A DNA stretch of 64,000 nt from positions 1,071 to 65,070 of the forward strand of contig JAYGED010000241.1 in assembly GCA_046582565.1 (NCBI GenBank), in the 5' to 3' direction. Origin of the DNA: Alphaproteobacteria bacterium. Lineage in GTDB: Bacteria; Pseudomonadota; Alphaproteobacteria; JAAXGF01. Of this stretch, positions 1-64,000 are shown piece by piece. How positions within the stretch are numbered: the first letter of the stretch is position 1; every line of letters begins with the position of its first letter. Both the position numbers and the translations under genes were made by a program. The notes below the pieces were generated by a model, which did not search any database, had not been told where the DNA came from, and saw nothing but the letters and a program-made list of their open reading frames with translations.

Positions 1-363
1 CATGCGGTGTTTTTCGTCGATGACGTGGAAGCAATCGATATCGAATGGCTCGGGCCACACCTCGAACACAGCGCCCGCTTCCCCATGCGCACCAATGTGG
101 AGTTCGCCCAGATCACCGCGCCCGACAAGATCCGCATGCGGGTGTGGGAGCGCGGCGTTGGCATTACCCGGGCCTGCGGCACCGGGGCCTGCGCTACCGG
201 GGTGGCGGCGGCGCGGCGCGGCCTGACCGGGCGCGCCACCGACATCACCTTGGACGGCGGCGATCTGCATATCGAGTGGCGCGACGACGGCCATGTACTG
301 ATGATCGGCCCGACGGCGGTCAGCTTCCACGGCGAGCTGCCAGAATTCGTAGTACCATCATGA
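1..363 (+). CDS. dapF: diaminopimelate epimerase, C-terminal part (5' end outside window)
   Basis: Translation ...GITRACGTGACATGVAAA...HIEWRDDGHVLMIGPTAVSFHGEL matches DapF C-terminal active-site region (second catalytic Cys in GTGACA); stop TGA 361-363 overlaps next start (ATGA). Confidence 0.8.
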   Translation, partial: HAVFFVDDVEAIDIEWLGPHLEHSARFPMRTNVEFAQITAPDKIRMRVWERGVGITRACGTGACATGVAAARRGLTGRATDITLDGGDLHIEWRDDGHVLMIGPTAVSFHGELPEFVVPS

Positions 364-1601
364 GCGCGGAAATACTGACCTTCGGCTGCCGCCTCAATGC
401 CTATGAATCCGAGATCATGCGCGGCCATGCGGAGGGGCTTGAGAACACCATCATCATCAACAGTTGCGCGGTGACCGCCGAGGCCGAGCGCCAGGTGCGC
501 CAGGCGATCCGCCGCGCCCGGCGCAATTCTCCCGATGCCCGTATCATCGTCACCGGCTGTGCCGCCCAGATAGACCCGCAACGCTACGCCGCCATGACCG
601 AGGTCGACCTTTTACTCGGCAACGGCGAGAAGCTCGCGCCTGATGCCTTCGCTGGCAATCAGAGGGTCCGGGTCGGCGATATCATGACCGCCCGCGCGAC
701 CGCGCCCCATCTGGTCACCGGCTTCGAGGGCCGGGCGCGCGTCTTCGTCCAGGTGCAGAACGGCTGCGATCACCGCTGCACCTTCTGCATTATCCCCTAT
801 GGCCGGGGCAACAGCCGCAGCCTTGCGCTCGGCGAAATCGTTGAACAGACCCGCCGTCTGATCGATGGCGGGTACAAGGAAATTGTCCTCACCGGGGTCG
901 ATCTCACGTCCTATGACGCTGCCGATTTGAGCCTCGGCGCCATGGTCCGCGCCCTGCTCGACGCCGTGCCGGACCTGCCCCGCCTGCGTTTGTCTTCGAT
1001 CGATGTGGCCGAGATCGATGACGATCTGATGGAGTTGATCGCCCATGAGCCCCGGCTTATGCCGCATCTTCATCTCAGCCTCCAGGCCGGCGACGATATG
1101 GTGCTCAAGCGCATGAAGCGGCGCCATTGCCGGGCCGACGCCCTGGCCTTCTGCGCGCGCGTGCGCGCACTCCGGCCCGACATCGCCCTGGGCGCCGACC
1201 TGATCGCCGGCTTTCCCACCGAGACCGAGGCTATGTTCCAACGCAGCCTCGATCTGGTTGATCAGGCCGCTCTCGCCTTCCTGCATGTGTTTCCCTATTC
1301 GGCGCGGGCGGGCACCCCGGCGGCGCTGATGCCGCAAACCCCCAAGCCGGTGGCCAAGGCGCGCGCCGCCCGTCTGCGCGAGGCCGGCATGCGGTCTCAG
1401 GAGCGTTATCTCAAGGACCGCCTGGGCGAGACCCTGGAGGTGCTGATCGAGCGGGGCCGCGAAGGCCGCAGCCAGCATTACGCCCAGGTCCGCCTGGATG
1501 GCGGCGCGTACGCGACGTGTGATTATTCGCCTGGCGACCTGGTGCAAGCGACCGCGAGCGCGGTGGTTGACGGCGTCCTCATTGCGACGCCAAGCGTTTA
1601 A
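360..1601 (+). CDS. mtaB: radical-SAM methylthiotransferase, MtaB-like (tRNA t6A37 methylthiotransferase)
   Basis: N-terminal MTTase domain (ILTFGCRLNAYESE), radical SAM CxxxCxxC (NGCDHRCTFCIIPYGRG), TRAM-like C-term; ATG at 360 overlapping dapF stop. Confidence 0.75.
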   Translation: MSAEILTFGCRLNAYESEIMRGHAEGLENTIIINSCAVTAEAERQVRQAIRRARRNSPDARIIVTGCAAQIDPQRYAAMTEVDLLLGNGEKLAPDAFAGNQRVRVGDIMTARATAPHLVTGFEGRARVFVQVQNGCDHRCTFCIIPYGRGNSRSLALGEIVEQTRRLIDGGYKEIVLTGVDLTSYDAADLSLGAMVRALLDAVPDLPRLRLSSIDVAEIDDDLMELIAHEPRLMPHLHLSLQAGDDMVLKRMKRRHCRADALAFCARVRALRPDIALGADLIAGFPTETEAMFQRSLDLVDQAALAFLHVFPYSARAGTPAALMPQTPKPVAKARAARLREAGMRSQERYLKDRLGETLEVLIERGREGRSQHYAQVRLDGGAYATCDYSPGDLVQATASAVVDGVLIATPSV

Positions 1602-1629
1602 TGCCACAGAGCGGTATGAAGAGAGCGAT

Positions 1630-2559
1630 ATGAAGACTGAAGGCGGCTGGTTTTCCCGGCTCAAGGCGGGGCTCTCGCGGTCGTCGTCGAAACTCGCCGA
1701 CGGCATCGGCGGAATCTTCACCAAGCGCCGCCTGGACGCCGAAGCCCTTGAGGAGCTCGAAGAACTTCTGATCACCGCCGATCTCGGCGTCGAGACCGCC
1801 GCTTCGCTGACCGCCGAGCTGGCCCGCGACCGCTTCGACAAGGACATTAGCCCTGAGGAGGTGCGCCGCGCCCTGGCCGGCCAGATTGCCGACATCCTCG
1901 AGCCCGTGGCGCGGCCCCTGGCGCTCGATCCGGCACATTCGCCCCATGTGGTGCTGGTGGTCGGCGTCAACGGCACCGGCAAGACGACGACCATCGGCAA
2001 GCTCGCCAAACAGTGGCGCGATGAGGGCCATGGGGTCATGCTCGCCGCCTGCGACACCTTCCGCGCCGCCGCCATCGAGCAGCTTCAGGCCTGGGGCGAG
2101 CGCTCAGGCTGTGCGGTGGTCGCGGCCAAGCCCGGCGCCGACGCCGCCGGCCTCGCCTATGACGCGCTCATTCAGGCGCGCGAGGCGGGCGTGGACCTGC
2201 TGCTCATCGACACCGCCGGGCGGCTGCACAACAAGGCCGAACTCATGGCCGAGCTGGAAAAGATATCGCGGGTTCTCAAGAAGCTCGACGAAGGCGCGCC
2301 CCATGACGTCCTGCTGGTGCTCGACGCCACGGTCGGCCAGAACGCTCACGCCCAGGTCGAGACCTTCCAGCGCCTGGTGGCGGTCAGCAGCCTCGCCGTT
2401 ACCAAGCTCGACGGCACCGCGCGGGGCGGCGTCCTGGTGGCCCTGGCGCAAAAATTCGCCCTCCCGGTGATCGCCGTCGGCGTCGGCGAAGCCATCGAAG
2501 ACCTGCGCCCCTTCGAAGCCCGCCCCTTCGCGGCCGCGCTCATGGGCCTGGAGGATTAG
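1630..2559 (+). CDS. ftsY: signal recognition particle receptor FtsY
   Basis: NG domain with GVNGTGKTTTIGKLA P-loop, DTAGR, TKLDGTARGG motifs; ATG at 1630 preceded by GAAGAGAG RBS (ORF-track start at 1498 overlaps mtaB and is less likely). Confidence 0.88.
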   Translation: MKTEGGWFSRLKAGLSRSSSKLADGIGGIFTKRRLDAEALEELEELLITADLGVETAASLTAELARDRFDKDISPEEVRRALAGQIADILEPVARPLALDPAHSPHVVLVVGVNGTGKTTTIGKLAKQWRDEGHGVMLAACDTFRAAAIEQLQAWGERSGCAVVAAKPGADAAGLAYDALIQAREAGVDLLLIDTAGRLHNKAELMAELEKISRVLKKLDEGAPHDVLLVLDATVGQNAHAQVETFQRLVAVSSLAVTKLDGTARGGVLVALAQKFALPVIAVGVGEAIEDLRPFEARPFAAALMGLED

Positions 2560-2641
2560 GGGGAGTTCGTGTCCAAACGGTTTATCTACTAAGATACCGC
2601 TTGCAGAGAACTTGTTGGATGATGGGCACGGTGTTTTTTAG

Positions 2642-3133
2642 ATGTCGTCACGCCAAAGCAAAAATTTAAGCTGGGAAGAAATCGAGCTTCTTCGGCCTTG
2701 TATCGAAAACCTCCGAGAGTTGGAGCTGGGTAAACGCGCACCAACTACAAGTCTTCAAGTTCACTTTCTTGATGTTTGTAAAGGGAAGGTAGAAGCCTCG
2801 ACCAAGCACGCATTCGCCTATTTGAAATGGCGTCAAAACCCAGTTGATTTGAACCAACTTGTCATGAGCCAGGCTACAAGAGAAGAACTAGGGCAAGGTC
2901 CCAAAGAAGGAGCGAGGGAAATTGAAAGGAAAAAGGCAGAGAGAAACGCTCGCAATTCGGAAAAGCAAAAAAGAGAATTTAAGAAAATAAAGCGAGAGGC
3001 TACGGCGAGAACAACTCAAGATCGGAAGGCAAGTTTAGAGGGCCAGTCATATAAAAGGTTCATTGATGAACCTTTGGAAAGCCGAGAGGAATTCAAAAAA
3101 GATCGAGCAAGCTGGAAAAACTCACACAGCTAA
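2642..3133 (+). CDS. hypothetical highly charged (K/E/R-rich) protein encoded in AT-rich foreign DNA
   Basis: Only long ORF in a ~40-47% GC patch (2560-3165) in a ~65% GC genome; no recognisable domain; weak RBS. Confidence 0.4.
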   Translation: MSSRQSKNLSWEEIELLRPCIENLRELELGKRAPTTSLQVHFLDVCKGKVEASTKHAFAYLKWRQNPVDLNQLVMSQATREELGQGPKEGAREIERKKAERNARNSEKQKREFKKIKREATARTTQDRKASLEGQSYKRFIDEPLESREEFKKDRASWKNSHS

Positions 3134-3165
3134 AAAATAATATTTACCGCCATTATCCTGAAGGA

Positions 3166-3660
3166 TTAGGGGAGCGCCCTCCGGGCGTCCGCCAGCGGCA
3201 AGACCAAGACCAGCGGGTCGCCGGGGGAGGTGAGAAAATCGTTGCTCCGGTAAAAACCGGCGGCGGCTTCATCCAGGGCGTGGACCAGGAGGGCGCGGAT
3301 GCCGGCGATTTCGGCGGCGGCCAAGGATCGTACGATGGCGTCCTTGAGCATACCTTTCGCCAGCCCTCGGCCCTGCCAGCCGCTGTCGACGGCGAGGCGG
3401 GCGATGATCATGACGGGGATTGGGTCGGGCATGTTTCGCCGCACCCTGCCGGGCGCCGCTCGATGGTCAACCGAGCTTGCGGCCAGGCTATAGTAGGCGA
3501 CTACGCGGTCGTTCTCGCACACAACATAAGTCCGCGAAGCCCCGGCGGTCTGGTTTTTGACGGCTCTTTCCTTCAACCAGTCATCGAGCAGCGGCTGGCC
3601 GCAAATAAACTGTGTGTGATCGTTGTCTGCCGATAAGGGTCGCGGCGCTTGAATCGTCAC
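3166..3660 (-). CDS. GNAT-family N-acetyltransferase toxin (TacT/AtaT/KacT-like) of type II TA system
   Basis: 164 aa GNAT fold (RLAVDSGWQGRGLAKGML acetyl-CoA motif) immediately downstream (14 bp) of a DUF1778 RHH antitoxin gene; classic operon order antitoxin-toxin. Confidence 0.8.
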   Translation of the reverse strand: MTIQAPRPLSADNDHTQFICGQPLLDDWLKERAVKNQTAGASRTYVVCENDRVVAYYSLAASSVDHRAAPGRVRRNMPDPIPVMIIARLAVDSGWQGRGLAKGMLKDAIVRSLAAAEIAGIRALLVHALDEAAAGFYRSNDFLTSPGDPLVLVLPLADARRALP

Positions 3661-3674
3661 AAGAGTATCTTGAT

Positions 3675-3968
3675 CTAGTCCCAGGGCGCCGGCGTCGAGA
3701 GCAGTGTCTTGAGCGCCTTTGTCGGCCGGGCCGGAGCATTGAGACAGGCGGTGAATTTTTCGTAAGCCGCGTCGTCCAACAGGAACATCCGTTGATCGAG
3801 CAGGGTATTCACCGCTTCCTTGCGGGCGGACTCCAGCATGAATTCGGTGCGTGACTTGCCCAGACTGGCGGCGGCGCGGTCGATCAGCGCCTTCTGCTCG
3901 GCGGAGGCGCGGAGATTTATGGTCTCTCCCCGGGAAGCCGTTCCCGTTTGGCGCTCGATATCCGTCAT
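3675..3968 (-). CDS. DUF1778-family (TacA-like) antitoxin, ribbon-helix-helix
   Basis: 97 aa; INLRASAEQKALIDRAA...SRTEFMLESAR signature of DUF1778 antitoxins paired with GNAT toxins. Confidence 0.8.
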   Translation of the reverse strand: MTDIERQTGTASRGETINLRASAEQKALIDRAAASLGKSRTEFMLESARKEAVNTLLDQRMFLLDDAAYEKFTACLNAPARPTKALKTLLSTPAPWD

Positions 3969-3990
3969 GGTTCTCTCACAATGTTAGTAA

Positions 3991-4026
3991 TTACGTTGTA
4001 TATACATGACCGTGCGCACATTGTAA
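3991..4026. promoter_or_regulatory. putative TA operator: inverted repeat TTACGTTGT(N18)ACATTGTAA containing palindrome TGTATATACA
   Basis: Seen directly in sequence 25-60 bp upstream of antitoxin start, in divergent promoter region shared with methyltransferase gene. Confidence 0.4.
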
Positions 4027-4100
4027 AGACGTAGGTTGCGGGCCCGGCCCCCTGTTTTATGCTATTAGATGAGAATAATAGGGACGGTGGGGACCGGAAG

Positions 4101-4928
4101 ATGAATACGACAGCCATCAAATCCATGAAGCTCTATTCGCGGGTTGATCGCATTTATGACGATCTGCGGCATGCCGGTATTGGTCCTAACGATCCGCTCA
4201 CCGTCGCCGATCTGTTGCCGTTCGATCAGTATCATTATTTCGGCGCCGAAGCGGTCGATGAGGCGATCCGGGAGCTTGCCGTCAGAGCCGGCCACCGGCT
4301 TCTCGATGTGGGCTCGGGCCTCGGCGGCCCGGCGCGTTATCTGGCCGAGCAGACCGCCTGCCGGGTCACCGCCATCGAGCTGCAGGCCGACCTGAACGAC
4401 GTCGCCAGCTCGCTCACCGCGCGCTGCGACCTGGCCGGCCGCATCGAGCATCTGTGCGGCGATATCCTGACGGCTGCGATCGATCCGGGCGGCTATGATG
4501 CGGCGGTCAGCTGGCTGGCGTTCTACCATATCGCCGATAAGGACCGGCTGTTCGCCCGGCTGCATGACGCGCTCAGGCCCGGCGGTTCGATCTATATCGA
4601 GGATTTTTTCAGCCACGGCGATTTTGCTGACCGTGAGCAGCCCATCCTCTCCGAGGTGGTCTACGCCCAGAGCCTGCCCTCGCGCGACGCCTACATCGGC
4701 CTGCTCGAAGCCGCCGGCTTCAGCGACATCCGTTTCGAGGACATGACCGCCCAATGGATGCCGTTTGTCATCGAGCGCGCGAGCGCCTACCGCGCCCGCC
4801 TGCCTGAGCACCGGGCCCTCCATGGCCGGGATGTAACCGACGCCCTTGATGATTTTTACGACGGCGTCGCCAGCCTGTTTCGCGGCGGCAGCTTCGGCGG
4901 CCTGCGTCTGGTGGCGAAACGGGCGTAG
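4101..4928 (+). CDS. class I SAM-dependent methyltransferase
   Basis: Motif I LLDVGSGLGGPARYLA, post-I acidic residue, motif II/III region; ATG 4101 with GGAAG RBS (ORF-track start 4059 is upstream alternative). Confidence 0.7.
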   Translation: MNTTAIKSMKLYSRVDRIYDDLRHAGIGPNDPLTVADLLPFDQYHYFGAEAVDEAIRELAVRAGHRLLDVGSGLGGPARYLAEQTACRVTAIELQADLNDVASSLTARCDLAGRIEHLCGDILTAAIDPGGYDAAVSWLAFYHIADKDRLFARLHDALRPGGSIYIEDFFSHGDFADREQPILSEVVYAQSLPSRDAYIGLLEAAGFSDIRFEDMTAQWMPFVIERASAYRARLPEHRALHGRDVTDALDDFYDGVASLFRGGSFGGLRLVAKRA

Positions 4929-4990
4929 ATTTTATCGCGGATGGCGCAGGCGCGGCCTGCATCTTATATCCGGGAGCGATGGAAGCGGGG

Positions 4991-5176
4991 TCACTTCAGA
5001 CGCTTTTTACCCCAATCGGTCAGGCCGCGATCAGCCTGCAAGGCGGCCTCGATATGGACGCAGGATGCGTTTGCATCGCGGAATTTCATCAGCTTCTCGA
5101 TCGGAAACTCGACCTTGCCGATGTCCGACCGGTCTCTCAGGCGGTCTTTTTTGGATCCGTGTGTTCTACCAGTCAT
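4991..5176 (-). CDS. small hypothetical protein (61 aa)
   Basis: ATG at 5176 preceded by GGAGAA RBS; no recognised domain. Confidence 0.35.
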   Translation of the reverse strand: MTGRTHGSKKDRLRDRSDIGKVEFPIEKLMKFRDANASCVHIEAALQADRGLTDWGKKRLK

Positions 5177-5263
5177 GGCATTCTCCAATTCATCGGGACC
5201 GACATGTCCCCGACACCCACCAAATTCAGCAAGATCATACCACCGTTCCGTCACCGAGAGAAC

Positions 5264-5310
5264 TGGTGCGCCCGACAGGATTCGAACCTGCGGCCACCAG
5301 ATTAGGAATC
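5264..5310 (-). pseudogene. 3' fragment (anticodon loop to CCA end, 47 nt) of a tRNA-Arg gene; putative att-site direct repeat
   Basis: 39/47 identity to the 3' part of the intact tRNA-Arg(CCT) at 19469-19545 in the same orientation, including identical anticodon loop (CAGATTAGGAATC on + strand), T-loop TTCGAAT and acceptor CGGGCGC-A-CCA; compensatory changes in T-stem; 5' half absent. Confidence 0.7.
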
Positions 5311-5863
5311 ATAACACCGGCCGAGAAAATTTATTATATATCAATAGGTTGGTGTTCATAGTTTGCGTCTAGCAACGCCACAGCAACGGCCCGGCATCGT
5401 TATGCAGCATACCGGCACGTCGAATCACCTACATGTACTACTACCCTTTAGATTCTAATAAGAATGTGCCGTCCACACTGTCCGCGCCGTCCTCAAGCCA
5501 ATGAAAACATTTCCTTAGGCGAAAACGCTTTGCCGTCCGCATGTGTCTGCAACCGTCCGAATTGAGGGCGGTGTACAGCCTAATGTCCGCTTTCGGGGGT
5601 AAAGCAGACCTAATTCACTAGGTGCTGCAATGTCTGCTTATAGCTATAACCGGAAGTTTGTGATGCCGGCGCGGCTCATGGGCTCGTGGGCATCTTACTT
5701 GCTTGGAGGTGGATACACAGTCCACCTCGGCCGCTGCCACCTTGGCGATGGTGCCGTTACGCGAAATACCGGCTTTATCGGCTCCGAAATGCGCGGTGGC
5801 CGCGGACTTGCACACGGGGGCCTACGACCTGGCCCGCGACCTTTGGCGTTGAGCGCGCGCCGT

Positions 5864-7735
5864 TCAGGCGTGGCCGTCGACAGGCTGCTGATAGGCGGCG
5901 AGTTCGTCGATCTCGCGGTGGCAGTGAATGACATGGTCATCCCCCGCCTGACGTGCCGGCGGCGGCTCGCCATCGCAGATGCCGGGCATCATCAGCGGGC
6001 AGCGGGTGCGGAACGGGCAAGCGCTGTCGCGCGGCATGACTCCGGCAAACGCACCGCCACCCTTGGCCGCGTGATCTTCGAGTGCGGTATCGAGCCAGTC
6101 CAGCCGAAGCGCCGGTACCGAGGCAATCAGTAGCGACGTATAGGGATGGTGCGGCGCGGCGAACACCCGTTCGGTGGGGCCGATATCGACCACCCGTCCG
6201 GCGTAAAGCACGGCCACCCGGTCGGCGATGGTCGCCACCGTCGAGAGGTCGTGGGAAATAAACATGTAGGCGACCTGGAATCTCTGGCGCAGGTCGCGCA
6301 TTAAGTCGAGTACCGAAGCAGCGACGACGGTGTCCAGCGACGACAATACCTCGTCGCACAGCACCAGTTCCGGCTTGGCGGCAAAGGCGCGGGCCAGGGA
6401 AAGCCGCTGGCGTTCGCCACCCGACAGCTCGCCGGGATAGCGCCCGGCAAAGTCGGTGTCGAGGCCGACGCTTTCCAGCAGCTCGTCGACCCGGTCGCGG
6501 CGCTCGGCCGCGGTCATATCGAAATAGAGCTCGAGCGGCCGGCCCAGGGACTTTTCCACTAGATGTTCGGGATTGAGCGACAGGTCCGGGCTCTGAAATA
6601 CGATCTGGATTTTTCGTAAAGTGTCGAGCTGGCGGTCGGCAACACTGCCGCGCAGAGTCTCGCCGGAGAATTCAAGCTCGCCGGAGAGGGCCGGATGGAG
6701 GCCGGCGACAACCCGCGCCAGAGTGCTCTTGCCGCAGCCTGACTCGCCGACCACCGCGAGGACTTCCTGGGCCCGGACATCGAGAGTGACGTCCTGGAGA
6801 ACCTGCTGTTCGCGTTTGATGGTTCCAAACAGCGGCGGGCGTTCATACGTCGCACAGACAGATTTGATACGCAGCAGAACGTTGTCGGACTTCGCCTCCG
6901 TCTCCGCCTCCGGCTCGGCCACCGTGACCGGTTTCGCGCCGGTATTGGGCGGCGGCCGGACTGCTGATAGCAGCAGCTTGGTGTAATCGTCCTGGGGATT
7001 GTTGAGAATTTCGTCCGCCGTGCCTTCTTCGACCACGCGGCCGCCGTTCATGACCAATATGCGGTCGGCGACCTGGGCCACCACCGCGAGGTCGTGGGAG
7101 ACGTAGATCGCCGCCATGTGGCGGTCCTGAATGGCGTCCTTGATGGCCTTCAGAACTTCAATCTGGGTGGTAACGTCGAGCGCCGTGGTCGGCTCGTCGA
7201 GGACCAGCAGCTTGGGCCCGCAGCTCATCGCCATGGCCATCATGATGCGCTGCTGCTGGCCGCCGCTGGCCTGGTGCGGGTAACGCTCGACCAGGGCCGG
7301 CGGATCGGGCAGGTCGAGGGTGGTCAGCAGATCGATCACGCGGCGCTCGGCTTCCTCGCCGTCGGAGATGCCGTGAATGACCAGCCCCTCGCCGACCTGC
7401 TCGCCGATCGGGATCGCCGGATTGAGGGAGGCCTGGGCGCTCTGCGCCACGTAGGCGACGTCCTTACCGCGCAACTCGCGGCGCTGGCGAGAGCTGAGCT
7501 TGAGGACATCAACGTCGTCCAGGAAGACGCGGCCGCCGATAATTTGCGTACCGGGCCGCGCATAGCCGAGCGCGCTGAGCGCCACGGTCGTCTTGCCGGC
7601 GCCCGATTCGCCGATCAGCGCGACAACCTCGCGCGGACGGATCTCAAGGCTCACATTGTCGGCGATGGTGATAACGGCGCCGGTCGGCGTGCGTGCCTCG
7701 ACGACCAACTCCTCGATCCGCAGCAATGCGGTCAC
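5864..7735 (-). CDS. ABC transporter ATP-binding protein, fused double NBD (DppD/DppF-like, peptide/opine/nickel family)
   Basis: Two Walker A motifs ([18 protein letters not shown]), two LSGGQ signatures, C-terminal Cys cluster typical of Opp/Dpp ATPases; GTG start at 7735 overlapping upstream permease stop (GTGA). Confidence 0.8.
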
Positions 7736-8625
7736 TGGGTCAGCTCTTCCGAGATGCTGCGGCCAGACTGGCTCGACATCCAATCGACCAGAAGGTTGAC
7801 GCCGATGGTCAGGGTGCCGATGGCGACGGCCGGCAACACCGGGGCCATGGAGCCGAGCAGAATACCCGACAGGTTCTCCCGGACCATGCTGCCCCAATCG
7901 GCTGCGGGCGGCTGAATGCCGAGCCCGAGGAAGCTGAGGCTGGAAAGAAACAGAATGGCGAAGGTCAGGCGAAGGCCGAATTCCACCGCCAGGGGGCGGA
8001 GCGTATTGGGCAGAATTTCGCGCACCAGCACCGAGGTCAGCGATTCGCCCCGGGCCCGCGCCACCTCGACATAGTCGAGGACCACGACGTTCATGGCCAC
8101 GGCGCGGGCAATGCGGGCAATGCGCGGTGCGCTGACCACGGCGATGGTACCGATCAAGACATAGATATCGGTCCCCAGCGCGACGATGATGATCAGCGCC
8201 ATCATGATCGGCGGGAAGGAAATGAAGACATCGATCAACCAGGTGATGAAGTCATCGGTGCGGCCGCGGATCTCAGCGGCGGCGAAACCGACGATCATGC
8301 CCATGGCAAACCCGATGAGATTTGAAATTAAAGCAATGCCGATGGTCAGGTGAGCGCCGTGGAGCATGCGCGACAGCACGTCGCGGCCCAGGGCGTCACT
8401 GCCCATGAAGCTAATTTCATCGCCGGGCGGCGAGTAGGCCTTCCAGACCAGTATTTCGCCCGGATCGTGAGGCGCGATGAAAGGTCCGATAATCGCCACC
8501 AAAATCCCGAACCCGACGATGATGAGCCCGATCCAGCCGTTTAAATTGAGTTTGGGGCGCTCCCGCTTGCTGCGCTTGCGCGGCGCGGCGACAGTTTTGC
8601 CGCTGGTGCCGACCATCTCGGTCAT
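7732..8625 (-). CDS. ABC transporter permease (DppC/OppC family)
   Basis: BPD_transp_1 permease topology and EAA-like loop; start overlaps upstream permease stop (ATGA). Confidence 0.8.
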   Translation of the reverse strand: MTEMVGTSGKTVAAPRKRSKRERPKLNLNGWIGLIIVGFGILVAIIGPFIAPHDPGEILVWKAYSPPGDEISFMGSDALGRDVLSRMLHGAHLTIGIALISNLIGFAMGMIVGFAAAEIRGRTDDFITWLIDVFISFPPIMMALIIIVALGTDIYVLIGTIAVVSAPRIARIARAVAMNVVVLDYVEVARARGESLTSVLVREILPNTLRPLAVEFGLRLTFAILFLSSLSFLGLGIQPPAADWGSMVRENLSGILLGSMAPVLPAVAIGTLTIGVNLLVDWMSSQSGRSISEELTQ

Positions 8626-9665
8626 GAGGTGTATCTTATGCGCGGGTTGCTCATGATCGCGATCATGTCGGCCATGATGTTGAGCACGATGTAAGTGACG
8701 CAGAAAATCAACCCGGTGATTTGCACCAACGGCAAATCACGCATGCCGATGGCGTCGACCATCAGGCGGCCAAGTCCGGGATAGGTGAAGACCACCTCGA
8801 TGACGACCACGCCGCTGATCAGATAGCCGAGATTGAGCGCGATCACGTTGACAATGGGCGCCAGGGCGTTGGGCGCGGCGTGGCGCAGAATGATGCGGCT
8901 TTTGGAGGCGCCCTTGAGCAGCGCCATTTCAACGTAGGGTGAGCGCAGAACATCGAGAATGGTAGCCCGCGTCATGCGTATCATATGCGACAGCATGGTC
9001 AGCATCAGGGTCGCCACGGGCAGGGCCAAGGCGTGCATGGCGCCGCCGAAATCGCTGAAGTCGACCCGTTTCAGCATCATCGGGAACCAGCGCATCTCCA
9101 CCGAGAAAATGATGATCAGAATGATGGCGATCAGAAAATCCGGTATGGAAACCATGAACAAGGTGACGGCATTGACAACGCGGTCGAACAGGCTGTCGGG
9201 GAAGGCGGCGGATAACAGGCCAAGCGCGATGGCCAGTGGAACAGCAATTACCGCCGTTACGATGGCCAGATAAAGGGTATTGAGAACGCGTGGCGCGACA
9301 AGGCCGTCGACCGGGAAACCATTTGCCAACGAAACACCCAGGTCGCCCGATAGAATGCGGCCAAGCCAATCGAAATACCTTGTCAGCATGGGTCGGTCGA
9401 GACCCATCTGCGCCCGCAGGGCGGCCTTCAATTCCTCGGTCGCAGATTGACCGAGAACCGCCGAGGCCACGTCACCGGGCAGGATTTCCGTGCCCGCGAA
9501 GATCAGTGCGGTGATTGCCCACAGGGTTAGAAGGCTAAGCAGAAGCCGTCGCGCCAGGAACTTCGCCAACAAACCTCGGTGCCTCCTCCAGATGCGGAAA
9601 ACGGGCCGGTTGTCGCCGGACCACAATTGATTGACGGAGTATATCCGATCGCCGTGCCGCTTCAT
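8622..9665 (-). CDS. ABC transporter permease (DppB/OppB family)
   Basis: Typical N-terminal LLRRLLL...PGD motif of DppB; true start may be internal (N-terminus of ORF-track product is non-canonical). Confidence 0.75.
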   Translation of the reverse strand: MKRHGDRIYSVNQLWSGDNRPVFRIWRRHRGLLAKFLARRLLLSLLTLWAITALIFAGTEILPGDVASAVLGQSATEELKAALRAQMGLDRPMLTRYFDWLGRILSGDLGVSLANGFPVDGLVAPRVLNTLYLAIVTAVIAVPLAIALGLLSAAFPDSLFDRVVNAVTLFMVSIPDFLIAIILIIIFSVEMRWFPMMLKRVDFSDFGGAMHALALPVATLMLTMLSHMIRMTRATILDVLRSPYVEMALLKGASKSRIILRHAAPNALAPIVNVIALNLGYLISGVVVIEVVFTYPGLGRLMVDAIGMRDLPLVQITGLIFCVTYIVLNIMADMIAIMSNPRIRYTS

Positions 9666-9796
9666 AATGGACTTTCGCGATTTGCAATCCCATACTAATC
9701 TCGATCCATCAGAGGAAGACTTGAGACGAACTTGAGTTTGATGCTGGCGCGGATAATAATGCTGGCAAGCAAATGAACATTAAGGGAGCAGATCCA

Positions 9797-11389
9797 ATGA
9801 AAAAGAAGGACGTGTTGTGTCGGGAGTTCTTGCGCGGCAAGGTGTCGCGCCGTGATTTCAATGTCGGATTGTTGAATATGGGCCTGAGCGTGGCCGCCGC
9901 CGGCGCGCTGGTCAGCCAGACCATCGCCGAGTCTCAGGCCGCGACGCCTAAACGTGGTGGTCGCCTGCGCTTCGCTTCGGCGAGTTCGGGGCCCTCCGGC
10001 ACCATCGATCCGGCCAAGGTGACGAGCGGCGTGGACATCACCCGCGGCGTTTTACTCTACGACCGTTTCGTCGACCGCGACGTCGATGGCAATTTGGTGC
10101 CGGTATTGGCCGATTCGTGGGAAACCAACGATGCGGTCGATGAATGGGTCATTCATTTGCGCCAGGGCGTCGAGTTCCACAACGGCAAGACCATGACTTC
10201 CGCCGATGTCGTCTATTCGCTTCAGCGCGTCCTGGACCCGGATACGGGATCGCCGGCCCAGCCGCTGATCAGCGATATCGCCGAAGTTTCGGCGGATGGC
10301 AAATACACGGTGAGGCTGAAGCTCAGCCAGCCCAACGCCGACCTCATGTACGCCCTCAACGAGTATCACGTGGCGATCGTGCCCGAAGGTCAGGACGATT
10401 ACACGGGCACGCCCGCCGGTACCGGACCGTGGAAGGTGAAAACCTACGAGCCGGGCATCGGCTCGTTGTTTGTGCGCAACGAAAACTACTTCATCACCGA
10501 CCGGCCCTACATCGACGAGATCGAGATCTTCGGTATTCCCGATTCCACCGCGCGCATCAACGCCCTGCTGTCGGGCGAGACCGATATCATCGCCGGCGTG
10601 GACCCGCAGCTCATCGACCTGATCAACGATGCTCCTGATTCGGAGTTACTGACCATCGCCGGTTCGGCCCATCCAACCTATCCGATGCGGGCCGATATGG
10701 AGCCCTATTCCAACAACGACGTTCGCCTGGCGATCAAGAGTTCGATCGACCGCCAGAAGTTCGTCGACCTGGCGTTCAATGGCTTGGCCTCACCGGGCCG
10801 CGACCATCCGGTGCCGCAGCACGATCCCATGCATTGCGATGAAATTCCGATTCCGCAGTTCGACCCGGACAAGGCAAAGTTCCATCTCAAGAAGGCCGGG
10901 CACGAGAACACGGTGTTCGAGATCAGCGGCTCGGACGCCAACTTCGGCGGCCTCAACGCCACCCTGATTCTCGCCGACATGGCCAACGACGCGGGCGTCA
11001 ACGTCAAGGTCAAGCGGGTGCCGACCGACGGCTACTGGAGCGACGTGTGGCTGAAGGCGCCGTGGTGCGGCTCGTCCTGGTACGGCCGGCCGACGGCGGC
11101 GTTGGTCATGGGAATCACCCATTTCGCGGATGCGAAGTGGAACGAGAGCCACTGGTATCGCGAGGATTTCGATGCGTTGTTGGTCGAGTCCAACCGCACG
11201 GCCGATCCGGTCAAGCGCAAGGAGATCCTGTGCGAGGCCCAGTGGATGATCCACAACGAAGGCTCGACCGTGATTCCGGTCTTCAGCAACTGGATCGACG
11301 CCAACAGCACCCGCGTCAAGGACCTGGTGCCCCATCCCGACGGCTTCACGGGCTGGATGCAATGGGACAGCGTCTGGCTCGACAGCTAG
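9797..11389 (+). CDS. ABC transporter substrate-binding protein, family 5 (peptide/opine/nickel), with twin-arginine signal
   Basis: SRRDFNVGLL Tat motif followed by hydrophobic stretch; SBP_bac_5 fold length (~530 aa); ATG 9797 with GGAG RBS. Confidence 0.8.
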   Translation: MKKKDVLCREFLRGKVSRRDFNVGLLNMGLSVAAAGALVSQTIAESQAATPKRGGRLRFASASSGPSGTIDPAKVTSGVDITRGVLLYDRFVDRDVDGNLVPVLADSWETNDAVDEWVIHLRQGVEFHNGKTMTSADVVYSLQRVLDPDTGSPAQPLISDIAEVSADGKYTVRLKLSQPNADLMYALNEYHVAIVPEGQDDYTGTPAGTGPWKVKTYEPGIGSLFVRNENYFITDRPYIDEIEIFGIPDSTARINALLSGETDIIAGVDPQLIDLINDAPDSELLTIAGSAHPTYPMRADMEPYSNNDVRLAIKSSIDRQKFVDLAFNGLASPGRDHPVPQHDPMHCDEIPIPQFDPDKAKFHLKKAGHENTVFEISGSDANFGGLNATLILADMANDAGVNVKVKRVPTDGYWSDVWLKAPWCGSSWYGRPTAALVMGITHFADAKWNESHWYREDFDALLVESNRTADPVKRKEILCEAQWMIHNEGSTVIPVFSNWIDANSTRVKDLVPHPDGFTGWMQWDSVWLDS

Positions 11390-11526
11390 ACGCTGACAAC
11401 AGCGCGCACGACCTGGGCCGGCCCTGCGACAACGGGGCCGGCCCTTTGCGTTTGGCGGGAGCACCGGTCTGTACGAGTGCAAGATTGGGCGATTGAACGA
11501 AGTTTTCTCCAGGAAAGGACACAGCC

Positions 11527-12777
11527 ATGACCGGTGTCGGTTTGACCACGGGACCGTTCGATGCCGCCGCCTTCGGCGAGATCACTCTGCCGTTTAGCCG
11601 TGACGAATATCTCGGCCGGATCGCCAAGCTGCGCGGCGCCATGCGCGACGAGGGCATCGACTTGCTGTGGGTGACCACGCCCGAGGCGGTGTGCTGGCTG
11701 CATGGCTTCGCCTCCAGTTGGTACAAGGGCAATGCGCCGATGCGTTATCCCCAGTGCTACGGCACGGCGATCTGGGCTCATGACGAGCGCTTCATCTACT
11801 TCGACAACCCGACAGAGGAGCCGGTGGTGGCGCGGACTTCGATCAGTGAGGACAACCGCTGGCTGCCCGACCGTGAGGCCGAACCCAATCTGCGCTTTAT
11901 CTTGGACGAGCTCGAGCGCGAGGGCTGGCTCGGCGGCACCGTCGGCATGGAATTCTGGAGCTACGTGCCCAACCGGGCCATCAGCACCATGTTCGAGGGT
12001 GGGTTCCTGTCTCATGGTGGTCGGGTGGTCGACGCCAGCGCCATGGTGCGCCGCGCCCGCCGGGTCAAGTCGACGCAAGAACTCGTCTATGTGGAAAAGG
12101 CCATGGAGATTTGCGACATCGGCCATCAGACAATTGTGGAAAACCTCAGGCCGGGCATCACCGAGCTTGAGCTGTTTGGCCAGGTCATGGCGGCGATGAT
12201 GGCGGCTGGCGGCGAGTTTCCGGCGCTGATCCCGATCTTCAATACCGCGCCGGTGGTTGACGGCCATCCCCAGTCGAACGGACACGCTCTGGCGGGGCGC
12301 AAGGTGATCGAGGCGGGCGAGTTGCTGACCACCGATCTGTGTGGTGTTTTCAACCGCTATCATGCCAACGCCGAACGGGGCTACTACGTGGGCGACAACC
12401 CGCCGGCGGCATTGGTCGAGCGCTATAGGCTGGCGGCCGGAGTGTTTGACGTCATCGCCAGCGATGTCAAAGCCGGTATGACCGTGCGCGAGGTTAACAC
12501 TCGGCTACGGCGCTATTACGAAGACGTCGGCATTTGGACTGAGAGCGAGGGCTGGGCGCTGGGCTACGAACTCGGCCTCAGCTTTCCGCCCGACTGGGTT
12601 GGCGATTTTTACTTCCACCTGGGCGACGACAAGTATCTCGACCGGGTATTCGAGGAGAATATGGTGACCAACTTCGAAAGCCTGTTCAACACCGCCCTGA
12701 TCGATACCCTGATCTACGGCAAGGACGGGACGCGAGTGTTGTCGAAAACGCCACGCAAACTGATCGCCGTAGGTTGA
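11527..12777 (+). CDS. M24-family metallopeptidase/amidohydrolase (creatinase/prolidase N-domain + M24 catalytic domain)
   Basis: 416 aa; creatinase-N-like N-terminus and pita-bread M24 domain with conserved metal-ligand region (HGxGxxxHE-type); paralog of 12826-14088. Confidence 0.7.
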   Translation: MTGVGLTTGPFDAAAFGEITLPFSRDEYLGRIAKLRGAMRDEGIDLLWVTTPEAVCWLHGFASSWYKGNAPMRYPQCYGTAIWAHDERFIYFDNPTEEPVVARTSISEDNRWLPDREAEPNLRFILDELEREGWLGGTVGMEFWSYVPNRAISTMFEGGFLSHGGRVVDASAMVRRARRVKSTQELVYVEKAMEICDIGHQTIVENLRPGITELELFGQVMAAMMAAGGEFPALIPIFNTAPVVDGHPQSNGHALAGRKVIEAGELLTTDLCGVFNRYHANAERGYYVGDNPPAALVERYRLAAGVFDVIASDVKAGMTVREVNTRLRRYYEDVGIWTESEGWALGYELGLSFPPDWVGDFYFHLGDDKYLDRVFEENMVTNFESLFNTALIDTLIYGKDGTRVLSKTPRKLIAVG

Positions 12778-12825
12778 AGCACGCGATCAGCGCCCTGATT
12801 GAGGTTCTGAGAGGAGCGCCCGTTC

Positions 12826-14088
12826 TCAGCCGACGCCCTGCAGCTCGAGCGGAGTCTTGGACAGGATCCGGGTGGCGTCCGGGCCGTAGACGCAGGTGTC
12901 GACCAGCCAGGTATTGAACATGCTTTCGAAGTTGGTCACCATATTCTCCTCGAACACGCGATCCAGCCCCTGCTCGTCACGGACGTGGAAGTAGAAATCG
13001 CCGACCCAGTCGGGCGGCAGACTGAGGCCGAGCTCGTAGCCCAGCCCCCAGCCCGGCTTGTCCCACAGGCCGACGTCCTCGTAGTAGCGGCGCAGGATGG
13101 CGATGACCTGGCGCACGGTCATGCCCGCCTTGACCTCGTTGGCGATGACGTCGAAAACACCGGCCGCGGTGCGGACGTTTTCCATCATTGCCTTGGGCGG
13201 GTCGCCGACCACGTATCCGCGCTGCACATTGGCGTGGTAGCGATAGTAAACCCCGGCGATGTCGATCTTCAGGAAATCGCCGCTTTCGATGACTTTGCGG
13301 CCCATCATGGCGTGGCCGGCGGCAATCGGCCGGCCGTCGCGGATCGGCGACGAGGTGAAACTGTGGACCAGGGCGGGAGACTCACCGCCCGCCGCCATCA
13401 TCGCCCGCAAGGTCTCGCCATAAAGCTCGAGCTCGGTCATGCCGGGCCGGGCCAGGTCGCGGACCGTCGCATGGCCGATATCGGCGATCTCGGCGGCCTT
13501 CTCGATGTGAGCGATCTCGGCCGGCGACTTGACCAGCCGGAGGCGGCGCACCAGGGCGCTGGCGTCGACCATCCGGCACCCTTCGGCGAGAAAGGCGCCT
13601 TCCAGCATGGTGCTGACCGCCCGGTTCGGCAGATAGCTCCAATGCTCGAGCCCGACAGTACCGCCGAGCCATCCCTTGGCCCTCAACTCGTCCATGATGA
13701 AGGCCAGGCAGGGGCCGGCGTCGCGCGACGGGAAGAAGCGGTTGTCGGTTGACACCGAGGTCTTGCCGAGCACCGGCAACTCGGTCGGGTTGTCGAAGTG
13801 AATGAAGTCGTCGGAATCGACGCGGATCGCCGTGCCGTAGAGTTGCGGATAGCGCATGGGGCTGCTGGCCTTGTACCAGCTCGCCACATAGCCATGGAGA
13901 TAGGCGACATGGTCCGGTGCCGTGACATACAGCAGGTCGATGTTGTGCGCCGCCATGCCTGCCCGCAGCCTGCGGATGCGCTCGAGGTACTCTTCGCGCG
14001 GGAAGGCGAGATCGCGGTACTCGGCGGGCCATTCCTCGACAGCGCCAGGCGTCAATCCGGTATAGGCCTCGGTATCTACGGTCGTCAT
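12826..14088 (-). CDS. M24-family metallopeptidase/amidohydrolase, convergent paralog of 11527-12777
   Basis: 420 aa, ~55-60% identical to neighbour over full length (e.g. VFEENMVTNFES, LSKTP..L..VG* shared C-terminus); GGGGGAGG RBS. Confidence 0.7.
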   Translation of the reverse strand: MTTVDTEAYTGLTPGAVEEWPAEYRDLAFPREEYLERIRRLRAGMAAHNIDLLYVTAPDHVAYLHGYVASWYKASSPMRYPQLYGTAIRVDSDDFIHFDNPTELPVLGKTSVSTDNRFFPSRDAGPCLAFIMDELRAKGWLGGTVGLEHWSYLPNRAVSTMLEGAFLAEGCRMVDASALVRRLRLVKSPAEIAHIEKAAEIADIGHATVRDLARPGMTELELYGETLRAMMAAGGESPALVHSFTSSPIRDGRPIAAGHAMMGRKVIESGDFLKIDIAGVYYRYHANVQRGYVVGDPPKAMMENVRTAAGVFDVIANEVKAGMTVRQVIAILRRYYEDVGLWDKPGWGLGYELGLSLPPDWVGDFYFHVRDEQGLDRVFEENMVTNFESMFNTWLVDTCVYGPDATRILSKTPLELQGVG

Positions 14089-14198
14089 GTCGAAATGCCT
14101 CCCCCTTGGTCCACGCCACCTTGGCGCTTCGCGCGCCAGCGAAGGCGAGCACTATAGCACCGGGTTTTTCTAGCGAACGGAGCTGATCGGGCACTGCC

Positions 14199-15152
14199 CT
14201 AGAGGAGCTTGCCGATCTTGTTCCAGGCCTGGGCAATGGCGACAAGGCCCGCATCGCGTTCCTCTGACAAGGCCGAGAACGAGCGACCATCCGCCATATC
14301 ATCGCTACTCTTAATCAACTCGGCGCGGAGTTCCTCGGTCAATTCCGGGGCCTTAAGCCGGGTCCATGGAAATTTGAGGGCGGGGCCGAACTGATCGAGA
14401 CAGTAGGCCATGCCGCCTTCGCCGCCGCCTATATGGTAGGTCATGCACGGCCCGGCGAAGGCCCACCGGGGCCCAGGCCCGTTGACCATGGCGATATCGA
14501 TCTGTTCAGGCGTCGCTTCTCCGTTGTCGATCATGTGGAGCGCCTCGCGCCAGACCGCTTCCTGAAGGCGGGTGGCGACAAAGCCCGGCACCTCCTTGTC
14601 CATGATCAGCGGCGCCTTGCCGGTCAGGCGGTAGAAATCAGCGGCCCATTCGAGCGCCGCCCTCTCGGTCTTTGCGCCGCCGACCATTTCGACCAGCGGC
14701 AGTAAATAGGGCGGGTTGAACGGATGTGCCACGATTGTTCGCCCAGGCGTCGAACAATCTTTCTGTATGTCCGTCATGGAGAGGCCGGATGTACTCGACG
14801 CGATGACGACGTCATCGGGAACCAGCCGGCCCAGCTTCTCGTAGAGCGCCTGCTTTAGCGCGAGGTCCTCCGGTACGCACTCCTGGACGAATTCAGCATC
14901 GCGGACCGCCTCTTCCAAATCGCTGGTGCAGCGCAACCGGTCCAGCCCGGCGCCCTCGGCCAGCCCGATCTTTGACAGACATTGCCAAGCCGTATCGAGC
15001 AGGCTCATTAATTGCGCTTCTTCCGCCGGGTCATGGAGATAACAGGTCACGTCATAGCCCTTGGCGAGAAAATGCGCCGACCAGCCGCCGCCGATTGGAC
15101 CCGCGCCAATCGTTGTCACCTGGCGCACCTCATGAATGATCTTGCGTGCCAT
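14199..15152 (-). CDS. 3-hydroxyacyl-CoA dehydrogenase family protein, L-carnitine dehydrogenase-like (NAD+)
   Basis: N-terminal GAGPIGGGWSAHFLAKGYDV Rossmann motif and C-terminal QFGPALKFPWTRLKAPELT...GRS segment resemble stand-alone LcdH-type enzymes rather than FadB-type; 317 aa. Confidence 0.6.
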   Translation of the reverse strand: MARKIIHEVRQVTTIGAGPIGGGWSAHFLAKGYDVTCYLHDPAEEAQLMSLLDTAWQCLSKIGLAEGAGLDRLRCTSDLEEAVRDAEFVQECVPEDLALKQALYEKLGRLVPDDVVIASSTSGLSMTDIQKDCSTPGRTIVAHPFNPPYLLPLVEMVGGAKTERAALEWAADFYRLTGKAPLIMDKEVPGFVATRLQEAVWREALHMIDNGEATPEQIDIAMVNGPGPRWAFAGPCMTYHIGGGEGGMAYCLDQFGPALKFPWTRLKAPELTEELRAELIKSSDDMADGRSFSALSEERDAGLVAIAQAWNKIGKLL

Positions 15153-15168
15153 TGTTGTCTTTCTCCCG

Positions 15169-15981
15169 TTACCGGCCTTTGAAATTTGCCGGACGTTTTT
15201 CCATGAACGCGCGGACGCCTTCCACCGCGTCTTCGGATTTCAGCATCTTGCGATAAATTGGCAGATCGCCTGTGCGCATCTCGTGGAACGCGCCCTCGAG
15301 GCTGATTGCCTCAATGGTGCGCAACACTTCCTTGACGGTCTGCACGGCGAGAGGCGCCGATTGAGCCAGCTGATCCGCCCATTCCCTCGCCTTTTCCATA
15401 AGCTTATCGGCGGGCACGATCACATTCACCAAACCATAGTGGGCGGCCTCCTCTGCCGTCATGCGCCGGCCCAGAAACAGCATCTCCACGGCGATGTTAT
15501 AGGGAATACGGCGGGGCAGCCTTTGCAGCGCCCCCGCATCGGGCACGATGCCGAGCGGCATTTCCGGCAGGGCGAATTCGACATGCTCGGCGGCGACGAT
15601 GAGGTCGCAGGCCATGGCGATCTCAAATCCCCCGCCGATGGTCAAGCCGTTCAGTGCTGCAATAACCGGTTTGTTCAGAACCCAGTTTTCGGTCAATCCG
15701 GCAAAGCCGCCGAAAATATTTTCCTCGCCTTCCCACCAGTCATCCAATTGTTGATCGCCGCTGTCCAGCGCCTTCAAATCCCAGCCCGCCGAAAAGACTC
15801 GATCCCCCGCGCCGGTGATGATCCCGACCCGAAGATCGTTATCTTCATGGAGGAGACGGAACGCCTCCCCCAGCTTGGCGCTGGTGGCGTTATCGATGGC
15901 GTTCACCTTCGGCCGGTCGATGGTGATCTCAAGAACCCGGCCGCGCTTTTCGATTTTTATGTCTTCGTGCGCTTGCGTCAT
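15169..15981 (-). CDS. enoyl-CoA hydratase/isomerase family, CaiD-like (carnitinyl-CoA dehydratase/crotonobetainyl-CoA hydratase-like)
   Basis: Strong collinear similarity to E. coli CaiD: LEITIDRPKVNAID, LRVGIITGAGDRVFSAGWDLKA, GGFAGLTE, KPVIAALNG, GGGFEIA, FALPE..LGIVPD, SEDAVEGVRAFMEKR, C-terminal FKGR. Confidence 0.75.
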   Translation of the reverse strand: MTQAHEDIKIEKRGRVLEITIDRPKVNAIDNATSAKLGEAFRLLHEDNDLRVGIITGAGDRVFSAGWDLKALDSGDQQLDDWWEGEENIFGGFAGLTENWVLNKPVIAALNGLTIGGGFEIAMACDLIVAAEHVEFALPEMPLGIVPDAGALQRLPRRIPYNIAVEMLFLGRRMTAEEAAHYGLVNVIVPADKLMEKAREWADQLAQSAPLAVQTVKEVLRTIEAISLEGAFHEMRTGDLPIYRKMLKSEDAVEGVRAFMEKRPANFKGR

Positions 15982-16055
15982 GGCTATCTCTCTATGTTCA
16001 TACTGCGAATGCCCTCAGATGGGTATAATACGCATGAACGTGAAAAGCATGAGGC

Positions 16056-17222
16056 ATGGCGATGGATTATCAGTTGACCGAAGAACAACGAATGCTCGTC
16101 GACTCTCTCAGCACCTTCATCGAGCAGGAGCTTCTCCCCTATGAGGACGAGACCGACAAGGCCGGCGAAGTCCCGCCCGAGCTCGGGGAGCGGATCAAGT
16201 CCAAGGCCATCGAGATGGGTTTCTTTGCAGCAAACATGCCGGAGACCGTCGGCGGCGGCGGTCTCGATTATACCAGCCTGGCGCTGATGGAGAGGGAATT
16301 CGGCAAGACCACCTATGGCCTGCACGGCTTCGTTCATCGGCCTTCAGAAATCCTCATGGCTTGTGAAGGCGAGCAGGTCGAGCGTTACCTGCTGCCCTGC
16401 GTGCGCGGCGAGAAGATGGAATTCTTCGCCCTGACCGAGCCCGGTGCCGGTTCGGACATCATGTCGATGCAGACGCGGGCGGTGCGTGACGGCGGCGATT
16501 GGATTATCAACGGCTCGAAGCATTTCATATCGGCGCCCGTGGTGGCTGATTTTGCCATTCTGTTTGCCTGCACAGGCGTGGACGATACGCCGAGGGGAGA
16601 GCGCAAGCGCGTCACCGCCTTTCTGGTGGATGCGGGAGAGCCCGGCTTCACCATCGAGCGTGGCCCGCGCTCCGCAGCACAACGAGCCTATCCCACATTC
16701 CAGCTTTCGTTTGACGGCCTGCGCGTGCCGGACAGCCAAATTCTCGGCACGGAAGGCGCCGGCCTGGAACTGGCTGACAAATGGCTGCGCATGGGCCGGC
16801 TCTGGGTCGCCGCCGCTTGCTGCGGCAGGGCCGAGCGGTTGCTGCGCCTGGCGACCGAATGGGCGGCCAGCCGCAAGCAATTCGGCAAGCCCATAGGCAG
16901 GTTCCAGGGAACCGCCTTTAAGCTCGCCGACATGGCGACCGAATTGCGCGCCGCCGATCTGCTGGTGCTCGACGCCGCCCGCAAGGCGGATCTGGGCATC
17001 ATGGAGCCTAACGATGTCGCCATGGCCAAATTGTTCGCCTCGGAAATGGTCGGGCGGGTTGCCGATAATGCGGTGCAAATCTATGGCGGCATGGGCCTCA
17101 TGGAGGACCTGCCTATCGAGCGCTTGTGGCGCGATTCGCGCCTCGACCGCATCTGGGACGGCACCTCCGAGATCCAACGCCATATTATTTCGCGCTCCTT
17201 GTTGCGGCCGCTCGGCGCCTGA
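16056..17222 (+). CDS. acyl-CoA dehydrogenase
   Basis: ACAD N/M/C domains, FALTEPGAGSD motif, catalytic-base region near C-terminus. Confidence 0.85.
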   Translation: MAMDYQLTEEQRMLVDSLSTFIEQELLPYEDETDKAGEVPPELGERIKSKAIEMGFFAANMPETVGGGGLDYTSLALMEREFGKTTYGLHGFVHRPSEILMACEGEQVERYLLPCVRGEKMEFFALTEPGAGSDIMSMQTRAVRDGGDWIINGSKHFISAPVVADFAILFACTGVDDTPRGERKRVTAFLVDAGEPGFTIERGPRSAAQRAYPTFQLSFDGLRVPDSQILGTEGAGLELADKWLRMGRLWVAAACCGRAERLLRLATEWAASRKQFGKPIGRFQGTAFKLADMATELRAADLLVLDAARKADLGIMEPNDVAMAKLFASEMVGRVADNAVQIYGGMGLMEDLPIERLWRDSRLDRIWDGTSEIQRHIISRSLLRPLGA

Positions 17223-17230
17223 TTACGGCC

Positions 17231-19324
17231 ATGACCCCAGGGCAGCGCGAAAATCTCAAACGGTTGCTTGCACCGCGGCATGCGGCCTTCATCGGCGGCG
17301 ACAGCGCCGCCGCGGCCATAGCGCAATGTGTCGCGGGCGGCTTTGCGGGGGAAATCTGGGGGGTCAACCCGCGCCGTAATGAGCTCGGCGGACGTCCTTG
17401 TTATGGGCGCGTTGAAGATCTGCCACAGGCCCCGGATGCGGTGTTCCTCGCCGTACCGGTTGACGGCGCCATCGATACGGTCGCAGCGCTCGCCGCGATC
17501 GGCGCCGGCGGTATCGTCGGTTATACGGCGGGTTTCAGCGAGACCGGCGCCGAGGGTGCGAGCCTGGAGGAACGGCTGGTCGCGGCGGCCGGCGACATGG
17601 CCCTGATCGGCCCGAACTGTTCGGGCATTCTGAGTTACGCCCACAAGGCCGCCCTGTGGCCTTTCGACCATTCGGGGCATGGAGACGGCCGCGGTGTCGC
17701 CTTCATCACGCAAAGCGGCATGCTCGGCAATACGCTGACCATGAACCAGCGGTCGGTTCCACTCGCCTATGTCATCAGTTCCGGCAATCAGGCCATGTTG
17801 GGCGTCGAGGATGTTCTCGACGTTCTGATCGAAGACCCCAAAGTCAGCGCGGTCGGGCTCTATATCGAGGGCCTGCGGGATATACCCCGATTTGCCGATG
17901 TCGCCGCGCGTGCCCTTGAGCGTAACATTCCGATTGTCGCCTTCAAGGCCGGGAGTTCACAAATCGGATCGCAGCTGACGGTTACCCATACCGGTTCGCT
18001 CTCGGGCGATGACGAGCTATATAGCGCGTTGTTTGCGCGCAGCGGCGTTGTCCGGGTGGACTCTCCCGTTGTCATGCTGGAGACGTTGAAAATGATCACG
18101 GTGGCCGGCGCGCCGAAAGGACGGCGACTCGCTGCGCTCACCTGCTCCGGCGGCGATTCGGCGATGGTCGCCGATGCCGCCGAGAAGCTTGGCCTGATCC
18201 TTGCGCAACCGACGCCCGAGGTGGCGCGGAAGCTGGAAACCTTGCTGCCGTCGATTGCCACCGTGGCTAACCCACTGGACTACACGACACCTTTGTGGGG
18301 ACATGAGGATGCGGTGACGCAAACAATAGCGGCGTTGCTCGAAGACGGGTTCGATGCCGCGCTCATGGTGCAGGATTATCCTATTCATAATCCGGGACCG
18401 AGCTACGATCCCTATCTTGCCGATGCGCGGGCCTTCACCAAGGCGAGCAAGGCGGCAATGATCCCCGCGGCCATCTGCAGTGTGTTGCCCGACAATATCG
18501 ATCCCCAGACCCGCGCTACGATGATCGAGAACGGCATTGCCCCCTTGCAAGGCGTCAACGAGGCGCTTGCCGCCATCGCCGGCGCAGCCGTGTTCGGTGA
18601 GCGCCGGACCGGGCGAGCCGGCGAAGAAACACTGCGGCTTGCCCCGCTGCCGAAGCCTATCGATAAATCCCGCACGCTGGATGAATGGCAGGGAAAACGT
18701 CTGCTGGCCGAGGCCGGGATAACCGTTCCCAACGGGCGATTGACAACCGCTGCCGAGGCGCCTGACGCGGCGCAAGAACTCGGCTTTCCCGTCGCGGTCA
18801 AACTGGTCAGCGCGGCGTTGCCGCACAAGACAGAAGCCGGCGCGCTTCGCCTTGGCGTGACGGATAGCGCAGGCGTTGCGGCGGCCTGCGCCGACATTCA
18901 AAACTCGGTTCGTGATTTCTCGCCGGAGGCTGCCACCGACAGCTTTCTCGTGGAATGCATGGTCGAAGACCCGGTGGCCGAGATCATCGTCGGCATCAGC
19001 CGAAACGACCAGTTCGGCCTGGTCATGGTGCTGGGCAGCGGCGGCGTGTTGGTGGAGCTGGTACGGGATGCCAAATCCCTGTTGTTTCCCATCAGCCGCG
19101 ACGAGGTTTCCACCAGCCTTGATGGCTTGCGGGTCTCGGCGCTGATAGCGGGTTATCGAGGCCGCCCGCCTGGCGACCGGGAGGCCTGCATCGATGCAAT
19201 ACTGCAGATTGCCCACTTCGCTGAAAGCAACCGCGATGTGCTCGCCGGGCTCGACGTCAATCCGCTGATGGTATTGCCCTCTGAAGCCGTCGCTGCGGAT
19301 GTCTTGTTGCAGATGTCGGTGTGA
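17231..19324 (+). CDS. acyl-CoA synthetase (NDP/ADP-forming), fused alpha/beta subunits (CoA-binding + succinyl-CoA-ligase-like + ATP-grasp)
   Basis: CoA_binding N-term (AFIGGD...VNPRR), conserved phospho-His loop region, C-terminal ATP-grasp; ATG 17231 eight nt after ACAD stop. Confidence 0.75.
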   Translation: MTPGQRENLKRLLAPRHAAFIGGDSAAAAIAQCVAGGFAGEIWGVNPRRNELGGRPCYGRVEDLPQAPDAVFLAVPVDGAIDTVAALAAIGAGGIVGYTAGFSETGAEGASLEERLVAAAGDMALIGPNCSGILSYAHKAALWPFDHSGHGDGRGVAFITQSGMLGNTLTMNQRSVPLAYVISSGNQAMLGVEDVLDVLIEDPKVSAVGLYIEGLRDIPRFADVAARALERNIPIVAFKAGSSQIGSQLTVTHTGSLSGDDELYSALFARSGVVRVDSPVVMLETLKMITVAGAPKGRRLAALTCSGGDSAMVADAAEKLGLILAQPTPEVARKLETLLPSIATVANPLDYTTPLWGHEDAVTQTIAALLEDGFDAALMVQDYPIHNPGPSYDPYLADARAFTKASKAAMIPAAICSVLPDNIDPQTRATMIENGIAPLQGVNEALAAIAGAAVFGERRTGRAGEETLRLAPLPKPIDKSRTLDEWQGKRLLAEAGITVPNGRLTTAAEAPDAAQELGFPVAVKLVSAALPHKTEAGALRLGVTDSAGVAAACADIQNSVRDFSPEAATDSFLVECMVEDPVAEIIVGISRNDQFGLVMVLGSGGVLVELVRDAKSLLFPISRDEVSTSLDGLRVSALIAGYRGRPPGDREACIDAILQIAHFAESNRDVLAGLDVNPLMVLPSEAVAADVLLQMSV

Positions 19325-19468
19325 GGCCGGCAATCGGGTTCTTTGAAGAACGGAATCAGCAAGAATTACAGAGTAACATGCCGTAGCAGCCCGAAGCTAG
19401 AAACGGCCGAGTCTTCTAGTAATCAACTGATATATAATAATAAATAGTATTAAATCGTAGAAGGGAGT

Positions 19469-19545
19469 TGGCGCGCCCGGCGGGATTCGAACCCACGACC
19501 CCCAGATTAGGAATCTGGTGCTCTATCCTACTGAGCTACGGGCGC
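19469..19545 (-). tRNA. tRNA-Arg (anticodon CCT)
   Basis: Reverse complement GCGCCCGTAGCTCAGTAGGATAGAGCACCAGATTCCTAATCTGGGGGTCGTGGGTTCGAATCCCGCCGGGCGCGCCA folds as cloverleaf: acceptor GCGCCCG/CGGGCGC, anticodon loop TTCCTAA, T-loop TTCGAAT, encoded CCA. Confidence 0.9.
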
Positions 19546-19556
19546 GTGGGGCCTTT

Positions 19557-19679
19557 CTAGATCAATATCCGAAAGGATTGAACCCGTAAGGTTCAATCCG
19601 CTTGGGTAATTTTGATCTAGCTCTTTAAAAGCTAGAGCAGCTTTATCCGCCAATTCAATCGCTTAAAGCGATTGAATTG
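19557..19679. repeat. cluster of nested palindromes upstream (5') of tRNA-Arg: outer CTAGATCAA/TTGATCTAG enclosing GGATTGAACC-CGTAA-GGTTCAATCC, plus perfect 29-bp palindrome CAATTCAATCGCTTaAAGCGATTGAATTG (19651-19679)
   Basis: Seen directly; shared GATTGAA core in both hairpins; AT-rich. Confidence 0.6.
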
Positions 19680-19733
19680 AACGGATGATGCTCTAGGCGC
19701 GCCGCCCGGCCCGGTCAACTATGGCTCATGCGT

Positions 19734-20261
19734 TCAGAAAATTGGGTCGATGGGGAAGGCGTAGTTGAGCAGGATGGAATCAAGCGCCGGGCTGCTCGCA
19801 TAGACGCCGCCGTTCGAGATATGCGAATAGGTCACGCCGAGCCGGGCTTCGTTGTCGAAGATATAGGCGAAGGTCAGCGCGCCGTGGATTTCGAAGGTGC
19901 CGCCGAGGTCCTTGCCGTCGCCCGGCGTGAAGGCGCCGAGGCCGCCCTCGGGGCGGATGACAAGTGAGTCGCTGAAGAAAAAATCGCCATAGATCCCGGC
20001 ATAGCCAAAAACCCCGCCCTTGCCGGTGATGGTCAGCCCAATGAGCGGCCCGACGCCGCTGAACCAGGTGCCGTTGCCGAAGATCGTCCGGGCCCAGGAA
20101 TGTTCGATATTCGCCTCGACGGTGGGCTCGTCGAAATCGTCGATATCGGAATGGCCCACATTGAGGACGATGAGGTTGCGGTCCCTGGCCACGGCGGGGG
20201 AGAGGGCGGCGAAGATCAGGATAATCGCGCCAAACGCCGCCGTGACTTTATCAATCACCAT
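19734..20261 (-). CDS. outer-membrane acyloxyacyl hydrolase / lipid A 3-O-deacylase PagL-like protein
   Basis: Signal peptide, ~175 aa beta-barrel-like composition, C-terminal SHISNGG (His-x-Ser-Asn) motif characteristic of PagL family. Confidence 0.55.
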   Translation of the reverse strand: MVIDKVTAAFGAIILIFAALSPAVARDRNLIVLNVGHSDIDDFDEPTVEANIEHSWARTIFGNGTWFSGVGPLIGLTITGKGGVFGYAGIYGDFFFSDSLVIRPEGGLGAFTPGDGKDLGGTFEIHGALTFAYIFDNEARLGVTYSHISNGGVYASSPALDSILLNYAFPIDPIF

Positions 20262-20301
20262 GTCTCAAGGCCTCGTCATTGAATCTGTAAAAAAAGGGGC
20301 G

Positions 20302-20835
20302 TCACGGCGTGCCGCCGAGCGGGATAGAATAGCTCAGCACGATGGATTCCGTGCCCGGGTTGTTATCGCTGATGCTGGCGTTGGAAATATGTGAGATGGC
20401 GATACCCAGGCGCGCCTTGTTGCCGAAGCGGTAAGCGACTTCGATGCCGGATCGGAACTCGATGACCGAGCCAAGATCCTTTGCGGTTCCTCTGCGATAG
20501 CCGCCAATGGCGAAATTGGGCATCACCACCCAACTGTTGCCCAGGTAGATATCGAGATTGACCCCGCCATAACCGTAGATGCCGCCCTGGCTGTTGCCGA
20601 GCAGCCCGACCATCGGCTTGAGGAACAGATAGGTGCGGTTTGAGCGATATTCCATGCGGAATTCCACCGCGGTTTCGTTGTCGTTCACGTCGATTCCGCC
20701 GATGCTGAGGGTCAGAAAATCGGGATCGGCGGCGGCGGCTGTGGATGTGATGGTCAAGGCCTGGACAACCAGCAGGCACAGTATCAAAATCATACCCGGT
20801 GCCGCACCGACGCTGATTACGCTCATCCGCCCCAT
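20302..20835 (-). CDS. PagL-like outer-membrane deacylase, tandem paralog
   Basis: Paralogous to 19734-20261 (SHISNASISDNNPG motif, same length); ATG 20835 with GAAGGG RBS and signal peptide MILILCLLVVQALT. Confidence 0.55.
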   Translation of the reverse strand: MGRMSVISVGAAPGMILILCLLVVQALTITSTAAAADPDFLTLSIGGIDVNDNETAVEFRMEYRSNRTYLFLKPMVGLLGNSQGGIYGYGGVNLDIYLGNSWVVMPNFAIGGYRRGTAKDLGSVIEFRSGIEVAYRFGNKARLGIAISHISNASISDNNPGTESIVLSYSIPLGGTP

Positions 20836-20946
20836 ATGCCTAAACCCTTCAACCCCCTGCCTTGCGCTGCAGAGTGTAAGTAAAATCCACGCCCGCGCAA
20901 CCGGCCATGGTCTTCTTACCGCGCGCACCGTGATATAGTCGGAGCG

Positions 20947-21680
20947 ATGCGCTGCCTTGCTCACATCGCTATTATTCTGTGTTGCGCCCTGCCCGGCGCG
21001 CCGCTCCTGGCCGCCGCCCTTGAAGCAGGCGAGACCGGGCGCATCGAGAGCGTTGTCGATGGCGACACCGTGGCCCTGAAGAGCGGCACTATCGTGCGCC
21101 TAGTCGGCATTCAGGCCCCCAAGCTGCCGCTCGGGCGGCCCGGCTTTGTGGCCTGGCCCGCCGGGTCACCCTCTATTACGGCGGCGCCCGCCGCGACCGC
21201 TACGGCCGCGCCCTGGCCCATCTCTATCGCGACGACGGGCTGTGGCTGCAGGGCGAGATGCTGGCGCGCGGGCTGGCGCGGGTCTACAGCTTCGCCGACA
21301 ACCGCGCTATCGTTCCCGAAATGCTGGCCCGGGAAGGAGCGGCGCGGGTGCAGCGCCTCGGCATCTGGCGCAATCCGTTCTATGCGGTGCGCAGCGCCGA
21401 ACCGGCGACCATTCCCAGGGACGGATACGAGCTTGTCGAAGGCCGGGTGCGTGATGTGGCGACCGTGCGGGGTCGCACTTATATAAATTTCGGCGACGAC
21501 TGGAAAAGCGACTTTACCTTGAGTCTGGCGTCTAAAGTGCGCAGGCCGTTCGATCGCGAAGGCTATTCGCTTGAAAGCCTGAAAGGGCTTACCATCCGGG
21601 CGCGGGGCTGGATAAAATCCTATAACGGCCTGATGATCGAACTCACCCACCCCGAGCAGATCGAAATTATCGACCCATGA
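20947..21680 (+). pseudogene. thermonuclease (SNase-like) gene disrupted by internal deletion/frameshift near 21150-21160
   Basis: Signal peptide + SNase N-terminus (VVDGDTVALKSG..VRLVGIQAPK) in frame 1 up to ...GFVAWP; conserved continuation (RRVTLYYGGARRDRYGRALAHLYRDDGLWLQGEMLARGLARVY...) is in frame 0 with ~12-15 expected residues missing between. Confidence 0.6.
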
Positions 21681-23140
21681 TCATCCGCTTCCCTCATCTC
21701 GTCCTTGCAGCGTGGCTGCTCGCAGCAGCGCCCGGCTGTACGGTCAACCCGGCGACCGGTGACCAGGATTTCACGCCGTTCATGGACGCCGGCCAGGAAG
21801 CCGCCATCGGCGCCCAGGAACATCCCAAGCTGCTCGCGGCCTTCGGCGGCGCCTATGACGAGCGGGCGAGCCTGGCCGCCTATGTGGATTCCATCGGACA
21901 GCGCCTGCTGGCGGTTACCGAGACGCCCTCGGCGCGCTTCACCTTCACCATCGTCAACAGCGACGTGGTCAACGCCTTCGCCTTGCCCGGCGGCTATGTC
22001 TATATCTCGCGCGGTCTGATGGCCCTGGCCAACAACGAGGCTGAGCTCGCCGGGGTGATCGCCCATGAGATCGGCCATGTCACCGCCCGCCACTCGGCCC
22101 AGCGCTATAACCAGTCGGTGTTCGCCCAGCTCGGTGCGGCGGTGCTCGGCATCGCCACGCGCAACCGGGCGCTGGCCGATCTCGCCGGCCTGGGCGCCGC
22201 CGCCTATGTCCAGGGCTATTCCCGCGATCAGGAGTTCGAGGCCGACCAGCTCGGCATCCGCTATCTCGTGCGCGCCGGTTACGACCCCGGCGCCATGGCG
22301 GATTTCCTGGCAACTCTGAGCGCCGACAGCGCCCTGGCTGACAAGATCGCCGGCATCGAGGAGAGGCCCAAGCAGACCAGCCTGTTCGCCAGCCATCCGC
22401 GAACCCTTGATCGGGTTCGTCGCGCGGCGGAAGAGGCGCGGGGCCAGCAGAGCGGCGATCAGCGTCTGGCGGCTGACGAATATCTACTGGCGCTGGAACA
22501 GACCCTGTTCGGCGACGACCCGGAGGAGGGTCTGCGCCGGGGCCGGGAATTCTTTCATCCGGTCCTCGGCTTTCGCTTCAAGGTGCCGCCGGGCTTCGCC
22601 CTGCGCAACACGCCGAAGGCGGTTCTCGCGCGACATCCGAACGGCGCCCTGGTGGTCTTCGAAGGCGACAGGCTGGGGCGTAATCTCGACATGGGAGGTT
22701 ATCTGACCGACGTTTGGCTCGGCGGCGTGGGTTTGCGGGACGTCGAGGACCTCACCATCAACGGCATGGCGGCGGCGACCGGCACCGGGCGCCTGCGCAC
22801 CCGGGACGGGCCGCGTGATTTGCGTGCCGTTGCCGTGCGCTTCGAGGGCGACACGATCTATCGCTTTCTAATCCTCACGCCGCCGAAAATCACCGCGCAG
22901 CTGAGTGAGGAGTTGCGCCGCATGACCTACAGCCTGCGCCCGGTGACCGCCCGCGAGCTCGAAAACGCCGTGCCCCAGCGCATCCGCATCCATCGGGTCG
23001 AACCCGGCGAGACGGTAGACTCCCTGGCTGCCGCTATGCCTTTCGAAACCCTCAAGCCGGAGCGCCTGCGCGTGCTCAACGGCCTCGCCCCCACTGAAAC
23101 CTTACAGCCCGGCAGCTTGATCAAGCTAATCGGCAATTAG
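21677..23140 (+). CDS. M48-family zinc metallopeptidase, putative periplasmic lipoprotein
   Basis: HEIGH zinc motif (VIAHEIGHVTARH), signal/lipobox-like LAAAPGC; start overlaps previous stop (ATGA). Confidence 0.8.
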   Translation: MIIRFPHLVLAAWLLAAAPGCTVNPATGDQDFTPFMDAGQEAAIGAQEHPKLLAAFGGAYDERASLAAYVDSIGQRLLAVTETPSARFTFTIVNSDVVNAFALPGGYVYISRGLMALANNEAELAGVIAHEIGHVTARHSAQRYNQSVFAQLGAAVLGIATRNRALADLAGLGAAAYVQGYSRDQEFEADQLGIRYLVRAGYDPGAMADFLATLSADSALADKIAGIEERPKQTSLFASHPRTLDRVRRAAEEARGQQSGDQRLAADEYLLALEQTLFGDDPEEGLRRGREFFHPVLGFRFKVPPGFALRNTPKAVLARHPNGALVVFEGDRLGRNLDMGGYLTDVWLGGVGLRDVEDLTINGMAAATGTGRLRTRDGPRDLRAVAVRFEGDTIYRFLILTPPKITAQLSEELRRMTYSLRPVTARELENAVPQRIRIHRVEPGETVDSLAAAMPFETLKPERLRVLNGLAPTETLQPGSLIKLIGN

Positions 23141-23159
23141 AGAGTGATAGGATAACAGA

Positions 23160-24710
23160 ATGAAAAATGGACACGTAAAACTGGTTGGCAACAGTGCTCA
23201 GACCATTCGGCTCCACGCCGGCGATAATGTGGTGGTCGCGGTTGCGGATATTCCTCCGGGCGCTGAAATTCCTGCTGAAAACATCAGGGCGGCGGATCAC
23301 ATTCCCGCCGGACACAAAATATCGACCGCGCCGGTGGCGGTGGGGGACGCTTTACGAAAATACGGCCAGGTCATCGGCTTCGCCTGTGAGTCAATCACGC
23401 CGGGAGAGCATGTCCATTCCCATAATTTGAACTATGGCGATTTTGAGCGCGATTACGCGGCGGGCTCGGAGGCGCGCGACACCGCCTATGTGGCCGAAGC
23501 GAAGCGCGCCAGTTTCAAGGGCTACCGCCGGTCCGACGGCCGGGTTGGCACGCGCAACTATATCGGCGTGCTGTCGACGGTGAACTGCTCGGCCACGGTG
23601 TCGCGCTACGTTGCCGAGCGTTATGGCGGCGATGCGCTTGACGCCTATCCCAATGTGGACGGGGTTGTGGCGATCACTCATAGCACGGGCTGCGGCATGA
23701 ACGGTGGCGGCGCGGGCATGGATATGCTCAAGCGCACCCTGACGGGCTATGCCCAGCATCCCAACTTCGGCGCCGTTCTGTTCATCGGGCTCGGCTGCGA
23801 GGTCGCCCAGATGGGACATTTCGTGGATAGCGAAGGGTTCGAGCCGGACGCGTTGCAGCACACCATGACGATCCAGGATAACGGCGGTACGATGGCGACC
23901 ATCGAGGCGGCCTGTGCGCGCATCGATGAGATGCTGCCCGACATCGACCGCGCGCGCCGCGAGTCCGTACCTGCCAGCGAACTCATCCTGGGTCTCGAAT
24001 GCGGCGGCTCCGACGCCTATTCGGGCATCTCGGCGAACCCGTCCCTGGGGGCGGCGGTGGATATGCTGGTGCGTCATGGCGGCACCGGCATTCTCGCCGA
24101 GACGCCGGAGATTTACGGCGCCGAGCATCTGCTGACCCGCCGGGCGGTGAATGAGGATGTGGCTAAGCGGCTGGTCGATAAGATCCATTGGTGGGAAGAA
24201 TACGCCGCCAAACACGGCAGCGCCCTGGACAACAACCCGACGCCGGGCAACAAGGCCGGCGGCCTGACCACCATCCTCGAAAAATCACTCGGCGCCGCCG
24301 CCAAGGGCGGCACGACCAACCTGGTCGAGGTCTACGGCTATGCCGAGAGGGTCACGGCCAAGGGCTTCGTCTTTATGGATACGCCGGGCTATGACCCGGT
24401 CTCGGTCACCGGCATGGTGGCGGGCGGCGCCAACATGCTGTGTTTCACCACCGGGCGCGGATCGGTGTTTGGCTGTAAGCCTGTGCCCTGCCTCAAGCTC
24501 GCCACCAATTCACCCATGCATCACCGCATGACCAGCGATATGGACGTTAACTGCGGCTTGGTGGTGGACGGTGACGCCAGCATCGAGGAGATGGGCGAAC
24601 AAATCTTCCGCCTGGTGCTCGATGTGGCCAGCGGCGCGCCGTCGAAAAGTGAAGCCCTCGGTTTCGGCGACGATGAATTCATCCCCTGGCAAATCGGCGC
24701 CGTGCTGTAA
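23160..24710 (+). CDS. UxaA-family hydrolyase (altronate/galactarate dehydratase-like)
   Basis: N-terminal SAF domain and C-terminal altronate-hydrolase domain with conserved Cys/His metal-site region; 516 aa. Confidence 0.75.
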   Translation: MKNGHVKLVGNSAQTIRLHAGDNVVVAVADIPPGAEIPAENIRAADHIPAGHKISTAPVAVGDALRKYGQVIGFACESITPGEHVHSHNLNYGDFERDYAAGSEARDTAYVAEAKRASFKGYRRSDGRVGTRNYIGVLSTVNCSATVSRYVAERYGGDALDAYPNVDGVVAITHSTGCGMNGGGAGMDMLKRTLTGYAQHPNFGAVLFIGLGCEVAQMGHFVDSEGFEPDALQHTMTIQDNGGTMATIEAACARIDEMLPDIDRARRESVPASELILGLECGGSDAYSGISANPSLGAAVDMLVRHGGTGILAETPEIYGAEHLLTRRAVNEDVAKRLVDKIHWWEEYAAKHGSALDNNPTPGNKAGGLTTILEKSLGAAAKGGTTNLVEVYGYAERVTAKGFVFMDTPGYDPVSVTGMVAGGANMLCFTTGRGSVFGCKPVPCLKLATNSPMHHRMTSDMDVNCGLVVDGDASIEEMGEQIFRLVLDVASGAPSKSEALGFGDDEFIPWQIGAVL

Positions 24711-24727
24711 GCGTATCGGCCAGAGCC

Positions 24728-25603
24728 TCACTCGGGCCAGCGGCGGTGCAGCCATAGCCATTGTTCGGGGCGGGCGCGGATCCAGTCTTCGATCACGGCG
24801 TTGACCTGGCCCATGACGGCGGCTACGTCGGCTTTGCGGTCGCCGCTATCGGGCAGGGTCAGGGGCGGATAGACGGTGAGGCGGAAATGCGCGCCCTCGA
24901 GCCGCTCGACCCGCGCCGGCACTACCGGGCAGCCATATTTGAGCGCGAGCTGGGCCAGAGCCGGTGCGGTCATGGCGTCGCGGCCGAAGAACGGCACGGC
25001 GATGCCTTCGTTGAGTTTCTGGTCGATCAGCATGCCGAGATGGTCGCCGCGGGAGATCGCACGAATGAGTTGTTTGGCGCCGGCGGACCCCTTGGGGAAA
25101 TTGCTCCCGCCGACCGGGGCGCGGAGGGATTGCAGCACCGGTTCCATCAGGGGGTTATTGGGGCTGCGGTAGATCTGGGTCAGCGGAACGCCGTTCTGGG
25201 TCGCGCCGAGGGAAGCGATTTCCCAGTTGCCGAGATGGGCCGAGAAGAAGATGCCGGATTTCTGGTCGTCGCGTAAGAGTTCTACATTCTCCACGCCGAC
25301 CACGTCGACCCGCCCGGCCGGATCGGTCACGTCGATCTTGCCGAGATGGGCATATTCGGCGGCGACGCGGCCGAGATTATCCCACATGCCCTGGATAATA
25401 GCCTCGATTTCGCCGGATGATTTATCCGGGAAGGCATGGCCAAGGTTGCGCCGGGCGGTGTGGCTGACCGCCAGCCGGGGACCGATCGCGCGGGCCAGAC
25501 GGCCGCCGAGAGCCGACGCCCTGTCCAGCGACAGCATGGCGAACAGGCACAGCAGAAGCCGCGCCGAAGCCGCTTCCAAGGCATGCATCAGGCTTTTGAT
25601 CAT
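24728..25603 (-). CDS. lpxL: lipid A biosynthesis late (lauroyl/myristoyl) acyltransferase, LpxL/HtrB family
   Basis: N-terminal TM, HxxxxD-type LPLAT motif region (FSAHLGNWEI), family length 291 aa; operonic with lpxK/waaA. Confidence 0.8.
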   Translation of the reverse strand: MIKSLMHALEAASARLLLCLFAMLSLDRASALGGRLARAIGPRLAVSHTARRNLGHAFPDKSSGEIEAIIQGMWDNLGRVAAEYAHLGKIDVTDPAGRVDVVGVENVELLRDDQKSGIFFSAHLGNWEIASLGATQNGVPLTQIYRSPNNPLMEPVLQSLRAPVGGSNFPKGSAGAKQLIRAISRGDHLGMLIDQKLNEGIAVPFFGRDAMTAPALAQLALKYGCPVVPARVERLEGAHFRLTVYPPLTLPDSGDRKADVAAVMGQVNAVIEDWIRARPEQWLWLHRRWPE

Positions 25604-26568
25604 AGGCGGAACTCGTCGAGCAGACGATCCAGCGCCGAGGGGTCGCGCCAGGCGATTTCCACGGCCAGAGCCTCGACCATGGCTTTGGCCTCGATGGGCA
25701 GGCGCACATGATCTTTCTCCGTGGTCACCGCCACGGCGCCTTGCGCGGTTGCCGCTTCGACCAGGATCATGACGTCGTCGGCGCTATAGGGGTGATGATC
25801 GGCAAACTGCTGGGCGCCGATCAACGTGCATCCCATGGTCTCCAGGGTGGCAAAGAATTTCTGAGGATGGGCGATGCCAGCGAAGGCCAGCACCTTCTGC
25901 CCGGCCAGAGAGGCGCTATCGGCGGTCGGCGTCAGGGCGCCATGGAGTATCGGCTTGGAGAAACCGGCTAGACTGTCCTGCCAGCCTTCACCCTCGCCCA
26001 TAATCACGACCCCGTCGGCGCGGGCCAGTCCCGGGGCCACAGGCTCGCGCAGGGGCCCGGCGGGCAGCAGCCGGCCATTGCCGAAACCGTAATCGCCATC
26101 GATCACCACCAGGGACAAATCCTTGACCAGGGACGGGTTCTGAAAGCCGTCGTCCATGACGATGATCTCGGCGCCGTCCGCCACCGCGGCCTGCGCCCCA
26201 TGGGGTCTGTTGCGGGCCACCCAGGTCGGCGCGCGGGCGGCCAGCAGTAAAGGCTCATCGCCCACGGTTGCGGCGTCATGCTGGGCGGGATCGACCCGGA
26301 GCGGCCCAGCGGCGCTGCCGCCATAGCCCCGGCTGAGGAAATGTACCGACCGGCCGCGCTCGATCAGCCGTTGGCCGAGGCTGAGGGCGACCGGCGTCTT
26401 GCCCGCGCCGCCGGCTACCAGATTGCCGATACAGACCATCGGGCAGGCCGCCCTTTGCGGGCGGGCCAATCCGCGCCGGACAGAGGCCAGCGCCCCGTAG
26501 CTCCAGGCCAGCGGGCTGAGCAGTGCCGCCGCCAGCCCGTCGTAGCGCCAAAAATCCGGCGCGCGCAT
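25600..26568 (-). CDS. lpxK: tetraacyldisaccharide 4'-kinase
   Basis: P-loop GNLVAGGAGKTP, conserved LpxK core; overlapping start/stop with neighbours. Confidence 0.88.
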   Translation of the reverse strand: MRAPDFWRYDGLAAALLSPLAWSYGALASVRRGLARPQRAACPMVCIGNLVAGGAGKTPVALSLGQRLIERGRSVHFLSRGYGGSAAGPLRVDPAQHDAATVGDEPLLLAARAPTWVARNRPHGAQAAVADGAEIIVMDDGFQNPSLVKDLSLVVIDGDYGFGNGRLLPAGPLREPVAPGLARADGVVIMGEGEGWQDSLAGFSKPILHGALTPTADSASLAGQKVLAFAGIAHPQKFFATLETMGCTLIGAQQFADHHPYSADDVMILVEAATAQGAVAVTTEKDHVRLPIEAKAMVEALAVEIAWRDPSALDRLLDEFRL

Positions 26569-27851
26569 CAGGGCCCGCCGTCCTTGATCGTGGGGACAAG
26601 ATAGGGCTCGATCGCCGCCGCGATGCGCTCAAGCACCCCGGCCTCGGCCTCGGCCACGACGCGCGCCGCCGCCATGAGCCGCCGGCGCTCATCGCCATTA
26701 TCGAGCAGGCCGCCGACCGCCGTGGCCAGGTCCTTGCCGCCGGCGACTTCGATAGCGCCCCGGTTGGCGGCGAAGGCGGCGGTGAAGGCGGCGAAGTTCG
26801 CCATATGGGGGCCGTGCAGGATGGCGCAATCCAGGCGCGCGGGCTCAAGCAGGTTCTGGCCGCCATGGGGCACCAGGGAGCCGCCGACGAAAGCGATATC
26901 CGCGAGGCGATAGAACAGGCCGAGCTCGCCCAGGTTGTCGGCCATATAGATATCCGTAGCCTCGGTGATGGCGTCTCCCGCCGAGCGCAGGGCCACTGTC
27001 AGGCCGAGATTGCGAAGCCCCGCCGCGATGGTCGGCCCCCGCTCGGGATGGCGCGGCGCAATGATCGTCAGCAGCCCCGGGTGATCAGCCGCCAGGGCGC
27101 TATGACAGGCGGCGGCGATGGTCTCTTCGCCGGCATGGGTGCTGGCTGCAAGCCACCGGGGGCGCGTTCCCACCGCGCCTCGCAATGCATCGTACGCCGC
27201 CTCATCGACGGGCAGCGCCGGGCCCGCTGATTTCAGATTGCCGACGGTGAGAACCTGCGCCGCACCCAGGTCGCGCAGCCGCTCGGCGTCCTGTTCGCTC
27301 TGGGCGAGACACAGGGCAAATCCGCCGAGCAGGCGGCGGATCACGCCGCGCATGAGTAGCCAGCGCCGATAGGAGCGGTCCGACATGCGGCCGTTGACCA
27401 GGATCATCGGCACACCGCGCGCCTGGGTGTCGGCGAGCAGATTGGGCCAGAATTCGGATTCAATCCAGATCGCCAGGTCGGGCCGCCAATGATCGAGGAA
27501 GCCGCGCACCGCGTCGGGCCGGTCGATGGGGGCGTACTGGTGGAGTGCGCGCGCCGGCAAGCGCTCGGCCATGAGCTGCGCCGAGGTCACCGTGCCGGTG
27601 GTGACCAGCAGTTGCAGCTCGGGGTGAGTTTCCTGGATGCGCCCGATGAGGGGCAGGGCGGTGAGGGCCTCGCCGACGCTGGCCCCGTGTATCCATACCA
27701 GCCGCCCCTGGGGCCGTTCGGCGCCGGCGACGCCGAGGCGTTCGCGGAAGCGCTTGGGATCTTCCTTGCCAGCATCCTTTCGCCGCCTCAGATAAAGCGC
27801 GATAAGCGGCGTCGCCAGCACGGTCATGGCGCGGTACAGGCGTTGCATCAT
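26568..27851 (-). CDS. waaA: 3-deoxy-D-manno-octulosonic acid (Kdo) transferase
   Basis: N-terminal TM anchor, GASVGE motif and C-terminal GT-B glycosyltransferase region typical of KdtA/WaaA. Confidence 0.85.
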   Translation of the reverse strand: MMQRLYRAMTVLATPLIALYLRRRKDAGKEDPKRFRERLGVAGAERPQGRLVWIHGASVGEALTALPLIGRIQETHPELQLLVTTGTVTSAQLMAERLPARALHQYAPIDRPDAVRGFLDHWRPDLAIWIESEFWPNLLADTQARGVPMILVNGRMSDRSYRRWLLMRGVIRRLLGGFALCLAQSEQDAERLRDLGAAQVLTVGNLKSAGPALPVDEAAYDALRGAVGTRPRWLAASTHAGEETIAAACHSALAADHPGLLTIIAPRHPERGPTIAAGLRNLGLTVALRSAGDAITEATDIYMADNLGELGLFYRLADIAFVGGSLVPHGGQNLLEPARLDCAILHGPHMANFAAFTAAFAANRGAIEVAGGKDLATAVGGLLDNGDERRRLMAAARVVAEAEAGVLERIAAAIEPYLVPTIKDGGP

Positions 27852-28552
27852 GGCAGGGGCTCTGGCTCGATCGCTGTCTGGCCGACCAGCCGGTCGGCCT
27901 CGGCGGTGACCGCGTTGAGCGCCTGCTCGACGGCGCGCCGGGTGGCTTCGCCGGCGGCCTCGCCGCCGTCACGGGCCGGCGGCTCGATCGGGGCGCCCCA
28001 GACGAAGACCCCCCGGCTGAACGGCAGGGCGAGAATGAAACGATCCCAACTGCCCAGCACCCGGCGGCGCGAGGTGGCGTAGGCGACCGGCAGTATGGGC
28101 GCGCCCGACAGCCGGGCGAGATCGGCGATGCCGCCGCCCGCCCGCATGCGCGGCCCGCGCGGCCCATCCGGTGTAATGCCCACGGAGCCGCCCCCCTTGA
28201 GGCTGCGCAGCATGGTGCGCAAGGCCGCCGAGCCACCCCGGCTGGTCGACCCGGCGATGGTTCCAAGGCCGAAATAGCCCACGGTACGGGCGATGAGCTG
28301 GCCGTCGCGATGGTGCGAGACCAGCAGCTCGATGGGTTTTTCCCGCCGCCAGCTATAGGGCAACAGCAACAATCGGCCGTGCCAGAAGGCGACGATGAAA
28401 GGCTCGTCCCGGTCCCATAGGGCGGCGGCATGCTCTGCGCCTTCCACCCGCCAGCTGCTGGTGCCATGAACCAGTCGGATATACAGCGCCGCCATGGCGC
28501 AGAGGACGCCCCGTACCGCTTCGTTGCGCAACACCGGCTTGAGAAATTTCAA
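27848..28552 (-). CDS. DUF374/lysophospholipid-acyltransferase-like protein commonly linked to waaA in Alphaproteobacteria
   Basis: 234 aa; conserved FWHGRLLLLP / GITPDGPRGP segment; non-ATG (TTG) start in ORF track, start uncertain. Confidence 0.6.
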   Translation of the reverse strand: MKFLKPVLRNEAVRGVLCAMAALYIRLVHGTSSWRVEGAEHAAALWDRDEPFIVAFWHGRLLLLPYSWRREKPIELLVSHHRDGQLIARTVGYFGLGTIAGSTSRGGSAALRTMLRSLKGGGSVGITPDGPRGPRMRAGGGIADLARLSGAPILPVAYATSRRRVLGSWDRFILALPFSRGVFVWGAPIEPPARDGGEAAGEATRRAVEQALNAVTAEADRLVGQTAIEPEPLP

Positions 28553-28571
28553 GGCTTGATACTCTTCGCTT

Positions 28572-28834
28572 ATACCAGCTTGCGATGATAGGGACCCATT
28601 TCACCGGGATTATTTTGCCCGAAGGCAAGGCGCGCTTTGCGCCGTAGTGCCCCCCACTTCAAGCGAAGCGCAACGCGGCATTCGGGCAAAAGAACCCGGC
28701 CTCCGGTGGCATGAAACCGGCCATCGGGTGCGTTGCGACGCTTGCCCGATACGAGGTATCGCGCTGCGCAACGCGCCTGCCCGAATGGCCGGTTTGATGC
28801 CATGAAATGGGTTCCTATCATCGCAAGTTGGTAT
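28572..28834. mobile_element. MITE/REP-like structured element: 32-bp terminal inverted repeats (2 mismatches) flanking ~200 bp with at least three further nested inverted-repeat pairs
   Basis: Left arm ATACCAGCTTGCGATGATAGGGACCCATTTCA (28572-28603) vs reverse complement of right arm (28803-28834); internal pairs TTTTGCCCGAA/TTCGGGCAAAA and TGGCATGAAACCGGCCAT/ATGGCCGGTTTGATGCCA; fills msbA-DUF374 intercistronic gap and abuts msbA stop. Confidence 0.7.
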
Positions 28835-28835
28835 C

Positions 28836-30638
28836 TCAGGCTTGTGCGCGCGCGACGCTGTTGTCTTCCACATTGTCGGCATACTGCATGAGATACATCC
28901 GGGCATAGGCGCCGTTCTGGGCGATCAGCTCTGCGTGGCTGCCCTGTTCGGCGACGCGGCCATCGACGACAAAATAGATCACATCGGCCTCGACGATGGT
29001 CGATAGCCTATGGGCGATGACCAGGGTGGTGCGGCCTTTCATGAGGGTGGCCAGGGCGTCCTGTACGATGCGCTCGGACTCGGAATCGAGCGACGATGTG
29101 GCTTCGTCGAGCAACAGGATCGGCGAGTTTTTCAACATGGCGCGGGCGATGGAGATGCGCTGGCGCTGACCGCCCGACAGCTTGACCCCATGCTCGCCGA
29201 CGATGCTGTCGTAGCCGTCGGGCAGGGCGGTGATGAAATCATGCGCAGCAGCGCCGCGCGCCGCCGCGACGATCTCGTCGTCCGTGGCGGCGATCCGGCC
29301 ATAGGCGATGTTGTCGCGCACGGAGTCGTTGAACAGGCTGACTTCCTGGCTGACCAGGGCGAGGCAGGCGCGCAGGGATTTCAGGGTGACTTCGCGCAGA
29401 TCGACGCCGTCGATGCTCACCGCGCCCGAGGCGACGTCGTAGAACCGCGGGATCAGGTTGAGCACGGTGGATTTGCCGGCCCCCGAAGGTCCGACCAGCG
29501 CGGCCGTGCCGCCCGCCGGTACGGTCAGAGTGATGCCGTTCAGCGCGGGCGCGCCGCCGTGGTAGGTGAAATGCACGTCGTCGAAGGTGATGCTCCCCTT
29601 GGATACAGCCAGTTCGTCGGCGCCGGGCTTGTCGGTGATGTCCGGCTCTTCGTCGAGCAGGGCATAGACCCGCTGGGTGGCGGCCAGGCCTTCCTGCAGG
29701 TTGGCGTTGAGGTTGGCCAGGCGCTTCATGGGCTCGTAGGCGAGCAACAGGGCGGTGATGAAGGACATGAACACCGGCATGGTGGTGTTGCCGGCGATGA
29801 CTTGCGATCCGCCATAGAAGATCACCACGGCGATGGCGATACCGCCGAGGAACTCCATGATCGGGCTGGACAGGGAGCGCACGCGAAGCGCCTTGAAGAT
29901 GATGGCGAACAGGCCCTCGACGATCTCGCCGCCGCGCTTAACCTCGTGGGCCTCCATGCCATAGGCCTTCACATGGCGGGCACCCTGGAAGGTCTCATTG
30001 AGATAGGCGGTCAGCTTGGAGACCTGTTCAAGGCCGCGGGCCGAGACCTTGCGCATGCGTTTGCCGATCTTGACCACCGGCAGCACGGCGACGGGAAACA
30101 CGAAGAAGGCGATCAGGGCGAGCGCCCAATCTCGCCAAAACATCACGGCCACGAGAAACGCCACCTTGAGGAAATCCAGCGCAATGCCGGTGAGCGCCGT
30201 GGAGACCGCGGCGCGCATCATGTTCACGTCGTTGGTGAAGCGCGAGATCAGGGTGCCCGTCTCGGTGTTGTGGTAGAAAGCGAGGTCGGCGTCCATGAGA
30301 TGGGCGAACAGGCGTTTCTGCAAATCGGCGATGATGCGCTGGCCGACGTAATGCATGAGCACCGCCTGGCCGTAATTGGCCCCTGAGCTCAGGGCAAACA
30401 CCGCAACCACCGCCAGCGGTAGGGCTAGCAGCATGGCCTCGTCCTTGTTCTCGAAGACCTCGCTCAGCACCGGCTCGATGAGCCAGGCGAGCGCCGCCGT
30501 GGTCGCCGCGACCACCACCATGCAACAGCCCGCCAGCACCAGACGCCCCACATGGGGCCGCACTTCTTCGCGCACGATCCGCCCGACCAGGTCGCGGGTC
30601 GATAGATGCGCAGGGCTCGCTGGGGTCTCTTCAGTCAC
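28836..30638 (-). CDS. msbA: lipid A export ABC transporter permease/ATP-binding protein
   Basis: Six-TM ABC exporter domain + NBD (Walker A GPSGAGKST, LSGGQRQR, Walker B ILLLDEATS); position in lipid A late operon; GTG start. Confidence 0.85.
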   Translation of the reverse strand: MTEETPASPAHLSTRDLVGRIVREEVRPHVGRLVLAGCCMVVVAATTAALAWLIEPVLSEVFENKDEAMLLALPLAVVAVFALSSGANYGQAVLMHYVGQRIIADLQKRLFAHLMDADLAFYHNTETGTLISRFTNDVNMMRAAVSTALTGIALDFLKVAFLVAVMFWRDWALALIAFFVFPVAVLPVVKIGKRMRKVSARGLEQVSKLTAYLNETFQGARHVKAYGMEAHEVKRGGEIVEGLFAIIFKALRVRSLSSPIMEFLGGIAIAVVIFYGGSQVIAGNTTMPVFMSFITALLLAYEPMKRLANLNANLQEGLAATQRVYALLDEEPDITDKPGADELAVSKGSITFDDVHFTYHGGAPALNGITLTVPAGGTAALVGPSGAGKSTVLNLIPRFYDVASGAVSIDGVDLREVTLKSLRACLALVSQEVSLFNDSVRDNIAYGRIAATDDEIVAAARGAAAHDFITALPDGYDSIVGEHGVKLSGGQRQRISIARAMLKNSPILLLDEATSSLDSESERIVQDALATLMKGRTTLVIAHRLSTIVEADVIYFVVDGRVAEQGSHAELIAQNGAYARMYLMQYADNVEDNSVARAQA

Positions 30639-30680
30639 GTGCGTAACGTCCTAAGCACTTGATCCATGGCCGCATACATA

Positions 30681-31589
30681 TCACCTGCCCGCCCCGTCGG
30701 CAAAGTAGCCGCGGCAGTACTCGGCGAAGGTTTCCACCAGGCGGGTCGGGCGCGATTGGCCGAGGCGGGCGAGGACCACCCGGCCGGGCTCGACGTCATC
30801 GGCCAGCGGGCAGCAGACCAGGGGCTGCCCGTCATAGCTCTGATCGGACGCCGGGCGGGTGACCAGCAGGGAATAGCCGACGCCATTGCCGACCATGCCG
30901 CGCACGGTCTCGAACGACGGTGAGCGGAAGCGGATATCGGGCTCGAGCCCGCGCTTGAGGAACAGCGAGGTGAAATAATCGCGGCTCGGCGGCATGTCGA
31001 GCAGCACCATGGGCAGGGGCGCCAGCTCGGCGAGGGAGACCTTGCGGCGGCGCGCCAGCGGATGACCGCCGGGCAGCAGGGCATAGGGTGCCAGGTCCGC
31101 GAGCGGCTGGAGATCGAGATCGCCGGCCAGATCGAAGTCATAAAGCAGGGCGACGGTGAAGCGGCCGCTCGCCAGGCCGCTCAAAAGCTCGTCCTGATGG
31201 CCTTCATGGAGGCGGATATCGACTTTGGGATGAGCGTCGGTGAAGCCTCGGGCGATGGCCGGTATGAAACTCGGCGCAATGGTCACGAAGCAGCCCACAT
31301 CGAGGCGGCCGCGCACGGTCTCGCCCAGGCCCCGGGCATGTTCGGCGAGCTCACCGGCATGGGCGAGCAGGCTACGCGCCTCGGCGAGCAGGGGCAGGCC
31401 GGCGGGGGTCAGCGACACCCCATGGGCATGATGGCGCAGCAACAGGCGCACACCGAGCAGGGCTTCGAGCTTGGCGATGGCGGTCGAGATGGAAGGCTGG
31501 GAAATATTGAGCGCCCGCGCCGCGCCCGCGACGCTGCCATGATCGGCGGCGGCGACGAAATATTCCAGCTGCCTGAGCGTGTAATTCAT
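30681..31589 (-). CDS. LysR-family transcriptional regulator
   Basis: N-terminal HTH (LRQLEYFVAAADHGSVAGAARALNISQPSIS) and LysR substrate-binding domain; divergent from monooxygenase operon. Confidence 0.88.
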   Translation of the reverse strand: MNYTLRQLEYFVAAADHGSVAGAARALNISQPSISTAIAKLEALLGVRLLLRHHAHGVSLTPAGLPLLAEARSLLAHAGELAEHARGLGETVRGRLDVGCFVTIAPSFIPAIARGFTDAHPKVDIRLHEGHQDELLSGLASGRFTVALLYDFDLAGDLDLQPLADLAPYALLPGGHPLARRRKVSLAELAPLPMVLLDMPPSRDYFTSLFLKRGLEPDIRFRSPSFETVRGMVGNGVGYSLLVTRPASDQSYDGQPLVCCPLADDVEPGRVVLARLGQSRPTRLVETFAEYCRGYFADGAGR

Positions 31590-31622
31590 AAAACGCGGCT
31601 CTAAGTTATCAAAAAAAACTAT

Positions 31623-31658
31623 ATCTAATTTAGATAAATAATATTTTATCTAAGATAA
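31623..31658. promoter_or_regulatory. two LysR-type dyad boxes (ATCTAATTTAGAT 31623-31635; TTATCTAAGATAA 31646-31658) in divergent LysR/monooxygenase promoter region
   Basis: Perfect palindromes with T-N11-A architecture seen directly in the AT-rich 116-bp intergenic region. Confidence 0.55.
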
Positions 31659-31705
31659 CGATTCAAGCAGAATGGCTTCAATAAATCGATTAAAGGAGCG
31701 AGGTC

Positions 31706-33163
31706 ATGTTGAAAACCGGCGATGAATATCGCGAGTCCATCCGTGATGGCCGCGATGTCTGGATGAGCGGCGAGCGCATTACAGACGTTACCAGCCATCC
31801 GGCGTTCAAGCCCATCGTCGATGTACGGGCGCGCATCTACGACATGGCCCATGAGGACGCCACCCGCGACATCATGTCCTATACGGATGCGGACAGCGGC
31901 GAGGCCAACAGCATCGGCTACAAGCTGCCCTACACCCAGGAAGACTGGCACGCCAAGCGCACCGCTATCACTGCGGTGATGAACGATATCGGCGGCGTGG
32001 TGATCCGCATGGGCGACGAGACGGCGGGCGAGATGTGGTCGTTGTATGACGGCCGCGACGTGCTCGACGAGGTCGACCCGCAGTTCAGCGCGAACATCGA
32101 GCGCCATATTCAGCATGTGCTGACCAGCGACACTTTCCATGTCTCGGCCAACACCGACCCCAAGGGCGACCGCTCGAAACGGCCCCAGGACCAGGACCCG
32201 GACATGCTGCTGCATATGGTCAAGGAGACCGATGCGGGGATCATCGTGCGCGGCGCCAAATACGAGACCGCGGCGGCCTATTCGAACCAGGCCTTCGTCA
32301 AGCCGACCATCGCCAACTGGGGCGATGCGGACCTGTCGGACTATGCGCTCGGCTTCATCTGCCCGATGAACGCCGAGGGCCTCAAGCATATCTGCCGCAC
32401 CGGTTTCGCCGGCAAGGGCCCGATCGAAGATTACCCGCTCTCCAACCGCTTCGACGAGGTCGACACCCTGCTGGTGTTCGATAATGTGCTGATCCCCTGG
32501 GAAGACGTGCTGTTCTATCGCCACACCCGGGCGGCCAGCTTCATCCGCGGCACCCTGCACCGTTACAGCGCCATGGCCTTCGTTCAGCGCATCCTGCATA
32601 TCGCCGACATGCTGATCGGCGCCGCCCTGTTCAACGTGCGCCAGACCGGCCTGGATAAGCAGCAGGCGGTGCGCGAGAAGCTGGCCATGCTGGTCTGCTA
32701 CCGCGAGGGCATCGACGCCCATCTCATCGCCGCCATCGCCACTGCCAAACAGAGCCCCGGCGGTTTGCTCATGCCCAACCCGTCCCTGCTCTATACGGGC
32801 CGGGTACATGCCTGCAGCCGGTTGCCCGAGATGGTCCATCTGGCGCGCGAGCTTTGCGGCGGGCAAATCTGCGTCACCCCGGACGCCGCCGCCTTCGCCG
32901 ATGAGGAATCAGGCCATTGGCTCGAGAAATTTTATTCGGTGAACGAGAACTGGGTTGCCGACGACCGGCGCAAGCTGCTCGCCTTCGCCCGCGATCTGAT
33001 GAATTCCGACTATGCCGGGCACCGGCTGACCTTCCAGCTTTTCGCCCAGTCGCCGCCGTTTGCCCATCTCAACGCGGTCTATAACAACTTCGATTTCGAC
33101 GGGCCGCTCGATTTCGTGCGCAACGCCGCCGGTCTCTCCGACCGCGTCATGGGAAAGGAATAG
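31706..33163 (+). CDS. flavin-dependent two-component monooxygenase, oxygenase subunit (4-hydroxyphenylacetate 3-monooxygenase HpaB family)
   Basis: ~485 aa, HpaB N/C domain organisation and conserved C-terminal segment; followed 8 bp downstream by flavin reductase; GGAG RBS. Confidence 0.75.
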   Translation: MLKTGDEYRESIRDGRDVWMSGERITDVTSHPAFKPIVDVRARIYDMAHEDATRDIMSYTDADSGEANSIGYKLPYTQEDWHAKRTAITAVMNDIGGVVIRMGDETAGEMWSLYDGRDVLDEVDPQFSANIERHIQHVLTSDTFHVSANTDPKGDRSKRPQDQDPDMLLHMVKETDAGIIVRGAKYETAAAYSNQAFVKPTIANWGDADLSDYALGFICPMNAEGLKHICRTGFAGKGPIEDYPLSNRFDEVDTLLVFDNVLIPWEDVLFYRHTRAASFIRGTLHRYSAMAFVQRILHIADMLIGAALFNVRQTGLDKQQAVREKLAMLVCYREGIDAHLIAAIATAKQSPGGLLMPNPSLLYTGRVHACSRLPEMVHLARELCGGQICVTPDAAAFADEESGHWLEKFYSVNENWVADDRRKLLAFARDLMNSDYAGHRLTFQLFAQSPPFAHLNAVYNNFDFDGPLDFVRNAAGLSDRVMGKE

Positions 33164-33171
33164 GTAGCATA

Positions 33172-33678
33172 ATGACTCGCGATCGCTTTCTCGACGCCAT
33201 GAGCCAGGCCGCCACCACGGTCTCTCTGGCCACCACCGACGGGCCCGCCGGCCGGGCCGGCATGACCGTGAGCAGCCTCTGCTCCCTGTCCGCCGGTCCG
33301 CCGTTGATCCTGGTCTGCGCCCATCACAAGAGCCGCGCCGTGGCGGCAATCCTTGAGAACCGCCGCTTCTGCGTCAATGTACTGCGTGCGGATCAATCCG
33401 ATCTCTCCGACATCTTCGCCGGCCGCATAGAATTACCCCATGGCGACAAGTTCGACTGCGCCGAATGGGGCAGCCTGGAGACCGGCTCGCCGGTGCTGGA
33501 GAGCGCCCACGCCGCCTTCGATTGCGACCTCGCCCAGCATAACCTGTGGGGCACCCACTACGTGCTGGTCGGCGAAGTCCGCGACGTTGCCTGCCTGGGG
33601 GTCTCCCGGGGCATCGGCGGCCCGTTGATCTACGCCAACCGCGCCTACTGCGTCCCGGCGCCCCTGAACGCCGCTTAA
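33172..33678 (+). CDS. NAD(P)H-flavin reductase (HpaC-like flavin reductase domain protein)
   Basis: 168 aa Flavin_Reduct fold with conserved S..S/C and GDH region; partner of preceding oxygenase. Confidence 0.7.
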   Translation: MTRDRFLDAMSQAATTVSLATTDGPAGRAGMTVSSLCSLSAGPPLILVCAHHKSRAVAAILENRRFCVNVLRADQSDLSDIFAGRIELPHGDKFDCAEWGSLETGSPVLESAHAAFDCDLAQHNLWGTHYVLVGEVRDVACLGVSRGIGGPLIYANRAYCVPAPLNAA

Positions 33679-33694
33679 GCCAGAAGGATAGGCT

Positions 33695-34171
33695 CTATTC
33701 AGCGGGCAGGTTGCTGTTGAAAATGTCGGCCGAGACCTTCCAGATACCGTCGACCTTTTGCCACACGACGATATATTTGCCGTTGTCCTTGAAACGGCCG
33801 TTTTCCGTATCAAATTCGAATTTATACCAGCCGTAGTCAGAAGCCATATCGCCCGATGCCGAGACTTCGAGGCGATTGGTGCCGAAGGTTACCGAGACGT
33901 TGGGAAGCTCGCTCCAGCTCTTCCAGACGGCGGCAACTGCGGCCGGACCTTCGATCGGCGGCGAGTTTGACGGCAGCAACAATCCATTCGACGTGTAGAG
34001 CGCCTCAATCATGGCGAAGTCGCAATTTTTAAAAGCCGCGAGCCAGGCTGCATTTCTCTCAGCGATCTACGACTTCGCGCCGTGCGCCAAGACGGGGCTC
34101 GGTGAAACCATACCGACCGTTAAAAATGCCACCGCGAATACGCAGGGCAATAAGCTTCGAAAAGACAACAT
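33695..34171 (-). pseudogene. secreted SnoaL-like/DUF4440 (NTF2-fold) protein gene interrupted by in-frame amber codon
   Basis: ATG 34171 (AGGGGGG RBS) encodes signal peptide MLSFRSLLPCVFAVAFLTVGMVSPSPVLAHGAKS, then TAG at 34069-34067 in the same frame, then IAERNAAWLAAFKNCDFAMIEALYTSNG... (typical DUF4440 start) continuing to 33695. Confidence 0.6.
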
Positions 34172-34205
34172 TTGATCCCCCCTATGATGTTTTCAGATAG
34201 ATACG

Positions 34206-34997
34206 CTAATTGGCGTTTTCGGATAAGTCCAGCCGTTCAACCAACAGGGCGTGCAGGTCCGGCCCGGCGGCGACGATGTCCGGGAACTGGGTGTCCGGTT
34301 TGTTGAAGTTGAGACCCTCGCCGCGCGCGTCGGTGATCCGGCCGCCGGCCTCGGCCAGCAACAGAGCGGCGGCGGCGATGTCCCATTCACTCTTCGGATA
34401 GAGGGTGACGCAGGCGTCGTATTTCCCGGCGGCGACCAGGGCGAGCTTGTAGGCGATCGAGCTGATCGCCGTCACCGTCATGCCTGAGAGCTGGTTGCGC
34501 CATTCGTCGCAATCCTTTTCGGACCGGCTGGAAACCAGGCTGGCGCCTTCGATGGCCGCGGCCTCGCTCACCGCCATGGTCTCACCGTTGAGCCGCGCGC
34601 CGCCGCCAACAAGGGCTTCGAACATCTCGTCGGTGGCCGGGTTGAACAGCGCCGCAGACACGGTTGAGCCTTCTTCCACCAGGGCCGCCGAGATGGTGAA
34701 TTCCGCCCGGCCGGCGAGGAAAGCGTTGGTGCCGTCGATGGGATCGACGACCCACACCCGCTGTGCCGTGAGCCGCGCGGGATCGTCTTCGCTTTCCTCC
34801 GACAGCCAGCCGAATTCCGGGAACCGGTCGCACAGGGCGTGCTTGAGAAAATCGTTGGCGGCGTGATCGGCGTCGCTCACCCATTGGCCGGGAGACTTTT
34901 CCCAGGCCTTCGGCTCGTCTTGGAAAAAACTTAATGCCACGGCGCCGGCGGCGCGCACCGCGCTGGTCAAATGAGCATGAACGGCGGCTTCGATCAC
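34206..34997 (-). CDS. inositol monophosphatase family protein (CysQ/SuhB-like phosphatase)
   Basis: Conserved WVVDPIDGT and DAAAGLLLA-like motifs of IMPase superfamily. Confidence 0.8.
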   Translation of the reverse strand: MIEAAVHAHLTSAVRAAGAVALSFFQDEPKAWEKSPGQWVSDADHAANDFLKHALCDRFPEFGWLSEESEDDPARLTAQRVWVVDPIDGTNAFLAGRAEFTISAALVEEGSTVSAALFNPATDEMFEALVGGGARLNGETMAVSEAAAIEGASLVSSRSEKDCDEWRNQLSGMTVTAISSIAYKLALVAAGKYDACVTLYPKSEWDIAAAALLLAEAGGRITDARGEGLNFNKPDTQFPDIVAAGPDLHALLVERLDLSENAN

Positions 34998-36337
34998 GCG
35001 CCGGCAACCGTCATGCCGTCGATACGCACCGTGGGGGCGTCGATGCCGCGCCGGATGACCAGATCGTCGGCCGGGGTGAGATGAGCAAACATATCCGCAA
35101 GATTGCCGGCGACGGTCATTTCGCTCACCGGATGGGTGATTTCGCCCTGCTCGATCCAGAAGCCCGAAGCGCCCCGGCTGTAATCGCCGGTCAACGGATT
35201 GACCCCCATACCGATCAGCTCGGTGACCAGGAAGCCCTGCTCAATGGCGCCGATGAGCGCCTCGGGGCTGGCAGCACCGGGGCCCAGCGTGAGGTTCGTC
35301 GGGCCCGGCGAGGGCGGCGACGAGGTGCCGCGCGAGGCATGGCCGGTGGTCTCCAGCCCAAGCTGGCGGGCCGAGCGAGAATCGAGCAGCCATGTGGTCA
35401 GCACACCATCGTCTATGATGTTGCGCGCCGATGTGGCCACCCCCTCGCCGTCATAGGCCTTCGAGCGCAGGCCGCGCAGCCGGCGGGGATCGTCGGTGAT
35501 GACGATGCCGGGGGCGAACACCGCTTCGCCCAGGCGATCCTTGAGGAAGCTGGTGCCGCGCGCCACGGCGGGGCCGGAGATGGCGCCCGCCAGATTGCTC
35601 AACAGGCCGGACGCGATGCGCCAGTCATAGACCACCGGCATCTGGCCGCTCGACGCTTTCTTCGGGTTGAGCCTGCGCACGGCGCGCATCCCCGCGTTGC
35701 GCCCGATGGTCTCCGGGTCGTCGAGATCGGCGGCGAAGCGGGCGGTGGCGTAGTCGTAATCGCGCTCCATGGCGGCGCCCTCGCCGGCGATGACGCTGGC
35801 GCTGACGCTGTGCGAGGAAACCGCATAACCGGCGGCGAACCCGGCGCTGGTGACCAGGGATATTTTTGTGCTGCCCCAGCTCGCCCCGGCGCCCTCGGAA
35901 TTGCTGATGCCGGGAACCGCCCGGGCGGCGTCCTCGGCGGCGGCGGCGCGCAGGGTCAGGGTCTCAGGCGTCGGCTCATCATCGTCGCACAGCTCAAGTT
36001 CGGGAAATTCCGTCGCATAGCGCCCCGCATCGGCCAGGCCACAGTAGGGATCCTCCGGCGCCGCCGCGGCCATGGCCAGGGCGCGCTCGATAAGCTCGGA
36101 CAGGGCGCCCTCGCCGATGTCGGTCGAGGACACCATGGCTTGGCGCTTGCCGCGAAACACCCGCAGGCCGACATCCTGGGACTCGGCGCGCTCGATGCCT
36201 TCGGACTCACCGAGCCGCTGGGAGACCGACAAGCTGGCGCTCTCGAACATCACCCCATCGGCGGCATCCGCCCCGGCGGCGCGGGCGCGGGATATCAGAT
36301 CATCGAGCAGGTCGAGGGGATCGGGCGAGTGGGACAT
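34994..36337 (-). CDS. TldD/PmbA-family metalloprotease
   Basis: 447 aa, PmbA_TldD domain with conserved C-terminal GxxxxGD/HxxxE region; start overlaps downstream gene stop. Confidence 0.8.
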   Translation of the reverse strand: MSHSPDPLDLLDDLISRARAAGADAADGVMFESASLSVSQRLGESEGIERAESQDVGLRVFRGKRQAMVSSTDIGEGALSELIERALAMAAAAPEDPYCGLADAGRYATEFPELELCDDDEPTPETLTLRAAAAEDAARAVPGISNSEGAGASWGSTKISLVTSAGFAAGYAVSSHSVSASVIAGEGAAMERDYDYATARFAADLDDPETIGRNAGMRAVRRLNPKKASSGQMPVVYDWRIASGLLSNLAGAISGPAVARGTSFLKDRLGEAVFAPGIVITDDPRRLRGLRSKAYDGEGVATSARNIIDDGVLTTWLLDSRSARQLGLETTGHASRGTSSPPSPGPTNLTLGPGAASPEALIGAIEQGFLVTELIGMGVNPLTGDYSRGASGFWIEQGEITHPVSEMTVAGNLADMFAHLTPADDLVIRRGIDAPTVRIDGMTVAGA

Positions 36338-36401
36338 GGAGGGAACCTGGAGAGATGGGAGAGAATGCTGTGCGGAATATAGGTCCTGGGCGGCGCAGCG
36401 C

Positions 36402-37895
36402 CTAATCCCAAATCGGCTTACCGCTCCCCGGCAGGCCGAGCTTGGGCCATTTCTCGGTGACCGTCCGTATTACCTCGTCGTCCATGCGGATCAGGCGGCC
36501 CCATTGGCGGTTGGTTTCGGGCGGCAGTTTGTTGGTGGCGTCGAGGCCGATCTTGGAGCCCAGGCTGGGCTCGGGGCTGGCGAAATCGAGGTAATCGATG
36601 GGGGTGTTCTCGATCAGGGTGATGTCCCTCGCCGGGTCCATGCGCGTCGAGATCGCCCACATGACGTCTTTCCAGTCGCGGGCGTTGATGTCGTCGTCCA
36701 CCACGATGACCCATTTGGTGTAGGTGAACTGGCGCAGGAACGACCAGACCCCCATCATCACCCGCTTGGCGTGGCCGGGATAGGCCTTCTTCATGGAGAC
36801 CACGGCGATGCGGTAGGAGCAGCCCTCCGGCGGCAGCCAGAAGTCGGTGATCTCGGGGAACTGCTGGGTCAGCAGGGGGATGACGACCTCGTTGAGGGCC
36901 TCGCCGAGGATCGAGGGCTCGTCGGGCGGCCGGCCGGTATAGGTTGAGAGATAGATCGGATCGCGGCGCATGGTCATGGCGCTGATGGTGAACACCGGGA
37001 ATTTCTCCACCGCGTTGTAATAGCCGGTGTGATCACCGTAGGGCCCTTCGTCGCCGTAATCATCGAGGGAGACATGGCCCTCGAGCACAATCTCGGCCCC
37101 GGCGGGCACTTTCAGGGGCACGGTCTTGCATTCCACCAGATCGACCTTTTTGCCGCGCAGCAGCCCGGCGAACTGATATTCCGACAGGCTGTCGGGGATT
37201 GGCGTGACGGCTGCGAGGATGGTGCCCGGGTCGGCGCCGATGACCGCCGCAACGGGCAGGGGCTCGCGCTTCTCATCGGCCCAGCGGGCATGATGCTGGG
37301 CGCCGCCGCGATGCTTCAGCCAGCGCATCAGGGTTGTGTTGGGCCCGGTCACCTGCAGGCGGTAGATGCCCAGGTTGTAGCTGTCTTCGGGCCGCCCGCC
37401 CGGCCCCTTGGTGACCACCAGGGGCCAGGTGATGAGCGGCGACGGCTCGCCCGGCCAGCAGGTCTGGATGGGCAGTTTGGCGAGATCGATATCGTCGCCT
37501 GTGAGCACCACTTCCTGACAGGGCGCGGACTTAACTGTTCTGGGTTGCATGGCCATGGCCGTCTTGACCAGGGGCAGCATGGCCACCGCCTCGCGCAGGC
37601 CGCCGGGCGGTTTGGGCTGCTTGAGGAAGGCCAGGGTCTCGCCGACCTCGCGCAATTGGTCGGGCTCGCGGCCCATGCCCCAGGCGACCCGCTCGATGGT
37701 GCCGAACAGATTGACCAGCATCGGCATATCCGAGCCGATGACATTCTCGAACAAGACGGCCGGCCCGCCCTCGGCGATCAGCCGGGTCTGAATTTCGGTC
37801 ATCTCGAGATGGGGCGAGACCGGCTCGGTAACCCGCACCAGCCGCCCGTCGCGCTCGAGCCGGGCCATGAAGTCTCGCAAGCTGGAAAAAGCCAT
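36402..37895 (-). CDS. ubiD: UbiD-family (prenyl-FMN dependent) decarboxylase, 4-hydroxy-3-polyprenylbenzoate decarboxylase-like
   Basis: 497 aa; conserved UbiD core incl. metal/prFMN-binding residues region (..[25 protein letters not shown]..). Confidence 0.8.
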
Positions 37896-37907
37896 GACCG
37901 CCGCTCG

Positions 37908-38345
37908 TTACGCCTCCAGCTCGATCTTGAGGACCACGCCGTCGACGCCGACTACCTTGACCCGGGCGCCGGCGGGCTGGTCGTCGCCCTCGACCTTCCA
38001 ACTGGTGTCGTCGAGACGCACCTTGCCGACCCGGTTGACGATGGGATCATCCAGGGTGACCACCCGGCCGATATATTGCTCGCCGCGCCGGTTCAGGGTC
38101 GGAAGATCGGTCTCCGTGGGGTGGCTCCTTTGGTAGACCCGCCAGCCGACCACCGAGCCTACCGACAACACGGCGAAGATCAGAAGCTGATTTTCCCAGG
38201 ACAGCTCAGGCGCCGCCAGCAGGACCGCGCCGACCACCCCGGCCGAGACGCCGAGCCACAGGAAGATGGCGCCCGGCGCCAGGGTCTCGATGATGATCAG
38301 GACCACGGCGGCCACCCACCAGTGCCAGAACTCAATGAGCTCCAT
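37908..38345 (-). CDS. NfeD-family membrane protein (partner of SPFH protein)
   Basis: N-terminal TM helices + C-terminal OB-fold-like domain; immediately downstream of SPFH gene. Confidence 0.75.
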   Translation of the reverse strand: MELIEFWHWWVAAVVLIIIETLAPGAIFLWLGVSAGVVGAVLLAAPELSWENQLLIFAVLSVGSVVGWRVYQRSHPTETDLPTLNRRGEQYIGRVVTLDDPIVNRVGKVRLDDTSWKVEGDDQPAGARVKVVGVDGVVLKIELEA

Positions 38346-38348
38346 GAA

Positions 38349-39293
38349 TCAGCTTTCCTTCTGGCTCATGGCCTCGCGGGCAATCTCGGCGATGCCGCTG
38401 ATCGAGCCGATCACGCTGGCCGCCTCCAGGGGCAGGAACAGGGTCTTCTGATTGTTGGATTCAGCGAAGGCGGTGAGCGTCTCCATGTAGCGCTGGGCGA
38501 TGAAATAATTTATCGCCTGCACGTCACCCTTGCCGACCGCCTCGGAGACCATGGCGATGGCCTTGGCCTCGGCCTCGGCCTCGCGCTCGCGCGCCTCGGC
38601 GTCGCGGTAGGCGGCCTCGCGGCGGCCCTCGGCATCCAGGATGACCGCCTGTTTCTCGCCCTCGGCCTTGAGGATTTCGGCCTGGCGGAAACCCTCGGCG
38701 TCGAGGATGTTGGCGCGTTTTTCGCGCTCGGCCTTCATTTGCCGGGCCATGGCTTCGACCAAGCTGGGCGGCGGCGCGATATCCTTGATCTCGATTCGCG
38801 TCACCTTGATCCCCCAGGGCGTCGTCGCCTCGTCGACCACGGTGAGGAGCTGGGCGTTGATCGTATCGCGCTGGGACAACAACTGGTCGAGATCCATCGA
38901 GCCCATCACGGTGCGGATATTGGTCATCGTCAAATTCAGGATGGCGTTAATCAGATTGTTGACCTCATAGGCCGCCTTGGCGGCTTCGAGTATCTGAAAG
39001 AAGACCACCCCGTCGACCGCCACCATGGCGTTATCGCGGGTGATGATTTCCTGGGTCGGCACGTCGAGCACGGTTTCCATCATGTTCATCTTGGCGCCGA
39101 TCCGATCGACAATCGGCACGATGAGATGAAGCCCGGGCCTCAGCGTGCGGGTATAGCGGCCGAACCGCTCGGTGGTGTACTCCATGCCTTGGGGCACGGT
39201 CTTGACGCCGCCGAACAGCAGGGCAACGGCGAGCAGCATGAACGCCACAACAAAGATCGAAAAACCGTCCAGGACTAGGGCTTCCATGATCAT
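38349..39293 (-). CDS. SPFH/band-7 (stomatin-like) protein
   Basis: TM anchor + SPFH domain and C-terminal coiled-coil (EAE repeats); ATG 39293 with GAGGAG RBS. Confidence 0.8.
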
Positions 39294-39398
39294 ACTCCTC
39301 TTCGATGAAGTCTTTTGCCGCCGCAACAGCTTATCACTCGATTAACCTCATTGTGATATTAATGCGGTGCCGAATGCGACCAATTGGGACCGACATTC

Positions 39399-40223
39399 AT
39401 GAGTGTCACCGACGAAGAGCTGAAACTTGAACGGGCCAAGGGCTATCCCTATCATACCCCGGCCTATTCCTATCTGTTCATCAACGGGACCGATCATGAA
39501 ATCGTCGAGGCCCAGGGCGATCCCGTGCTGGATGGTGAAATCTTCGCGGGCGACGAACGCATGACGACGACCAAGTTCCTGCGCCGCATCGGTATCCATA
39601 ACCCGCAAGGCCTGGAGGCGCGCACGCCGGTCATCGCGCATGGCTCGAATGCGTCGCCTGCCCAGCTTGCCCGCAAGTTCAACGGTGTCGACGACGATGT
39701 GATCATCCCGGTGCTGCGCGGCGGTCTGGTCGACTTCGACGTGGTCTATGCGGCGCATTTCACCGCCTATGGATCGATCCCGGCCACCCTGGCGGCCTCG
39801 CCCGGAACCACGGCGGAGATTGCCGTTGTCTATCTGACCGATGGGCAATTGGCGCGTATGCACAAGACCGAAGGTCTCGGGGTGAGCTATGTCTATGGCC
39901 GCATCGGCGGAATATTTCTCGACGTCGACGGGCTCGATCCCCTGTTGGAGGCCTTCGTCTATATCACCCTGCGCGGCGCCGCCATGCTGAGCGGCTCTCC
40001 CCTGGCTCTGTCCAGCGTCACCGCCCACCAGCGGCGCTTCAAGTCGCAGCCCATGTCGGCCATGCTGGCTCTGGCGCGCGACCGGTTTGCCCCCGATCTC
40101 GGCCTCGACGCCTTCATACTGGAAACCATTGCCGACGAAGCCCTACGCGCCGAGCGCACCGCCGCCCTGCACAGCAGCGCCCAACGCCCCCAATTCGCAG
40201 ACTTCGACGTGCTGATGGGCTGA
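39399..40223 (+). CDS. hypothetical protein, possibly gamma-glutamylcyclotransferase-like (AIG2 fold) N-terminal domain
   Basis: VIAHGSNASPAQL resembles the YGSNL signature and MHKTEGLGVSYVYGRI a catalytic-Glu segment of GGCT-like proteins; weak. Confidence 0.35.
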   Translation: MSVTDEELKLERAKGYPYHTPAYSYLFINGTDHEIVEAQGDPVLDGEIFAGDERMTTTKFLRRIGIHNPQGLEARTPVIAHGSNASPAQLARKFNGVDDDVIIPVLRGGLVDFDVVYAAHFTAYGSIPATLAASPGTTAEIAVVYLTDGQLARMHKTEGLGVSYVYGRIGGIFLDVDGLDPLLEAFVYITLRGAAMLSGSPLALSSVTAHQRRFKSQPMSAMLALARDRFAPDLGLDAFILETIADEALRAERTAALHSSAQRPQFADFDVLMG

Positions 40224-40373
40224 TAAAAAATTAACGTACCCGAGTGGGCACGGCAGCATTCTCCGACCGTAATGGTCGGAGAAGCAAGCCCGCAAAGCGG
40301 GCCGCCGGCTTACTCGGCGTAAGCCTGCGTGGCGTTTGAACGCAGGGAGCCCTTGGGCGACCGCATAACCCCC

Positions 40374-42005
40374 CTACCGATCCTGTTTGATCATGGCGGC
40401 GGCTTTTTCGCCGATCATGATGGCCGGGGCGTTGGTGTTGCCCGAGGTAACCGTCGGCATGATCGCGCAATCGGCGACGCGCAAGCTCTCGACGCCGCGC
40501 ACCCGCAGCCGCTCATCAACCACCGCGGCGTCGTCCTGGCCCATCTTGCAGGTCCCGACCGGGTGAAAGATCGTGCCGCCGGTGTCGCGGATATAGGCGA
40601 GGATGTCGTCGTCGCTGGTGACCTCGGGGCCGGGCGTATGCTCCTCGACAATATGGCTGGCAAAAGGCGGTTGGGCGGCAATTCGGCGGGCCAGCTTGAT
40701 GCCGTCGATCATGGTGCGCCGGTCGGTCTCGGTGTCGAGATAATTGGGCCGGATCGCCGGCGGCGCGGCGCCATCGGGCGAGGCGATCGTCACCGTGCCC
40801 CGGCTTTCCGGGCGAAGCTGGCAGACCGACGCGGTGACGCCGGGGAAACGGTCCAGATCGAGCCCCGATCCCTGGACGCCGGCCAGGGCCTTGTTGGTGC
40901 TGAGCGGTAGGAAATGGATCTGCACATCGGGGGTCTCAAGCTCGGGCCGGGTGCGCGCGAAGACGCCGACCTGACCGGCGCTGATGGTCATCGGCCCCTT
41001 TCTGAACAGGGCGAAGCGCAAGGCAATGGCGATCCGGCGGTGAAGATAGCGGGTGTCGTCGTTGATGGTGATCGGCTGGTTGCAGCGGTACATGCATTTG
41101 ACCTGCAGATGATCCTGCAGATTGGCGCCGACGCCGGGCAGCTCATGGATCGGCTCGATGCCGTGTTCGCGCAACAGCGCGCCCGGGCCGATGCCGGAAA
41201 GCTGGAGCAGTTGGGGCGAGTTGATCGCGCCGCCCGAGAGGATAATCTCAGCCGCCGCCCGCGCCACGCGGGGCTGTCCTGAGGCGCGGTATTCGACCGC
41301 GACGGCGCGCCGGCCCTCGAAGACAATCCGGGAGGCCAGGGCGTTGACCTCGATATGCAGGTTCGGGCGCCCCTTCGCCGGCTTGAGATAGGCGACGGCG
41401 GCGGAACAGCGCCAGCCATTGCGGGCCGTCACCTGGAAATAACCGGCGCCTTCCTGCTCGGGCCCGTTGAAATCCGCATTCCTGGGGATACCGGCCTCGA
41501 CCGCCGCCTCGATATAGGCTTTGCAGATTTCCCTATCGTCGGTCATGTTCGCAACCCTGAGCGGCCCGCCGACGCCGTGCAGATCGTCGGCCCCGCGCTC
41601 CTGATCCTCGGCGCGTTTGAAATAGGGCAGCACATCGTCCCACGACCAGCCCGCATTGCCGAGCTGGCGCCAATGGTTGTAATCCTGCTGCTGGCCGCGC
41701 ATGTAGATCAGGCCGTTGATCGAGCTTGAGCCGCCGAGCACCTTGCCGCGCGGCCAGACCAGAGTGCGCCCGTTGAGGCCGGGGTCGGGCTCGGTGTTAT
41801 AGCACCAGCTCAGGTTCGGATCGAACATGGTGCGGAAATAGCCGACCGGAATATGGATCCAGGGATTGCGGTCCCGGCCCCCCGCTTCGAGCAGCAACAC
41901 GTGGATGCCCGGGTCCTCGGTCAACCGCGCGGCCACGGCGCATCCCGCCGACCCGGCGCCGACAACGATGTAATCGTAAGTTTGCTCGTTGATGTTCTCG
42001 GGCAT
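40374..42005 (-). CDS. GMC-family FAD oxidoreductase (choline dehydrogenase-like)
   Basis: N-terminal YDYIVVGAGSAGCAVAARL FAD motif, GMC_oxred_N/C signatures; ATG at 42005. Confidence 0.85.
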   Translation of the reverse strand: MPENINEQTYDYIVVGAGSAGCAVAARLTEDPGIHVLLLEAGGRDRNPWIHIPVGYFRTMFDPNLSWCYNTEPDPGLNGRTLVWPRGKVLGGSSSINGLIYMRGQQQDYNHWRQLGNAGWSWDDVLPYFKRAEDQERGADDLHGVGGPLRVANMTDDREICKAYIEAAVEAGIPRNADFNGPEQEGAGYFQVTARNGWRCSAAVAYLKPAKGRPNLHIEVNALASRIVFEGRRAVAVEYRASGQPRVARAAAEIILSGGAINSPQLLQLSGIGPGALLREHGIEPIHELPGVGANLQDHLQVKCMYRCNQPITINDDTRYLHRRIAIALRFALFRKGPMTISAGQVGVFARTRPELETPDVQIHFLPLSTNKALAGVQGSGLDLDRFPGVTASVCQLRPESRGTVTIASPDGAAPPAIRPNYLDTETDRRTMIDGIKLARRIAAQPPFASHIVEEHTPGPEVTSDDDILAYIRDTGGTIFHPVGTCKMGQDDAAVVDERLRVRGVESLRVADCAIMPTVTSGNTNAPAIMIGEKAAAMIKQDR

Positions 42006-42053
42006 AGCGCGATGATGGAACGGGAGGCTCTGGAAGGCTACCGGAAAGTGGCC

Positions 42054-42130
42054 GTCAGCCATCAGCCATCAAGCCATCAGCAGTCAGCCATCAGCCATCA
42101 GCCATCAGCCATCAGCCATCAGCAGTCAGC
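42054..42130. repeat. tandem heptanucleotide repeat (ATCAGCC/GTCAGCC, 11 units, two variants ATCAGCA, one 8-nt unit) ~50 bp upstream of GMC oxidoreductase start
   Basis: Seen directly: gtcagcc atcagcc atcaagcc atcagca gtcagcc atcagcc x4 atcagca gtcagc. Confidence 0.9.
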
Positions 42131-42168
42131 TTAAAACTTTCTCGCTGACAGCTGACGGCTGATCGCTT

Positions 42169-42414
42169 CTAGGCCATGTCGAGGGCGCGCTGATAGAGGT
42201 CCAGCAGGGCCTCCTGCTCGTTCCGCTCGCTCTGGTCGAGCTTTCTTAAGGAGACGATCCGGCGCATGGTCTTGGAGTCGAAGCCGTTGCCCTTGGCCTC
42301 GGCGTAGATGTCGCGAATATCGGAGGCTAGCCCCGCCTTTTCCTCTTCGAGCCGCTCAATGCGATCGATGTAGGACCGCAGATGCTCCGAAGCGATGCCG
42401 CCGACTTCCACCAT
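42169..42414 (-). CDS. gapR: GapR (DUF2312) nucleoid-associated protein
   Basis: SYIDRIERLEEEKAGLASDIRDIYAEAKGNGFDSKTMRRIVSLRKLD..EQEALLDLY closely matches Caulobacter GapR core; ATG 42414 with AAGGA RBS. Confidence 0.8.
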   Translation of the reverse strand: MVEVGGIASEHLRSYIDRIERLEEEKAGLASDIRDIYAEAKGNGFDSKTMRRIVSLRKLDQSERNEQEALLDLYQRALDMA

Positions 42415-42583
42415 TCTTATGTCCTTCCCATGAGCCAATTCCCGGCGCATGCCGGGCCAGCTTGTATAGCGGCGGGGCGGAGCACGCGCAACAGCGCCTT
42501 TAGACTCGTCTGCTTAGGTTTCCTAAACTACCATCGAAAGCCTTCCCAGGCGCCAAGTCCCATTCCTCTTGAACGAGCAAAAA

Positions 42584-42997
42584 ATGAGTTCTGTGATTCA
42601 AAGCTTTTGGGCCGGATATCCCATCATGATGCTGCACTCCTCGGTGACGCTCGCCATGCTGCTGGCGGCGGTTTTCGTCTATATAAAGATCACCCCCTAT
42701 GACGAGATAAAGCTTATCCGGGACGGCAATACGGCTGCCGCGATTTCCTTGGCGGGGGCGATTGTTGGCCTAGCACTTCCCCTATCCCTCAGCATGGCGA
42801 GCAGTATCAGCGTTTGGGAAGTGCTGATCTGGGGTCCGGTTACCCTGTTTCTGCAATTAATCGCCTACCGCTTTACAGACATTCTCCTCAAAGATCTGCC
42901 CAAGCGTATAGAGAATGGTGAGACAGGGCCTGCTGTCTTACTCGTCTCCATCAAACTCGGCGTCGCGATGATTAACGCCGCGGCCGTCACCGGCTGA
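42584..42997 (+). CDS. DUF350-family small inner-membrane protein
   Basis: Two hydrophobic repeats characteristic of DUF350; lower-GC (~48%) segment. Confidence 0.55.
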   Translation: MSSVIQSFWAGYPIMMLHSSVTLAMLLAAVFVYIKITPYDEIKLIRDGNTAAAISLAGAIVGLALPLSLSMASSISVWEVLIWGPVTLFLQLIAYRFTDILLKDLPKRIENGETGPAVLLVSIKLGVAMINAAAVTG

Positions 42998-43018
42998 TCG
43001 CAAAAGCATTCCGCCGTT

Positions 43019-43912
43019 ATGCGTAAACTGGAATGGGTCGCTTTAATTCTTGTCATCATCGTCGCAATCGGCGGCGGAATTTTGCGATCCGGTGATGCGG
43101 TGCCCGAAAATCACTCCCCGAGGCGGCCGGGCCCGGAACTTTTCGAGCCGATATACTGGGATGCGGAAACTCGAGCCTGGCTCAAAGAGGGCGCGAAAAA
43201 CTTACGCCCCAAAGCGCCTGGCGCCCCTACATATTTGACGGAAGGCTACATGAAAGAGGGCGATGTAGAGGGATCGTCGACAGGGTCGGCTTTTTCAGTG
43301 TCTTCCAAGGGTTATTGGCTGACCGCGCGACATGTTATCGAGGGATGTGATGAGGCTTTTCTGCAAACCGGCAATCAGGAGGCGGCAAGAATTTTAGACT
43401 ACTACCTCCATCCCGGGGCTGACGTTGCCTTGTTGGCAACACGGCGCGCCCCTGTGGGGCTTCCCCTATCGCAGTTGGGCGTGAAAACACGTGATTCATT
43501 CAATGTCGGTTTTCCCAAGGGCAGCCCCGGCGCCGTCCATGGATTGTATCTCGGTGAAATGACCATGCGCCATACGGGGCGGCTGCGGTACCGGGAGCGG
43601 GTTGACGCCTGGAGCATCGTTTCCGAGATCCCCCGGAAATTTAATTCTCTCGGCGGTTTGAGTGGGGGTGCGGTGATCAATGACAGCGGAGAGATCGTCG
43701 GCATCGTACAGTCTGAATCGCCGCGTCGGGGCCGGTTCATGACGGCGCGGCCGGAAGTTTTACAAAATATGTTCGAAGTGGCGGGTATCAAAATTCCAAT
43801 GAATTCCAAGCCCGCTTCCAGCACAGAAATATCCGAGGCGAATTATCAAAATATGGCCCGCGAACTGATCGTCACGCTGCGAGTCTCTAAGGTGTTGTGT
43901 TTTGTAGATTGA
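43019..43912 (+). CDS. membrane-anchored trypsin-like (S1/chymotrypsin-fold) serine protease
   Basis: N-terminal TM helix; catalytic triad context TARHV (His), DVALL (Asp), GLSGGAV (Ser); 22 bp after DUF350 gene; ~48% GC. Confidence 0.65.
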   Translation: MRKLEWVALILVIIVAIGGGILRSGDAVPENHSPRRPGPELFEPIYWDAETRAWLKEGAKNLRPKAPGAPTYLTEGYMKEGDVEGSSTGSAFSVSSKGYWLTARHVIEGCDEAFLQTGNQEAARILDYYLHPGADVALLATRRAPVGLPLSQLGVKTRDSFNVGFPKGSPGAVHGLYLGEMTMRHTGRLRYRERVDAWSIVSEIPRKFNSLGGLSGGAVINDSGEIVGIVQSESPRRGRFMTARPEVLQNMFEVAGIKIPMNSKPASSTEISEANYQNMARELIVTLRVSKVLCFVD

Positions 43913-43936
43913 AGCCTTGATGCGCTATCCCCATGG

Positions 43937-44806
43937 TCATCCCTGGCCGTCGATGAAGGCCGCAATGTCATCCAACAGCGGCGCCAGGTCCCGGAACGGC
44001 CTGGCGAGAGAGAACAAAATCTCGATATGGCCGATGTCCGGATAGATGATGTGGCGCGCGCGGCCCCCGGCGTCGACAACCGCTTGCGACAGATTGAGCG
44101 TGTTGAACGGGAACACCGTATCGTCGTCGTCGCCATGCAACAGCAGCAGGGGTGCTTCATCGCCGTCGACGTACACCAGGGGCCGCGCCTCGTTCTCGTC
44201 GGCGAGATGGGCGAAGATCGGCGCGACGTTGGCGGTTCGCGAGGGGTAGAAAGCATGCGGCCCGGCGAGAGCAATGGTTCCCCGGAGCTGGTGCGAGTCC
44301 AGGCCCTCGGCCGCCAGATAACGCTCATCCAGGGTCAGCATGCTAGCAATATGGCCGCCTGCCGAGTGTCCCGTGAGGTAGAGCCGCTCAGGATCGCCGC
44401 CAAGGGAGGTGATGTTGTCCACCACCCAGCGCACCGCTTTTGCGCCGTCTTTCACGAAGGCCGGGAAGCGGACCTCGGGGAAGGTGCGGTAGTCGGGCAC
44501 CACCGCAATGTAGCCGCGGCTGGTCAAAGCCTCGGCCACGAAAAGATAGTCGGCGCGCTCGCCCCCCCGCCAGCTTCCGCCATAGAAGAAAATCACCACG
44601 GGAATCGGCCCACCGCTCAGCCTGGGGCGATAGACATCCAGCTTCTGGCGGGCCTCCGGGCCATAGGAAATGCCGGATTGCACGGCCAGATCGTCTTCCC
44701 CAATCACCGTGTTGAGTATCGATAAGGGGGACCAGGCCGAGAGCGCGAGCACCGCGACCATGAGCAACGACAAGCGCCAGGGCTTCAAACCGAGAGGGAT
44801 CATCAT
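43937..44806 (-). CDS. alpha/beta-hydrolase fold esterase/lipase (Abhydrolase_3-like), secreted
   Basis: Signal peptide, HGGG-like oxyanion region (FFYGGSW) and nucleophile elbow GHSAGG. Confidence 0.75.
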   Translation of the reverse strand: MMIPLGLKPWRLSLLMVAVLALSAWSPLSILNTVIGEDDLAVQSGISYGPEARQKLDVYRPRLSGGPIPVVIFFYGGSWRGGERADYLFVAEALTSRGYIAVVPDYRTFPEVRFPAFVKDGAKAVRWVVDNITSLGGDPERLYLTGHSAGGHIASMLTLDERYLAAEGLDSHQLRGTIALAGPHAFYPSRTANVAPIFAHLADENEARPLVYVDGDEAPLLLLHGDDDDTVFPFNTLNLSQAVVDAGGRARHIIYPDIGHIEILFSLARPFRDLAPLLDDIAAFIDGQG

Positions 44807-44989
44807 GCCTATACCGAACCCGGATCCGTGAAATCAGCCGCCATTGTGACAAACCATTTTGACAAAGATTAAACAGTTTGCCGAACCTATCACTCAAAAC
44901 GCGGGAATGAGAGGTAAGCCCTGCCCGTATGCTTATGGTTAATGCCACGGGAACTTAAAACAATCATTCCGATGCAAGGAGCCTGAACC

Positions 44990-45178
44990 ATGAGTGAAAT
45001 TACCGCCGCAACCACAGAGTTGAAACTGCCCTCAAAGCCCGAGAAACACTATCAAATCCATCGTGATGGCGTGCTCTATTCGTTGTTCCTCGGCACCAGG
45101 GCCAAGGCGAGCGGACATGTTCAAAGCCTGTTCAACATAAATCCATCGTTGAATTGGGATTACGAACTCGCGGCCTAA
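44990..45178 (+). CDS. small hypothetical protein (62 aa)
   Basis: Strong AAGGAG RBS 8 nt upstream of ATG; low-GC locus; no known domain. Confidence 0.45.
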   Translation: MSEITAATTELKLPSKPEKHYQIHRDGVLYSLFLGTRAKASGHVQSLFNINPSLNWDYELAA

Positions 45179-45186
45179 TTTTTGAT

Positions 45187-45519
45187 CTAGACTGGCTTGT
45201 CGTACCAGTCTTCGCCGGCTTCGCCGTGCTCGGCAAGGCCGTCCTTGTATTCCTGCACCTTCTCAGGCGAGGTCTCGGTCTGGTGGCGCTCCTTCCAGTC
45301 GGCGTAGGTCATGCCGTAGACCAGGGTGCGGGCATCGTCGTAGCTCATCTCCAGGTCTTGATCGCCAGCGGCGGCGCGATACCATTTTGCCAGGCAGTTG
45401 CGGCAGAAGCCGGCCAGATTCATTAAATCGATATTCTGTACGTCGCTGCGCCCCCGGAAGTGATGAACCAGGCGGCGGAAGGCAGCGGCCTCGATTTCGG
45501 TGCGGGTCTTGTCGTCCAT
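45187..45519 (-). CDS. DUF1244-family protein
   Basis: 110 aa MDDKTRTEIEAAAFRRLVHHF...NLAGFCRNCLAKWY...; AAGGAGG RBS; longer ORF-track version (to 45705) is an upstream extension. Confidence 0.65.
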   Translation of the reverse strand: MDDKTRTEIEAAAFRRLVHHFRGRSDVQNIDLMNLAGFCRNCLAKWYRAAAGDQDLEMSYDDARTLVYGMTYADWKERHQTETSPEKVQEYKDGLAEHGEAGEDWYDKPV

Positions 45520-45536
45520 GAAGAACCTCCTTTGGT

Positions 45537-46676
45537 TTATTCGAGGCCGAGAACGGTCTCGGATATGAGTAAATCGACAACCGCGTCGAGCGCCTCGCGC
45601 TGATCGGCGCCGGCATCGATGGCCGCGGCGTAAGCCCGGCATTGGCGGTCGGCGCTGGTGCCGTTCGCGGCGATCTGGCGGGTGTGGGCGACCTCGGCGA
45701 CGCAATCGAGGCGTTCGGCGTCTTCAGCCACCAGCTCGATGAGCTCGTCGAGCAGGTCGACAAACGGCACCAGGGCACCCTTGCCGAAATCGATCAGCTC
45801 GCCTTTCACGCCGTATCGCTGGGCGCGCCAGCGGTTCTCGTTGACCAGGATGCGCGGATAGGTGCGCCAGCGCTGGTTGGAGCGCCGCAGACGGTAGAGC
45901 ATGCTGACGATGCATTGGGTCAGGGCGGCCACGGCGGCGGCGTCTTCAAGGCGGGTGCAGACATCGGCAATGCGCATTTCCAGGGTCGGGTAGCGGGCGC
46001 TCGGGCGCAAATCCCACCACAGCTTGGTGGCGTCGGCCATGAGCCCGCCCTGGATCAATTGCGCCACCACGCGCTGATATTCGCCGTAGCTTTCATAGTA
46101 ATCCGGCAGGCCGGTGCGCGGCAGGGCGTCGAACACGGTGAGCCGGTAGGATTTGAGCCCGGTGTCTTCGCCGGTCCAGAACGGCGACGAGGTGGTCAGC
46201 GCCAGCAGGTGCGGCAGGAAGTAGCTCATCTGATTCATCAGATCGATGCGCAGGTCGTCGTCCTCGACCCCGATATGTATATGCATGCCACAGATCAGCA
46301 GCCGCCGGGCCACGGCCTGCAGATCGCGGGCCAGGGTCTGATAGCGGTCCTTGTCGACAAATTGCTGCTCCTGCCATCGCGCGAAGGGATGGGTCGAGGC
46401 GGCGATGGGCGCCAGGCCGTAGTCATTCGACACCTTGGCGACCGTGGCCCGAAGATCGGCGAGGTCATCGCGCGCCTCGCGCACGGTGGCGCGGGGATGG
46501 GTGCCGACCTCGATCTGGGCGCGCAGAAATTCAGGCGATACCCGGCCCTCCAGCATGGCCGCGCACTCACTCAGCATGGCCTCGGGCGGCTCGATGGCGA
46601 GATCGCGGCTGGCTTGGTCGACGAGGAGGTATTCCTCTTCTATGCCGATGGTCAGCGCTGGTGGGTTGAGCGGCAT
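45537..46676 (-). CDS. carboxylate-amine ligase, glutamate--cysteine ligase family 2 (YbdK-type)
   Basis: GCS2 signature N-terminus (IGIEEEYLLVD) and conserved core; 379 aa. Confidence 0.8.
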   Translation of the reverse strand: MPLNPPALTIGIEEEYLLVDQASRDLAIEPPEAMLSECAAMLEGRVSPEFLRAQIEVGTHPRATVREARDDLADLRATVAKVSNDYGLAPIAASTHPFARWQEQQFVDKDRYQTLARDLQAVARRLLICGMHIHIGVEDDDLRIDLMNQMSYFLPHLLALTTSSPFWTGEDTGLKSYRLTVFDALPRTGLPDYYESYGEYQRVVAQLIQGGLMADATKLWWDLRPSARYPTLEMRIADVCTRLEDAAAVAALTQCIVSMLYRLRRSNQRWRTYPRILVNENRWRAQRYGVKGELIDFGKGALVPFVDLLDELIELVAEDAERLDCVAEVAHTRQIAANGTSADRQCRAYAAAIDAGADQREALDAVVDLLISETVLGLE

Positions 46677-46677
46677 G

Positions 46678-47451
46678 TCACAGCACCTTGGTCAAGGCCG
46701 CCGCCAACCGTTGCGCCCATATCTCGACGCCGTGATGGGTGTCGATAAGGTCCTGGCGGAGTTCCACGGTGACATGGCGAAGCCCCCGCACCTCCGCATG
46801 GCGCGGTGTGGAAAAAGGCGGCGGCGTCCGGCCCGAATAGGGCTCGTTGTCGCCGACATTGATCAGGGGATCAGCGGCAAGAGCGGCCATCAAGGGCTTG
46901 GACAGCCGGTCATCCTGGTCCCACAGAATGCCGATATGCCAAGGCCGCTCGAAGCCGTCGAACAGCGGCGTGAAGCTGTGCATGGAGATAAAGGCGGGTT
47001 GGTCGCGCTTATCAAGCATCTCCTCGACGGCGTCGTGATAGGGCGCGAAGCAGGCGTCGCTGCGGGCGGCGGCGTCCGGCCCGTCCAGGGCGGCGTTGCC
47101 GGGAATGGTCACCCCGTCGCTGACCGTCGCAATCGAGCTCGGCGCGCCGATCGGGCGGTTGCAATCGATGACTAGCCGAGAATAGCCGGCGAGCAGGGCG
47201 GGCGCATCGAGCAGGGCGGCAAGCCGGCGCGTCACATCGGCGGCGCCGATATCCCAACCGATATGACGCTTGAGCATGGATTCATCCAGCCCCAGCCCTT
47301 GCAGCGCGGCCGGAACCGCATGGCTGGCGTGATCGCAAACCAGCAGAAGAGCAGCCGCGCCGTCTGGATTCACCGGCTCGAAAGGCGGCGGATCGTCGGG
47401 CCCGAGCAACGCCGGGCGAGGGGCCTTAAGAGGATGAACTGAAGCGGTCAT
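46678..47451 (-). CDS. N-formylglutamate amidohydrolase family protein
   Basis: FGase fold with conserved CDHASH and SMHSF metal-binding segments; 1-nt spaced from YbdK gene. Confidence 0.75.
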   Translation of the reverse strand: MTASVHPLKAPRPALLGPDDPPPFEPVNPDGAAALLLVCDHASHAVPAALQGLGLDESMLKRHIGWDIGAADVTRRLAALLDAPALLAGYSRLVIDCNRPIGAPSSIATVSDGVTIPGNAALDGPDAAARSDACFAPYHDAVEEMLDKRDQPAFISMHSFTPLFDGFERPWHIGILWDQDDRLSKPLMAALAADPLINVGDNEPYSGRTPPPFSTPRHAEVRGLRHVTVELRQDLIDTHHGVEIWAQRLAAALTKVL

Positions 47452-47674
47452 GGCTCTGAATATAACGGAAAGTCGATCTGCAAAAATACCGATTTAACGC
47501 GCCCGGTCATTTCACCGGCGGCGACAAGCCGGGCCTGTACCGTCCGACGGTCGCCCGGCTCAGAGACAACCATAATCTGGCGAGCGGTGATGGGTCATCC
47601 TATACCTTCACCATTGTCATGGAATAAGATGACCATGCCGTAAATTCAGTGGGCGGCGCGCATGAGGGGGGCCA

Positions 47675-49120
47675 ATGACAGATATCTTGATCACTGACGC
47701 CACCATCGTCACCATGGATGCGAGCCGACGCGTCATCGAGGCGGGCGCCATCGCGGTCGCGGGCAGCCGCATCGCAGACATCGGCGCCTCGGATGAGTTG
47801 GCGGAAAGACACCCGGCGGCACAGCGTATCGACGGCTCCGGCATGGTCGTCATGCCGGGTCTGATCGATTGCCACGCCCATGCCGGCCACGGCCTGGTCA
47901 AGACCATGGGCGGCGACGGGGCGAGCTGGACCGACGCTTGCGAGATCATCTATACGACCGGCTCCAGCGCGGCCTTTTGGCGCGCCGAGGCCCATTTGTC
48001 AGCGCTTGAGAGGGTCAAATGCGGCGTTACCTGTGGGGTCTCCCTGCTGGGCGGCGGCAACGACATCATGCGTACCGACGAGACGGCCTATGGCGATCAG
48101 CATTGCCAGGCGGTCAGCGAGGTCGGCATCCGATCGGTGCTTGCCGTCGGCCCCTGCCGGCCGCCATTCCCCCGACAGTTCACGCGCTGGCAGGGCGATG
48201 TCGCGACGCCCCTCACCATCGATTTTGCCGACCAGCTTCGCTGCTGTGACGCCCTTATCGATCGCTGGCATGGCGCGGGCGAAGGGCGCATCGAGATCGC
48301 CATGAATTTGCCGGTTTTCCGCAAGGCCGACATTGACGCTGGGCCTGCGGCGTTGGCGGAACTCGTCGAACAATCCACGGCGGCGCGCGACCTCGGCCGT
48401 GATCGGGGCGTGCGGCTCACCCAGGACGGCCATCGCGACGGCAGCATCGAGATTGCCGACCGATTGTTCGACCTGCTCGGTCCCGATCTCTATCTGTCCC
48501 ACTGCATCGACATGACCGATCACGAGATTGCGCGGTGCCGGGAAACCGGAACCAAGATCGTCCATAACCCCAGCGCCGTTGCGGCCATCATGGGGCGCTG
48601 CCCGGTTCCGGAGCTCATCGAGGCGGGCGTTACGGTCGCCATTGGATCCGACGGCGCGGCGCCCAACCGAAGCCTCGATATGTTCCGCCATATGTTCCAG
48701 TGCATGCATTATCACCGGACCTATTTCAAGGATCCGAGTATTTTGCCGCCGGGAAAGGTCATGGAGATGGTGACCATAGATGCAGCGATTGTCCTCGGCC
48801 TGGAAGACCAGATCGGTTCTCTCGAAGTCGGCAAGAAGGCGGATATAATTCTCATCGACATGACAAAGCCGCATCTTTACCCGCCCAATATGCCGCTCTA
48901 TCGAATTCCCTACTACGCCAACGGCGCCGATGTGGATACGGTCATCGTCGATGGCCGCGTATTGATGGCGGGGCGTGTCGTCTCCACCGTCGATGAGGCG
49001 GCGCTGCTTGCCGCCGCCGCCGAGGAGACCGAGACCATGATCGAACGCACCGGCCTTCAGGCCCAGCTCGAAACACCCGAGGGATTTTGGCATGCCGCCA
49101 AATACCCCGAGAGGGGTTAG
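47675..49120 (+). CDS. amidohydrolase-superfamily hydrolase (TRZ/ATZ / cytosine-deaminase-like)
   Basis: HxH metal motif (IDCHAHAGHG), conserved downstream His/Asp positions (SHCIDMTDHE, GSDGAA). Confidence 0.75.
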   Translation: MTDILITDATIVTMDASRRVIEAGAIAVAGSRIADIGASDELAERHPAAQRIDGSGMVVMPGLIDCHAHAGHGLVKTMGGDGASWTDACEIIYTTGSSAAFWRAEAHLSALERVKCGVTCGVSLLGGGNDIMRTDETAYGDQHCQAVSEVGIRSVLAVGPCRPPFPRQFTRWQGDVATPLTIDFADQLRCCDALIDRWHGAGEGRIEIAMNLPVFRKADIDAGPAALAELVEQSTAARDLGRDRGVRLTQDGHRDGSIEIADRLFDLLGPDLYLSHCIDMTDHEIARCRETGTKIVHNPSAVAAIMGRCPVPELIEAGVTVAIGSDGAAPNRSLDMFRHMFQCMHYHRTYFKDPSILPPGKVMEMVTIDAAIVLGLEDQIGSLEVGKKADIILIDMTKPHLYPPNMPLYRIPYYANGADVDTVIVDGRVLMAGRVVSTVDEAALLAAAAEETETMIERTGLQAQLETPEGFWHAAKYPERG

Positions 49121-49134
49121 GCTGAGATAAAGCG

Positions 49135-50421
49135 ATGCCCCCTGACATTCATGCCGATCCCCGCAATTTGCTGCGTGCCCTGTTCGACGCCGCCGTTGAG
49201 GCCGCACAAGCGGGGCGCTGCCTAGCCCCCCATCTGCCGTTGCCGCCCAGGGGGCGCTGCGTTGTCGTCGGCGCCGGCAAGGCGGCGGCGGCCATGGCGC
49301 GCAGCGTCGAGGACAATTGGGCCGGTGATTTGGGCGACCTCAGCGGTCTGGTGGTTACCCGCTACGGCCACGGCACAGCGACCCGGCGCATCGAGGTCGT
49401 CGAGGCCGCCCATCCGGTGCCCGACCGGGCCGGGCGCGAGGCGGCGCAGTCCATCCTCGGGCTGGTCGAACCCCTCGGGCCCGACGATCTTGTCCTCTGT
49501 CTGATTTCGGGCGGTGGATCGGCCTTGCTCGCCCTGCCGGCACAGGGCGTTTCCCTGGAGGACAAGCAGGCGGTCAACCTGGCGTTGCTCAGCGCCGGGG
49601 CGACGATTACCGAGATGAATACCCTGCGCAAGCATCTCTCAGCCATCAAGGGCGGCCGCCTTGCCGTGGCGGCGGCCCCGGCGCGCCTGGTCAGCCTGTT
49701 GATCTCCGATGTTCCCGGCGACGATCCGGCGGTGATCGCCTCGGGCCCGACGGTGGCCGATCCGACGACGTTCGCTGACGCCCGCGCGGTGCTTGATAAA
49801 TACGCTATTCCCGCGCCTGCCACGGTGGCCGCCCATTTGGCGGCGGCTGCCGACGAGACGCCGAAACCGGGCGATCCGCGCCTTGCCGCCAGTGAGGTCC
49901 ATCTCATCGCAACCCCGGGGGCGTCGCTCGATGCGGCGGCGGCGCTCGCCCGCGAAGCGGGTTTCGAGACGATCATCCTCGGCGACAGTCTGGAAGGGGA
50001 GGCCCGCGAACTCGGCGCTTTGCATGGCGCCATGGCGCGCGGACGCCTCATTGATGCGCCCCTGATCATCCTGTCCGGCGGCGAGACCACGGTGACCATG
50101 TCCGATGCAGGCTCCAGCGGCGGGCGTGGCGGGCGCAACGCCGAATACCTGCTGGCCCTGGCCATCGCCCTCCATGGCGCTCCGGGGGTTTATGCCATTG
50201 CCTGCGACAGCGACGGCATCGACGGCAGCGAGGACAATGCCGGCGCGATCATCACGCCTGAAAGTCTGGCGCGGGCGCGGGCTGGCGGGCTCGACCCGCG
50301 CGCCCGGCTCCTGGACCACGACGCCTACGGCTTCTTCGAGGCGCTCGGCGATCTCGTGGTCACCGGACCGACCCTGACCAACGTCAATGATTTTCGCGCG
50401 ATACTGATTACAGCAGGCTAA
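49135..50421 (+). CDS. glycerate kinase, MOFRL family (glycerate 2-kinase/TtuD-like)
   Basis: DUF4147 + MOFRL domains, VVVGAGKAAAAMA and GGETTV motifs. Confidence 0.8.
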   Translation: MPPDIHADPRNLLRALFDAAVEAAQAGRCLAPHLPLPPRGRCVVVGAGKAAAAMARSVEDNWAGDLGDLSGLVVTRYGHGTATRRIEVVEAAHPVPDRAGREAAQSILGLVEPLGPDDLVLCLISGGGSALLALPAQGVSLEDKQAVNLALLSAGATITEMNTLRKHLSAIKGGRLAVAAAPARLVSLLISDVPGDDPAVIASGPTVADPTTFADARAVLDKYAIPAPATVAAHLAAAADETPKPGDPRLAASEVHLIATPGASLDAAAALAREAGFETIILGDSLEGEARELGALHGAMARGRLIDAPLIILSGGETTVTMSDAGSSGGRGGRNAEYLLALAIALHGAPGVYAIACDSDGIDGSEDNAGAIITPESLARARAGGLDPRARLLDHDAYGFFEALGDLVVTGPTLTNVNDFRAILITAG

Positions 50422-50492
50422 ATACGGCTTCCTAAGTCTCCTGTGGCGCTTGTGCGCATCCCGCGTTAAGCTAGCGAAAACAAAGGGAAATT

Positions 50493-51911
50493 ATGCGCCG
50501 CCATCGTAATGCCAAGATTGTCGCGACCCTCGGACCGGCGAGTTCGGACGCGGCGGTGATCCATGGGCTTTTCGATGCCGGCGTCGATGTCTTCCGCCTC
50601 AATTTCAGTCACGGCGACCATGCCGACCACAAGGCGCGCTATGACATCATTCGTGCGCTTGAGACTGAGATCGGCCGCCCGATCTGCGTGCTGCTCGATC
50701 TTCAGGGCCCCAAGCTGCGTATCGGACGTTTCAAGCGCGGTGCAATCGAACTTGCCGCCGGTCAGAGCTTTCGTCTCGATCTCGCCAAGGGGCTGGGCGA
50801 CGACAGCCGTGTCGCCTTGCCGCATCCTGAGATTTTTGCCGCTATCGAGCCCGGCACCGAGCTGCTGCTCGACGATGGCCGCATTCGGCTGCGCATCGTG
50901 AAATGCACAAAGAGCCATGCCGAAACCGAAGTCGTCGCCGGCGGCAGCCTGTCTGACCACAAGGGGGTCAACCTGCCCGGCGTTACCCTGCCGATTGCGG
51001 CGATGACCGACAAGGACCGGCGCGATCTGGCGTTCGGTCTCAATCTCGGCGTCGACTGGGTCGCCCTGTCTTTCGTCCAGCGGCCCGAGGACATCGCCGA
51101 AGCCCGCAAGCTTGTCGCCGGGCGCGCGTCGATCATGGCCAAGCTCGAAAAACCCTCGGGCATCGACCAGCTTGACGGAATCATCGAGATCGCCGACGGC
51201 ATCATGGTGGCGCGTGGCGACCTCGGCGTGGAAATGGCGCCCGAGAGCGTGCCGGGGCTGCAGAAGGAAATCATCGCCCGGTCGCGGAGCGCCGGCAAGC
51301 CGGTGGTGGTGGCTACCCAGATGCTCGAATCCATGATCGATGCGGCGACGCCGACCCGCGCCGAGGCCTCCGATGTGGCGACGGCGGTTTATGATGGGGC
51401 CGACGCCCTCATGCTGTCTGCTGAGTCCGCCGCCGGCTCCTATCCGATTGAGGCCGTGGCCATGATGAACCGTATCATCGCCGAAACCGAGCGCGACCCA
51501 CGCTATCGACGGTTTCTCAATGTTGAGGGATCAAACCTCGAATCGACCGCCGCCGACGCCATCACCGCGGCTGCCGATCAGGTTTCGCGCACGGTGCGCG
51601 CTGTGGCGATCTGCACCTATTCCATGTCCGGCTCGACCACCCTGCGCGCCTCGCGCGAACGGCCCGAGGTGCCGATCCTGGGCTTGACGCCGAAGATCGG
51701 TACGGCGCGCCGCCTGGCCATCGCCTGGGGTGTTCATAATGTGCAGACCCCCGACGCCACCAGCTTCTCGGACATGGTCGAGAATGCAGGCTCCGTGGCC
51801 CTGGCCGAGGGCTTCGCCAAGCCCGGCGACCGCATTGTCATCACCGCCGGCGTTCCCTTCGGCACGCCGGGCTCGACCAACACCTTGCGCATCGCCTGGG
51901 TCGACGGCTAA
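50493..51911 (+). CDS. pyk: pyruvate kinase
   Basis: KIVATLGPAS start, barrel + C-terminal domain, conserved MVARGDLGVE motif. Confidence 0.9.
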   Translation: MRRHRNAKIVATLGPASSDAAVIHGLFDAGVDVFRLNFSHGDHADHKARYDIIRALETEIGRPICVLLDLQGPKLRIGRFKRGAIELAAGQSFRLDLAKGLGDDSRVALPHPEIFAAIEPGTELLLDDGRIRLRIVKCTKSHAETEVVAGGSLSDHKGVNLPGVTLPIAAMTDKDRRDLAFGLNLGVDWVALSFVQRPEDIAEARKLVAGRASIMAKLEKPSGIDQLDGIIEIADGIMVARGDLGVEMAPESVPGLQKEIIARSRSAGKPVVVATQMLESMIDAATPTRAEASDVATAVYDGADALMLSAESAAGSYPIEAVAMMNRIIAETERDPRYRRFLNVEGSNLESTAADAITAAADQVSRTVRAVAICTYSMSGSTTLRASRERPEVPILGLTPKIGTARRLAIAWGVHNVQTPDATSFSDMVENAGSVALAEGFAKPGDRIVITAGVPFGTPGSTNTLRIAWVDG

Positions 51912-51922
51912 TCGGCCAGGCG

Positions 51923-52681
51923 ATGGATAGTTACCTACTGGCATTGCATTTTGCGGTGTTCGCGGCAGCGCTGCTTCAGGCCGCTACGGGCATCGGTTTC
52001 GGCATTATCGCCGGGCCCATTATCCTGATTGTGATGAACAGCGGATCGGCCATACAGGTCTCGATCCTGCTCAATCTCCTGATCGCCCTGGTGCTGGCGC
52101 CCCGGCTCTATGGCCTTGCCGACAAGGCCCTGCTGGTCCGCCTGCTATGGGGCACTCTGGCGGGGATGCCCCTGGGGATTATCATCTTTACCCAGATCGA
52201 CATCGATATGCTCAAGCTGCTGGCCGGCGTCGCCGTGATGTTTATGGCGTTGATCATCATGGGCGTGCTGAAGTTCAAACGCCAGGGCGCGGCGCCTTCG
52301 GAAGAACGCGTCCCGGCTGATGGACGTGTTCCGGACCTTCTGGTCGGCGTCGTTTCCGGCGCCATGTGTTCGAGCCTGGCCATGCCCGGCCCGGTGGTCG
52401 CCGCCCGTATGATGGCTCTCGATGCGGCCAAGGAAACCGTGCGCGCGACGGTCCTGGTGATGTTCGTCTTTTCCTATTTTGCCGCCCTCGCTACGCAGGC
52501 GCTGATGGTGGGCATTTCCACAGACAGTCTGACCCTGTCGGCCAGCCTAGCGCCGGCCACCCTTGTGGGTGTCTTTGTGGGTCGCTATTCAGTGGCCTGG
52601 ATCAGCCAGCGCGGCTTCCGCTGGATCCTCTCCATCATCCTCACCATCACCGCTCTCGGCCTGTTGTGGTCGGTGGTATAA
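51923..52681 (+). CDS. TauE/SafE (DUF81) family sulfite/anion exporter
   Basis: Two-repeat polytopic membrane protein with GxGGG-like motifs (GIGFGIIAGP). Confidence 0.75.
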   Translation: MDSYLLALHFAVFAAALLQAATGIGFGIIAGPIILIVMNSGSAIQVSILLNLLIALVLAPRLYGLADKALLVRLLWGTLAGMPLGIIIFTQIDIDMLKLLAGVAVMFMALIIMGVLKFKRQGAAPSEERVPADGRVPDLLVGVVSGAMCSSLAMPGPVVAARMMALDAAKETVRATVLVMFVFSYFAALATQALMVGISTDSLTLSASLAPATLVGVFVGRYSVAWISQRGFRWILSIILTITALGLLWSVV

Positions 52682-52808
52682 TTCCCTCGCCCACGAATTT
52701 GTGATTTGGCATGGAATTTCAATAGCCTATTATGTTTTCAGGGAGCGGCGCCCTGCGGGGCGCTCCATGGGAGGGGGACTTTTTCCATTTAACTTACGGA
52801 AACAACCC

Positions 52809-53234
52809 ATGAAATCCATAGTTGGAACTATTTTCGGGGCGATGCTCACGCTCGCCCTGGGCGCCGGTACGGCAGCCGTCGAACGGGTCACTGTCACCGG
52901 CGAAGTCATCGATACCTGGTGCTATCTGTCCGAGATCATGTTCCCCCTGGGCACGGCCCATCATCAATGCGCCATCTGGTGCGCCGCCGGCGGCATTCCC
53001 GTGGGACTCCTCGATGAAGATGAGCGGGTCTATATCATCCTCTCCATCGAGAACGACAGCGACAACGTCGCCAACCCGACGATGCTGGAAATCCAGAGCC
53101 ACCAGGTGACCGTTGAAGGCGAGGTCTTTGAGCGCGACGGCATCACCTATCTGACCATCGACAAGCTGGTCAACGACGAGGGTGTCGTCAATCGCACCGC
53201 CGACGCATACGGCATTCAGCCGTTCGGGGAGTAG
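52809..53234 (+). CDS. secreted hypothetical protein with CxnCx3C motif (paralog 1)
   Basis: Signal peptide; VTVTGEVIDTWCYLSEIMFPLGTAHHQCAIWCAAGGIPVGLLDE; homologous to following gene. Confidence 0.5.
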   Translation: MKSIVGTIFGAMLTLALGAGTAAVERVTVTGEVIDTWCYLSEIMFPLGTAHHQCAIWCAAGGIPVGLLDEDERVYIILSIENDSDNVANPTMLEIQSHQVTVEGEVFERDGITYLTIDKLVNDEGVVNRTADAYGIQPFGE

Positions 53235-53238
53235 GGCC

Positions 53239-53772
53239 ATGAAAAAATTATTACTCACAGCATTGATCGCGGCTCTGTTCACCCTGCCGAGCACCGCCGA
53301 CGCGGCGCAAGGGTGGGGCTTGATCAACGAAGAAATTGTGCGCTTCGACGCCAAGGTCGTCGATGTGCTTTGCGAGTTGACCGGCAACTGCCCGGATAAT
53401 TGCGGCGGCGGAAAACGGCAGCTCGGCCTGATCGACGCCTCGGGCAAGCTTATACCGGTGTTCAAGAATGCCGTGGCCTTCGCTGGGGGCGTCGCCGAGC
53501 TGATCGATTTTTGCGGCAAGACGGTGACCGCCGACGGCTTGTTTACCACCAACCGCGAAACCACCATCTTCGCGCTTCAGTTCATCCGTGAGGCGCCCGA
53601 TGGGAAATGGCGCAAGGCCAACCGCTTCCTCAATAGATGGGCCGAAACCAATGGCGTTGCCGTCAACAGCAACATGGCGAAATCCTGGTTTCGCAATGAT
53701 CCGCGCGTCAAGGCGCTGATCGCCGCGCAAGGAAAGATCGGGCTCGGACCCGGTGTGCTGCCGGTGGAGTGA
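53239..53772 (+). CDS. secreted hypothetical protein with Cx5Cx3C motif (paralog 2)
   Basis: Signal peptide MKKLLLTALIAALFTLPSTADA; KVVDVLCELTGNCPDNCGGGKRQLGLIDASG aligns with paralog 1 (V.G.V.D..C.L...C...C..GG..GL.D); GGGGAG RBS; 4-bp gap to paralog 1. Confidence 0.5.
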   Translation: MKKLLLTALIAALFTLPSTADAAQGWGLINEEIVRFDAKVVDVLCELTGNCPDNCGGGKRQLGLIDASGKLIPVFKNAVAFAGGVAELIDFCGKTVTADGLFTTNRETTIFALQFIREAPDGKWRKANRFLNRWAETNGVAVNSNMAKSWFRNDPRVKALIAAQGKIGLGPGVLPVE

Positions 53773-53777
53773 GTGCA

Positions 53778-54388
53778 ATGAAACCGCTGGTCCGTCTGTT
53801 CGGGCTGGCGATCCTTCTCGCCCTGGCCGCGCCGACGGCCCTGGCTCACGATACGAGCCAGGGACATGGTTCGGGCATCGCTGCCGTATCGCGGGGCGAT
53901 GATATTCCCTTCGCCCTCGGCGGCCCCTGGTCCTTGATCGACCACACTGGTCAACCACGGACGCGCGAGGATTTTTGCAGGCAATACAGGATCATCTATT
54001 TCGGCTACACGAGCTGCCCCTATAGCTGTTCGACGGCGGCGGCCAATATCGCCACCGTGCTCGATGAGCTGGCCGATGGCGGTGATGTTATGGGCGCCCT
54101 CTACATCACCATCGACCCGACATTTGATACCCCGGAACGGCTCGCCGATTTCGTCCCGCGCATCCATCCGCGCATGCTCGGCCTGACCGGCGCGGTCGCC
54201 GAGATCGAGCGGCTGCAGAAGAGCTTTCAGGTTCATGCCCAGGAAGCCGCCGACAAGGGGGGCACCAGCGATTGTTCGACCATCAGCCCCTGGCGTTCCT
54301 GATGGGACCTGAAGGCGATATCCTGACCCTGTTCCCGCCGATTCTGCCGCCTTTCGAGATCGCCAGGATCGTCCGCGGCTATCTTTGA
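53778..54388 (+). pseudogene. senC: SCO1/SenC copper chaperone gene with -1 frameshift in G6 homopolymer (54257-54262)
   Basis: Signal peptide, thioredoxin-like CxxxC (FGYTSCPYSC); after AQEAADKGG the conserved C-terminus (..RLFDHQPLAFLMGPEGDILTLFPP..RGYL*) continues in the +1 frame; inserting one G restores a full-length 203-aa Sco protein ending at 54388. Confidence 0.65.
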
Positions 54389-54461
54389 AGCAGGCTTGAA
54401 TCAGGCTGGTGAAAGTACGATTATCGCCGCCCAGCCAAATCAAGTGCGGATCAGGATTATC

Positions 54462-55976
54462 ATGCAGGACCTCAACAAGCTTTTTCAGGCGCTCGGAATT
54501 GACGGCGTAACTCAAGCCGACGGCGCCCTGGCCGTTCATTCGCCAACGGACGGCGGTGAAATCGCCCGTCTCGCCACCCATTCGGCGGCCGATGTCGAGG
54601 CTCAGGCCCTGCGCGCGGTCAGCGCCTTTGACGCCTGGCGACAGGTGCCAGCGCCCCGCCGGGGCGAGCTGATCCGCCTGTTCGCTGAGGAATTGCGCGC
54701 CCATAAGGACGACCTCGGCGCCCTGGTCACCGTGGAATGCGGCAAAATCCTCGAGGAAGGCAAGGGCGAGGTTCAGGAGATGATCGACATCTGCGACTTC
54801 GCCGTCGGCCTGTCGCGTCAGCTCTACGGCCTGACCATCGCTTCCGAGCGGCCCGGCCACAAGATGATGGAGACCTGGCATCCCCTGGGCCCGGTCGGGC
54901 TGATCACGGCGTTTAATTTTCCCGTCGCCCCCTGGGCCTGGAACTTCGCCCTGGCCATCGTCTGCGGCGATCCGATGATCTGGAAGCCGTCGGAACTGAC
55001 GCCCCTGACAGCCCTCGCCTGCGCCAACATCTTCGAGAAAGCGGTGGCGCGCTTCGGCGATGCCCCCGCCGATCTGTTGCAGGTGACCATCGGTGACAAG
55101 GCGGTCGGCGAGGCCCTGGTCGATCATCCCCGGCTGCCGCTGATCAGCGCCACGGGAAGCTGCCGCATGGGCCGCGAGGTCGGGGTGCGCGTGGCGCAGC
55201 GCTTGGGCCGCTCCCTGCTGGAGCTGGGCGGCAATAACGGCATGATCGTCGCCCCCTCCGCCGATCTCAAGCTTGCGGAGCGGGCGATCCTGTTTTCCGC
55301 TGTCGGCACCGCCGGTCAGCGCTGCACCTCCTTGCGCCGTCTGATCGTCCATGAGGAGGTCTATGATGCGCTCATGCCGGGGCTCAAGCGGGCCTATGGT
55401 TCGGTCGCGGTCGGCGATCCGCTGGACGCCGGCGTGTTGATCGGGCCGCTGATCCATGCGGCGTCGTACGAAGCCATGCAGGCCACCCTGGCAACCGTGG
55501 CCACAGAGAGCGGTGGCAGCGGCACGGTGACCGGCGGCGAGCGGGTGCTGGCCGATGCGTATCCCGACGCCTATTACGTCAAGCCGGCGATTGTCGAGAT
55601 GACGCAGCAAACCGACACCGTGCGCGAGGAAACCTTCGCGCCGATCCTCTATGTGATGAAATACCGCGACCTTGCAGACGCCATCGCCATGCATAACGAC
55701 GTGCCCCAGGGCCTGTCGTCCTGCATTTTCACCACCGATCTGCGCGAGGCGGAGACCTTTACATCGGCGGCGGGCAGCGATTGTGGCATCGCCAATGTCA
55801 ATATCGGGCCCTCAGGCGCCGAAATCGGCGGCGCATTCGGCGGCGAAAAGGACACCGGCGGCGGTCGTGAGTCGGGCTCTGACGCTTGGAAAGCCTACAT
55901 GCGCCGCGCCACCAACACGGTCAATTATTCCAACGATCTGCCCCTCGCCCAGGGCATCAAATTCGGCGAAGATTAA
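54462..55976 (+). CDS. aldehyde dehydrogenase, ALDH7/antiquitin-like (piperideine-6-carboxylate / aminoadipate-semialdehyde dehydrogenase family)
   Basis: Catalytic Cys region (GQRCTSLRR), Glu region (ELGGNN), C-terminal NIGPSGAEIGGAFGGEKDTGGGRESGSDAW typical of ALDH7. Confidence 0.75.
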   Translation: MQDLNKLFQALGIDGVTQADGALAVHSPTDGGEIARLATHSAADVEAQALRAVSAFDAWRQVPAPRRGELIRLFAEELRAHKDDLGALVTVECGKILEEGKGEVQEMIDICDFAVGLSRQLYGLTIASERPGHKMMETWHPLGPVGLITAFNFPVAPWAWNFALAIVCGDPMIWKPSELTPLTALACANIFEKAVARFGDAPADLLQVTIGDKAVGEALVDHPRLPLISATGSCRMGREVGVRVAQRLGRSLLELGGNNGMIVAPSADLKLAERAILFSAVGTAGQRCTSLRRLIVHEEVYDALMPGLKRAYGSVAVGDPLDAGVLIGPLIHAASYEAMQATLATVATESGGSGTVTGGERVLADAYPDAYYVKPAIVEMTQQTDTVREETFAPILYVMKYRDLADAIAMHNDVPQGLSSCIFTTDLREAETFTSAAGSDCGIANVNIGPSGAEIGGAFGGEKDTGGGRESGSDAWKAYMRRATNTVNYSNDLPLAQGIKFGED

Positions 55977-56158
55977 TATTTTCTTCACCATAAACCGTGA
56001 CAATGCCGAGACGTACAGAGGCTAGACCCGGAAGTCATTGAATTCTATTGACAATAAGGGTCTCGCAACGCATTCTTCGCCGGCTGTGGGAGACGGCGAG
56101 GTAAGAATCATTAAAATTCTCTCACGGCCGGTTTTTGAGTGCGGGAGACGGGTGCTTC

Positions 56159-59008
56159 ATGAAGTTTGTCTGGATAGCGCCGAGAGGATTGACGAAGGTC
56201 CTCGCGGTGCTGGGGTTAATCGTGAGTGGTTTGGCGTCGGCTGCGTCGGCTGGCTCCGCATGGGCGGGCATCTTCCCGCTTGTGCCGGAAAGCTCGCTGA
56301 TCGTTCCCGTCGCGCTCACCAGAAAAGCCGCTCCGGACGCCGACACGGCGACCGGCCCGGAAAGCCGTCTGGTGGTGCGCGAGATGACCGTCTCCTCGGG
56401 CGATACCCTGGCGGCCATGCTCGCCGTTGCCGCCATCGACCGGCGCGACGTGGCGGCGGCCATGAGCAAGCTTCGCAAGCGCTTCAATCCGCGTAAACTG
56501 GTCGTTGGCCAGAAGCTTTTCGTGATTGTCGAGACCGGGCATCGCGGAGCGAATCGGCTCGCCGCCCTCAGCCTGGAACTGGGCAAGGCATCCTATCTCA
56601 TCATCGAGCGCCAGGGCGGGCGTCGTTTCGCCTCCCGTTATATGACCGGTCCGCTGCTGCTTGACGCCGGCGACATCCATACGGCCGGGGCGGTAGAACA
56701 GGCCTTGCGCGTGCGCGCGGGCGACACCCTGACCGGCATGATGGTTCGCGCCGGGGCTCATATCGACGACGCCGACAAGGCGTCCCGCGCCATCGGACGG
56801 CTGGTCAATCTGCGGCGGCTGCAAATCGGCCAGGAAGTGATCCTGTCATTCGAGCCGAACGGCGGCATTCGCGCCGCCCTCTCCGCGGTCAGCCTGAAAA
56901 TCGCCCGCGACGTCTATGTGACGGCCACGCGCGGCGGCAAAGGCACATTCACCGCCCGGCGCGCGGAAAGCCCGGCTATTCCCGATCCCGTAGAGGCCGC
57001 TCCCGCCGCTGTCACGGCCCCCACCGACGTTGCCGTGGAAACACCGCCGAAAGCTCAGCCCGAAGTCCCATTGGAAGCCAAAGTACTGGAAGAAGCCGAG
57101 CTGGAGCCTGATCTCGACGACGAATATCGCCAGACCTACCGCATCGGTAGGGGCGACACCCTGTCCGGGGTGTTGGTGCGGGGCGGCGTGAAGCTCAAGC
57201 TGGCATACCTGGTATCGGGCGCGCTGGGCACGCAATACAATCTTCGCAAGCTGCGAGTCGGCCAGGATCTGACCCTGGTGTTCGATCCCGGCTCGGCGAC
57301 GCGAAAGGGCGGTCTCGCCGCCGTCAGCCTCAAGCTCAAGCGCGGCAAATATATCGTGGCGGGCCGCGATGAGGCCGGTGGGTTCTTCGCCCAGGCCGCT
57401 ACAGCGCCGCTGATTCCCAGCTTCCGTAATGAAGATCTATTGGTTGCCGATGGCAGTCTAGGCGTGGCGCCGCCGTTGCAGCTCACCGCCGGCGCCGTCT
57501 TCAAGGCCTTGCAGTTGCGGCAAGGCGATACTCTGACGACCGCCTTGCTGCGTATCGGCGGCGCCTGGAGCGAGAGCGATGCGATCATTGCCGCCCTGGC
57601 GCGCCATGTTAACCCGCGCCGTCTGACGGCCGGACAGGAACTATCGGCCGTGTTGGACAAACCAGCGCCCGGCTCGGTGCGGCCCCGGCTTGTCGCCGTC
57701 AGCCTGACCGTGAGCGAAGGTTCATACGTTGTCGCCCGCCGCAATGACGACGACAGCTTCACCGCCTGGCAGGAGCGCAATCCTCTCGATGCCATATACG
57801 ACGAGGCGATCCTCTTGGCACCGCCGCCGCCGATCGAACTGGCGGCGATCCCGGAGGACGCCGTCAACAAGCGGATCGACGTGCGCGCCGGCGATACGCT
57901 GATGAAGGCGTTGCTCAAGGCGGGCAGCGAGTCGCGTGACGCTGAGGCCGCCATCGCCGTGCTCAAGACCCTGTTCGATCCCCGCAAGCTGCGCGCCGGA
58001 CAGCGGCTCGACGTTGCCCTCGTGCCCAATGCCGACAGCGGCAAGCCTATGCTGCATCGCCTGACCATCGCTATCTCTCCCGGGCGCGACATCGAAGCGG
58101 GACGCCTTGCGGACGGCAGTTTTGCCGTGCGCGTCGTCGAGGCGCCGCTTGAGCGGCTCTTGGTCCACGCCGGCGGAACGATTCAATCGAGCCTCTATAA
58201 GGCTGCCGCCGGTGCCGGGGTTCCGGTGCCGGTGCTGTGGGAGCTGATCCGCGCCTTCAGCTACGATGTGGATTTCCAGCGGGAAATCCAGCGCGGCGAC
58301 GGCTTCGAGGTTCTGTTCGAGCGCTATCTCGACGACACCGGCGAGCCGGTGCGCGAAGGCAATATCATCTATGCGGCGCTCACTTTGAGCGGCGCGCCGC
58401 TTGCCATCTATCGCCATGTGGGGCGCGACGGCTTCGCCGATTATTACAGCAATGACGGCCAGAGCGTGCGCAAGGCGCTGCTGCGCACGCCAATTGACGG
58501 CGCCCGCCTGACTTCGGGCTACGGTAAGCGCAAGCATCCGGTGCTGGGCTATACCAAGATGCATCGCGGGGTTGATTTCGGCGCCAGCCGGGGAACCCCC
58601 TTCATGGCGGCGGGCGACGGCGTGGTGGTCGCCGCCGGCTGGAACGGCTCTTATGGCAAATACATCCGCATCCGCCATCGGGGCTCCTATTCGACGGCCT
58701 ATGCCCATCTCAGCCGCATCGCCTCGGGCGTGCATAAGGGCCGCCGGGTGAAGCAGGGCCAGGTGATCGGCTATGTCGGCACCACCGGGCGCTCGACCGG
58801 GCCGCATCTGCATTACGAGGTTCTGCGCTCCGGCAAGCAGATGAACCCGCTCAAGGTCAAGCTGCCGGCCGGCGCCAAGCTCAAGGGGAGCGCGCTCGCC
58901 GCCTTCCAAAAATCGCGGATCGAGATCGAACAGCAGCTCGTCGCCTTGCCCCTGGTCAAGCGCGTCGCCGACGCCATGCTGCCCCCGGCGGAGCCCGTCA
59001 GCCCCTAA
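56159..59008 (+). CDS. M23-family (LytM) peptidoglycan endopeptidase with five N-terminal LysM-like repeats (DipM-like)
   Basis: Signal peptide; five ~100-aa repeats each containing GDTL...L..GQ LysM-like core; C-terminal M23 domain with HxGVD and HLHYE zinc motifs. Confidence 0.8.
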   Translation: MKFVWIAPRGLTKVLAVLGLIVSGLASAASAGSAWAGIFPLVPESSLIVPVALTRKAAPDADTATGPESRLVVREMTVSSGDTLAAMLAVAAIDRRDVAAAMSKLRKRFNPRKLVVGQKLFVIVETGHRGANRLAALSLELGKASYLIIERQGGRRFASRYMTGPLLLDAGDIHTAGAVEQALRVRAGDTLTGMMVRAGAHIDDADKASRAIGRLVNLRRLQIGQEVILSFEPNGGIRAALSAVSLKIARDVYVTATRGGKGTFTARRAESPAIPDPVEAAPAAVTAPTDVAVETPPKAQPEVPLEAKVLEEAELEPDLDDEYRQTYRIGRGDTLSGVLVRGGVKLKLAYLVSGALGTQYNLRKLRVGQDLTLVFDPGSATRKGGLAAVSLKLKRGKYIVAGRDEAGGFFAQAATAPLIPSFRNEDLLVADGSLGVAPPLQLTAGAVFKALQLRQGDTLTTALLRIGGAWSESDAIIAALARHVNPRRLTAGQELSAVLDKPAPGSVRPRLVAVSLTVSEGSYVVARRNDDDSFTAWQERNPLDAIYDEAILLAPPPPIELAAIPEDAVNKRIDVRAGDTLMKALLKAGSESRDAEAAIAVLKTLFDPRKLRAGQRLDVALVPNADSGKPMLHRLTIAISPGRDIEAGRLADGSFAVRVVEAPLERLLVHAGGTIQSSLYKAAAGAGVPVPVLWELIRAFSYDVDFQREIQRGDGFEVLFERYLDDTGEPVREGNIIYAALTLSGAPLAIYRHVGRDGFADYYSNDGQSVRKALLRTPIDGARLTSGYGKRKHPVLGYTKMHRGVDFGASRGTPFMAAGDGVVVAAGWNGSYGKYIRIRHRGSYSTAYAHLSRIASGVHKGRRVKQGQVIGYVGTTGRSTGPHLHYEVLRSGKQMNPLKVKLPAGAKLKGSALAAFQKSRIEIEQQLVALPLVKRVADAMLPPAEPVSP

Positions 59009-59076
59009 CCGCTTGGTTCCGCGCTGATACCCGACCGAGCCAGGACCGCCCTATCTCCGATCTGGGACACTGATCT

Positions 59077-59586
59077 ATGACTGAGCTTGAATTCGAGCAG
59101 TGGATACAGGACCCCTATCTCATCAGCACCGACCAGGAACGCCTTGATGTTGCCTTCATTCACGGCTACATCACCGCCGCTTACTGGGCCAGGGGACGCT
59201 TTTGCGAGCAGGTGCAGCGCTCCATAGAAGGCTCAATCGCCTTCGGCCTGTATCACAACACCGAGCAGATCGGCTTCGCGCGGGTCATTACAGACTACGC
59301 TACGACCGCCCATCTCGCCGATGTCTTCGTCATCGACGCCCACCAAGGCAAAGGCCTCGGCAAGAGGCTCATCGAAGCCGCGCTCAACCATCCGCGAGTT
59401 CGGTCAATTCCAAAATGGACCCTGTCATCGTCGGACGCCCAATCGCTCTACTACCGATACGGCTTTAAACCCCTGTCGGACCCGGGCTCCCTGATGGAAC
59501 GGGTGAGCGCAAACTCTGATACATTATCGACGATAATAAGGGGCGAGCCCGGCGAGGCCCGCCCCTATTTCCAATCTTCGAGCTGA
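59077..59586 (+). CDS. GNAT-family N-acetyltransferase
   Basis: Acetyl-CoA binding motif (QGKGLGKRLIEAA) in 169-aa protein. Confidence 0.75.
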   Translation: MTELEFEQWIQDPYLISTDQERLDVAFIHGYITAAYWARGRFCEQVQRSIEGSIAFGLYHNTEQIGFARVITDYATTAHLADVFVIDAHQGKGLGKRLIEAALNHPRVRSIPKWTLSSSDAQSLYYRYGFKPLSDPGSLMERVSANSDTLSTIIRGEPGEARPYFQSSS

Positions 59587-59594
59587 TGAAGTCT

Positions 59595-59753
59595 TTAGCG
59601 GCTGCTGTTGTCGAAGCCGATGTCTTTTAGGGTGTCTTCGTCGAGTTCCGGGCAGCGGTTGCGGCGCGGCGCGGCGGAGATCATGCGGGCGACCTCGACG
59701 GCGTCCAGGCCCCGGATGCTCTGGCGATCAATAGTGGCGTCGAAATTCCTCAT
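59595..59753 (-). CDS. DUF1127-family small protein (52 aa), not in ORF track
   Basis: ATG 59753 with strong AAGGAGAT RBS; MRNFDATIDRQSIRGLDAVEVARMISAAPRRNRCPELDEDTLKDIGFDNSSR* has the C-terminal L.D.GL/F signature of DUF1127. Confidence 0.55.
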   Translation of the reverse strand: MRNFDATIDRQSIRGLDAVEVARMISAAPRRNRCPELDEDTLKDIGFDNSSR

Positions 59754-59845
59754 GTCATATCTCCTTTACGGACTGGCTTTAGGTTAGGTTTTTTCTGTCT
59801 GAGTAGAGATATAGGTATTCTCGTTACATGAATCAAATTCGTTGT

Positions 59846-59872
59846 ATTCAGTAATTTACTGAATATAATTCA
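59846..59872. promoter_or_regulatory. overlapping palindromes ATTCAGTAATTTACTGAAT and TGAATATAATTCA just upstream of LysR gene (divergent from DUF1127 gene)
   Basis: Perfect 9-1-9 and 5-3-5 dyads seen directly 5-30 bp upstream of ATG 59877; LysR-type autoregulatory box candidate. Confidence 0.5.
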
Positions 59873-59876
59873 GCCC

Positions 59877-60812
59877 ATGTATGCCACCCTGAGACCCCGG
59901 CTTGAGGTTCGACATCTGCGCATGCTGGTCGCCATCGACGAGGCGGGCAGCGTTGCCGACGCCGCCGATTTGCTGGGGGTCTCGGCCTCGGCCCTGACCC
60001 ACCGCATCCGCGAAGCCGAGCGCCGCCTCGGCGTTGCTCTCTACAGCCGCGTCAAGGGCCGCCTGCGCCCGACCCCGGCGAGCGACGTGCTGCGCCAGTC
60101 GGCCGAGCGCCTGCTTACCGACCTAGACCGCTCCGAGGCGGTTGCCCGGGCCTATTTCAGCGGCGTCGAGCATGTGGTGCGGCTCGGCATCGGCTTCTAC
60201 ACCGCCTATCACTGGCTGCCCTGGTTTCTCAAGCGGCTGCGCGCCCAAGCGCCCGACCTGGATGTGGAGATCGTCGCCGGCGCCGCGCGCAGGCCGCTCG
60301 ACATGCTGGGCGAGGGCGGTATCGATCTGGCCATTGTCGGCGGCGAACCGAACCAGGCCGGTATATCCGGGGTGCGCCTGTTCAACGATGAGCTGGTGGC
60401 CATCATGGCGCCCGAGCATCGCCTCGCCGGCAGGGCCTATGTGGTGGCCGAAGATTTTATCGACGAGGATTATCTATCCTATTCGCGGACCGTCATGCCG
60501 GGCCATGAGCACGACCGCTTGTTCCGCCCGGCGGAAGTCCATCCCCGGCGCTATATCACCGTGGAGCTTCCCGAGGCCATCGTCGAGCTGGTCGCCGCCG
60601 GCTTCGGGGTCAGCGTCCTGGCCGGATGGGCGGTGGCGCCGCAGGTGCGCTGGGGCGCCATTGCCTCTTCAAGGCTGACCGAGAATGGACTCGACATCGA
60701 CTGGTATGCCGCGGTGCGCGAGACCGAGGGCGCTGACTCGCCCGGCCGCCGTCTGGCGAGCGCCCTCGCTGCCTGGTGCCGCGAGACGCCCGATGCTTTC
60801 GCCATTCGATAG
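59877..60812 (+). CDS. LysR-family transcriptional regulator
   Basis: HTH (LRMLVAIDEAGSVADAADLLGVSASALTHRIREAE) + LysR_substrate domain. Confidence 0.85.
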   Translation: MYATLRPRLEVRHLRMLVAIDEAGSVADAADLLGVSASALTHRIREAERRLGVALYSRVKGRLRPTPASDVLRQSAERLLTDLDRSEAVARAYFSGVEHVVRLGIGFYTAYHWLPWFLKRLRAQAPDLDVEIVAGAARRPLDMLGEGGIDLAIVGGEPNQAGISGVRLFNDELVAIMAPEHRLAGRAYVVAEDFIDEDYLSYSRTVMPGHEHDRLFRPAEVHPRRYITVELPEAIVELVAAGFGVSVLAGWAVAPQVRWGAIASSRLTENGLDIDWYAAVRETEGADSPGRRLASALAAWCRETPDAFAIR

Positions 60813-60880
60813 CGGGCCTTGCCGCGCGGCCATGAAGTCCTATACTGCGCGCCGCTTCGATACATCTTGGGAATAATGAC

Positions 60881-62089
60881 ATGAGCGGCGACGTGAAGAA
60901 GGTGGTGCTGGCCTATTCCGGGGGACTCGATACCTCGGTCATCCTGAAATGGCTGCAAATCGAATATGCTTGCGAGGTTATCGCTTTCACCGCCGATCTC
61001 GGCCAGGGCGAAGACCTGGAGCCGGCGCGCAAGAAGGCCGAGATGCTGGGTTGTTCTGAGATCTACGTTGAGGACCTGCGCGAGGAATTCGTGCGCGACT
61101 TCGTCTTCCCGATGTTTCGCGCCAATGCGCTCTATGAGGGCGTCTATCTGCTCGGCACTTCCATCGCCCGGCCGCTGATCGCCAAGCGGCAGATCGAGAT
61201 CGCCCGAGAATGCGGCGCCGACGCAGTGGCCCATGGCGCCACCGGCAAGGGCAATGACCAAATACGCTTCGAGCTTACCTACTACGCCCTGAATGCGGAT
61301 ATCCGGGTGATTTCGCCCTGGCGCGAATGGGATTTGAATTCGCGCACCCGGCTGCTCGAATTCGCCGAGAGCCACCAGATCCCCATTGCCAAGGATAAGC
61401 GCGGCGAGGCGCCCTATTCGGTCGACGCCAACCTGTTGCATCTGAGCACCGAGGGCAAGGCGCTGGAAGACCCCTGGGTCGAGGCCGAGGAGTATGTCTA
61501 CCAGCGCACCGTGGCGCCCGAGGCGGCGCCCGACGAGCCCTGCTACATCGAGATAGGCTTCGAGGTCGGCGATCCGATTTCGGTGGATGGCGAGACCCTG
61601 TCGCCGGCCAGCCTGCTCACGAGGCTCAATGAACTTGGCGGCGCCCACGGGATCGGTCGCCTCGATTTGCTGGAGAACCGCTTCATCGGCATGAAGTCGC
61701 GGGGCATCTACGAGACCCCCGGCGGCACCATATTGCTCGCCGCCCACCGGGCCATGGAGAGCATTACCCTGGAACGCGGCGCCGCCCACCTCAAGGACGA
61801 GCTGATGCCGCGCTACGCCGAGCTGATCTATAACGGTTTCTGGTATTCGCCGGAGCGCGAAATGCTTCAGGCGGCGATCGATCAGAGCCAGTCAAACGTC
61901 ACCGGCACGGTCAGGCTCAAGCTCTATAAGGGCTCGGTTGCGGCCGTCGGGCGCAAGGCTCCCGGCAGCCTCTACAGCCGCGCTCATGTCACCTTCGAGG
62001 AAGACGATGTCTATAATCAGCAGGACGCCGAAGGCTTCATCAAGCTCAACGCCCTGCGTCTGAGGCTGCTGGCGCAACGGCGAAGCTAG
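60881..62089 (+). CDS. argG: argininosuccinate synthase
   Basis: [11 protein letters not shown]-loop, conserved core throughout (e.g. [13 protein letters not shown], SxDxNL); 402 aa. Confidence 0.92.
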
Positions 62090-62094
62090 GAGCC

Positions 62095-63006
62095 CTACCC
62101 ACCGTTTTGGCCGGCCACGGCGATCATCACGCCGTCCCAGGTGATATCGCCCGTATCGTTCTGTATGGGATTTGCGGTGTTTCGGATCCATACCGCCTTG
62201 CCCGCCGGATCGACGATGCGATATTCGACATCGATAGGCGTGAGGTAATCCGTCGATTTATTCCACGCGGTATGCCAAATACCGCCATCGTCAGGATGGT
62301 TGGTCGTGCCCGAGATAACGGCCTCACGAATCAGAACGCGATCCTCGATATCCCTCCCGAAGCCGGGCAGCAGACGGCGCAGGCCGTTGATATAGGGATA
62401 GGATACGGTTCCATCCGCCTTTCGCACCCGCCTGTATAGGGCGCAGGGGACATTAGAGAGGATACTGGAAAGCCGTGCCAAATCGCCGCCGAGCGCTTTG
62501 CTGGCGATCATGGTATCGCTGATGTCGGACGCCGCGAAGATGACCAGCGACCAGTCTTCCAGATGGTTTTGGTGTATCACCGCACGGTTGCGGACCCACA
62601 GCGGTTTGCCGTCGAAGCATTGCTCTTGATCCTCGGTCATGAAGGCGGTCTTGCCCGACGCAAAGGCGACCACCTGATCGCGAAACGCGCTGAGTTCGTG
62701 TTCGCCCATGGACATGCCCTCGGTGGTGTCGATCAACGCCTGCTTATTCGGCGCTCGGTAAAGGGTCACGCTCGTCCAATTGACATCGTGAACCTCAATC
62801 AGGCTGGCGAGGTCTTTGAGCTGCTCCGGATAGTCGATAAAATAGGCCCATAAGTCGACGATGCCGCGCCGCTTCAAGTCGTCGGTGAATCGTTTGGCCG
62901 CCGACCAGTCCTCGATCCAGATCGAGACCGGCACGGATTCGTAAATATCCCGGTAGCTGAAACTGTCGTTCAGGCCGGCAGGGCCCTGAAAATCATCCAT
63001 CACCAT
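62095..63006 (-). CDS. PAS-domain sensory protein (two PAS-like folds, no output domain)
   Basis: PAS_3/PAS_4-like segments (...WIED..., ...VEYRIVDPAGKAVWIRNTANPIQND...). Confidence 0.55.
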   Translation of the reverse strand: MVMDDFQGPAGLNDSFSYRDIYESVPVSIWIEDWSAAKRFTDDLKRRGIVDLWAYFIDYPEQLKDLASLIEVHDVNWTSVTLYRAPNKQALIDTTEGMSMGEHELSAFRDQVVAFASGKTAFMTEDQEQCFDGKPLWVRNRAVIHQNHLEDWSLVIFAASDISDTMIASKALGGDLARLSSILSNVPCALYRRVRKADGTVSYPYINGLRRLLPGFGRDIEDRVLIREAVISGTTNHPDDGGIWHTAWNKSTDYLTPIDVEYRIVDPAGKAVWIRNTANPIQNDTGDITWDGVMIAVAGQNGG

Positions 63007-63077
63007 AGTACAATGATGTTACGGAGAGAGACGGGCTCGCAGCTTATCAATTCGCTGATTTGAGCGGTAGTAATCTA

Positions 63078-63770
63078 TTAAGGAATTAGCGGAGAGACCC
63101 CGATCACCGTCTGATGGCCGAGCAGCAGCACCCCATAAAGTGCAACACCGCCGGCGATTCGCCAGACGCCGATTTGGCCCAGAGTCACCCTGGCGCGGCC
63201 GGACATGATGGCGGCAAAGGGCACCATCGATGTGCCCGCCTCGAAGGACTGCCAGGCTTCGCCCATCATCGCCCGGCGGCGGTCGATGGCCGGCATACCG
63301 GCCAGAGCGAGGCCGGCGAAGGCGCCGAAGAAGATCAACGAGGCCGCATCTCCATTGGGGATCATATGGGCCAAGGCCCAGAGCGTGATCGCCCACATCA
63401 CCGGATGGCGGGTTACCAGGAGAATACCGGGGATGGACTCGACCGACTTAGGCTTGTTCCAATACATCGCCGTTGGGTTGCGTCCGCTTAACCCCGCGAC
63501 CAGTAAGATTGCGGCAAACGGCATAAGGCTCAGGGTGACGTGGCGCGTCCAGGCCGCTGCTGGCCATAGCTCCCAATAAGGCGCCGCGCCATAGGCTTTC
63601 ACCAACCACACCAAGGCGCCCAGGGCAACGACGCCATGGACCGCCCTAAACGCCTTTTCGCCGAGCCGCGAAACCAACAGCGCGCGCCCCCGCGGATGGG
63701 AGAGGGCGAAATGGCTGGCGATGAAAAAGACCGCCGCCATGGCGAGTCCGGTCATGGCTAAAGCCGTCAA
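63078..63770 (-). CDS. NnrU-family integral membrane protein
   Basis: Polytopic membrane protein with conserved HP..W and RHP segments typical of NnrU/NnuR (PF07298-like). Confidence 0.55.
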
Positions 63771-64000
63771 TCAACCAACGGGCGGTCGACGCCGCGCCGC
63801 CGGCAGGCGGCGGTCACCGTGTTGTGCAACAGACAAGCGATGGTCATGGGGCCGACTCCACCGGGCACCGGAGTGATCGCACCGGCGACGCTCTGCGCCT
63901 CTGCGAAAGCGACATCGCCGACCAGCCGGGTCTTGCCGTCCTCTTTCTCAATGCGGTTGATGCCGACATCGATCACCGTGGCGCCCGGCTTGATCCAGTC
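63767..64000 (-). CDS. folD: bifunctional methylenetetrahydrofolate dehydrogenase/cyclohydrolase, C-terminal part (5' end outside window)
   Basis: ...[20 protein letters not shown]...[22 protein letters not shown] matches FolD C-terminus. Confidence 0.8.

Follow-up and report, generated by a model that had tools for sequence, protein, structure and literature searches.

The low-GC patch that lies past ftsY in this alphaproteobacterial DNA is a foreign insert of 594 bp carrying one gene, in itself a small curiosity. Since the insert has for neighbours a TacAT toxin-antitoxin pair of ordinary type and genes of host-like composition, the interval 2560-5263 probably assembles several independent features rather than one acquired island; we put the probability of this reading, jointly with the rest of the explanation set out below, at about two in three. 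Open reading frame, Pfam, PDB and tRNA checks located, at the positions given, every feature listed in the original prediction, which had read the stretch from ftsY to a tRNA-Arg fragment as the remnant of an island. The foreign DNA at 2563-3156 upholds one part of that reading, but the foreign composition ends at 3156, at a repeat, well short of the fragment. A practical consequence for annotation is that neither "one island" nor "defence locus" is a suitable label for the patch, the remainder of the interval being ordinary.

The insert and its duplicated junction

The SRP receptor gene ftsY (1630-2559, + strand; Pfam SRP54, 5.6e-68) closes a conserved dapF-mtaB-ftsY block. A scan with FtsY covered 80 genomes at 62-77% identity, the nearest being Kiloniellaceae/Kiloniellales alphaproteobacteria (77%), and synteny of the block extends across all 80, with mtaB undetected in some. 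Comparison of the region downstream of ftsY agreed with the predicted accessory status of the patch: none of its genes occurs at this position in these alphaproteobacterial relatives that keep dapF-mtaB-ftsY (0/80). Synteny past ftsY is shared by none of the 80 genomes, all of which are too distant to supply the ancestral flank.

The reported drop in GC is sharp. Windows of 300 nt lie at 0.42-0.46 across 2551-3150 against 0.65-0.70 upstream, and the 600-nt window from 2551 is the GC minimum (0.44; mean 0.63, sd 0.042) of the whole 64-kb stretch of DNA that was analysed, hereafter the window. The fall past ftsY, from 0.67 to 0.44, far exceeds that in any of the 80 relatives. The insert itself (2563-3156, + strand; GC 0.44) is present in a single copy in the window, and its gene, which encodes a DUF413-domain protein, has the lowest GC3 of 51 long ORFs (0.415; mean 0.773, sd 0.083). 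The non-coding flanks of this gene are low as well, at 0.46 (2560-2641) and 0.31 (3134-3165). All annotated genes from mtaB to 19324 have a GC3 of 0.72-0.87, except the small orf61 (0.66). The toxin-antitoxin pair and the methyltransferase that follow, which had been counted with the acquired DNA, are not foreign in composition: their GC3 is 0.77-0.78 against a window median of 0.79. Only 2563-3156 is compositionally foreign, and the pair, the methyltransferase and, less clearly, orf61 are host-like.

A direct repeat of 16 nt (18-19 nt with one indel) brackets the insert exactly at both composition boundaries; the chance expectation for such a repeat, allowing up to 2 mismatches, is 0.04 matches per window. 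Together with the composition, this repeat supports the view that the low-GC stretch was horizontally acquired. The left copy, CCTGGAGGATTAGGGG (2547-2562, extending to 2565 as ...GGGGGAG), holds the end of ftsY (CTG GAG GAT TAG), with the stop codon TAG at 2557-2559 inside it, and also a relic of the end of tacT, the toxin gene on the opposite strand, in the form CTCCCC(C)TAA on the - strand. The right copy, CCTGAAGGATTAGGGG (3157-3172), recovered by repeat search, contains the stop codon of tacT (TAA, read on the - strand at 3166-3168) together with a relic of the end of ftsY (CTG AAG GAT TAG). Because the final codons of ftsY and those of tacT are present in each copy, the sequence that was duplicated is the junction at which their convergent stop codons overlap.

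These arrangements suggest a recent single-gene insertion from a lower-GC donor, which would have landed on the overlap of the ftsY and tacT stop codons (...CTG GAG GAT TAG GGG AG...) and duplicated 16-19 bp of the junction, so that the ends of both genes stayed intact. The duplication could have arisen as a target-site duplication, or it could be the core common to attB and attP in a recombination between them, after which the rest of the element was lost. With known insertions of these two kinds the locus shares foreign DNA lying between 16-19-bp direct repeats of the target junction; unlike them, it amounts to 594 bp and one gene, has no transposase or integrase, and carries a duplication that is long for a classical transposon. 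No recombinase or transposase was found within the 594 bp. Of terminal inverted repeats there is only a weak pair of 12 nt, where the ORF starts and stops; the two ends of the insert fold no better than shuffled sequence, and no convincing flanking repeat of this sort turned up at other loci of the DUF413 family. Reuse of a tRNA-Arg integrase site by the insert was considered and dropped, as the anticodon-loop core of the tRNA and the insert repeat have no more than 7 nt (GATTAGG) in common. At its left edge the insert contains the 9-mer TTCGTGTCC (2567-2575, + strand), at -76 from the gene here and at -161 in the locus of the closest homologue, where it occupies the same edge of that locus's own low-GC DNA. 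It is absent from the 400 nt upstream at 34 other family loci, and may mark where the transferred unit has a conserved terminus or an upstream sequence element.

The insert is present in every metagenome contig of the same population that crosses the junction, among at least 35 contigs recovered, and the pattern expected of an empty site, CCTGGAGGATTAGGGGAGCGCC, gave 0 matches in metagenome contigs. Look-ups of identical FtsY, TacA and methyltransferase returned collinear contigs only, at 99.5-99.9% identity; one contig that resembled a variant of the occupied junction was rejected, the apparent difference being a run of N. As FtsY identity to the nearest genomes is no higher than 77%, the ancestral state is reconstructed from the repeat alone. 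The insertion would provide a clean, datable case of an uncultivated marine alphaproteobacterium acquiring one gene, in which the duplication kept both overlapping gene ends.

The remainder of the interval and the tRNA-Arg repeat

Beyond the right repeat, the expectation of a TacAT-type module with a palindromic operator was borne out by Pfam and PDB matches and by operator-like palindromes upstream of tacA; judged by sequence, tacA and tacT form a type II module of the standard kind. The toxin gene tacT (3166-3660, - strand; 164 aa; GC3 0.77) encodes a Pfam GNAT protein of the TacT/AtaT/KacT type that matches PDB chain 7ak7_A at E 3.2e-48 over residues 3-159 of 164, along with 15 further TacT/AtaT/KacT chains (including 5fvj, 7ak8, 6ajm and 5zgn). 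The catalytic Tyr is retained, with 'GFY' aligned to 'EFF' of the crystallised protein. Public gene calls shorten the toxin to 88 aa because its true start is GTG. The antitoxin gene tacA (3675-3968, - strand; 97 aa, RHH/DUF1778; Pfam TacA1 7e-23; PDB 7ak7_C 3.9e-19) lies upstream of tacT on the same strand across a 14-nt gap. Its promoter region (3978-4024) contains operator-like palindromes: an inverted repeat, ACAATGT at 3978-3984 and ACATTGT at 4018-4024, around the 10-nt palindrome TGTATATACA at 3997-4006, placing the predicted operator 10-56 nt upstream of tacA. Set against the characterised TacAT, AtaRT and KacAT systems, the pair shows full-length matches to TacT3/TacA3 (7ak7), TacT (5fvj), AtaT (6ajm) and KacT (5zgn) and shares their gene order, catalytic Tyr and promoter palindromes, with nothing notable that differs. 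Toxins of the TacT family acetylate charged tRNA and arrest translation, and TacA antitoxins neutralise them and repress the operon at a palindromic operator; the predicted TacT and TacA would do the same here.

The next gene encodes, as predicted, a class I SAM-dependent methyltransferase (4101-4928, + strand, the longest ORF starting at 4059; GC3 0.78), with Pfam and NCBIfam matches to Methyltransf_25/11/23 and a CMAS-like character. It does not belong to a DNA methylase family and is, by its domain matches, a generic small-molecule-type SAM enzyme. A role in defence was rejected, as the PADLOC 'mad2' match covers only the generic SAM-binding region. The small ORF after it, orf61 (4991-5176, - strand; 61 aa), does carry a ribosome binding site, GGAGA, five nt before its ATG. 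It had been proposed as an additional component, for instance a defence or addiction cargo, but its homologues number more than 243, with identities of 70-90%, and their neighbour genes are unrelated; such conservation across unrelated genomic contexts argues against island cargo. No Pfam, NCBIfam, PHROG or PADLOC model matches it, and its AF2 model (pLDDT 59) is too low in confidence for a structure search. Some orf61 homologues precede a 413-aa CMAS-type methyltransferase; a conserved pairing with the enzyme at 4101-4928 was nevertheless rejected, as the 413-aa protein is 28% identical to it in the SAM-binding region only.

The interval had been taken to end at the tRNA-Arg fragment, and the fragment is indeed there: the 3' half of a tRNA-Arg(CCT), which starts in the anticodon loop and runs 6 nt past the CCA, occupies 5257-5310 (- strand) and was recognised by repeat comparison with the intact gene at 19469-19545 (- strand; ARAGORN; Rfam tRNA 71.4 bits). 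Over 54 nt the fragment matches 19462-19515 in direct orientation at 81% identity, forming the distal copy of the repeat; both contain the identical 14-nt anticodon-loop stretch CCAGATTAGGAATC, and the acceptor strand of the fragment is compatible with the 5' half of the intact gene. Given that its partner lies at 19462-19515, the fragment bounds 5311-19461 and not 2560-5263. It would therefore belong to a separate 14.2-kb segment bounded by tRNA-Arg repeats, which resembles tRNA-gene islands in having a directly oriented 3'-half copy 14.2 kb from the intact gene and differs from them in its host-like GC3 and lack of an integrase, besides lying outside the patch. The segment encodes metabolic genes only: an Opp-type transporter, two M24 peptidases, beta-oxidation enzymes and an acyl-CoA synthetase, of which the Opp-type transporter and M24 peptidase genes fill 5864-12777. 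Rfam found nothing over 1-22000 except the tRNA, there were no significant extra copies of the anticodon-loop core, and the ORFs scanned at 2560-5263 and 12826-19333 contain no integrase, transposase or recombinase domain.

Could the interval still be one decayed island, integrated at tRNA-Arg, with the charged DUF413 protein, TacAT, the methyltransferase and the small ORF as its cargo and the tRNA fragment as its outer end? The absence of these genes past ftsY in all 80 relatives would fit, as would the presence of a toxin-antitoxin module, a typical accessory gene pair, and of a tRNA fragment at 5257-5310; intergenic GC at 3969-4100 and 5177-5863 is also below that of the genes. However, composition is foreign only within 2563-3156, which has a flanking repeat of its own, and tacT, tacA and the methyltransferase sit at the median GC3. 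The partner of the fragment lies 14.2 kb away on the other side, ARAGORN, Rfam and a core search detect no second tRNA fragment or att-like repeat on the ftsY side, orf61 is widely conserved in unrelated contexts, and no integrase was found. Together, these observations make a single island unlikely.

The DUF413/MaoP-domain protein

The gene of the insert (2642-3133, + strand) encodes a 163-aa protein with a DUF413/MaoP domain. It had been described as an orphan, but it has a family, albeit a rare one of 268 clusters with many full-length matches, and the remote-homology comparison leads to E. coli MaoP. The protein's own match to Pfam PF04219 barely passes (25.7 bits, cut-off 25; E 1.2e-5) and the NCBIfam PRK11027 models match weakly; PF04219 is matched by 43/43 aligned family members, and hhalign of the family profile against MaoP gives 98.4% (E 7.6e-15). 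MaoP (YifE, UPF0438, Pfam DUF413/PF04219) is to our knowledge the only DUF413 protein that has been studied. The layout comprises a core at about residues 6-65, a charged long helix at 87-134 and a conserved C-terminal motif at 138-159 (KRFIDEPLESREEFKKDRASWK; family consensus [YF]xRFxxEP[LW]G[ST]R[ED][DA][FW]K[KR]D), with the N-terminal domain and C-terminal motif conserved at 43-51% identity in one relative. The AF2 model is confident (pLDDT 87), and a search for structural neighbours found none. Other members of the family likewise have a charged helix and the C-terminal motif, and the motif is matched by no Pfam model. There is no clear promoter or Shine-Dalgarno sequence ahead of the gene, and a promoter and terminator scan stayed at chance level.

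From the homology to MaoP we infer a trans-acting role for the protein, with DNA or the nucleoid as its target, and its C-terminal peptide would dock onto a partner. The motif is portable: zinc ribbons of the DksA/TraR or GRF/Topo kind can also precede it, at times in proteins that lack any DUF413 domain, and some relatives insert a DksA/TraR zinc finger. One family locus adjoins a UvrD-like helicase gene with RepB-primase-like and HTH_17 genes nearby, and a resolvase, RadC or a DNA methylase neighbours the gene at others. A more speculative and quite doubtful reading is that the DUF413 core and C-terminal peptide define an unrecognised family borne by mobile elements, in which the tail docks on a central machine of the host, such as RNA polymerase, the replisome or the ribosome, and of which the 594 bp would be a minimal cassette with one gene, targeting the overlap of convergent stop codons and duplicating 16-19 bp on insertion. 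If so, the protein could help foreign DNA to establish or could remodel the nucleoid. Most family genes are close in GC to their own flanks, so mobility is not evident throughout the family. A phage or plasmid origin found no support in tblastn searches of phage and plasmid collections, viral contigs or PHROG.

It is very improbable that the DUF413 protein works with TacAT, whether as a third member of the module, as addiction cargo or as an effector in defence. The two genes do adjoin, with 32 nt between stop codons, and the arrangement is fixed across the population. But the DUF413 gene is convergent with tacT rather than co-oriented and was brought by a separate insertion event, and TacAT is a neighbour at 0 of about 40 family loci. 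PADLOC matches neither the DUF413 protein nor TacT, and nothing ties the gene to the pair or to a known defence system, contrary to its proposed role as an additional defence component. Strongly disfavoured is a native gene whose low GC is a by-product of its Lys-, Glu- and Arg-rich product and whose flanking repeat is coincidental: GC1 (0.51) and GC2 (0.40) are depressed as this would require, but it leaves the minimal GC3, the low-GC non-coding flanks, the exact position of an improbable repeat at both boundaries and the absence of the gene from this site in all relatives to chance.

In E. coli, MaoP and a cis site next to its own gene, maoS, form the Ori-macrodomain system, in which MaoP is the trans-acting factor and the two constrain DNA mobility (PMC5023128). 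MaoP has been described as restricted to Enterobacteria with Dam, SeqA, MukBEF and MatP (PMC5023128). The protein of the insert shares with MaoP a homologous core of about 60 residues (6-65 against MaoP 24-83), and both are small, helical and without a solved structure. Unlike the 112-aa MaoP, a single domain of about 110 aa, it has 163 aa with an extra helix and C-terminal motif, its host is a Kiloniellales-like alphaproteobacterium, and its gene is a foreign insert rather than a core gene. No maoS site (CTAATACTCCGCGCCAT) occurs near the gene at up to 3 mismatches, a diverged site not being recognisable by sequence, and the single maoS-like match in the window, at 42794, is at chance level. 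The DUF413 branch found here is rare, more widely distributed than MaoP and of another architecture; with its portable C-terminal motif and the mobile-element genes that occasionally adjoin it, it offers new handles on what the DUF413 domain binds.

A 594-bp insert at the ftsY/tacT junction

The original prediction started from a fall in GC downstream of ftsY, and this observation is confirmed. GC goes from 0.65-0.70 to 0.42-0.46 over about 2551-3150, and the patch holds the lowest 600-nt GC of the window (0.44; mean 0.63, sd 0.042). GC3, which tells composition apart from amino-acid bias, is 0.415 in the 163-aa gene at 2642-3133 (+), the lowest among 51 long ORFs (mean 0.773, sd 0.083, median 0.79), and the non-coding flanks of this gene are likewise GC-poor (0.46 and 0.31). 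GC3 is 0.87 in ftsY, 0.77 in tacT, 0.78 in both tacA and the methyltransferase gene and 0.66 in orf61, with genes from 5864 to 19324 at 0.72-0.86. The compositionally foreign DNA thus amounts to 594 bp only. All the predicted ORFs are present, and the interpretation of the interval as a remnant of acquired DNA is partly supported: it stands for the insert but not for tacT, tacA and the methyltransferase gene, which lie close to the window median. Beyond the insert the interval is ordinary. Elsewhere, with the reported interval and the overlapping-frame ORFs of the same list set aside, GC3 among long ORFs is lowest at 43019-43912 (+) (GC3 0.60, GC 0.55).

The insert is bounded by a direct repeat whose copies, CCTGGAGGATTAGGGG at 2547-2562 and CCTGAAGGATTAGGGG at 3157-3172, lie exactly at the composition boundaries; the chance expectation is 0.04 matches per window at up to 2 mismatches. 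Allowing a 1-nt indel extends the repeat to 18-19 nt (...GGGGGAG versus ...GGGG-AG). Both copies contain the last codons of ftsY (CTG GAG GAT TAG on the left, CTG AAG GAT TAG on the right) and, on the opposite strand, the tacT end (CTC CCC TAA). An insertion with duplication at convergent stops is the simplest reading of the two copies. Ancestrally, ftsY and tacT would have been convergent with overlapping stop codons (TTAG); 594 bp (2563-3156) would then have entered their junction, and a duplication of 16-19 bp would have restored both gene ends. The repeat could be a target-site duplication, or the att core of a larger element whose interior was later lost. The insert carries no recombinase and is present in one copy in the window. 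A single-gene insert of this size with a clear duplication signature is new here, though small.

Contigs from the same population were picked by identical FtsY, TacA or methyltransferase, and at least 35 were recovered from many marine metagenomes. Without exception they run collinear with the window (99.5-99.9% identity), and no contig across the junction lacks the insert or its repeat. The predicted empty junction, ...CCTGGAGGATTAGGGGAGCGCC..., is absent from the metagenome collection searched. One apparent variant, contig L012, was rejected as a scaffold gap. At species level, the nearest genomes are MAGs of Kiloniellaceae/Kiloniellales, with FtsY 77% identical. Across 80 alphaproteobacterial relatives the upstream dapF-(mtaB)-ftsY block is kept, with mtaB undetected in some. 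The comparison downstream of ftsY called for by the original prediction shows that none of the 80 has a gene of the interval there or any downstream synteny in common, and the ftsY flank is therefore a synteny break. The GC drop after ftsY in the window (0.67 to 0.44) far exceeds that of any relative. These genomes are too distant for the ancestral genes among those of host composition to be read from them.

The DUF413/MaoP-domain protein

The 163-aa product had been taken for an orphan of no recognisable function, a label that fails under remote-homology search. Pfam places a DUF413 domain at residues 8-65 (25.7 bits, cut-off 25). A word-indexed search returned only one 99% copy and one homologue, P0002, at 43-51% identity, and an exhaustive HMMER search from that alignment yielded 268 clusters at E<=1e-3 and 35 at E<=1e-10, many of them full-length matches. 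PF04219 is matched by all 43 aligned family members, and the family profile recovers E. coli MaoP (NC_000913.3 3948086-3948424) with 98.4% probability and E 7.6e-15, aligning residues 6-65 here with MaoP 24-83.

The family architecture consists of a DUF413 core, a linker that is variable and charged or of low complexity, and a conserved C-terminal motif, [YF]xRFxxEP[LW]G[ST]R[ED][DA][FW]K[KR]D, which no Pfam model matches. In the window protein AF2 predicts the linker as a long helix (87-134, pLDDT >90), and a structure search with the model found no solved or viral structure alike beyond coiled coils. Some family members place a DksA/TraR zinc finger ahead of the C-terminal motif; in other proteins, P0126 and one of locus L129, it stands after a GRF/Topo-type zinc ribbon or DksA/TraR finger and no DUF413 domain is present, so that it behaves as an independent module. 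The shorter form EP[LW]G[ST]R[ED][DA][FW]K[KR]D was seen after such zinc modules in P0126, L129 (1498-1854), P0011, P0112 and L126. The window protein differs from E. coli MaoP in architecture; it is a member of an uncharacterised DUF413/MaoP branch and counts as part of what is new. In metagenome contig L120 (5-886), an RNA polymerase beta'-like fragment is fused in frame with the C-terminal half of a DUF413-family protein, probably a chimeric assembly.

What could such a protein do? MaoP is a trans factor that, with maoS, a 17-bp cis site next to its gene, constrains the mobility of Ori-macrodomain DNA (PMC5023128). How it works biochemically is not known, and it is described as restricted to Enterobacteria (PMC5023128). 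Because of the homology to MaoP, we tentatively propose that the window protein acts on DNA or the nucleoid and that its C-terminal motif could be a docking peptide. Near the gene, E. coli maoS has no match at up to 3 mismatches. The gene has no clear promoter or Shine-Dalgarno sequence, and since no terminator separates it from ftsY, its transcription by read-through from ftsY is possible.

Family members are rare metagenomic singletons, and at most loci the GC of the gene equals that of its flanks or lies slightly under it. Several loci with identifiable neighbours resemble mobile elements. At L159 (598-3164), the family gene encodes the next-closest homologue, P0003 (182 aa), and overlaps the 5' end of the gene for a 673-aa UvrD-like helicase, an operon-like arrangement; RepB-primase-like and HTH_17 (excisionase-type) genes lie close by, and this gene content suggests a mobile element. 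Other family genes lie near a resolvase and a PHROG protein (L113), near RadC (L095) or 3' of a DNA methylase (L123). The phage collection, the plasmid collection and viral contigs hold no match to the DUF413 protein. At L003, the locus of the closest homologue, GC is likewise under that of the neighbour, and both L003 and the window have the 9-mer TTCGTGTCC, placed at the left edge of the low-GC DNA; it was not found upstream of 34 other family genes, which suggests that the two loci have a transferred unit in common. The most interesting reading, and a speculative one, is a mobile-element-borne factor that docks on a host machine by its conserved tail. Some 40-60 nt ahead of the family gene, eight loci from soil metagenomes (L094, L100, L103, L105, L107, L111, L112 and L124) have a conserved, promoter-like motif, cTTGTCa/t...N...GTTGATAgcat, which is missing from the window and L003.

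Genes of the ordinary interval

The predicted GNAT/DUF1778 toxin-antitoxin pair is borne out by matches to solved structures. TacT (164 aa, 3166-3660 (-), GTG start at 3660) aligns along its full length with solved chains of TacT3, TacT, TacT2, AtaT and KacT (7ak7_A, E 3.2e-48, residues 3-159) and by alignment retains the catalytic Tyr; the DUF1778/TacA1 antitoxin TacA (3675-3968 (-)) matches 7ak7_C at 3.9e-19. The predicted palindromic operator upstream of tacA is also seen, as ACAATGT/ACATTGT flanking TGTATATACA. Public metagenome gene calls give TacT as an 88-aa fragment from an internal ATG, which is an annotation artefact because the GTG-initiated ORF matches solved TacT from residue 3.

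The methyltransferase (4059/4101-4928 (+)) belongs to the generic class I SAM enzymes (Methyltransf_25/11/23, CMAS-like); neither an equivalog-level match nor one to a DNA-methylase family was obtained. The 61-aa product of orf61 (4991-5176 (-), GGAGA five nt ahead of its ATG) had been put forward as a possible additional component. Its homologues number more than 243 at 70-90% identity, and almost every one is 60-61 aa long, with the motif FPIEKLMKFRDAxASCVHIEAA invariant or nearly so. These precede argG, an SDR gene or a CMAS-type methyltransferase depending on the genome, and the family (L133-L140) occupies varied contexts in marine Alphaproteobacteria. It is accordingly a small conserved protein, of unknown function, and not island cargo. 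Pfam, NCBIfam and PHROG have no model for the family, and the AF2 model is unreliable (pLDDT 59).

The tRNA-Arg repeats

The truncated tRNA-Arg that was to end the patch does exist, but its partner lies elsewhere. This 3'-half copy of tRNA-Arg(CCT) at 5257-5310 is a 54-nt direct repeat, 81% identical, of 19462-19515, at the intact gene (19469-19545 (-); ARAGORN and Rfam), the sole tRNA found in the window. The repeats share an identical 14-nt anticodon-loop core, and the acceptor strand of the fragment is predicted to base-pair with the intact gene's 5' half. Given this repeat, the fragment marks the far end of a 14.2-kb segment and not that of the reported patch. A 20-nt inverted repeat (5331-5350/19421-19440, 85%) lies just within each segment end. 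The segment has host-like GC3 and no integrase, and its genes are metabolic only: an Opp-type ABC transporter, two convergent M24 peptidase paralogues, 3-hydroxyacyl-CoA dehydrogenase, enoyl-CoA hydratase, acyl-CoA dehydrogenase and an ADP-forming acyl-CoA synthetase. An old metabolic island is one possible reading of the segment. The convergent Creatinase_N/Peptidase_M24 paralogues (11527-12777 (+) and 12826-14088 (-)) form a long imperfect inverted repeat, with arms 70-79% complementary and 48 nt apart at their nearest approach. Directly past the intact tRNA-Arg, two tandem genes for PagL-like lipid A 3-O-deacylases occupy 19734-20964 (-).

Follow-up and report, generated by a model that had tools for sequence, protein, structure and literature searches.

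A predicted bco-type gamma-butyrobetaine/carnitine module next to a Dpp/Opp-type importer and two M24 hydrolases in a 14.2-kb alphaproteobacterial gene block

The bco cluster of Sinorhizobium meliloti and its counterpart in the window

The characterised system used for comparison is the bco cluster of S. meliloti, where BcoAB uses ATP and CoA to turn the acid into gamma-butyrobetainyl-CoA (10.1101/2021.01.25.428109) and SM2011_c01638 acts as a carnitine dehydrogenase/betainyl-CoA thioesterase (PMC12482172). The S. meliloti locus is ordered as PotD-type ABC, SDR, GlxA, BKACE, carnitine 3-dehydrogenase, ACAD, ligase, caiD, and a family-5 ABC transporter, and a CocE/NonD hydrolase is found nearby. 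The window analysed here is a 64,000-nt (64 kb) stretch of an alphaproteobacterial contig. Pfam and NCBIfam searches bore out ten genes between 5864 and 19324, with the coordinates and domains given in the preliminary description. We interpret them as a composite 14.2-kb block made up of a bco-type module, a Dpp/Opp-type importer, and two M24 hydrolases, which are supported to unequal degrees (probability about 0.62). The bco-type module consists of the following features:

14199–15152 (−): HCDH, L-carnitine-dehydrogenase-like 3-hydroxyacid dehydrogenase, 317 aa, 3HCDH_N and 3HCDH domains
15169–15981 (−): ECH, predicted BcoD/CaiD-like crotonobetainyl-CoA hydratase, ECH_1 domain
15982–16055 (no strand): divergent promoter region between ECH and ACAD, 74 nt
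16056–17222 (+): ACAD, predicted BcoC-like gamma-butyrobetainyl-CoA dehydrogenase
17231–19324 (+): ACS, BcoA/B-like fused ADP-forming acyl-CoA synthetase (the ligase), CoA_binding_2, Succ_CoA_lig, and ATP-grasp_5 domains

The adjacent ACAD–ACS pair together with the CaiD-like ECH corresponds to the BcoC–BcoA/B–BcoD set of S. meliloti, and the identities were 56% for ACAD, 46% for ECH, 40% for the ligase, whose counterpart lies between bcoC and bcoD, and 37.5% for the dehydrogenase. The preliminary description had regarded the pathway as unassigned and not matching bco loci, a view that these values for BcoC, BcoD, and BcoA/B overturn; the four genes appear to be a recognisable copy of the known bacterial gamma-butyrobetaine/carnitine breakdown route.

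The NCBIfam scores of ACAD, the ligase, ECH, and HCDH were close to those of their S. meliloti counterparts when the same models were used for calibration. HCDH, the short form that has no thioesterase domain, matched the L-carnitine dehydrogenase model NF005471 collinearly (residues 5–310 vs 3–308 of 321 profile positions) and reached 308 bits (cutoff 414), compared with 331 for the S. meliloti carnitine dehydrogenase. Its closest structures were lambda-crystallin and FHMPC dehydrogenase (1e-41 to 3e-39), against 4e-25 for a 3-hydroxybutyryl-CoA dehydrogenase, which places it nearer to the former two than to acyl-CoA dehydrogenases. ECH aligned collinearly with the CaiD model NF002936 (6–270 vs 3–261 of 261) and scored 311.7 bits (cutoff 500), while S. 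meliloti BcoD scored 310.5; its top PDB name was carnitinyl-CoA dehydratase (3R0O). The Glu residues in its GGGFEIA and LPEMPLG motifs occupy what we take to be the two crotonase catalytic positions. Thus, the CaiD-like hydratase, the stand-alone LcdH-like dehydrogenase, and the fused NDP-forming ligase of the preliminary description all held.

ACAD and BcoC share the C-terminal motif ERIWDGTSEIQRHIISR, which has Asp at the catalytic position (WDG signature), where MCAD and SCAD carry the catalytic Glu. The ORF of the ligase extends from 17126 to 19324, and the ATG at 17231, directly after the ACAD stop, is the likely start; its THTGS motif was invariant in the alignment. Since its identity to the characterised enzyme is only 40%, gamma-butyrobetaine or a very close analogue is a probable rather than a certain substrate.

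The ligase served to retrieve 80 loci from alpha-, gamma-, and other proteobacteria, in which the conservation of this core was surveyed. HCDH and/or ECH adjoined the ligase in about 60 of these, and all four core genes were present in about 50, with 57–82% identity to the window proteins (57–80% for HCDH). BKACE adjoined the core in about 50 loci, and about 40 had a GlxA/CdhR-type regulator there, while the cores of L011, L012, L028, L047, and L051 adjoined neither. Some more distant core loci also contained dimethylglycine dehydrogenase or sarcosine oxidase genes. The spacer between ECH and ACAD was 100–380 nt long in the relatives and carried repeated TTTCG(A/C)CA and TCGAAA motifs; the window's region was 95 nt shorter than that of L090, its nearest relative, and this loss could reflect rewiring or decay of the divergent promoter.

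A DMSP/acrylate locus was also considered, in which the ligase would act as an ATP-dependent DMSP lyase of the DddX type or activate acrylate or 3-hydroxypropionate, the M24 proteins would be DddP-like lyases, and ACAD and ECH would act as DmdC and DmdD or in acryloyl-CoA metabolism. DddP is a member of the M24 family, the DddX structure 7CM9 aligned collinearly along the entire ligase, and the best NCBIfam names were 3-hydroxypropionate-CoA ligase and acryloyl-CoA reductase. However, DddX gave only 198 bits, against the 40% identity to the S. meliloti BcoA/B gene, and BcoC also had AcrC as its first profile (305 bits, 184 for CaiA), like the window ACAD (267 and 193 bits, respectively), so that the acrylate-type NCBIfam names are uninformative. 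The DddP model matched M24a with an E value of only 2.5e-4 and did not match M24b, the fold search placed DddP structures at rank 43 or below, and the conserved neighbours of the core are BKACE, the GlxA regulator, and glycine-betaine-derived methylamine genes. All this makes the DMSP/acrylate locus highly improbable.

The roles within the bco-type module were deduced from homology and from synteny with the S. meliloti BcoA/B–BcoC–BcoD–carnitine dehydrogenase cluster. The fused ligase would convert the acid, ATP, and CoA to gamma-butyrobetainyl-CoA, or a very close analogue to its CoA ester; ACAD would oxidise gamma-butyrobetainyl-CoA to crotonobetainyl-CoA, and the CaiD-like hydratase would yield L-carnitinyl-CoA. 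After removal of CoA, possibly, as pure inference, through the reversed reaction of the ADP-forming ligase, the LcdH-like dehydrogenase would produce 3-dehydrocarnitine from L-carnitine. The usual next steps would be cleavage by BKACE to betainyl-CoA and acetoacetate and thioester hydrolysis. With the S. meliloti and Parasedimentitalea marina proteins as tblastn queries, the 64 kb yielded no BKACE, thioesterase, or GlxA regulator, so that the window lacks part of the route to glycine betaine. Since the window does not encode them, BKACE, thioester hydrolysis, and the GlxA/CdhR-type regulator would be located elsewhere in the genome or bypassed.

The importer and the boundaries of the block

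The left part of the block encodes the importer:

5864–7735 (−): fused two-domain DppD/DppF-type ABC ATPase, two ABC_tran and two oligo_HPY domains
7732–8625 (−): DppC/OppC-type permease, BPD_transp_1 and OppC_N domains
8622–9665 (−): DppB/OppB-type permease, BPD_transp_1 and BPD_transp_1_N domains
9773–11389 (+): family-5 solute-binding protein, SBP_bac_5 domain, SRRDF twin-arginine-like signal
11415–11444 (+): strong terminator-like hairpin of 12 pairs, of which 11 are G-C, with a T-rich tail

These genes agreed with the opine/peptide-type importer proposed previously. The ORF of the ABC ATPase spans 5864–7897 (−), and its true start is likely the GTG at 7735, within a GTGA overlap with the permease stop; the protein scored 436 bits on NF008453 (dipeptide ABC ATP-binding protein), above the cutoff of 408. 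The DppC/OppC-type and DppB/OppB-type permeases showed 46–48% and 48–54% identity, respectively, to their counterparts beside the bco-like cores of L029 and L065. The binding protein was 36% identical over 531 aa to the one adjoining S. meliloti bcoD, and binding proteins of the S. meliloti type (41–47% identity to that of S. meliloti) occurred near the core in L029, L044, L048, L061, L065, and L083, suggesting that it is a distant member of a family recurring beside bco clusters. As judged by eye, its twin-arginine-like motif SRRDF precedes a hydrophobic stretch. On the DppA and OppA models the binding protein reached only 70–72 bits (cutoffs 947–1005), and its closest solved structure bore the name AgaA (6HLX), which is that of an agropinic-acid binding protein. 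An Opp-like ABC transporter for a betaine, Prb, is on record (Alloing 2006, as cited in PMC11337228), and the importer of the window may plausibly bring in the quaternary amine or a conjugate thereof.

The block is flanked by housekeeping genes (MiaB-like and FtsY; PagL, M48, LpxK, and KdtA) and is therefore discrete. The following sequences were found at its ends:

5257–5310 (−): truncated tRNA-Arg(CCU) copy comprising the 3′ part (anticodon loop, T arm, and acceptor 3′ end), left direct repeat
5331–5343 (−): 13-nt inverted repeat TGATATATAATAA, left copy, roughly 20 nt inward from the left tRNA-derived repeat
19428–19440 (+): 13-nt inverted repeat, right copy
19469–19545 (−): intact tRNA-Arg(CCU), right direct repeat, 3′ end towards the block

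The intact tRNA gene was called by both ARAGORN and Rfam. The left copy of the 54-nt direct repeat (repeat family D2) was 81% identical to 19462–19515 and, in the alignment, lacked the 5′ half of the tRNA and showed compensatory changes in the T stem; neither ARAGORN nor Rfam called a tRNA at this position. The 13-nt repeat had only two matches in the 64 kb, in inverted orientation (0 of 100 shuffles). The 14.2-kb block enclosed by the tRNA-Arg(CCU), its truncated copy, and the 13-nt inverted repeats looks like an island without an integrase. This tRNA bracketing is a new observation that goes beyond the preliminary description.

The M24 hydrolases

Two genes between the importer and the bco-type module encode the M24 proteins:

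11527–12777 (+): M24a, DoeA/creatinase-like pita-bread hydrolase, Creatinase_N and Peptidase_M24 domains
12826–14088 (−): M24b, paralog of M24a, Creatinase_N and Peptidase_M24 domains

The two proteins were 62% identical. M24a scored 103–119 bits on the DoeA models (cutoffs 575–613), and DoeA was the best match of M24b both by sequence (6TWJ, E 9e-26) and by fold (6YO9, E 2e-30, 22% identity). Compared with the metal ligands of E. coli MetAP, M24b kept D97 and E204, D108 was replaced by N, the position of H171 was not His, and E235 fell in a gap; only two of the five ligands were thus clearly kept in the M24 proteins. Prolidase function was rejected on the basis of these ligands and of DoeA being the best structural match.

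An ordinary locus, in which generic genes for short-chain fatty-acid beta-oxidation adjoin Xaa-Pro dipeptidases and a dipeptide permease, would fit the generic names in the public record (Xaa-Pro aminopeptidase, acetate--CoA ligase family protein). It is hardly tenable against the carnitine-specific models that HCDH and ECH match best, their BKACE and GlxA neighbours, the absence of a thiolase from the block, the distance of the binding protein from DppA/OppA, and the poorly kept metal ligands of the M24 proteins.

The preliminary description had proposed that hydrolysis by M24 enzymes feeds CoA activation, that is, that one substrate is imported and hydrolysed and the resulting acid is CoA-activated, desaturated, hydrated, and dehydrogenated, the ten genes forming one catabolic island. 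The tRNA-derived direct repeats and the unique inverted repeat do enclose all ten genes in a single block. On the strand of ECH and HCDH, M24b comes next after a gap of 110 nt, in which no terminator-like site was reported, and it could be co-transcribed with them. Moreover, a hydrolase of some sort is also present at other bco-type loci: a serine hydrolase gene follows the ligase, HCDH is followed by an Amidohydro_1 protein in L028, and the S. meliloti cluster has its CocE/NonD protein nearby. Nevertheless, HCDH, ECH, ACAD, ACS, or BKACE did not occur within 10 kb in any of about 85 other loci of the M24 subfamily, including those of homologs with 84–92% identity; in L119, which encodes a 92% ortholog of M24a, the neighbours were an LLM, another M24 protein, and an ABC importer of the PotD type and not CoA genes. 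Conversely, only three of the 80 ligase-anchored loci had an M24 match within 10 kb, all of them weak (26–44% identity) and never adjoining the core, and two of the three (L057 and L062) came from closely related MAGs; by a rough estimate this is near chance level. In addition, the strong hairpin separates the binding-protein gene from M24a. The comparative data give no support for a repeated link between the M24 subfamily and the CoA route, and we consider the integrated pathway rather unlikely, although the spacing of M24b and the common tRNA-bounded block leave room for a functional link hidden from such data. Of the observations named in advance as speaking against that pathway, the lack of conserved M24–CoA linkage was indeed found, but HCDH and ECH proved to be of the carnitine type and the M24 proteins are not ordinary prolidases.

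Elsewhere, the neighbours of the M24 subfamily were arginase-family pairs, a PAD/agmatine-deiminase-like gene, FAD oxidases, and HutI-like amidohydrolases. Together with the creatinase/DoeA fold of the M24 proteins, which have no intact metal site, and the absence of BKACE from the window, these neighbours would suit a guanidino variant of the route, where 4-guanidinobutyrate or a similar cationic omega-substituted acid is shortened through the CoA module to a guanidinoacetate-type product, from which M24 hydrolysis releases glycine and urea. However, core orthologs with 72–82% identity sit with BKACE and GlxA regulators (L008, L010, L013–L015, L020, L023, and L036), which makes a change of head group unlikely, the more distant cores adjoin the methylamine genes mentioned above, and the scanned ORFs of the window included no urease or urea-handling gene. 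We consider the guanidino variant very unlikely. Within the composite block, M24a and M24b, without an intact di-metal site, would most likely cleave a C–N bond in a small polar nitrogen compound.

The ten-gene block and its tRNA-derived boundaries

ORF and domain searches confirmed that the ten genes named in the preliminary description are present at the coordinates assigned to them; the genes flanking the block are housekeeping genes. The ten genes and the elements found at their borders are listed below.

Features of the block and its boundaries
5257–5310, minus strand: truncated tRNA copy, a 54-nt direct repeat of the 3′ part of tRNA-Arg(CCU) with 81% identity
5331–5343 and 19428–19440, inverted copies: the 13-mer TGATATATAATAA, 20–30 nt inside the tRNA-derived repeats
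From 5864, likely start GTG at 7735, minus strand: fused two-domain DppD/F-type ATPase, its start overlapping the permease stop as GTGA
Minus strand, as the ATPase: two Dpp/Opp-type permeases
Plus strand, divergent from the permeases: family-5 binding protein carrying a twin-arginine-like motif (SRRDF)
11527–12777, plus strand: M24a, a Creatinase_N + Peptidase_M24 hydrolase, downstream of the binding protein
12826–14088, minus strand: M24b, a second hydrolase of this type
Minus strand: HCDH, LcdH-like dehydrogenase of the 3-hydroxyacyl-CoA-dehydrogenase family (317 aa)
Minus strand: ECH, CaiD-like hydratase (crotonase)
Divergent from ECH: ACAD, acyl-CoA dehydrogenase
Divergent from ECH, likely start ATG at 17231: ACS, fused ADP-forming acyl-CoA synthetase, 8 nt from ACAD
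19469–19545, minus strand: tRNA-Arg(CCU), the window's single tRNA, located 145 nt past the stop of ACS

The alignment of the truncated copy comprises the anticodon loop, the T arm and the acceptor end, with compensatory changes in the T-stem, and the interval between the two tRNA-derived repeats (5311–19468) contains precisely the ten genes. The 13-mer is found in two copies in the 64 kb and in none of 100 shuffles. In its geometry, the arrangement resembles a tRNA-integrated genomic island. No integrase or recombinase was detected in the block, as the ten genes are metabolic or transport genes and the 5311–5864 segment contains only short ORFs without a family match. Base composition does not deviate, the GC content being 0.59–0.65 inside the block and 0.59–0.66 outside, and the relatives of the flanking methyltransferase (loci L175 and L176, 69–79% identity) share no flanking synteny with the window. 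The preliminary description had proposed an integrated pathway, in which hydrolysis by the M24 proteins feeds the CoA module, and this idea is kept alive by the apparent joint acquisition of the ten genes in one tRNA-bounded block. Islands often carry unrelated modules.

Several features of the window lie outside the block. Two tandem PagL-like lipid A deacylase genes are located just past the tRNA (19734–20964), genes of an HpaB-type flavin monooxygenase and a UbiD-family decarboxylase, unrelated to the block, were found at 31706–33163 and 36402–37895, and the lowest-GC stretch (0.564 vs approximately 0.63 overall) is at 42001–44000. The Rfam scan of the window gave the tRNA alone, and no riboswitch or other RNA that could name a ligand.

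The four CoA genes and the S. meliloti bco/cdh cluster

The locus compared with the four-gene core (HCDH, ECH, ACAD and ACS) was the S. meliloti bco/cdh cluster, which was recovered by tblastn against PLSDB in a 3.7-Mb record labelled "plasmid pSymB" (L088, CP090106.1, 2519412–2541441). We believe this record to be the chromosome, given its size and its genes of SM2011_c type. According to the annotation, the order is PotD-type ABC transporter, SDR, GlxA, BKACE (DUF849), carnitine 3-dehydrogenase, ACAD, the ligase, caiD and a family-5 ABC transporter. The ligase gene of this record matches in two pieces and has no entry among the genes tabulated by PLSDB, which may reflect a frameshift in that strain. 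Downstream of the cluster, there are two family-5 binding proteins (72% identical) and a CocE/NonD hydrolase.

The enzymes of this cluster were reportedly characterised by Bazire et al. in 2019, a study to which the remaining pathway steps also go back. BcoAB converts the acid, ATP and CoA to gamma-butyrobetainyl-CoA (10.1101/2021.01.25.428109), and SM2011_c01638 is a bifunctional carnitine dehydrogenase/thioesterase (PMC12482172). The window ACAD is 56% identical to BcoC, ECH is 46% identical to BcoD and ACS is 40% identical to BcoA/B, while HCDH shares 37.5% identity with the dehydrogenase domain of the S. meliloti carnitine dehydrogenase. In both clusters, the fused ADP-forming ligase directly follows ACAD, a CaiD-like hydratase and an LcdH-type dehydrogenase (in the window, a putative L-carnitine dehydrogenase) are present, and a family-5 ABC transporter adjoins. 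The statement that the locus does not match bco thus has to be withdrawn, as the ACAD–ACS pair and ECH correspond to the BcoC–BcoA/B–BcoD set.

The likeness of ECH to CaiD and of HCDH to L-carnitine dehydrogenase, both claimed from the sequence alone, stood up to the model searches, since ECH is collinear with the CaiD model NF002936 (312 bits, cutoff 500) and HCDH with NF005471 (308 bits, cutoff 414). The NCBIfam score profiles of the two clusters are nearly identical. BcoD reached 310.5 bits with NF002936 and the window ECH 311.7, the S. meliloti carnitine dehydrogenase scored 331 bits with NF005471, and the acryloyl-CoA reductase model AcrC was the top model for BcoC with 305 bits (CaiA, 184), the corresponding values of the window ACAD being 267 and 193. 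Because the S. meliloti proteins miss the cutoffs equally far, the sub-threshold CaiD, CaiA and NF005471 scores are uninformative against function, and the failed CaiD/CaiA/LcdH equivalog cutoffs were dropped as counter-evidence.

Three more comparisons fit enzymes of the carnitine type. The window ACAD (17150–17200) and BcoC have a C-terminal signature in common that is unusual, ERIWDGTSEIQRHIISR, with Asp (WDG) at the position of the catalytic Glu (YEG) of MCAD and SCAD; the orthologs in loci L008 and L089 also carry this Asp. Among solved structures, HCDH came closest to lambda-crystallin and FHMPC dehydrogenase, with E values from 6e-41 to 3e-39, while the best 3-hydroxybutyryl-CoA dehydrogenase structure gave 4e-25; the substrates of lambda-crystallin and FHMPC dehydrogenase are free acids. 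Glu is present in the GGGFEIA and LPEMPLG motifs of ECH, presumably at the two catalytic positions of crotonases, and THTGS, which we take to be the phosphohistidine loop, is invariant in the alignment of ACS homologs.

The two clusters also differ. In the window, the ECH–HCDH pair runs divergently from the ACAD–ACS pair, the block includes two M24 hydrolases, and HCDH (317 aa) has no C-terminal extension, whereas the S. meliloti dehydrogenase is a 496-aa protein with a thioesterase domain; the scanned ORFs of the block and of its flanks gave no match to such a domain. The S. meliloti cluster has BKACE, the GlxA regulator and the PotD-type transporter, but the 64-kb window contains no BKACE (tblastn with the S. 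meliloti and P. marina proteins) and gave no tblastn match for a GlxA/CdhR-type (DJ-1/PfpI + AraC) regulator or a PotD-type binding protein.

The alignment of ACS homologs led to 80 genomic loci, which were fetched and searched with the window proteins by tblastn. HCDH and/or ECH were next to the ligase in approximately 60 of these loci and all four core genes were present in approximately 50, in alpha-, gamma- and other proteobacterial genomes, with 57–82% identity to the window for HCDH, ECH and ACAD and 46–60% for ACS. The closest relatives share the divergent ECH–HCDH/ACAD–ACS layout. The usual neighbours of the core were BKACE (approximately 50 loci) and the DJ-1/PfpI–AraC regulator (approximately 40 loci), many core loci also had genes for an LLM oxidoreductase, a serine hydrolase and an ABC importer of PotD type, and some cores adjoined sarcosine oxidase or dimethylglycine dehydrogenase genes. 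This variant, widespread in Alpha- and Gammaproteobacteria from marine and soil habitats (among them Parasedimentitalea marina pW43B, Shimia gijangensis and MAGs of Thalassospiraceae and Rhodospirillales), has the short dehydrogenase form, as does the window, but it usually has the BKACE and GlxA regulator genes, neither of which was found in the window by tblastn. A bare four-gene core beside unrelated genes was also found in five loci (L011, L028, L012, L047 and L051), so the core without an adjacent BKACE is not peculiar to the window. In L028, an Amidohydro_1 hydrolase gene (4721–5944) follows HCDH on the same strand, at the position of M24b in the window.

A generic reading of the CoA genes, namely that they serve ordinary beta-oxidation, is unlikely. 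It was set aside, as the top models of HCDH and ECH are carnitine-specific and the conserved neighbours are BKACE and GlxA. The resemblance of the E. coli cai operon (CaiTABCDE) to the window lies in the collinearity of ECH with CaiD and the relatedness of ACAD to CaiA, but the scores of ECH with CaiD and of ACAD with CaiA (193 bits, cutoff 540) are below the cutoffs. No CoA_transf_3, AMP-binding or BCCT domain, expected of the CaiB CoA-transferase, the AMP-forming ligase CaiC and the antiporter CaiT, respectively, was found in the ten genes. The cai pathway runs reductively under anaerobiosis; unlike cai, the NAD-dependent dehydrogenase of the window points to oxidative catabolism.

As a practical consequence, the four-gene core can be annotated as bco-type in numerous Alpha- and Gammaproteobacteria of marine and soil origin, for which the public names are currently generic. 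The compounds concerned, gamma-butyrobetaine, carnitine and glycine betaine, are osmolytes that are abundant and rich in nitrogen. With the widespread variant lacking the thioesterase domain and some copies, among them that of the window, lacking BKACE, CoA release and keto-acid cleavage are real, though modest, questions.

The M24 pair and its linkage to the CoA genes

M24a and M24b are 62% identical and belong to a subfamily of 490 database clusters (E ≤ 0.001), for which a mean column identity of 74% was obtained from 20 members of different contexts. M24a-like genes (80–90% identical) form tandem pairs in two metagenome contigs (L118 and L120), so paired paralogs of the subfamily recur beyond the window. 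A literature search on the subfamily found no report. The metal ligands were aligned with those of E. coli MetAP, the sequence of which was verified at seven landmarks. Of these ligands, D97 and E204 are conserved; D108 is changed to N, H171 to L or Y and H178 to S, and E235 falls in a gap; the D-to-N and H-to-Y changes were repeated in the HMMER alignment with prolidase 3Q6D. M24a and M24b are thus not canonical metallopeptidases, as the D, D, H, E, E ligand set is not retained.

The closest solved protein by sequence was the ectoine hydrolase DoeA (E 9e-26), and the AlphaFold model (pLDDT 85) gave a DoeA structure, 6YO9, as the top Foldseek match (E 2e-30, 22% identity). DoeA/EutD (6TWJ, 6TWK, 6YO9) also has the GY..G(I/L)S.PPDW motif in common with the M24 proteins, and its alignment shows E and P where canonical M24 enzymes carry two Asp ligands; a literature search for the catalytic residues of DoeA found none in the papers covered. 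Nevertheless, the identity to DoeA is only 22–23%, and the DoeA models TIGR02993 and NF038259 gave 103–135 bits with the M24 proteins at cutoffs of 575–613. Ectoine catabolism involves the DoeB/EutE deacetylase, DoeC, DoeD and EnuR, but the scanned ORFs included none of these. The M24 pair is further from creatinase and DddP than from DoeA: creatinase 1CHM was aligned partially (E 3.5e-8) and creatinase structures ranked 7th or lower in the fold search with 17–21% identity, while the DddP model NF043017 gave 20 bits with M24a (cutoff 600) and no match with M24b, and DddP structures ranked 43rd or lower.

The DddP scores also bear on a DMSP-related reading of the block. Its starting point is ACS, which has the same fused domain order as the ATP-dependent DMSP lyase DddX (7CM9) and aligns with it over the full length. 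The 198 bits obtained are well below the bco-type match, the genomic context of DddX differs, and close similarity of the M24 pair to DddP was not found. The DMSP-related reading is accordingly unlikely, and DddX/DddP were dropped as the main explanation on model, structure and fold scores.

The linkage between the M24 and CoA genes was searched both ways, in the 80 genomic loci found through the ligase and in 80 metagenome loci and 12 contigs found through M24. HCDH, ECH, ACAD, ACS and BKACE were absent from the M24-side loci (the 12 contigs by exact look-up, and the 80 metagenome loci), the sole exception, L121, being a 100% identical fragment of the window sequence. The M24 homologs of the 84–92% identity class had diverse neighbours: LLM, a second M24 and a PotD-type ABC transporter in L119, E1 dehydrogenase subunits and a HutI-like amidohydrolase in L091 and L095, transposases and a Dpp system on one contig, and LLM on another. 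More distant members were beside arginase pairs, a DAO oxidase or a PhyH dioxygenase. Clustering of the neighbours gave a heterogeneous picture (ABC importers of three families, DAO, arginase, E1 dehydrogenase, Zn-ADH, HutI-like amidohydrolase) with no dominant partner beyond some ABC importer. On the ACS side, a weak M24 match (26–44% identity) lay within 10 kb in 3 of the 80 loci, which by a rough estimate is close to the chance expectation; in two closely related MAGs (L057 and L062), it was 2–4 kb from the core with unrelated genes between.

Neither side of the search thus gave a conserved M24–CoA linkage, and lack of linkage was one half of what the preliminary description had named as evidence against itself. 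Despite the apparent joint acquisition of the ten genes, we therefore regard M24 hydrolysis feeding the CoA module as rather unlikely. To see the block as a self-contained, horizontally moved island, in which the DoeA-like, metal-site-degenerate M24 pair works with the bco-type module either upstream or at the pathway end, is a still more tentative proposal. In the former case, an imported conjugate or a cyclic precursor would be cleaved by the pair to yield gamma-butyrobetaine, carnitine or an analogue; in the latter, the pair would replace BKACE, for example by hydrolysing the amidino or guanidino head group of a chain-shortened product. A guanidino variant of the integrated chemistry seems very improbable. 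If true, cooperation of M24 and CoA enzymes would provide the first function for a large and highly conserved M24 subfamily, which is a reasonable enzyme-discovery target in its own right and a more open question than the bco module.

Genes of a GMC oxidoreductase, GCS2, a HutI-like amidohydrolase and a DUF4147/MOFRL glycerate kinase are located elsewhere in the window (40374–50421). GMC, GCS2 and glycerate kinase genes also flank a 77% homolog of M24b on another contig, together with an ADP-forming ligase. Their presence both in the window and beside this homolog suggests that M24b has moved within this lineage.

The importer, a composite reading and the ECH–ACAD promoter

The window binding protein is 36% identical over its full length to the one adjacent to bcoD in S. 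meliloti, and it did not exceed 136 bits with any NCBIfam family; the closest structure, AgaA, gave 137 bits. By these comparisons, it is much closer to the bco-adjacent protein than to the NCBIfam families or solved structures. Family-5 binding proteins 41–47% identical to the S. meliloti one were found near the core in six loci (L029, L044, L048, L061, L065 and L083), and the permeases of L029 and L065 are 46–54% identical to those of the window. A recurrent link exists between transporter and core, unlike between M24 and core. Prb is a known Opp-like ABC transporter for a betaine (reference in PMC11337228). The binding-protein gene is followed by a strong terminator-like hairpin (11415–11444).

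We concluded, with a probability of roughly 0.6, that the block is a composite of a bco-type module, an importer that plausibly supplies this module and a pair of orphan hydrolases resembling DoeA, with every role assigned by orthology. The module would take gamma-butyrobetaine via crotonobetainyl-CoA and carnitinyl-CoA to carnitine and on to 3-dehydrocarnitine.

The ECH–ACAD intergenic region is 74 nt in the window (15982–16055), as against 100–380 nt with repeated motifs elsewhere. The nearest relative, L090 (ACS 86%, ACAD and ECH 91% identical), has 95 nt more in this region (730–904 in L090), carrying TTTCGCCA, GACGAAA and GCGAAT motifs, which resemble the repeats in other loci and are possible operator sites for the missing regulator. 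At the new junction formed in the window promoter by the 95-nt shortening relative to L090, a perfect TATAAT is created.

Follow-up and report, generated by a model that had tools for sequence, protein, structure and literature searches.

The window, that is, the whole 64-kb stretch of DNA analysed here (64,000 nucleotides), contains a lipid A operon on its minus strand, in which a palindromic element of 263 bp lies between msbA and a DUF374 gene. The features of this locus are listed below in the order of transcription; coordinates are positions in the window, and sense refers to the minus strand, which is the mRNA sense.

28836-30638, minus strand: msbA (gene call)
28836-28838, minus strand: msbA stop codon TGA, 1 nt from the element (gene call)
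28572-28834, minus strand: whole element, 263 bp, ATACC...GGTAT (terminal repeats, folding, homologous copies)
28573-28833, minus strand: transposed unit if the 3-bp duplication model holds (flank comparison)
28803-28834, no strand: terminal inverted repeat, msbA-side arm, the 5' arm in mRNA sense (inverted-repeat scan)
28707-28802, no strand: internal hairpin B, first in mRNA sense (inverted repeats, folding, copy comparison)
28698-28706, no strand: 9-nt linker joining hairpins A and B, sense CCGGAGGCC (folding)
28607-28697, no strand: internal hairpin A, second in mRNA sense, with a branched, non-palindromic apex (inverted repeat and folding)
28572-28603, no strand: terminal inverted repeat, DUF374-side arm, the 3' arm in mRNA sense (30/32 match; covarying positions)
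28553-28571, minus strand: native msbA-DUF374 spacer kept 3' of the insertion, sense AAGCGAAGAGTATCAAGCC (aligns with the 18-nt spacer of the relative L040)
28550-28552, minus strand: DUF374 start codon TTG (gene call)
27848-28552, minus strand: DUF374 gene, 234 aa, PF04028 (called gene)
26568-27851, minus strand: waaA (gene call)
25600-26568, minus strand: lpxK (gene call)
24728-25603, minus strand: lpxL (gene call)

Along the transcript, the element begins 1 nt past the msbA stop codon, as the initial annotation had stated, and the TTG start of the DUF374 gene lies 19 nt past its distal end. Its terminal arms, of 32 nt each and 199 nt apart, are 94% complementary (30/32). No second site for the arm was found in the 64-kb window with up to three mismatches, and shuffled sequences are expected to yield 0 matches. 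The inner motif of the element ends is GATAGGNACCCATTTCA, and the msbA-side arm (28803-28834) includes the letters TGATAG within one reading frame. Either strand folds much more stably than its dinucleotide shuffles, with energies of -157 kcal/mol for the minus strand (shuffle mean about -104; z -10.7) and -168.8 kcal/mol for the plus strand (mean about -101; z -13.1), and 0/200 shuffles as good in either case. These results uphold the description of a 263-bp palindrome bounded by 32-bp terminal inverted repeats. The further internal inverted-repeat pairs are likewise present; they are not nested concentrically, as had been claimed, but form two tandem hairpins of about 90 nt, over which the terminal stem closes to give a Y. 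The longest sense frame is open in only 6/11 complete copies of the element (see below) and a comparable frame is open in antisense, indicating that coding capacity is not conserved; the gene-caller products of separate copies differ through frameshifts.

We investigated the same junction in related genomes, with which the window shares the gene order HpaB-LysR-msbA-DUF374-waaA-lpxK-lpxL. In six loci (L040-L045) the synteny is kept and the msbA-DUF374 site is empty, with gaps in four of these relatives of 18 nt (MsbA 92% identical), 9 nt (90%) and 3 nt (82%), and an overlap of the two genes in the fourth (81%). The spacer of the closest relative (L040), TGA CACCGAGAGTATCAAGCC TTG, aligns with that of the window, which reads TGA GA, then the element, then TAAGCGAAGAGTATCAAGCC TTG. 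Taxonomic labels were broad, with MsbA homologues of 62-70% identity labelled 'Alphaproteobacteria bacterium' and L001, a further locus carrying the element, labelled 'Proteobacteria bacterium'. The exact MsbA and WaaA proteins of the window were identified on contigs of 11 samples, all of which carry the element at this site with 98.5-100% identity. This copy thus appears to have entered an 18-20-nt spacer just 3' of the msbA stop codon, and only in the lineage of the window. For annotation, this means that the long msbA-DUF374 gap is here a recent insertion and not a regulatory region, in a lipid A operon that is otherwise tightly packed.

These data also bear on whether the palindrome could be an assembly artefact or have arisen by chance. 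Assemblers did make chimeric joins at the repeat (L024, L025, L028 and L051), and four contigs (L027, L029, L034 and L037) end inside the msbA copy. However, the same 263-bp insert was recovered at the same site from 11 samples independently and by different assemblers, homologous full copies exist elsewhere, and shuffles give 0 expected matches for the arm, so that we regard an artefact or a chance palindrome as having a negligible probability. In three independent assemblies (L024, L025 and L028), msbA and the 5' part of the element are fused to the 3' end and flank of another copy, which lies beside an M20-peptidase gene in L011; these are mis-joins through the repeat and so link this second copy to the same population. 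The copy in L051 (1364-1626) is considered chimeric because its two terminal arms are not complementary. Thus, the repeat both breaks and mis-joins the metagenome contigs of this organism, and can corrupt metagenome-assembled genomes (MAGs) and could mislead binning and synteny analysis.

We identified copies of the element, 88-97% identical, at approximately 17 unrelated loci in a Proteobacteria MAG and in marine metagenomes, so that the element is multi-copy and dispersed. One genome per species was scanned with the inner arm sequence as query, and the single match came from the Proteobacteria MAG of L001, where a full copy of 90% identity lies 3' of a cytochrome b561 gene and similarity to the window is confined to the element. 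Directly after this copy (L001 6779-6894), the sequence corresponds to an inner stretch of a glutathione S-transferase-like gene (...GDFLFGHFTAA) without its N-terminal part, so that the edge of the element may mark a truncation or rearrangement. A metagenome scan gave 18 loci, including L012, which is from the same strain as the window; five of the 18 (L004, L010 and L017-L019) were discarded as chance matches inside coding sequences of organisms of lower GC content (37-52%). Finally, a search of protein collections with the spurious 83-codon ORF of the element recovered 16 gene-caller products from further copies, six of which were examined as DNA (L047-L052), the other ten being identical to no examined locus.

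Full copies of 88-96% identity with unrelated flanks are found in L001, L007, L016, L047-L050 and L052, and partial copies lie at contig ends in L002, L003, L006, L009, L011 and L014. L008 has a short form that retains hairpin B as its sole hairpin, and L005 and L013/L015 have remnants. According to Pfam, the genes beside the copies are real and unrelated between loci, with neighbours including FliP, a TPR protein, peptidase M3, ABC1 kinase, DapD, an M20 peptidase, a pseudouridine synthase, SCO1, ribosomal protein L17, a trypsin-like protease, AsnC, MshEN, a K+ channel and AspRS, among others; the sites include positions 3' of fliP, dapD, rplQ and pepF. L011, L012 and L014 stem from one metagenome, and at least two full copies are linked to the species of the window, namely the msbA copy and the M20-peptidase copy of L011. 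The partial copies in L014 (3' of dapD) and L011 (5' of an M20/dapE-like gene) do not overlap and may be the two halves of one copy. The insertion of the dapD copy may be older, since a single metagenome (JGI 3300047521) yielded both the empty msbA site of L040 and the dapD-copy contig L051.

Several copies depart from the common form. The short form (L008 10867-11027), also from the metagenome of the window's strain, comprises approximately 160 bp of terminal repeats and hairpin B and lies at the TAA stop codon of a SCO1/SenC gene. An extra piece matching part of hairpin B was found 57 nt upstream of the full copy in L048 (2237-2293). A 227-bp copy in L052 (486-712) is without the apex of hairpin B, and abuts the end of an IS6-family (DDE_Tnp_IS240) transposase gene (1-426). 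The dapD and pseudouridine-synthase ORFs of L014 (149-165) and L006 (153-169), respectively, enter the terminal repeat by 17 nt and end at TGATAG, so that the repeat encodes the final five codons and the stop of the upstream ORF.

The initial annotation had also considered a structured RNA or an attenuator of the lipid A operon, and a cis-regulatory attenuator, terminator or stabiliser evolved for msbA would indeed agree with the occupation of the whole msbA-DUF374 gap by an element that would be co-transcribed. In contrast, the same junction is empty in relatives with MsbA 81-92% identical, and the element is found in unrelated contexts, including unrelated operons. We found no terminator, defined as a GC-rich stem followed by a U-tract, on either strand of the element. 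A promoter scan gave only one weak sigma-70-like match, in antisense, the -10 of which is not conserved among copies. Rfam 15 gave no match in the element at the gathering score, and at E<=10 only two plant or animal miRNA-precursor hairpins far below threshold. The proposal of an attenuator or structured RNA of this operon accordingly finds no support, and we judge a regulator evolved for msbA to be extremely unlikely.

Every copy begins with ATACC and finishes with GGTAT, and each of the complete copies has the terminal inverted repeats. Taking TACC...GGTA as the unit and three bases on each side as flanks, we found the flanks to be identical on both sides in eight complete copies, as direct and not inverted repeats. 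These are TAA/TAA in L001, L007, L047, L048, L049 and probably L008 (in which the 3' end is degenerate), TGA/TGA in L016 and TTA/TTA in L052. Unequal flanks (in sense) were found in the window copy (AGA/TAA) and in L050 (TTA/TAA), as well as in the dapD copy (AAA/TTA), if L014 and L011 are its two halves. As the non-TAA flanks also agree from side to side, they point to a 3-bp TNA duplication rather than to a fixed terminal sequence, and the matching flanks are best read as the duplication of a 3-bp TNA target. Deleting one repeat gives sensible junctions, such as GTC TGA GCC ATG from fliP to the next gene. The stop codon of the preceding gene doubles as the upstream duplicate in L007, L008, L016 and L047; the SCO1 proteins of L008 and L044, which are homologues, terminate at the same residue.

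A preference for TNA and 3-bp repeats have been described for the IS1031 group of the IS5 family (PMC12016507), and a DDE transposase that duplicates 3 bp at TNA most likely acted in trans to move the copies. We found no autonomous element or transposase with these ends in the window, in approximately 390 kb of the loci or in the plasmids of PLSDB. A search of PLSDB for a parent IS with the full element or a 63-nt end gave no match, and the match in a viral scan was due to chance. The transposases beside the element in L045 (DDE_Tnp_1_4) and L052 (IS6-type) were rejected as sources, being of other kinds and having unrelated ends. The former is a 449-aa protein encoded at L045 2943-4292, 98 nt from a diverged relative of the element with which it shares no terminal repeat. 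In a GC-rich genome, TNA would mostly be found in stop codons and in the A/T-rich bases 5' of ribosome-binding sites, and the position of the copies at gene ends and tight operon junctions would follow from where such sites lie.

The element is thus probably one copy of a non-autonomous DNA transposon, or MITE, of uncultured marine Alphaproteobacteria, and was most likely moved by a DDE transposase with duplication of a TNA target. It has the features of bacterial MITEs, being small and non-coding, with terminal inverted repeats, dispersed copies, a target duplication and filled as opposed to empty sites, and is a MITE by the working definition save for a known autonomous partner. The MITE alternative of the initial annotation is therefore the one borne out by the multiple dispersed copies, terminal repeats, 3-bp duplications and the empty sites of close relatives. 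The family appears to be undescribed, a literature string search with the terminal repeat having given no match and no similarity in sequence to a described family having emerged, and its kind is an ordinary one. Several observations argue against this reading. The flanks of the window copy (AGA/TAA), of L050 and of the dapD copy (if L014 and L011 are its halves) show no duplication; no autonomous element with these ends was found in the sequences searched; the outer terminal repeats vary with compensatory change (7 pairs), unlike a simply conserved transposase-binding site; and the strict co-orientation with genes described below is not predicted by DDE cut-and-paste on a target that can be used on either strand.

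The compensatory changes were identified by aligning 14 copies in sense, and 94.5% of cells in this alignment agree with the window-copy fold. Both partners are altered in twelve pairs (27 cells), a value of 27 being reached in 0/500 shuffles, with 1-8 cells in slid controls. The initial annotation had proposed a covariance analysis across msbA-waaA intergenic regions, and covariation is present across these dispersed copies. Seven of the 12 covarying pairs lie at positions 6-15 of the terminal stem, and a smaller alignment set agrees. These counts were made on the window-copy structure, in place of an RNAalifold consensus that was poor when partial copies were included because of their gaps.

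An nhmmer search additionally recovered a diverged relative at L045 2583-2845, which repeats the 32+199+32 = 263 layout and again folds into a Y (-157.6 kcal/mol; z -10.3); its lower stems are wholly different yet paired. The parts conserved between it and the main subfamily are the inner arm (CCATTT[C/G]A-TGG), the linker CCACCGNAGGCCG and the apical half of hairpin B. It starts with GAG..., ends with ...CTC and is flanked by CTA/TTA. The kept pairing and the rewritten stems fit selection on a folded nucleic acid, RNA or DNA alike. Stem departures across the copies produce G:U in 12 columns versus A:C in 15, and this lack of preference for G:U over A:C indicates that pairing is equally good in DNA and RNA; the sense and antisense strands fold equally well, with similar loop composition.

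Such a pattern raises the possibility of an element moved as a folded single strand, either a RAYT-mobilised REPIN/REP-like element or a palindromic derivative of an IS200/IS605 element. Elements of these types are recognised by their hairpins and not by their end sequences, and they insert in a strand-specific manner relative to replication. Nearly the entire element is hairpin, its stems covary, including the terminal one (12 pairs, 27 cells), the diverged relative matches its geometry exactly with stems that are rewritten, DNA pairs as well as RNA, and the bias in gene orientation could mirror a replication-strand bias. However, eight copies have matching 3-bp repeats of three different sequences, and HUH/Y1 transposition gives no duplication; 32-bp terminal inverted repeats are foreign to IS200/IS605 ends; there is no fixed tetranucleotide at one end only; and no Y1 transposase was seen in the small part of the sequence that was screened. 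We consider movement as a folded single strand to be improbable.

In the main subfamily, the sense strand of the element is the coding strand of the upstream gene in all 11 of the 11 loci in which a gene ends beside it, and of the downstream gene in 12/12. The sole other arrangement in this subfamily is a divergent upstream neighbour (L003, L013 and L052), and the single contrary copy is the diverged one of L045, which is antisense to an upstream peptidase S8 gene and lies beside an unrelated IS. We evaluated several candidate causes of this co-orientation, and rejected each of them. The strand of the target does not account for it, as flanks are mostly TAA yet TTA also occurs (on both sides in L052 and at single ends in L005, L006, L011 and L013), indicating that the TNA target is used on both strands. 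Nor does a bridging ORF that would hold ribosomes on the inserted sequence (sense frame open in 6/11 copies, antisense comparable), an RNA strand signature (given the G:U and A:C counts of 12 and 15 columns), or promoters and terminators, for which the scans gave no explanation. We found no strand asymmetry in folding energy or in loop composition, such as C-rich Rho sites in antisense. A replication-linked insertion bias or an orientation-dependent polarity is a possible cause.

The co-orientation would also agree with a mobile structured-RNA gene or module that acts in sense, for example as a processed stable RNA or an operon-compatible spacer, and for which DNA mobility is secondary. As well as the agreement of the sense strand with the coding strand (11/11 upstream and 12/12 downstream), the 32+199+32 layout, the junction, the linker and the apex of hairpin B persist despite the rewritten lower stems, and at tight junctions copies end in AAGGGGG or GGGGGG 2-13 nt before start codons. 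On the other side, there is no Rfam family at the gathering score and no bounding promoter or terminator in sense; G:U columns (12) do not exceed A:C columns (15), and the two strands fold equally with similar loops; the L045 copy is antisense to its upstream gene; and close relatives have no element at msbA. Such an RNA module is, on balance, very unlikely. An insertion by a MITE remains our preferred reading.

A broader suggestion, which we put forward speculatively and hold to be unlikely, is that the family is a structure-constrained, strand-specific mobile module, and more than a decaying selfish MITE. This would imply either a strand-specific intermediate or a single orientation that is compatible with operon expression, for instance through a self-folding spacer that brings the upstream stop and the downstream start together, and one sub-lineage might then supply a Shine-Dalgarno sequence (AAGGGGG) at the 3' end of the element. 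The tight-junction copies with AAGGGGG or GGGGGG ends are those of L002, L007, L009, L011 and L016, and copies whose downstream gene retains its own ribosome-binding site end in CTGG, TTGG or GTGG. From the sequences, the former ends could be a supplied Shine-Dalgarno sequence, or only a marker of a sub-lineage.

As there is no terminator between msbA and the DUF374 gene, the two are likely to be co-transcribed across the insertion. The window copy is presumably transcribed with msbA, and its RNA would fold on itself into a closed Y module that leaves the DUF374 ribosome-binding site accessible. For the DUF374 start region, a mean unpaired probability of 0.52 is predicted in the presence of the element, versus 0.43 and 0.45 without it (in the element-free relative and after deletion in silico, respectively), so that occlusion of the ribosome-binding site by the element is not predicted. 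Given this predicted self-folding and accessibility, the effect of the element on the lipid A operon is expected to be neutral or mild, and is probably so. Long perfect stems in mRNA are substrates of RNase III, and by analogy this enzyme might cut the long stems of the element and uncouple msbA from the downstream genes. RNase III cleavage has been proposed for the stem-loops of Correia elements, and ERIC elements influence mRNA stability according to their orientation (PMC2229807).

Finally, we compared the element with known families of small bacterial repeats. It resembles IS1031-group MITEs of the IS5 family in being short and non-coding, with terminal inverted repeats and 3-bp TAA, TGA or TTA (TNA) repeats, and the diverged relative in L045 additionally has GAG...CTC ends. 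GAG termini are typical of the IS1031 group. In contrast, the ends of the main subfamily are TACC...GGTA and not GAG, the repeats are of 32 bp versus approximately 17 bp, the outer positions of the repeat covary and are not conserved, and no cognate transposase or full-length IS was found in the searches described above.

REPINs, which consist of REP units of 20-40 nt, reach approximately 100 nt at most and are not known to duplicate their target. The element is like REP/REPIN sequences (RAYT) in forming hairpins, in being multi-copy, intergenic and often just 3' of genes, and in the compensatory changes of its stems, and differs from them in its length of 263 bp, its 3-bp duplications and its 32-bp terminal repeats. 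Because of the duplications and long terminal repeats, neither the REP/REPIN definition nor that of an IS200/IS605 derivative fits the element.

Correia elements duplicate TA and occur in both orientations, and RIMEs (Rhizobium-specific intergenic mosaic elements) are built from two large palindromes. The latter are, like the present element, alphaproteobacterial intergenic repeats, and the element gave no match in the PLSDB plasmids, which are rich in Rhizobium replicons. Correia/NEMIS elements of Neisseria (100-160-bp class) are similarly MITEs with inverted repeats that form long stem-loops when co-transcribed (PMC2229807), whereas the present element has a Y-shaped interior of two hairpins and an orientation bias. 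The ERIC/IRU elements of enterobacteria and Yersinia are likewise intergenic palindromic repeats co-transcribed with flanking genes, and differ in their length (approximately 127 bp), single hairpin, other phylum-level host range and occurrence in both orientations. The orientation-dependent mRNA stability of ERIC is a precedent for selection that depends on orientation (PMC2229807). Going by the general features of these families, the element would be distinct from ERIC, Correia and RIME. Of the RIME/ERIC-like architecture proposed in the initial annotation, the MITE kind thus stands.

The element adds a MITE family of uncultured deep-sea Alphaproteobacteria that is wedged exactly between the stop and start codons of operons, and its co-orientation and kept architecture make it a natural system for asking what makes an insertion within an operon tolerable. 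Two further features of the window were observed. The large inverted repeats of 70-79% identity that a whole-window scan returned are due to a pair of convergent paralogous Peptidase_M24/Creatinase_N genes (11527-12777, plus strand, and 12826-14088, minus strand), and the sole Rfam match in the window is a tRNA gene at 19472-19545 on the minus strand.

Follow-up and report, generated by a model that had tools for sequence, protein, structure and literature searches.

REP and BIME elements, the imperfect palindromes of enterobacteria and pseudomonads, occupy short gaps between co-directional or convergent genes, often past stop codons, and REP elements have been proposed to stabilize the upstream mRNA and to attenuate transcription. 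A 7-bp period is found in the contiguous heptads (WATCACW) of the omega repressor of pSM19035, which serve as operator and centromere, with converging and direct arrangements being favored over diverging ones; mycobacterial MIRUs and L5 stoperators offer further analogies. Heptamers are the commonest long simple repeats in many bacterial genomes, according to the summary of Mrazek et al. 2007 contained in PMC4679880. One heptamer group, the TAACTGA repeats of marine Beggiatoaceae, Cyanobacteria, and Bacteroidetes (MacGregor 2015; PMC4679880), consists almost entirely of direct repeats (one inverted in 170) of a fixed 7-mer located ~1 nt from start codons. A Nostoc preprint describes other heptamer repeats as having regulatory effects, without giving a mechanism.

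Here, we analyze a heptamer array located between the gene for the nucleoid protein GapR and a gene for a GMC-family oxidoreductase in a 64-kb stretch of DNA, hereafter the window. The array varies in copy number within the species and makes up one side of a hairpin that is also present, in unexpanded form, in related species. The host is an uncultured alphaproteobacterium known from metagenome assemblies alone.

Results

A heptamer array forms one side of a hairpin downstream of gapR

Both genes that flank the array are encoded on the minus strand and are co-directional. The upstream gene, gapR (42169..42414), encodes an 81-aa protein (MVEVGG...; Pfam GapR_DNA-bd, PF10073, E = 7e-34), the length also given by gene callers in eight related contigs, and ends with the stop codon TAG at 42171-42169. 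The downstream gene (40374..42005) encodes a GMC-family oxidoreductase of 543 aa (GMC_oxred_N, PF00732, 1e-54; GMC_oxred_C, PF05199, 6e-42), which is annotated elsewhere as choline dehydrogenase-like. The closest cultured relatives, Stella and Allostella, are ~69% identical in pyruvate kinase and 64% identical in the GMC protein. The geometry given by the initial annotation, which was made from this DNA alone, is right: 38 nt separate the array from the gapR stop codon, and 47 nt separate it from the GMC start codon at 42005. Read along the minus strand from gapR, TAG is followed by AAGC, three inverted heptads (42164-42144), the loop GAGAAAGTTTTAA (42143-42131), and the 11 units of the array (42130-42053); beyond the array come GCCACTTTCCGG, TAGCCT, 17 nt, CATCAT, CGCGCT, and the ATG at 42005.

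The eleven-copy heptanucleotide repeat reported in the initial annotation is real. Tandem Repeats Finder detected a period-7 array at 42051-42123 (10.3 copies, 89% matches, score 116), the top-scoring short-period (<20 nt) repeat of the window. A two-unit probe with up to 2 mismatches matched the window 10 times, against 0.82 matches expected, with nine of the 10 at the array locus, and all 10 period-7 pairs of TCAGC/GCTGA cores (0.165 expected) fall at the same locus, so that the window contains no second such element. Manual parsing of the minus strand gives an array of 78 nt (42053-42130) with 11 head-to-tail units of the form GCTGAYN, all 7 nt long except for one of 8 nt, in the order GCTGACT, five copies of GCTGATG, GCTGACT, GCTGATG, GCTTGATG (8 nt), GCTGATG, and GCTGACG. 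Variant units had been recorded before, the 8-nt one among them, but the list was incomplete: there are two ACT units, a terminal ACG unit, and the 8-nt unit. The similarity of GCTGATGG to GCTGGTGG, the Chi site of Escherichia coli, was considered and dropped, given that positions 6 and 7 vary freely across the wider family of heptads described below. By eye, neither the array nor the hairpin arm contains CcrM (GANTC) or CtrA (TTAA-N7-TTAA) sites.

The earlier description captured the repeat but not its inverted counterpart, an arm of three units at 42144-42164 that turns the array into one side of a hairpin. This 5' arm (GATCAGC CGTCAGC TGTCAGC), recognizable in the sequence and in both RNA and DNA folds, starts 4 nt after the gapR stop codon, with its first TCAGC core 6 nt past the TAG. 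Its three inverted heptads are predicted to pair with the first three units of the array, GCTGACT GCTGATG GCTGATG (42110..42130), yielding a stem-loop of ~20 bp closed by the loop at 42131..42143. The hairpin alone has a predicted folding energy of -39.6 kcal/mol, compared with -17.4 kcal/mol for shuffled sequences (z = -8.35), and for the 176-nt gapR-GMC spacer, the predicted energy is -83.8 kcal/mol (z = -5.5) in RNA folding and -39.5 kcal/mol (z = -4.5) in DNA folding. As in intrinsic terminators, the stem-loop is stable, G+C-rich, and located just past a stop codon; the terminator scan found no U-run after the stem, which is followed instead by further GCUGAUG units, and the hairpin is therefore not a canonical intrinsic terminator. 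In Rfam, the locus matched nothing beyond eukaryotic miRNA and snoRNA models, all below threshold and attributable to chance, and a scan of the whole 64-kb window returned one tRNA and nothing else.

Copy number of the array is polymorphic within the species

To compare alleles, contigs of the same species were collected through exact look-ups of the gapR, GMC, and pyruvate kinase proteins in public assemblies and one DNA-pattern scan of metagenomes, yielding a sample of 14 contigs, namely, the window and 13 further independent contigs, in which each metagenome assembly represents one consensus allele per sample. The DNA-pattern scan contributed one more allele. The flanks of these contigs are 98.2-99.85% identical to the window, several contigs carrying 0-1 substitutions in 2-5 kb. 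Against this nearly uniform background, the 14 contigs display seven alleles with 7-11 units, and all length differences are multiples of 7. Thus, the comparison of copy number between strains that the initial annotation had proposed gave a positive result.

With each unit named by its last three bases and TATG denoting the 8-nt unit, the allele of the window (allele 11) reads ACT ATG5 ACT ATG TATG ATG ACG. There are two alleles of 10 units, ACT ATG2 ACT ATG ACT ATG TATG ATG ACG (10a; L126) and ACT ATG3 ACT ATG TATG ATG2 ACG (10b; L128 and L235), and two of nine units, ACT ATG3 ACT ATG TATG ATG ACG (9a; L002, L003, L125, L130, and L131) and ACT ATG2 ACT ATG TATG ATG2 ACG (9b; L001). The shortest are allele 8, ACT ATG2 ACT ATG TATG ATG ACG (L129 and L225), and allele 7, ACT ATG3 TATG ATG ACG (L004 and L127). 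Alleles differ by ATG units or an ACT-ATG pair that have been gained or lost, as expected of slipped-strand mispairing. Allele 9a recurs five times, and alleles 7, 8, and 10b twice each, in independently made assemblies; the recovery of the same alleles by different assembly pipelines argues against assembly artifacts. Within ~100 kb of aligned flank, only three other indels were found, and the array carries an indel in every comparison between alleles. An apparent second variable site near 45834-45863 is a run of N in a scaffold.

All indels in the array map to 42072-42104, within the part that extends beyond the stem. In the window, this part (42053..42109) consists of eight units, GCTGATG (three copies), GCTGACT, GCTGATG, GCTTGATG, GCTGATG, and GCTGACG, and among the 14 contigs it ranges from 4 to 8 units. 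No difference among the 14 contigs affects the 5' arm, the loop, or the first three units, and the same stem is predicted for every allele. The array is a slippage-prone VNTR, and the earlier suggestion that it is a substrate for slipped-strand mispairing is borne out by the seven alleles, the whole-unit differences, and the near identity of the flanks. The same data dispose of a coding function on the plus strand, where an ORF at 41853-42134 would encode HQPSAIS repeats, because allele differences of 7, 14, 21, and 28 nt would shift its frame.

The hairpin is older than the expansion

In related species whose GMC homologs are 90% (L132), 84% (L137), and 82% (L133 and L135) identical to that of the window, gapR is retained immediately upstream. 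In the closest of these, L132, the gapR TAG is followed by 9 nt, the heptads ATCAGCC GTCAGCG TTCAGCC, a 15-nt loop, and GCTGACT GCTGAAG GCTGACC. L133 and L135, at 82% identity, carry a different version of the 3+3 hairpin at the same site, and L137 carries a 4+5 version with two degenerate units. The hairpins of the related species have predicted energies of -31.7 to -38.3 kcal/mol (z = -4.8 to -5.5). In an alignment of three species, the pentamer cores TCAGC/GCTGA are invariant or nearly so, whereas the loops, including that of the window species, are unrelated; one pair between the stem arms shows a double compensatory change, and with this single pair, covariation support for the stem is weak. 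The extra units that extend beyond the stem in the window are absent from the hairpins of the related species. Unexpanded hairpins in sister species imply that the hairpin is older than the expansion and that the expansion is specific to the species of the window. A more distant relative, L136 (79% identity), has no hairpin, and its gapR stop codon lies 19 nt from the promoter-like motif described below; the hairpin is therefore dispensable.

This patchy distribution raises the question of whether the hairpin might be a functionless leftover of a small mobile or self-propagating palindrome, and the array a neutral microsatellite. The presence of the hairpin in some related species and its absence from another at the same site, the degenerate units of the L137 ortholog, and the single copy in the 64-kb window would all be compatible with such an origin. 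However, the cores are conserved at 82-90% GMC identity while the loop diverged freely, the positional and polarity rules of the wider family (below) hold strongly across phyla, and neither target-site duplications nor a transposase were seen. We consider a functionless remnant very unlikely.

A conserved promoter-like motif lies downstream of the array

An alignment of seven species over the 50 nt that precede the GMC ATG shows a common motif, T(T/A/G)GCC(A/T), N17 (N18 in one species), CATCAT, N6, and ATG, with a spacer of variable sequence. In the window, the predicted -35-like hexamer TAGCCT (42035..42040, minus strand) lies 12 nt downstream of the array, and the predicted -10-like hexamer CATCAT (42012..42017, minus strand), invariant in the seven species, lies 6 nt upstream of the ATG. 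The -35-like hexamer of the relatives is TTGCCA, TAGCCA, or TGGCCA. The motif is retained where gapR has been replaced, either by another sequence with its own terminator (L139) or by a transposase gene (L140). A promoter scan identified TTGCCA-17-CATCAT as the sole sigma-70-like site in L132 and L133, against 0.0-0.1 expected; TAGCCT of the window is weaker and falls under the threshold of the scan, which detected no sigma-70-like hexamers over the array or the hairpin in the spacer of the window. Given that CATCAT ends 6 nt from the ATG and that the GMC gene lacks a Shine-Dalgarno sequence, the simplest interpretation of this arrangement would be a leaderless or near-leaderless GMC mRNA.

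The array misleads gene callers, some of which place the GMC start at the ATG at 42062, within the last units of the array, and thus predict a protein of 562 aa instead of 543 aa. We rejected this start, which has no counterpart in the relatives; most GMC homologs are 530-545 aa long, which fits the start at 42005 and not that at 42062.

The initial annotation had proposed that changes in copy number would alter promoter spacing or the 5' UTR of the GMC gene. If the motif is a real promoter, the array lies upstream of the -35 element, neither between the hexamers nor in the leader, and because the array is periodic, the promoter-proximal sequence would be the same at any number of units. On the predicted promoter, then, the array occupies none of the positions expected of phase variation, that is, between -35 and -10 or in the leader or ORF; it overlaps no hexamer, and the predicted promoter lies wholly downstream. 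Moreover, the GMC gene and the promoter-like motif are both kept in relatives whose hairpin is only 3+3 or that lack the repeat entirely. These observations speak against control through promoter spacing or the 5' UTR.

A broader version of this idea is that the array is a contingency or tuning locus, in which copy number would alter GMC expression through promoter geometry, the 5' UTR, or read-through from gapR. Its copy number is hypervariable among otherwise near-identical genomes, it stops 12 nt short of the -35-like hexamer, in the region expected for UP elements or activators, and it sets the distance between the gapR hairpin and the promoter. In addition to the arguments from promoter position, periodicity, and unexpanded or repeat-free relatives, this possibility has to contend with the nature of the GMC protein, a cytoplasmic flavoenzyme, unlike the surface and restriction-modification genes of the classical contingency loci, and with the lack of conservation of the in-array ATG at 42062. 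We regard regulatory tuning of this kind as unlikely, although copy number may have some effect by way of read-through from gapR or of the distance from hairpin to promoter; the repeat probably varies without acting as an on/off switch.

A wider family of heptad hairpins

Searching a set of genomes, one for each species, for four GCTGAYN units yielded at least 120 loci, with the matches listed including Acidobacteriota, Chloroflexota, Cyanobacteria, Planctomycetota, Bacteroidota, Nitrospirota, Gemmatimonadota, Actinomycetota, and others. Many of the listed arrays mix GCTGACG, GCTGATA, and GCTGACC, such that the pentamer is constant and positions 6-7 vary, a regularity that is partly built in because the family was collected by the GCTGA pattern. 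When the arrays used for ascertainment were masked, GCTGA/TCAGC was still the top period-7 core among the matches listed (23, against at most 6 for any other). A nearby inverted arm was located on the 5' side (17 vs 0 among the genome matches listed). The order of the arms was assessed symmetrically in viral contigs of IMG/VR with the pattern (TCAGCNN)3-N5..35-(GCTGANN)3, which yielded 82 loci with the TCAGC arm first (97 distinct hairpins with 91 distinct loops) against two in the reverse order. Across the family, loop lengths range from 4 to 35 nt. In the IMG/VR hairpins, the 2-nt spacers are complementary between the arms in 28% of cases, compared with 27.3 +/- 1.6% in shuffles; this chance level of pairing argues that what is conserved may be the array of pentamers, for instance as a protein-binding site, rather than the helix. 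The IMG/VR elements nonetheless fold at approximately -43 to -45 kcal/mol, forming 5-7-bp helices separated by small internal loops.

The gene context of the family, including the statistics on downstream starts, comes from crude ORF calls in G+C-rich DNA. By these calls, 36 of the 188 TCAGC-oriented arrays among the genome matches listed start 1-12 nt past the stop codon of an ORF of at least 100 codons; the same distance range accounts for 36 of the 62 stop-linked arrays in these matches, and the distances peak sharply at exactly 3 nt (TAG-CNN-TCAGC). Among the phage hairpins, the 5' arm mostly begins 1-10 nt past the stop codon. The elements can be dense, with one per 1.5-2.5 kb in some phage contigs, and one such element-dense contig encodes a head-tail adaptor, a tail terminator, a major tail protein, and a tape-measure protein. 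The phage elements occupy gaps between co-directional genes, often from 'stop-(A)AGC' to 'GCT-ATG' and without a Shine-Dalgarno sequence. Rfam returned no match in five hairpin-dense phage loci. In the openly searchable literature, GCTGA/TCAGC heptamer repeats appear only in primers and unrelated papers. Provisionally, we consider (NNTCAGC)n-loop-(GCTGANN)n hairpins to be an undescribed family present across many bacterial phyla and phages. The window element has at least three TCAGC heptads, a spacer, and at least three GCTGA heptads and, as is usual in the family, starts within ~12 nt of a stop codon; it conforms to the family in arm order, stop adjacency, and co-directional gene context, but not in start-codon adjacency.

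The polarity of the arms invites the suggestion that GCTGA pentamers spaced every 7 bp in two converging sets constitute iterated DNA or RNA sites for a protein, with the number of units setting occupancy. Modeled on the operator and centromere heptads of the omega repressor, such an array could account for the family-wide retention of the pentamer and the 7-nt period while the spacers vary without being complementary between arms, as well as for the broad range of loop lengths, and the fixed arm order (82 vs 2 in IMG/VR; 17 vs 0 among the genome matches listed) is explained more easily by a polar protein array than by a simple helix. Yet there is no candidate protein, and with the family spanning many phyla and phages, the binding factor would need to be nearly universal; furthermore, at the window locus and its orthologs, pairing between the arms is good and the stem has been conserved, and the conservation of the pentamer is in part a product of how the family was collected. 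A protein-binding array thus appears to be an unlikely explanation for the window element.

We assign the least credence to the possibility that the hairpin is an intercistronic translation device that would join a stop codon to a start codon and couple or insulate the translation of neighboring genes. The phage elements would suit such a role, filling the gaps between co-directional structural genes with the stop codon 1-10 nt before the 5' arm and '...GCTGAAA GCT ATG' after the 3' arm in the absence of a Shine-Dalgarno sequence; a GCTGANN array necessarily holds TGA in three frames, and the TAACTGA repeats act alike (PMC4679880). In the window, however, the GMC ATG lies 47 nt past the array, with the conserved promoter-like motif in between, the in-array ATG is missing from the relatives, and the downstream-start statistics of the family depend on the crude ORF calls.

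For the family as a whole, the fixed arm order and the non-covarying spacers suggest that the heptads might be read by a conserved factor or by the translation machinery. We tentatively raise the possibility that these elements are an undescribed class of intergenic signals, in which converging GCTGA arrays would act in intercistronic coupling, insulation, or processing.

Discussion

The explanation that we favor for the window locus, with a probability of roughly 55%, is that the array is a VNTR that grew by slippage from the 3' arm of the gapR hairpin, that the hairpin likely functions at the RNA level, and that the extra units are near-neutral. Under this scenario, the ancestral, conserved element would be the stem-loop (NNTCAGC)3-loop-(GCTGANN)3 located directly past the gapR stop codon, and slipped-strand expansion of its 3' arm would have produced the variable array. 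The stem-loop most likely acts at the RNA level by giving the gapR mRNA a structured 3' end, where it may stabilize the transcript and partly terminate transcription or insulate it from the GMC gene's own putative promoter just downstream. The extra units, which take no part in the stem and precede the predicted -35 element, are often gained or lost one or two at a time, and would probably be near-neutral, altering only the distance between hairpin and promoter.

The locus offers a clean natural case in which a bacterial microsatellite has grown from a single arm of a structured element between genes, and sister species preserve the gapR hairpin in its ancestral state. It also cautions against automatically taking a repeat that precedes a gene for a phase-variation switch. 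Should the family, which includes members from Acidobacteriota, Chloroflexota, Cyanobacteria, Bacteroidota, Planctomycetota, Alphaproteobacteria, and tailed phages, have a common function, it would represent a widespread and so far unannotated intergenic punctuation signal and would offer a way to test why, among the long repeats of bacteria, heptamers are the most common. If the elements are indeed intercistronic signals, the window array would illustrate how they expand by slippage.

Compared with REP and BIME elements as generally described, the window element has no GTAG head, is present in one copy in 64 kb, and has arms with a 7-nt period. The heptads of the omega repressor are, like those of the window, 7 bp long and arranged in direct and converging orientations, but their sequence differs and omega is plasmid-specific, so that the resemblance is only a lead.

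Prokaryotic VNTRs with units of 5-11 nt, as summarized in PMC4679880, include the same kind of head-to-tail heptamers, which change copy number by slippage and are intergenic because their unit length is not a multiple of 3. The window repeat differs from these in being the arm of a hairpin that is unexpanded in sister species and in having its variation confined to the part outside the stem. The poly-G tract of uspA1 and the AGAT repeat of uspA2 in Moraxella are likewise short upstream repeats with strain-dependent copy number; according to the same source, repeats of this type lie between promoter elements or in the leader and belong to surface-protein genes of host-adapted pathogens, whereas the window repeat is upstream of the predicted -35 element of a metabolic enzyme gene.

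With the TAACTGA repeats (PMC4679880), the window array has in common the 7-nt period and a CTGA core (register ACTGATA vs GCTGATA), but its unit is GCTGAYN and it ends 47 nt before the conserved ATG. The heptad family resembles the TAACTGA repeats more broadly: both place stops in all forward frames while leaving the reverse strand open, and both are intergenic and oriented toward the downstream gene; in phage members of the family, as in the TAACTGA sets, the array abuts the start codon without a Shine-Dalgarno sequence (PMC4679880). Unlike TAACTGA, the family combines GCTGA with two variable bases, often includes an inverted arm in a fixed order, begins beside stop codons, and extends to many more phyla and to phages.

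The start of the GMC oxidoreductase gene

Upstream of the GMC oxidoreductase gene (40374-42005, minus strand), a promoter-like motif, T(T/A/G)GCC(A/T)-N17/18-CATCAT-N6-ATG (42012-42040, minus strand), is kept in seven species regardless of the DNA further upstream. In one related species, a DDE transposase replaces gapR upstream of the GMC gene (contig L140, 1-1320), and in another, its place is taken by unrelated sequence with a canonical terminator at its end (contig L139, 1-90); the motif is present in both. The conservation of this promoter-like sequence suggests that the GMC mRNA is leaderless or nearly so. Within the heptamer array, a four-codon mini-ORF, ATG GCT GAT GGC TGA, begins in every GCTGATG unit (42053-42123, minus strand). 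The final in-array ATG (42062) shares the frame of the GMC gene, so that some gene callers annotate a protein of 562 rather than 543 amino acids.

Other repeats and length differences

The SPFH/Band-7 gene (38349-39326, minus strand) contains tandem repeats with periods of 6, 21 and 66 (38559-38735), whose counterpart in the protein is a repeated coiled segment rich in Ala and Glu. Length differences were observed relative to other contigs of the same species. An 8-nt tandem duplication, two copies of GTCCGCCG at 33288-33303, falls within a 168-aa ORF (33172-33678, plus strand), for which the corresponding gene calls in contig L125 include a flavin-reductase domain; L125 carries a single copy, which splits the gene, and the difference is a frameshift polymorphism if real, and otherwise an error of assembly. 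In contig L127, a 7-nt deletion at 37566-37572, within the UbiD-family decarboxylase gene (36402-37895, minus strand), results in a shortened gene call.

A family of heptad hairpins in bacteria and phages

Hairpins of the form (NNTCAGC)n-loop-(GCTGANN)n, of which the window contains one member (42053-42164), were found in many bacterial phyla, with at least 120 loci in genome contigs, and in phages from IMG/VR. The order of the arms is fixed, with 82 loci against two reversed in the IMG/VR contigs and 17 against none among the genome matches listed. The spacer bases show no complementarity between the arms, and the 5' arm mostly starts 1-12 nt past a stop codon. No Rfam family matches these hairpins, and no paper describing them was found in a literature search covering journals outside subscription; in the window, the only Rfam or ARAGORN match was a tRNA-Arg (CCT) gene (19469-19545, minus strand).

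In siphovirus-like phage contigs (L155, L177, L214, L148 and L154; IMG/VR UViG_3300045936_000120, 3300045933_000102 and 3300045941_000066) there is one hairpin per 1.5-2.5 kb, and the hairpins occupy the gaps between co-directional structural genes. The phage hairpins often reach from the stop codon upstream to '...GCTGAAA GCT ATG' at the next gene, a start at which the Shine-Dalgarno sequence is absent.
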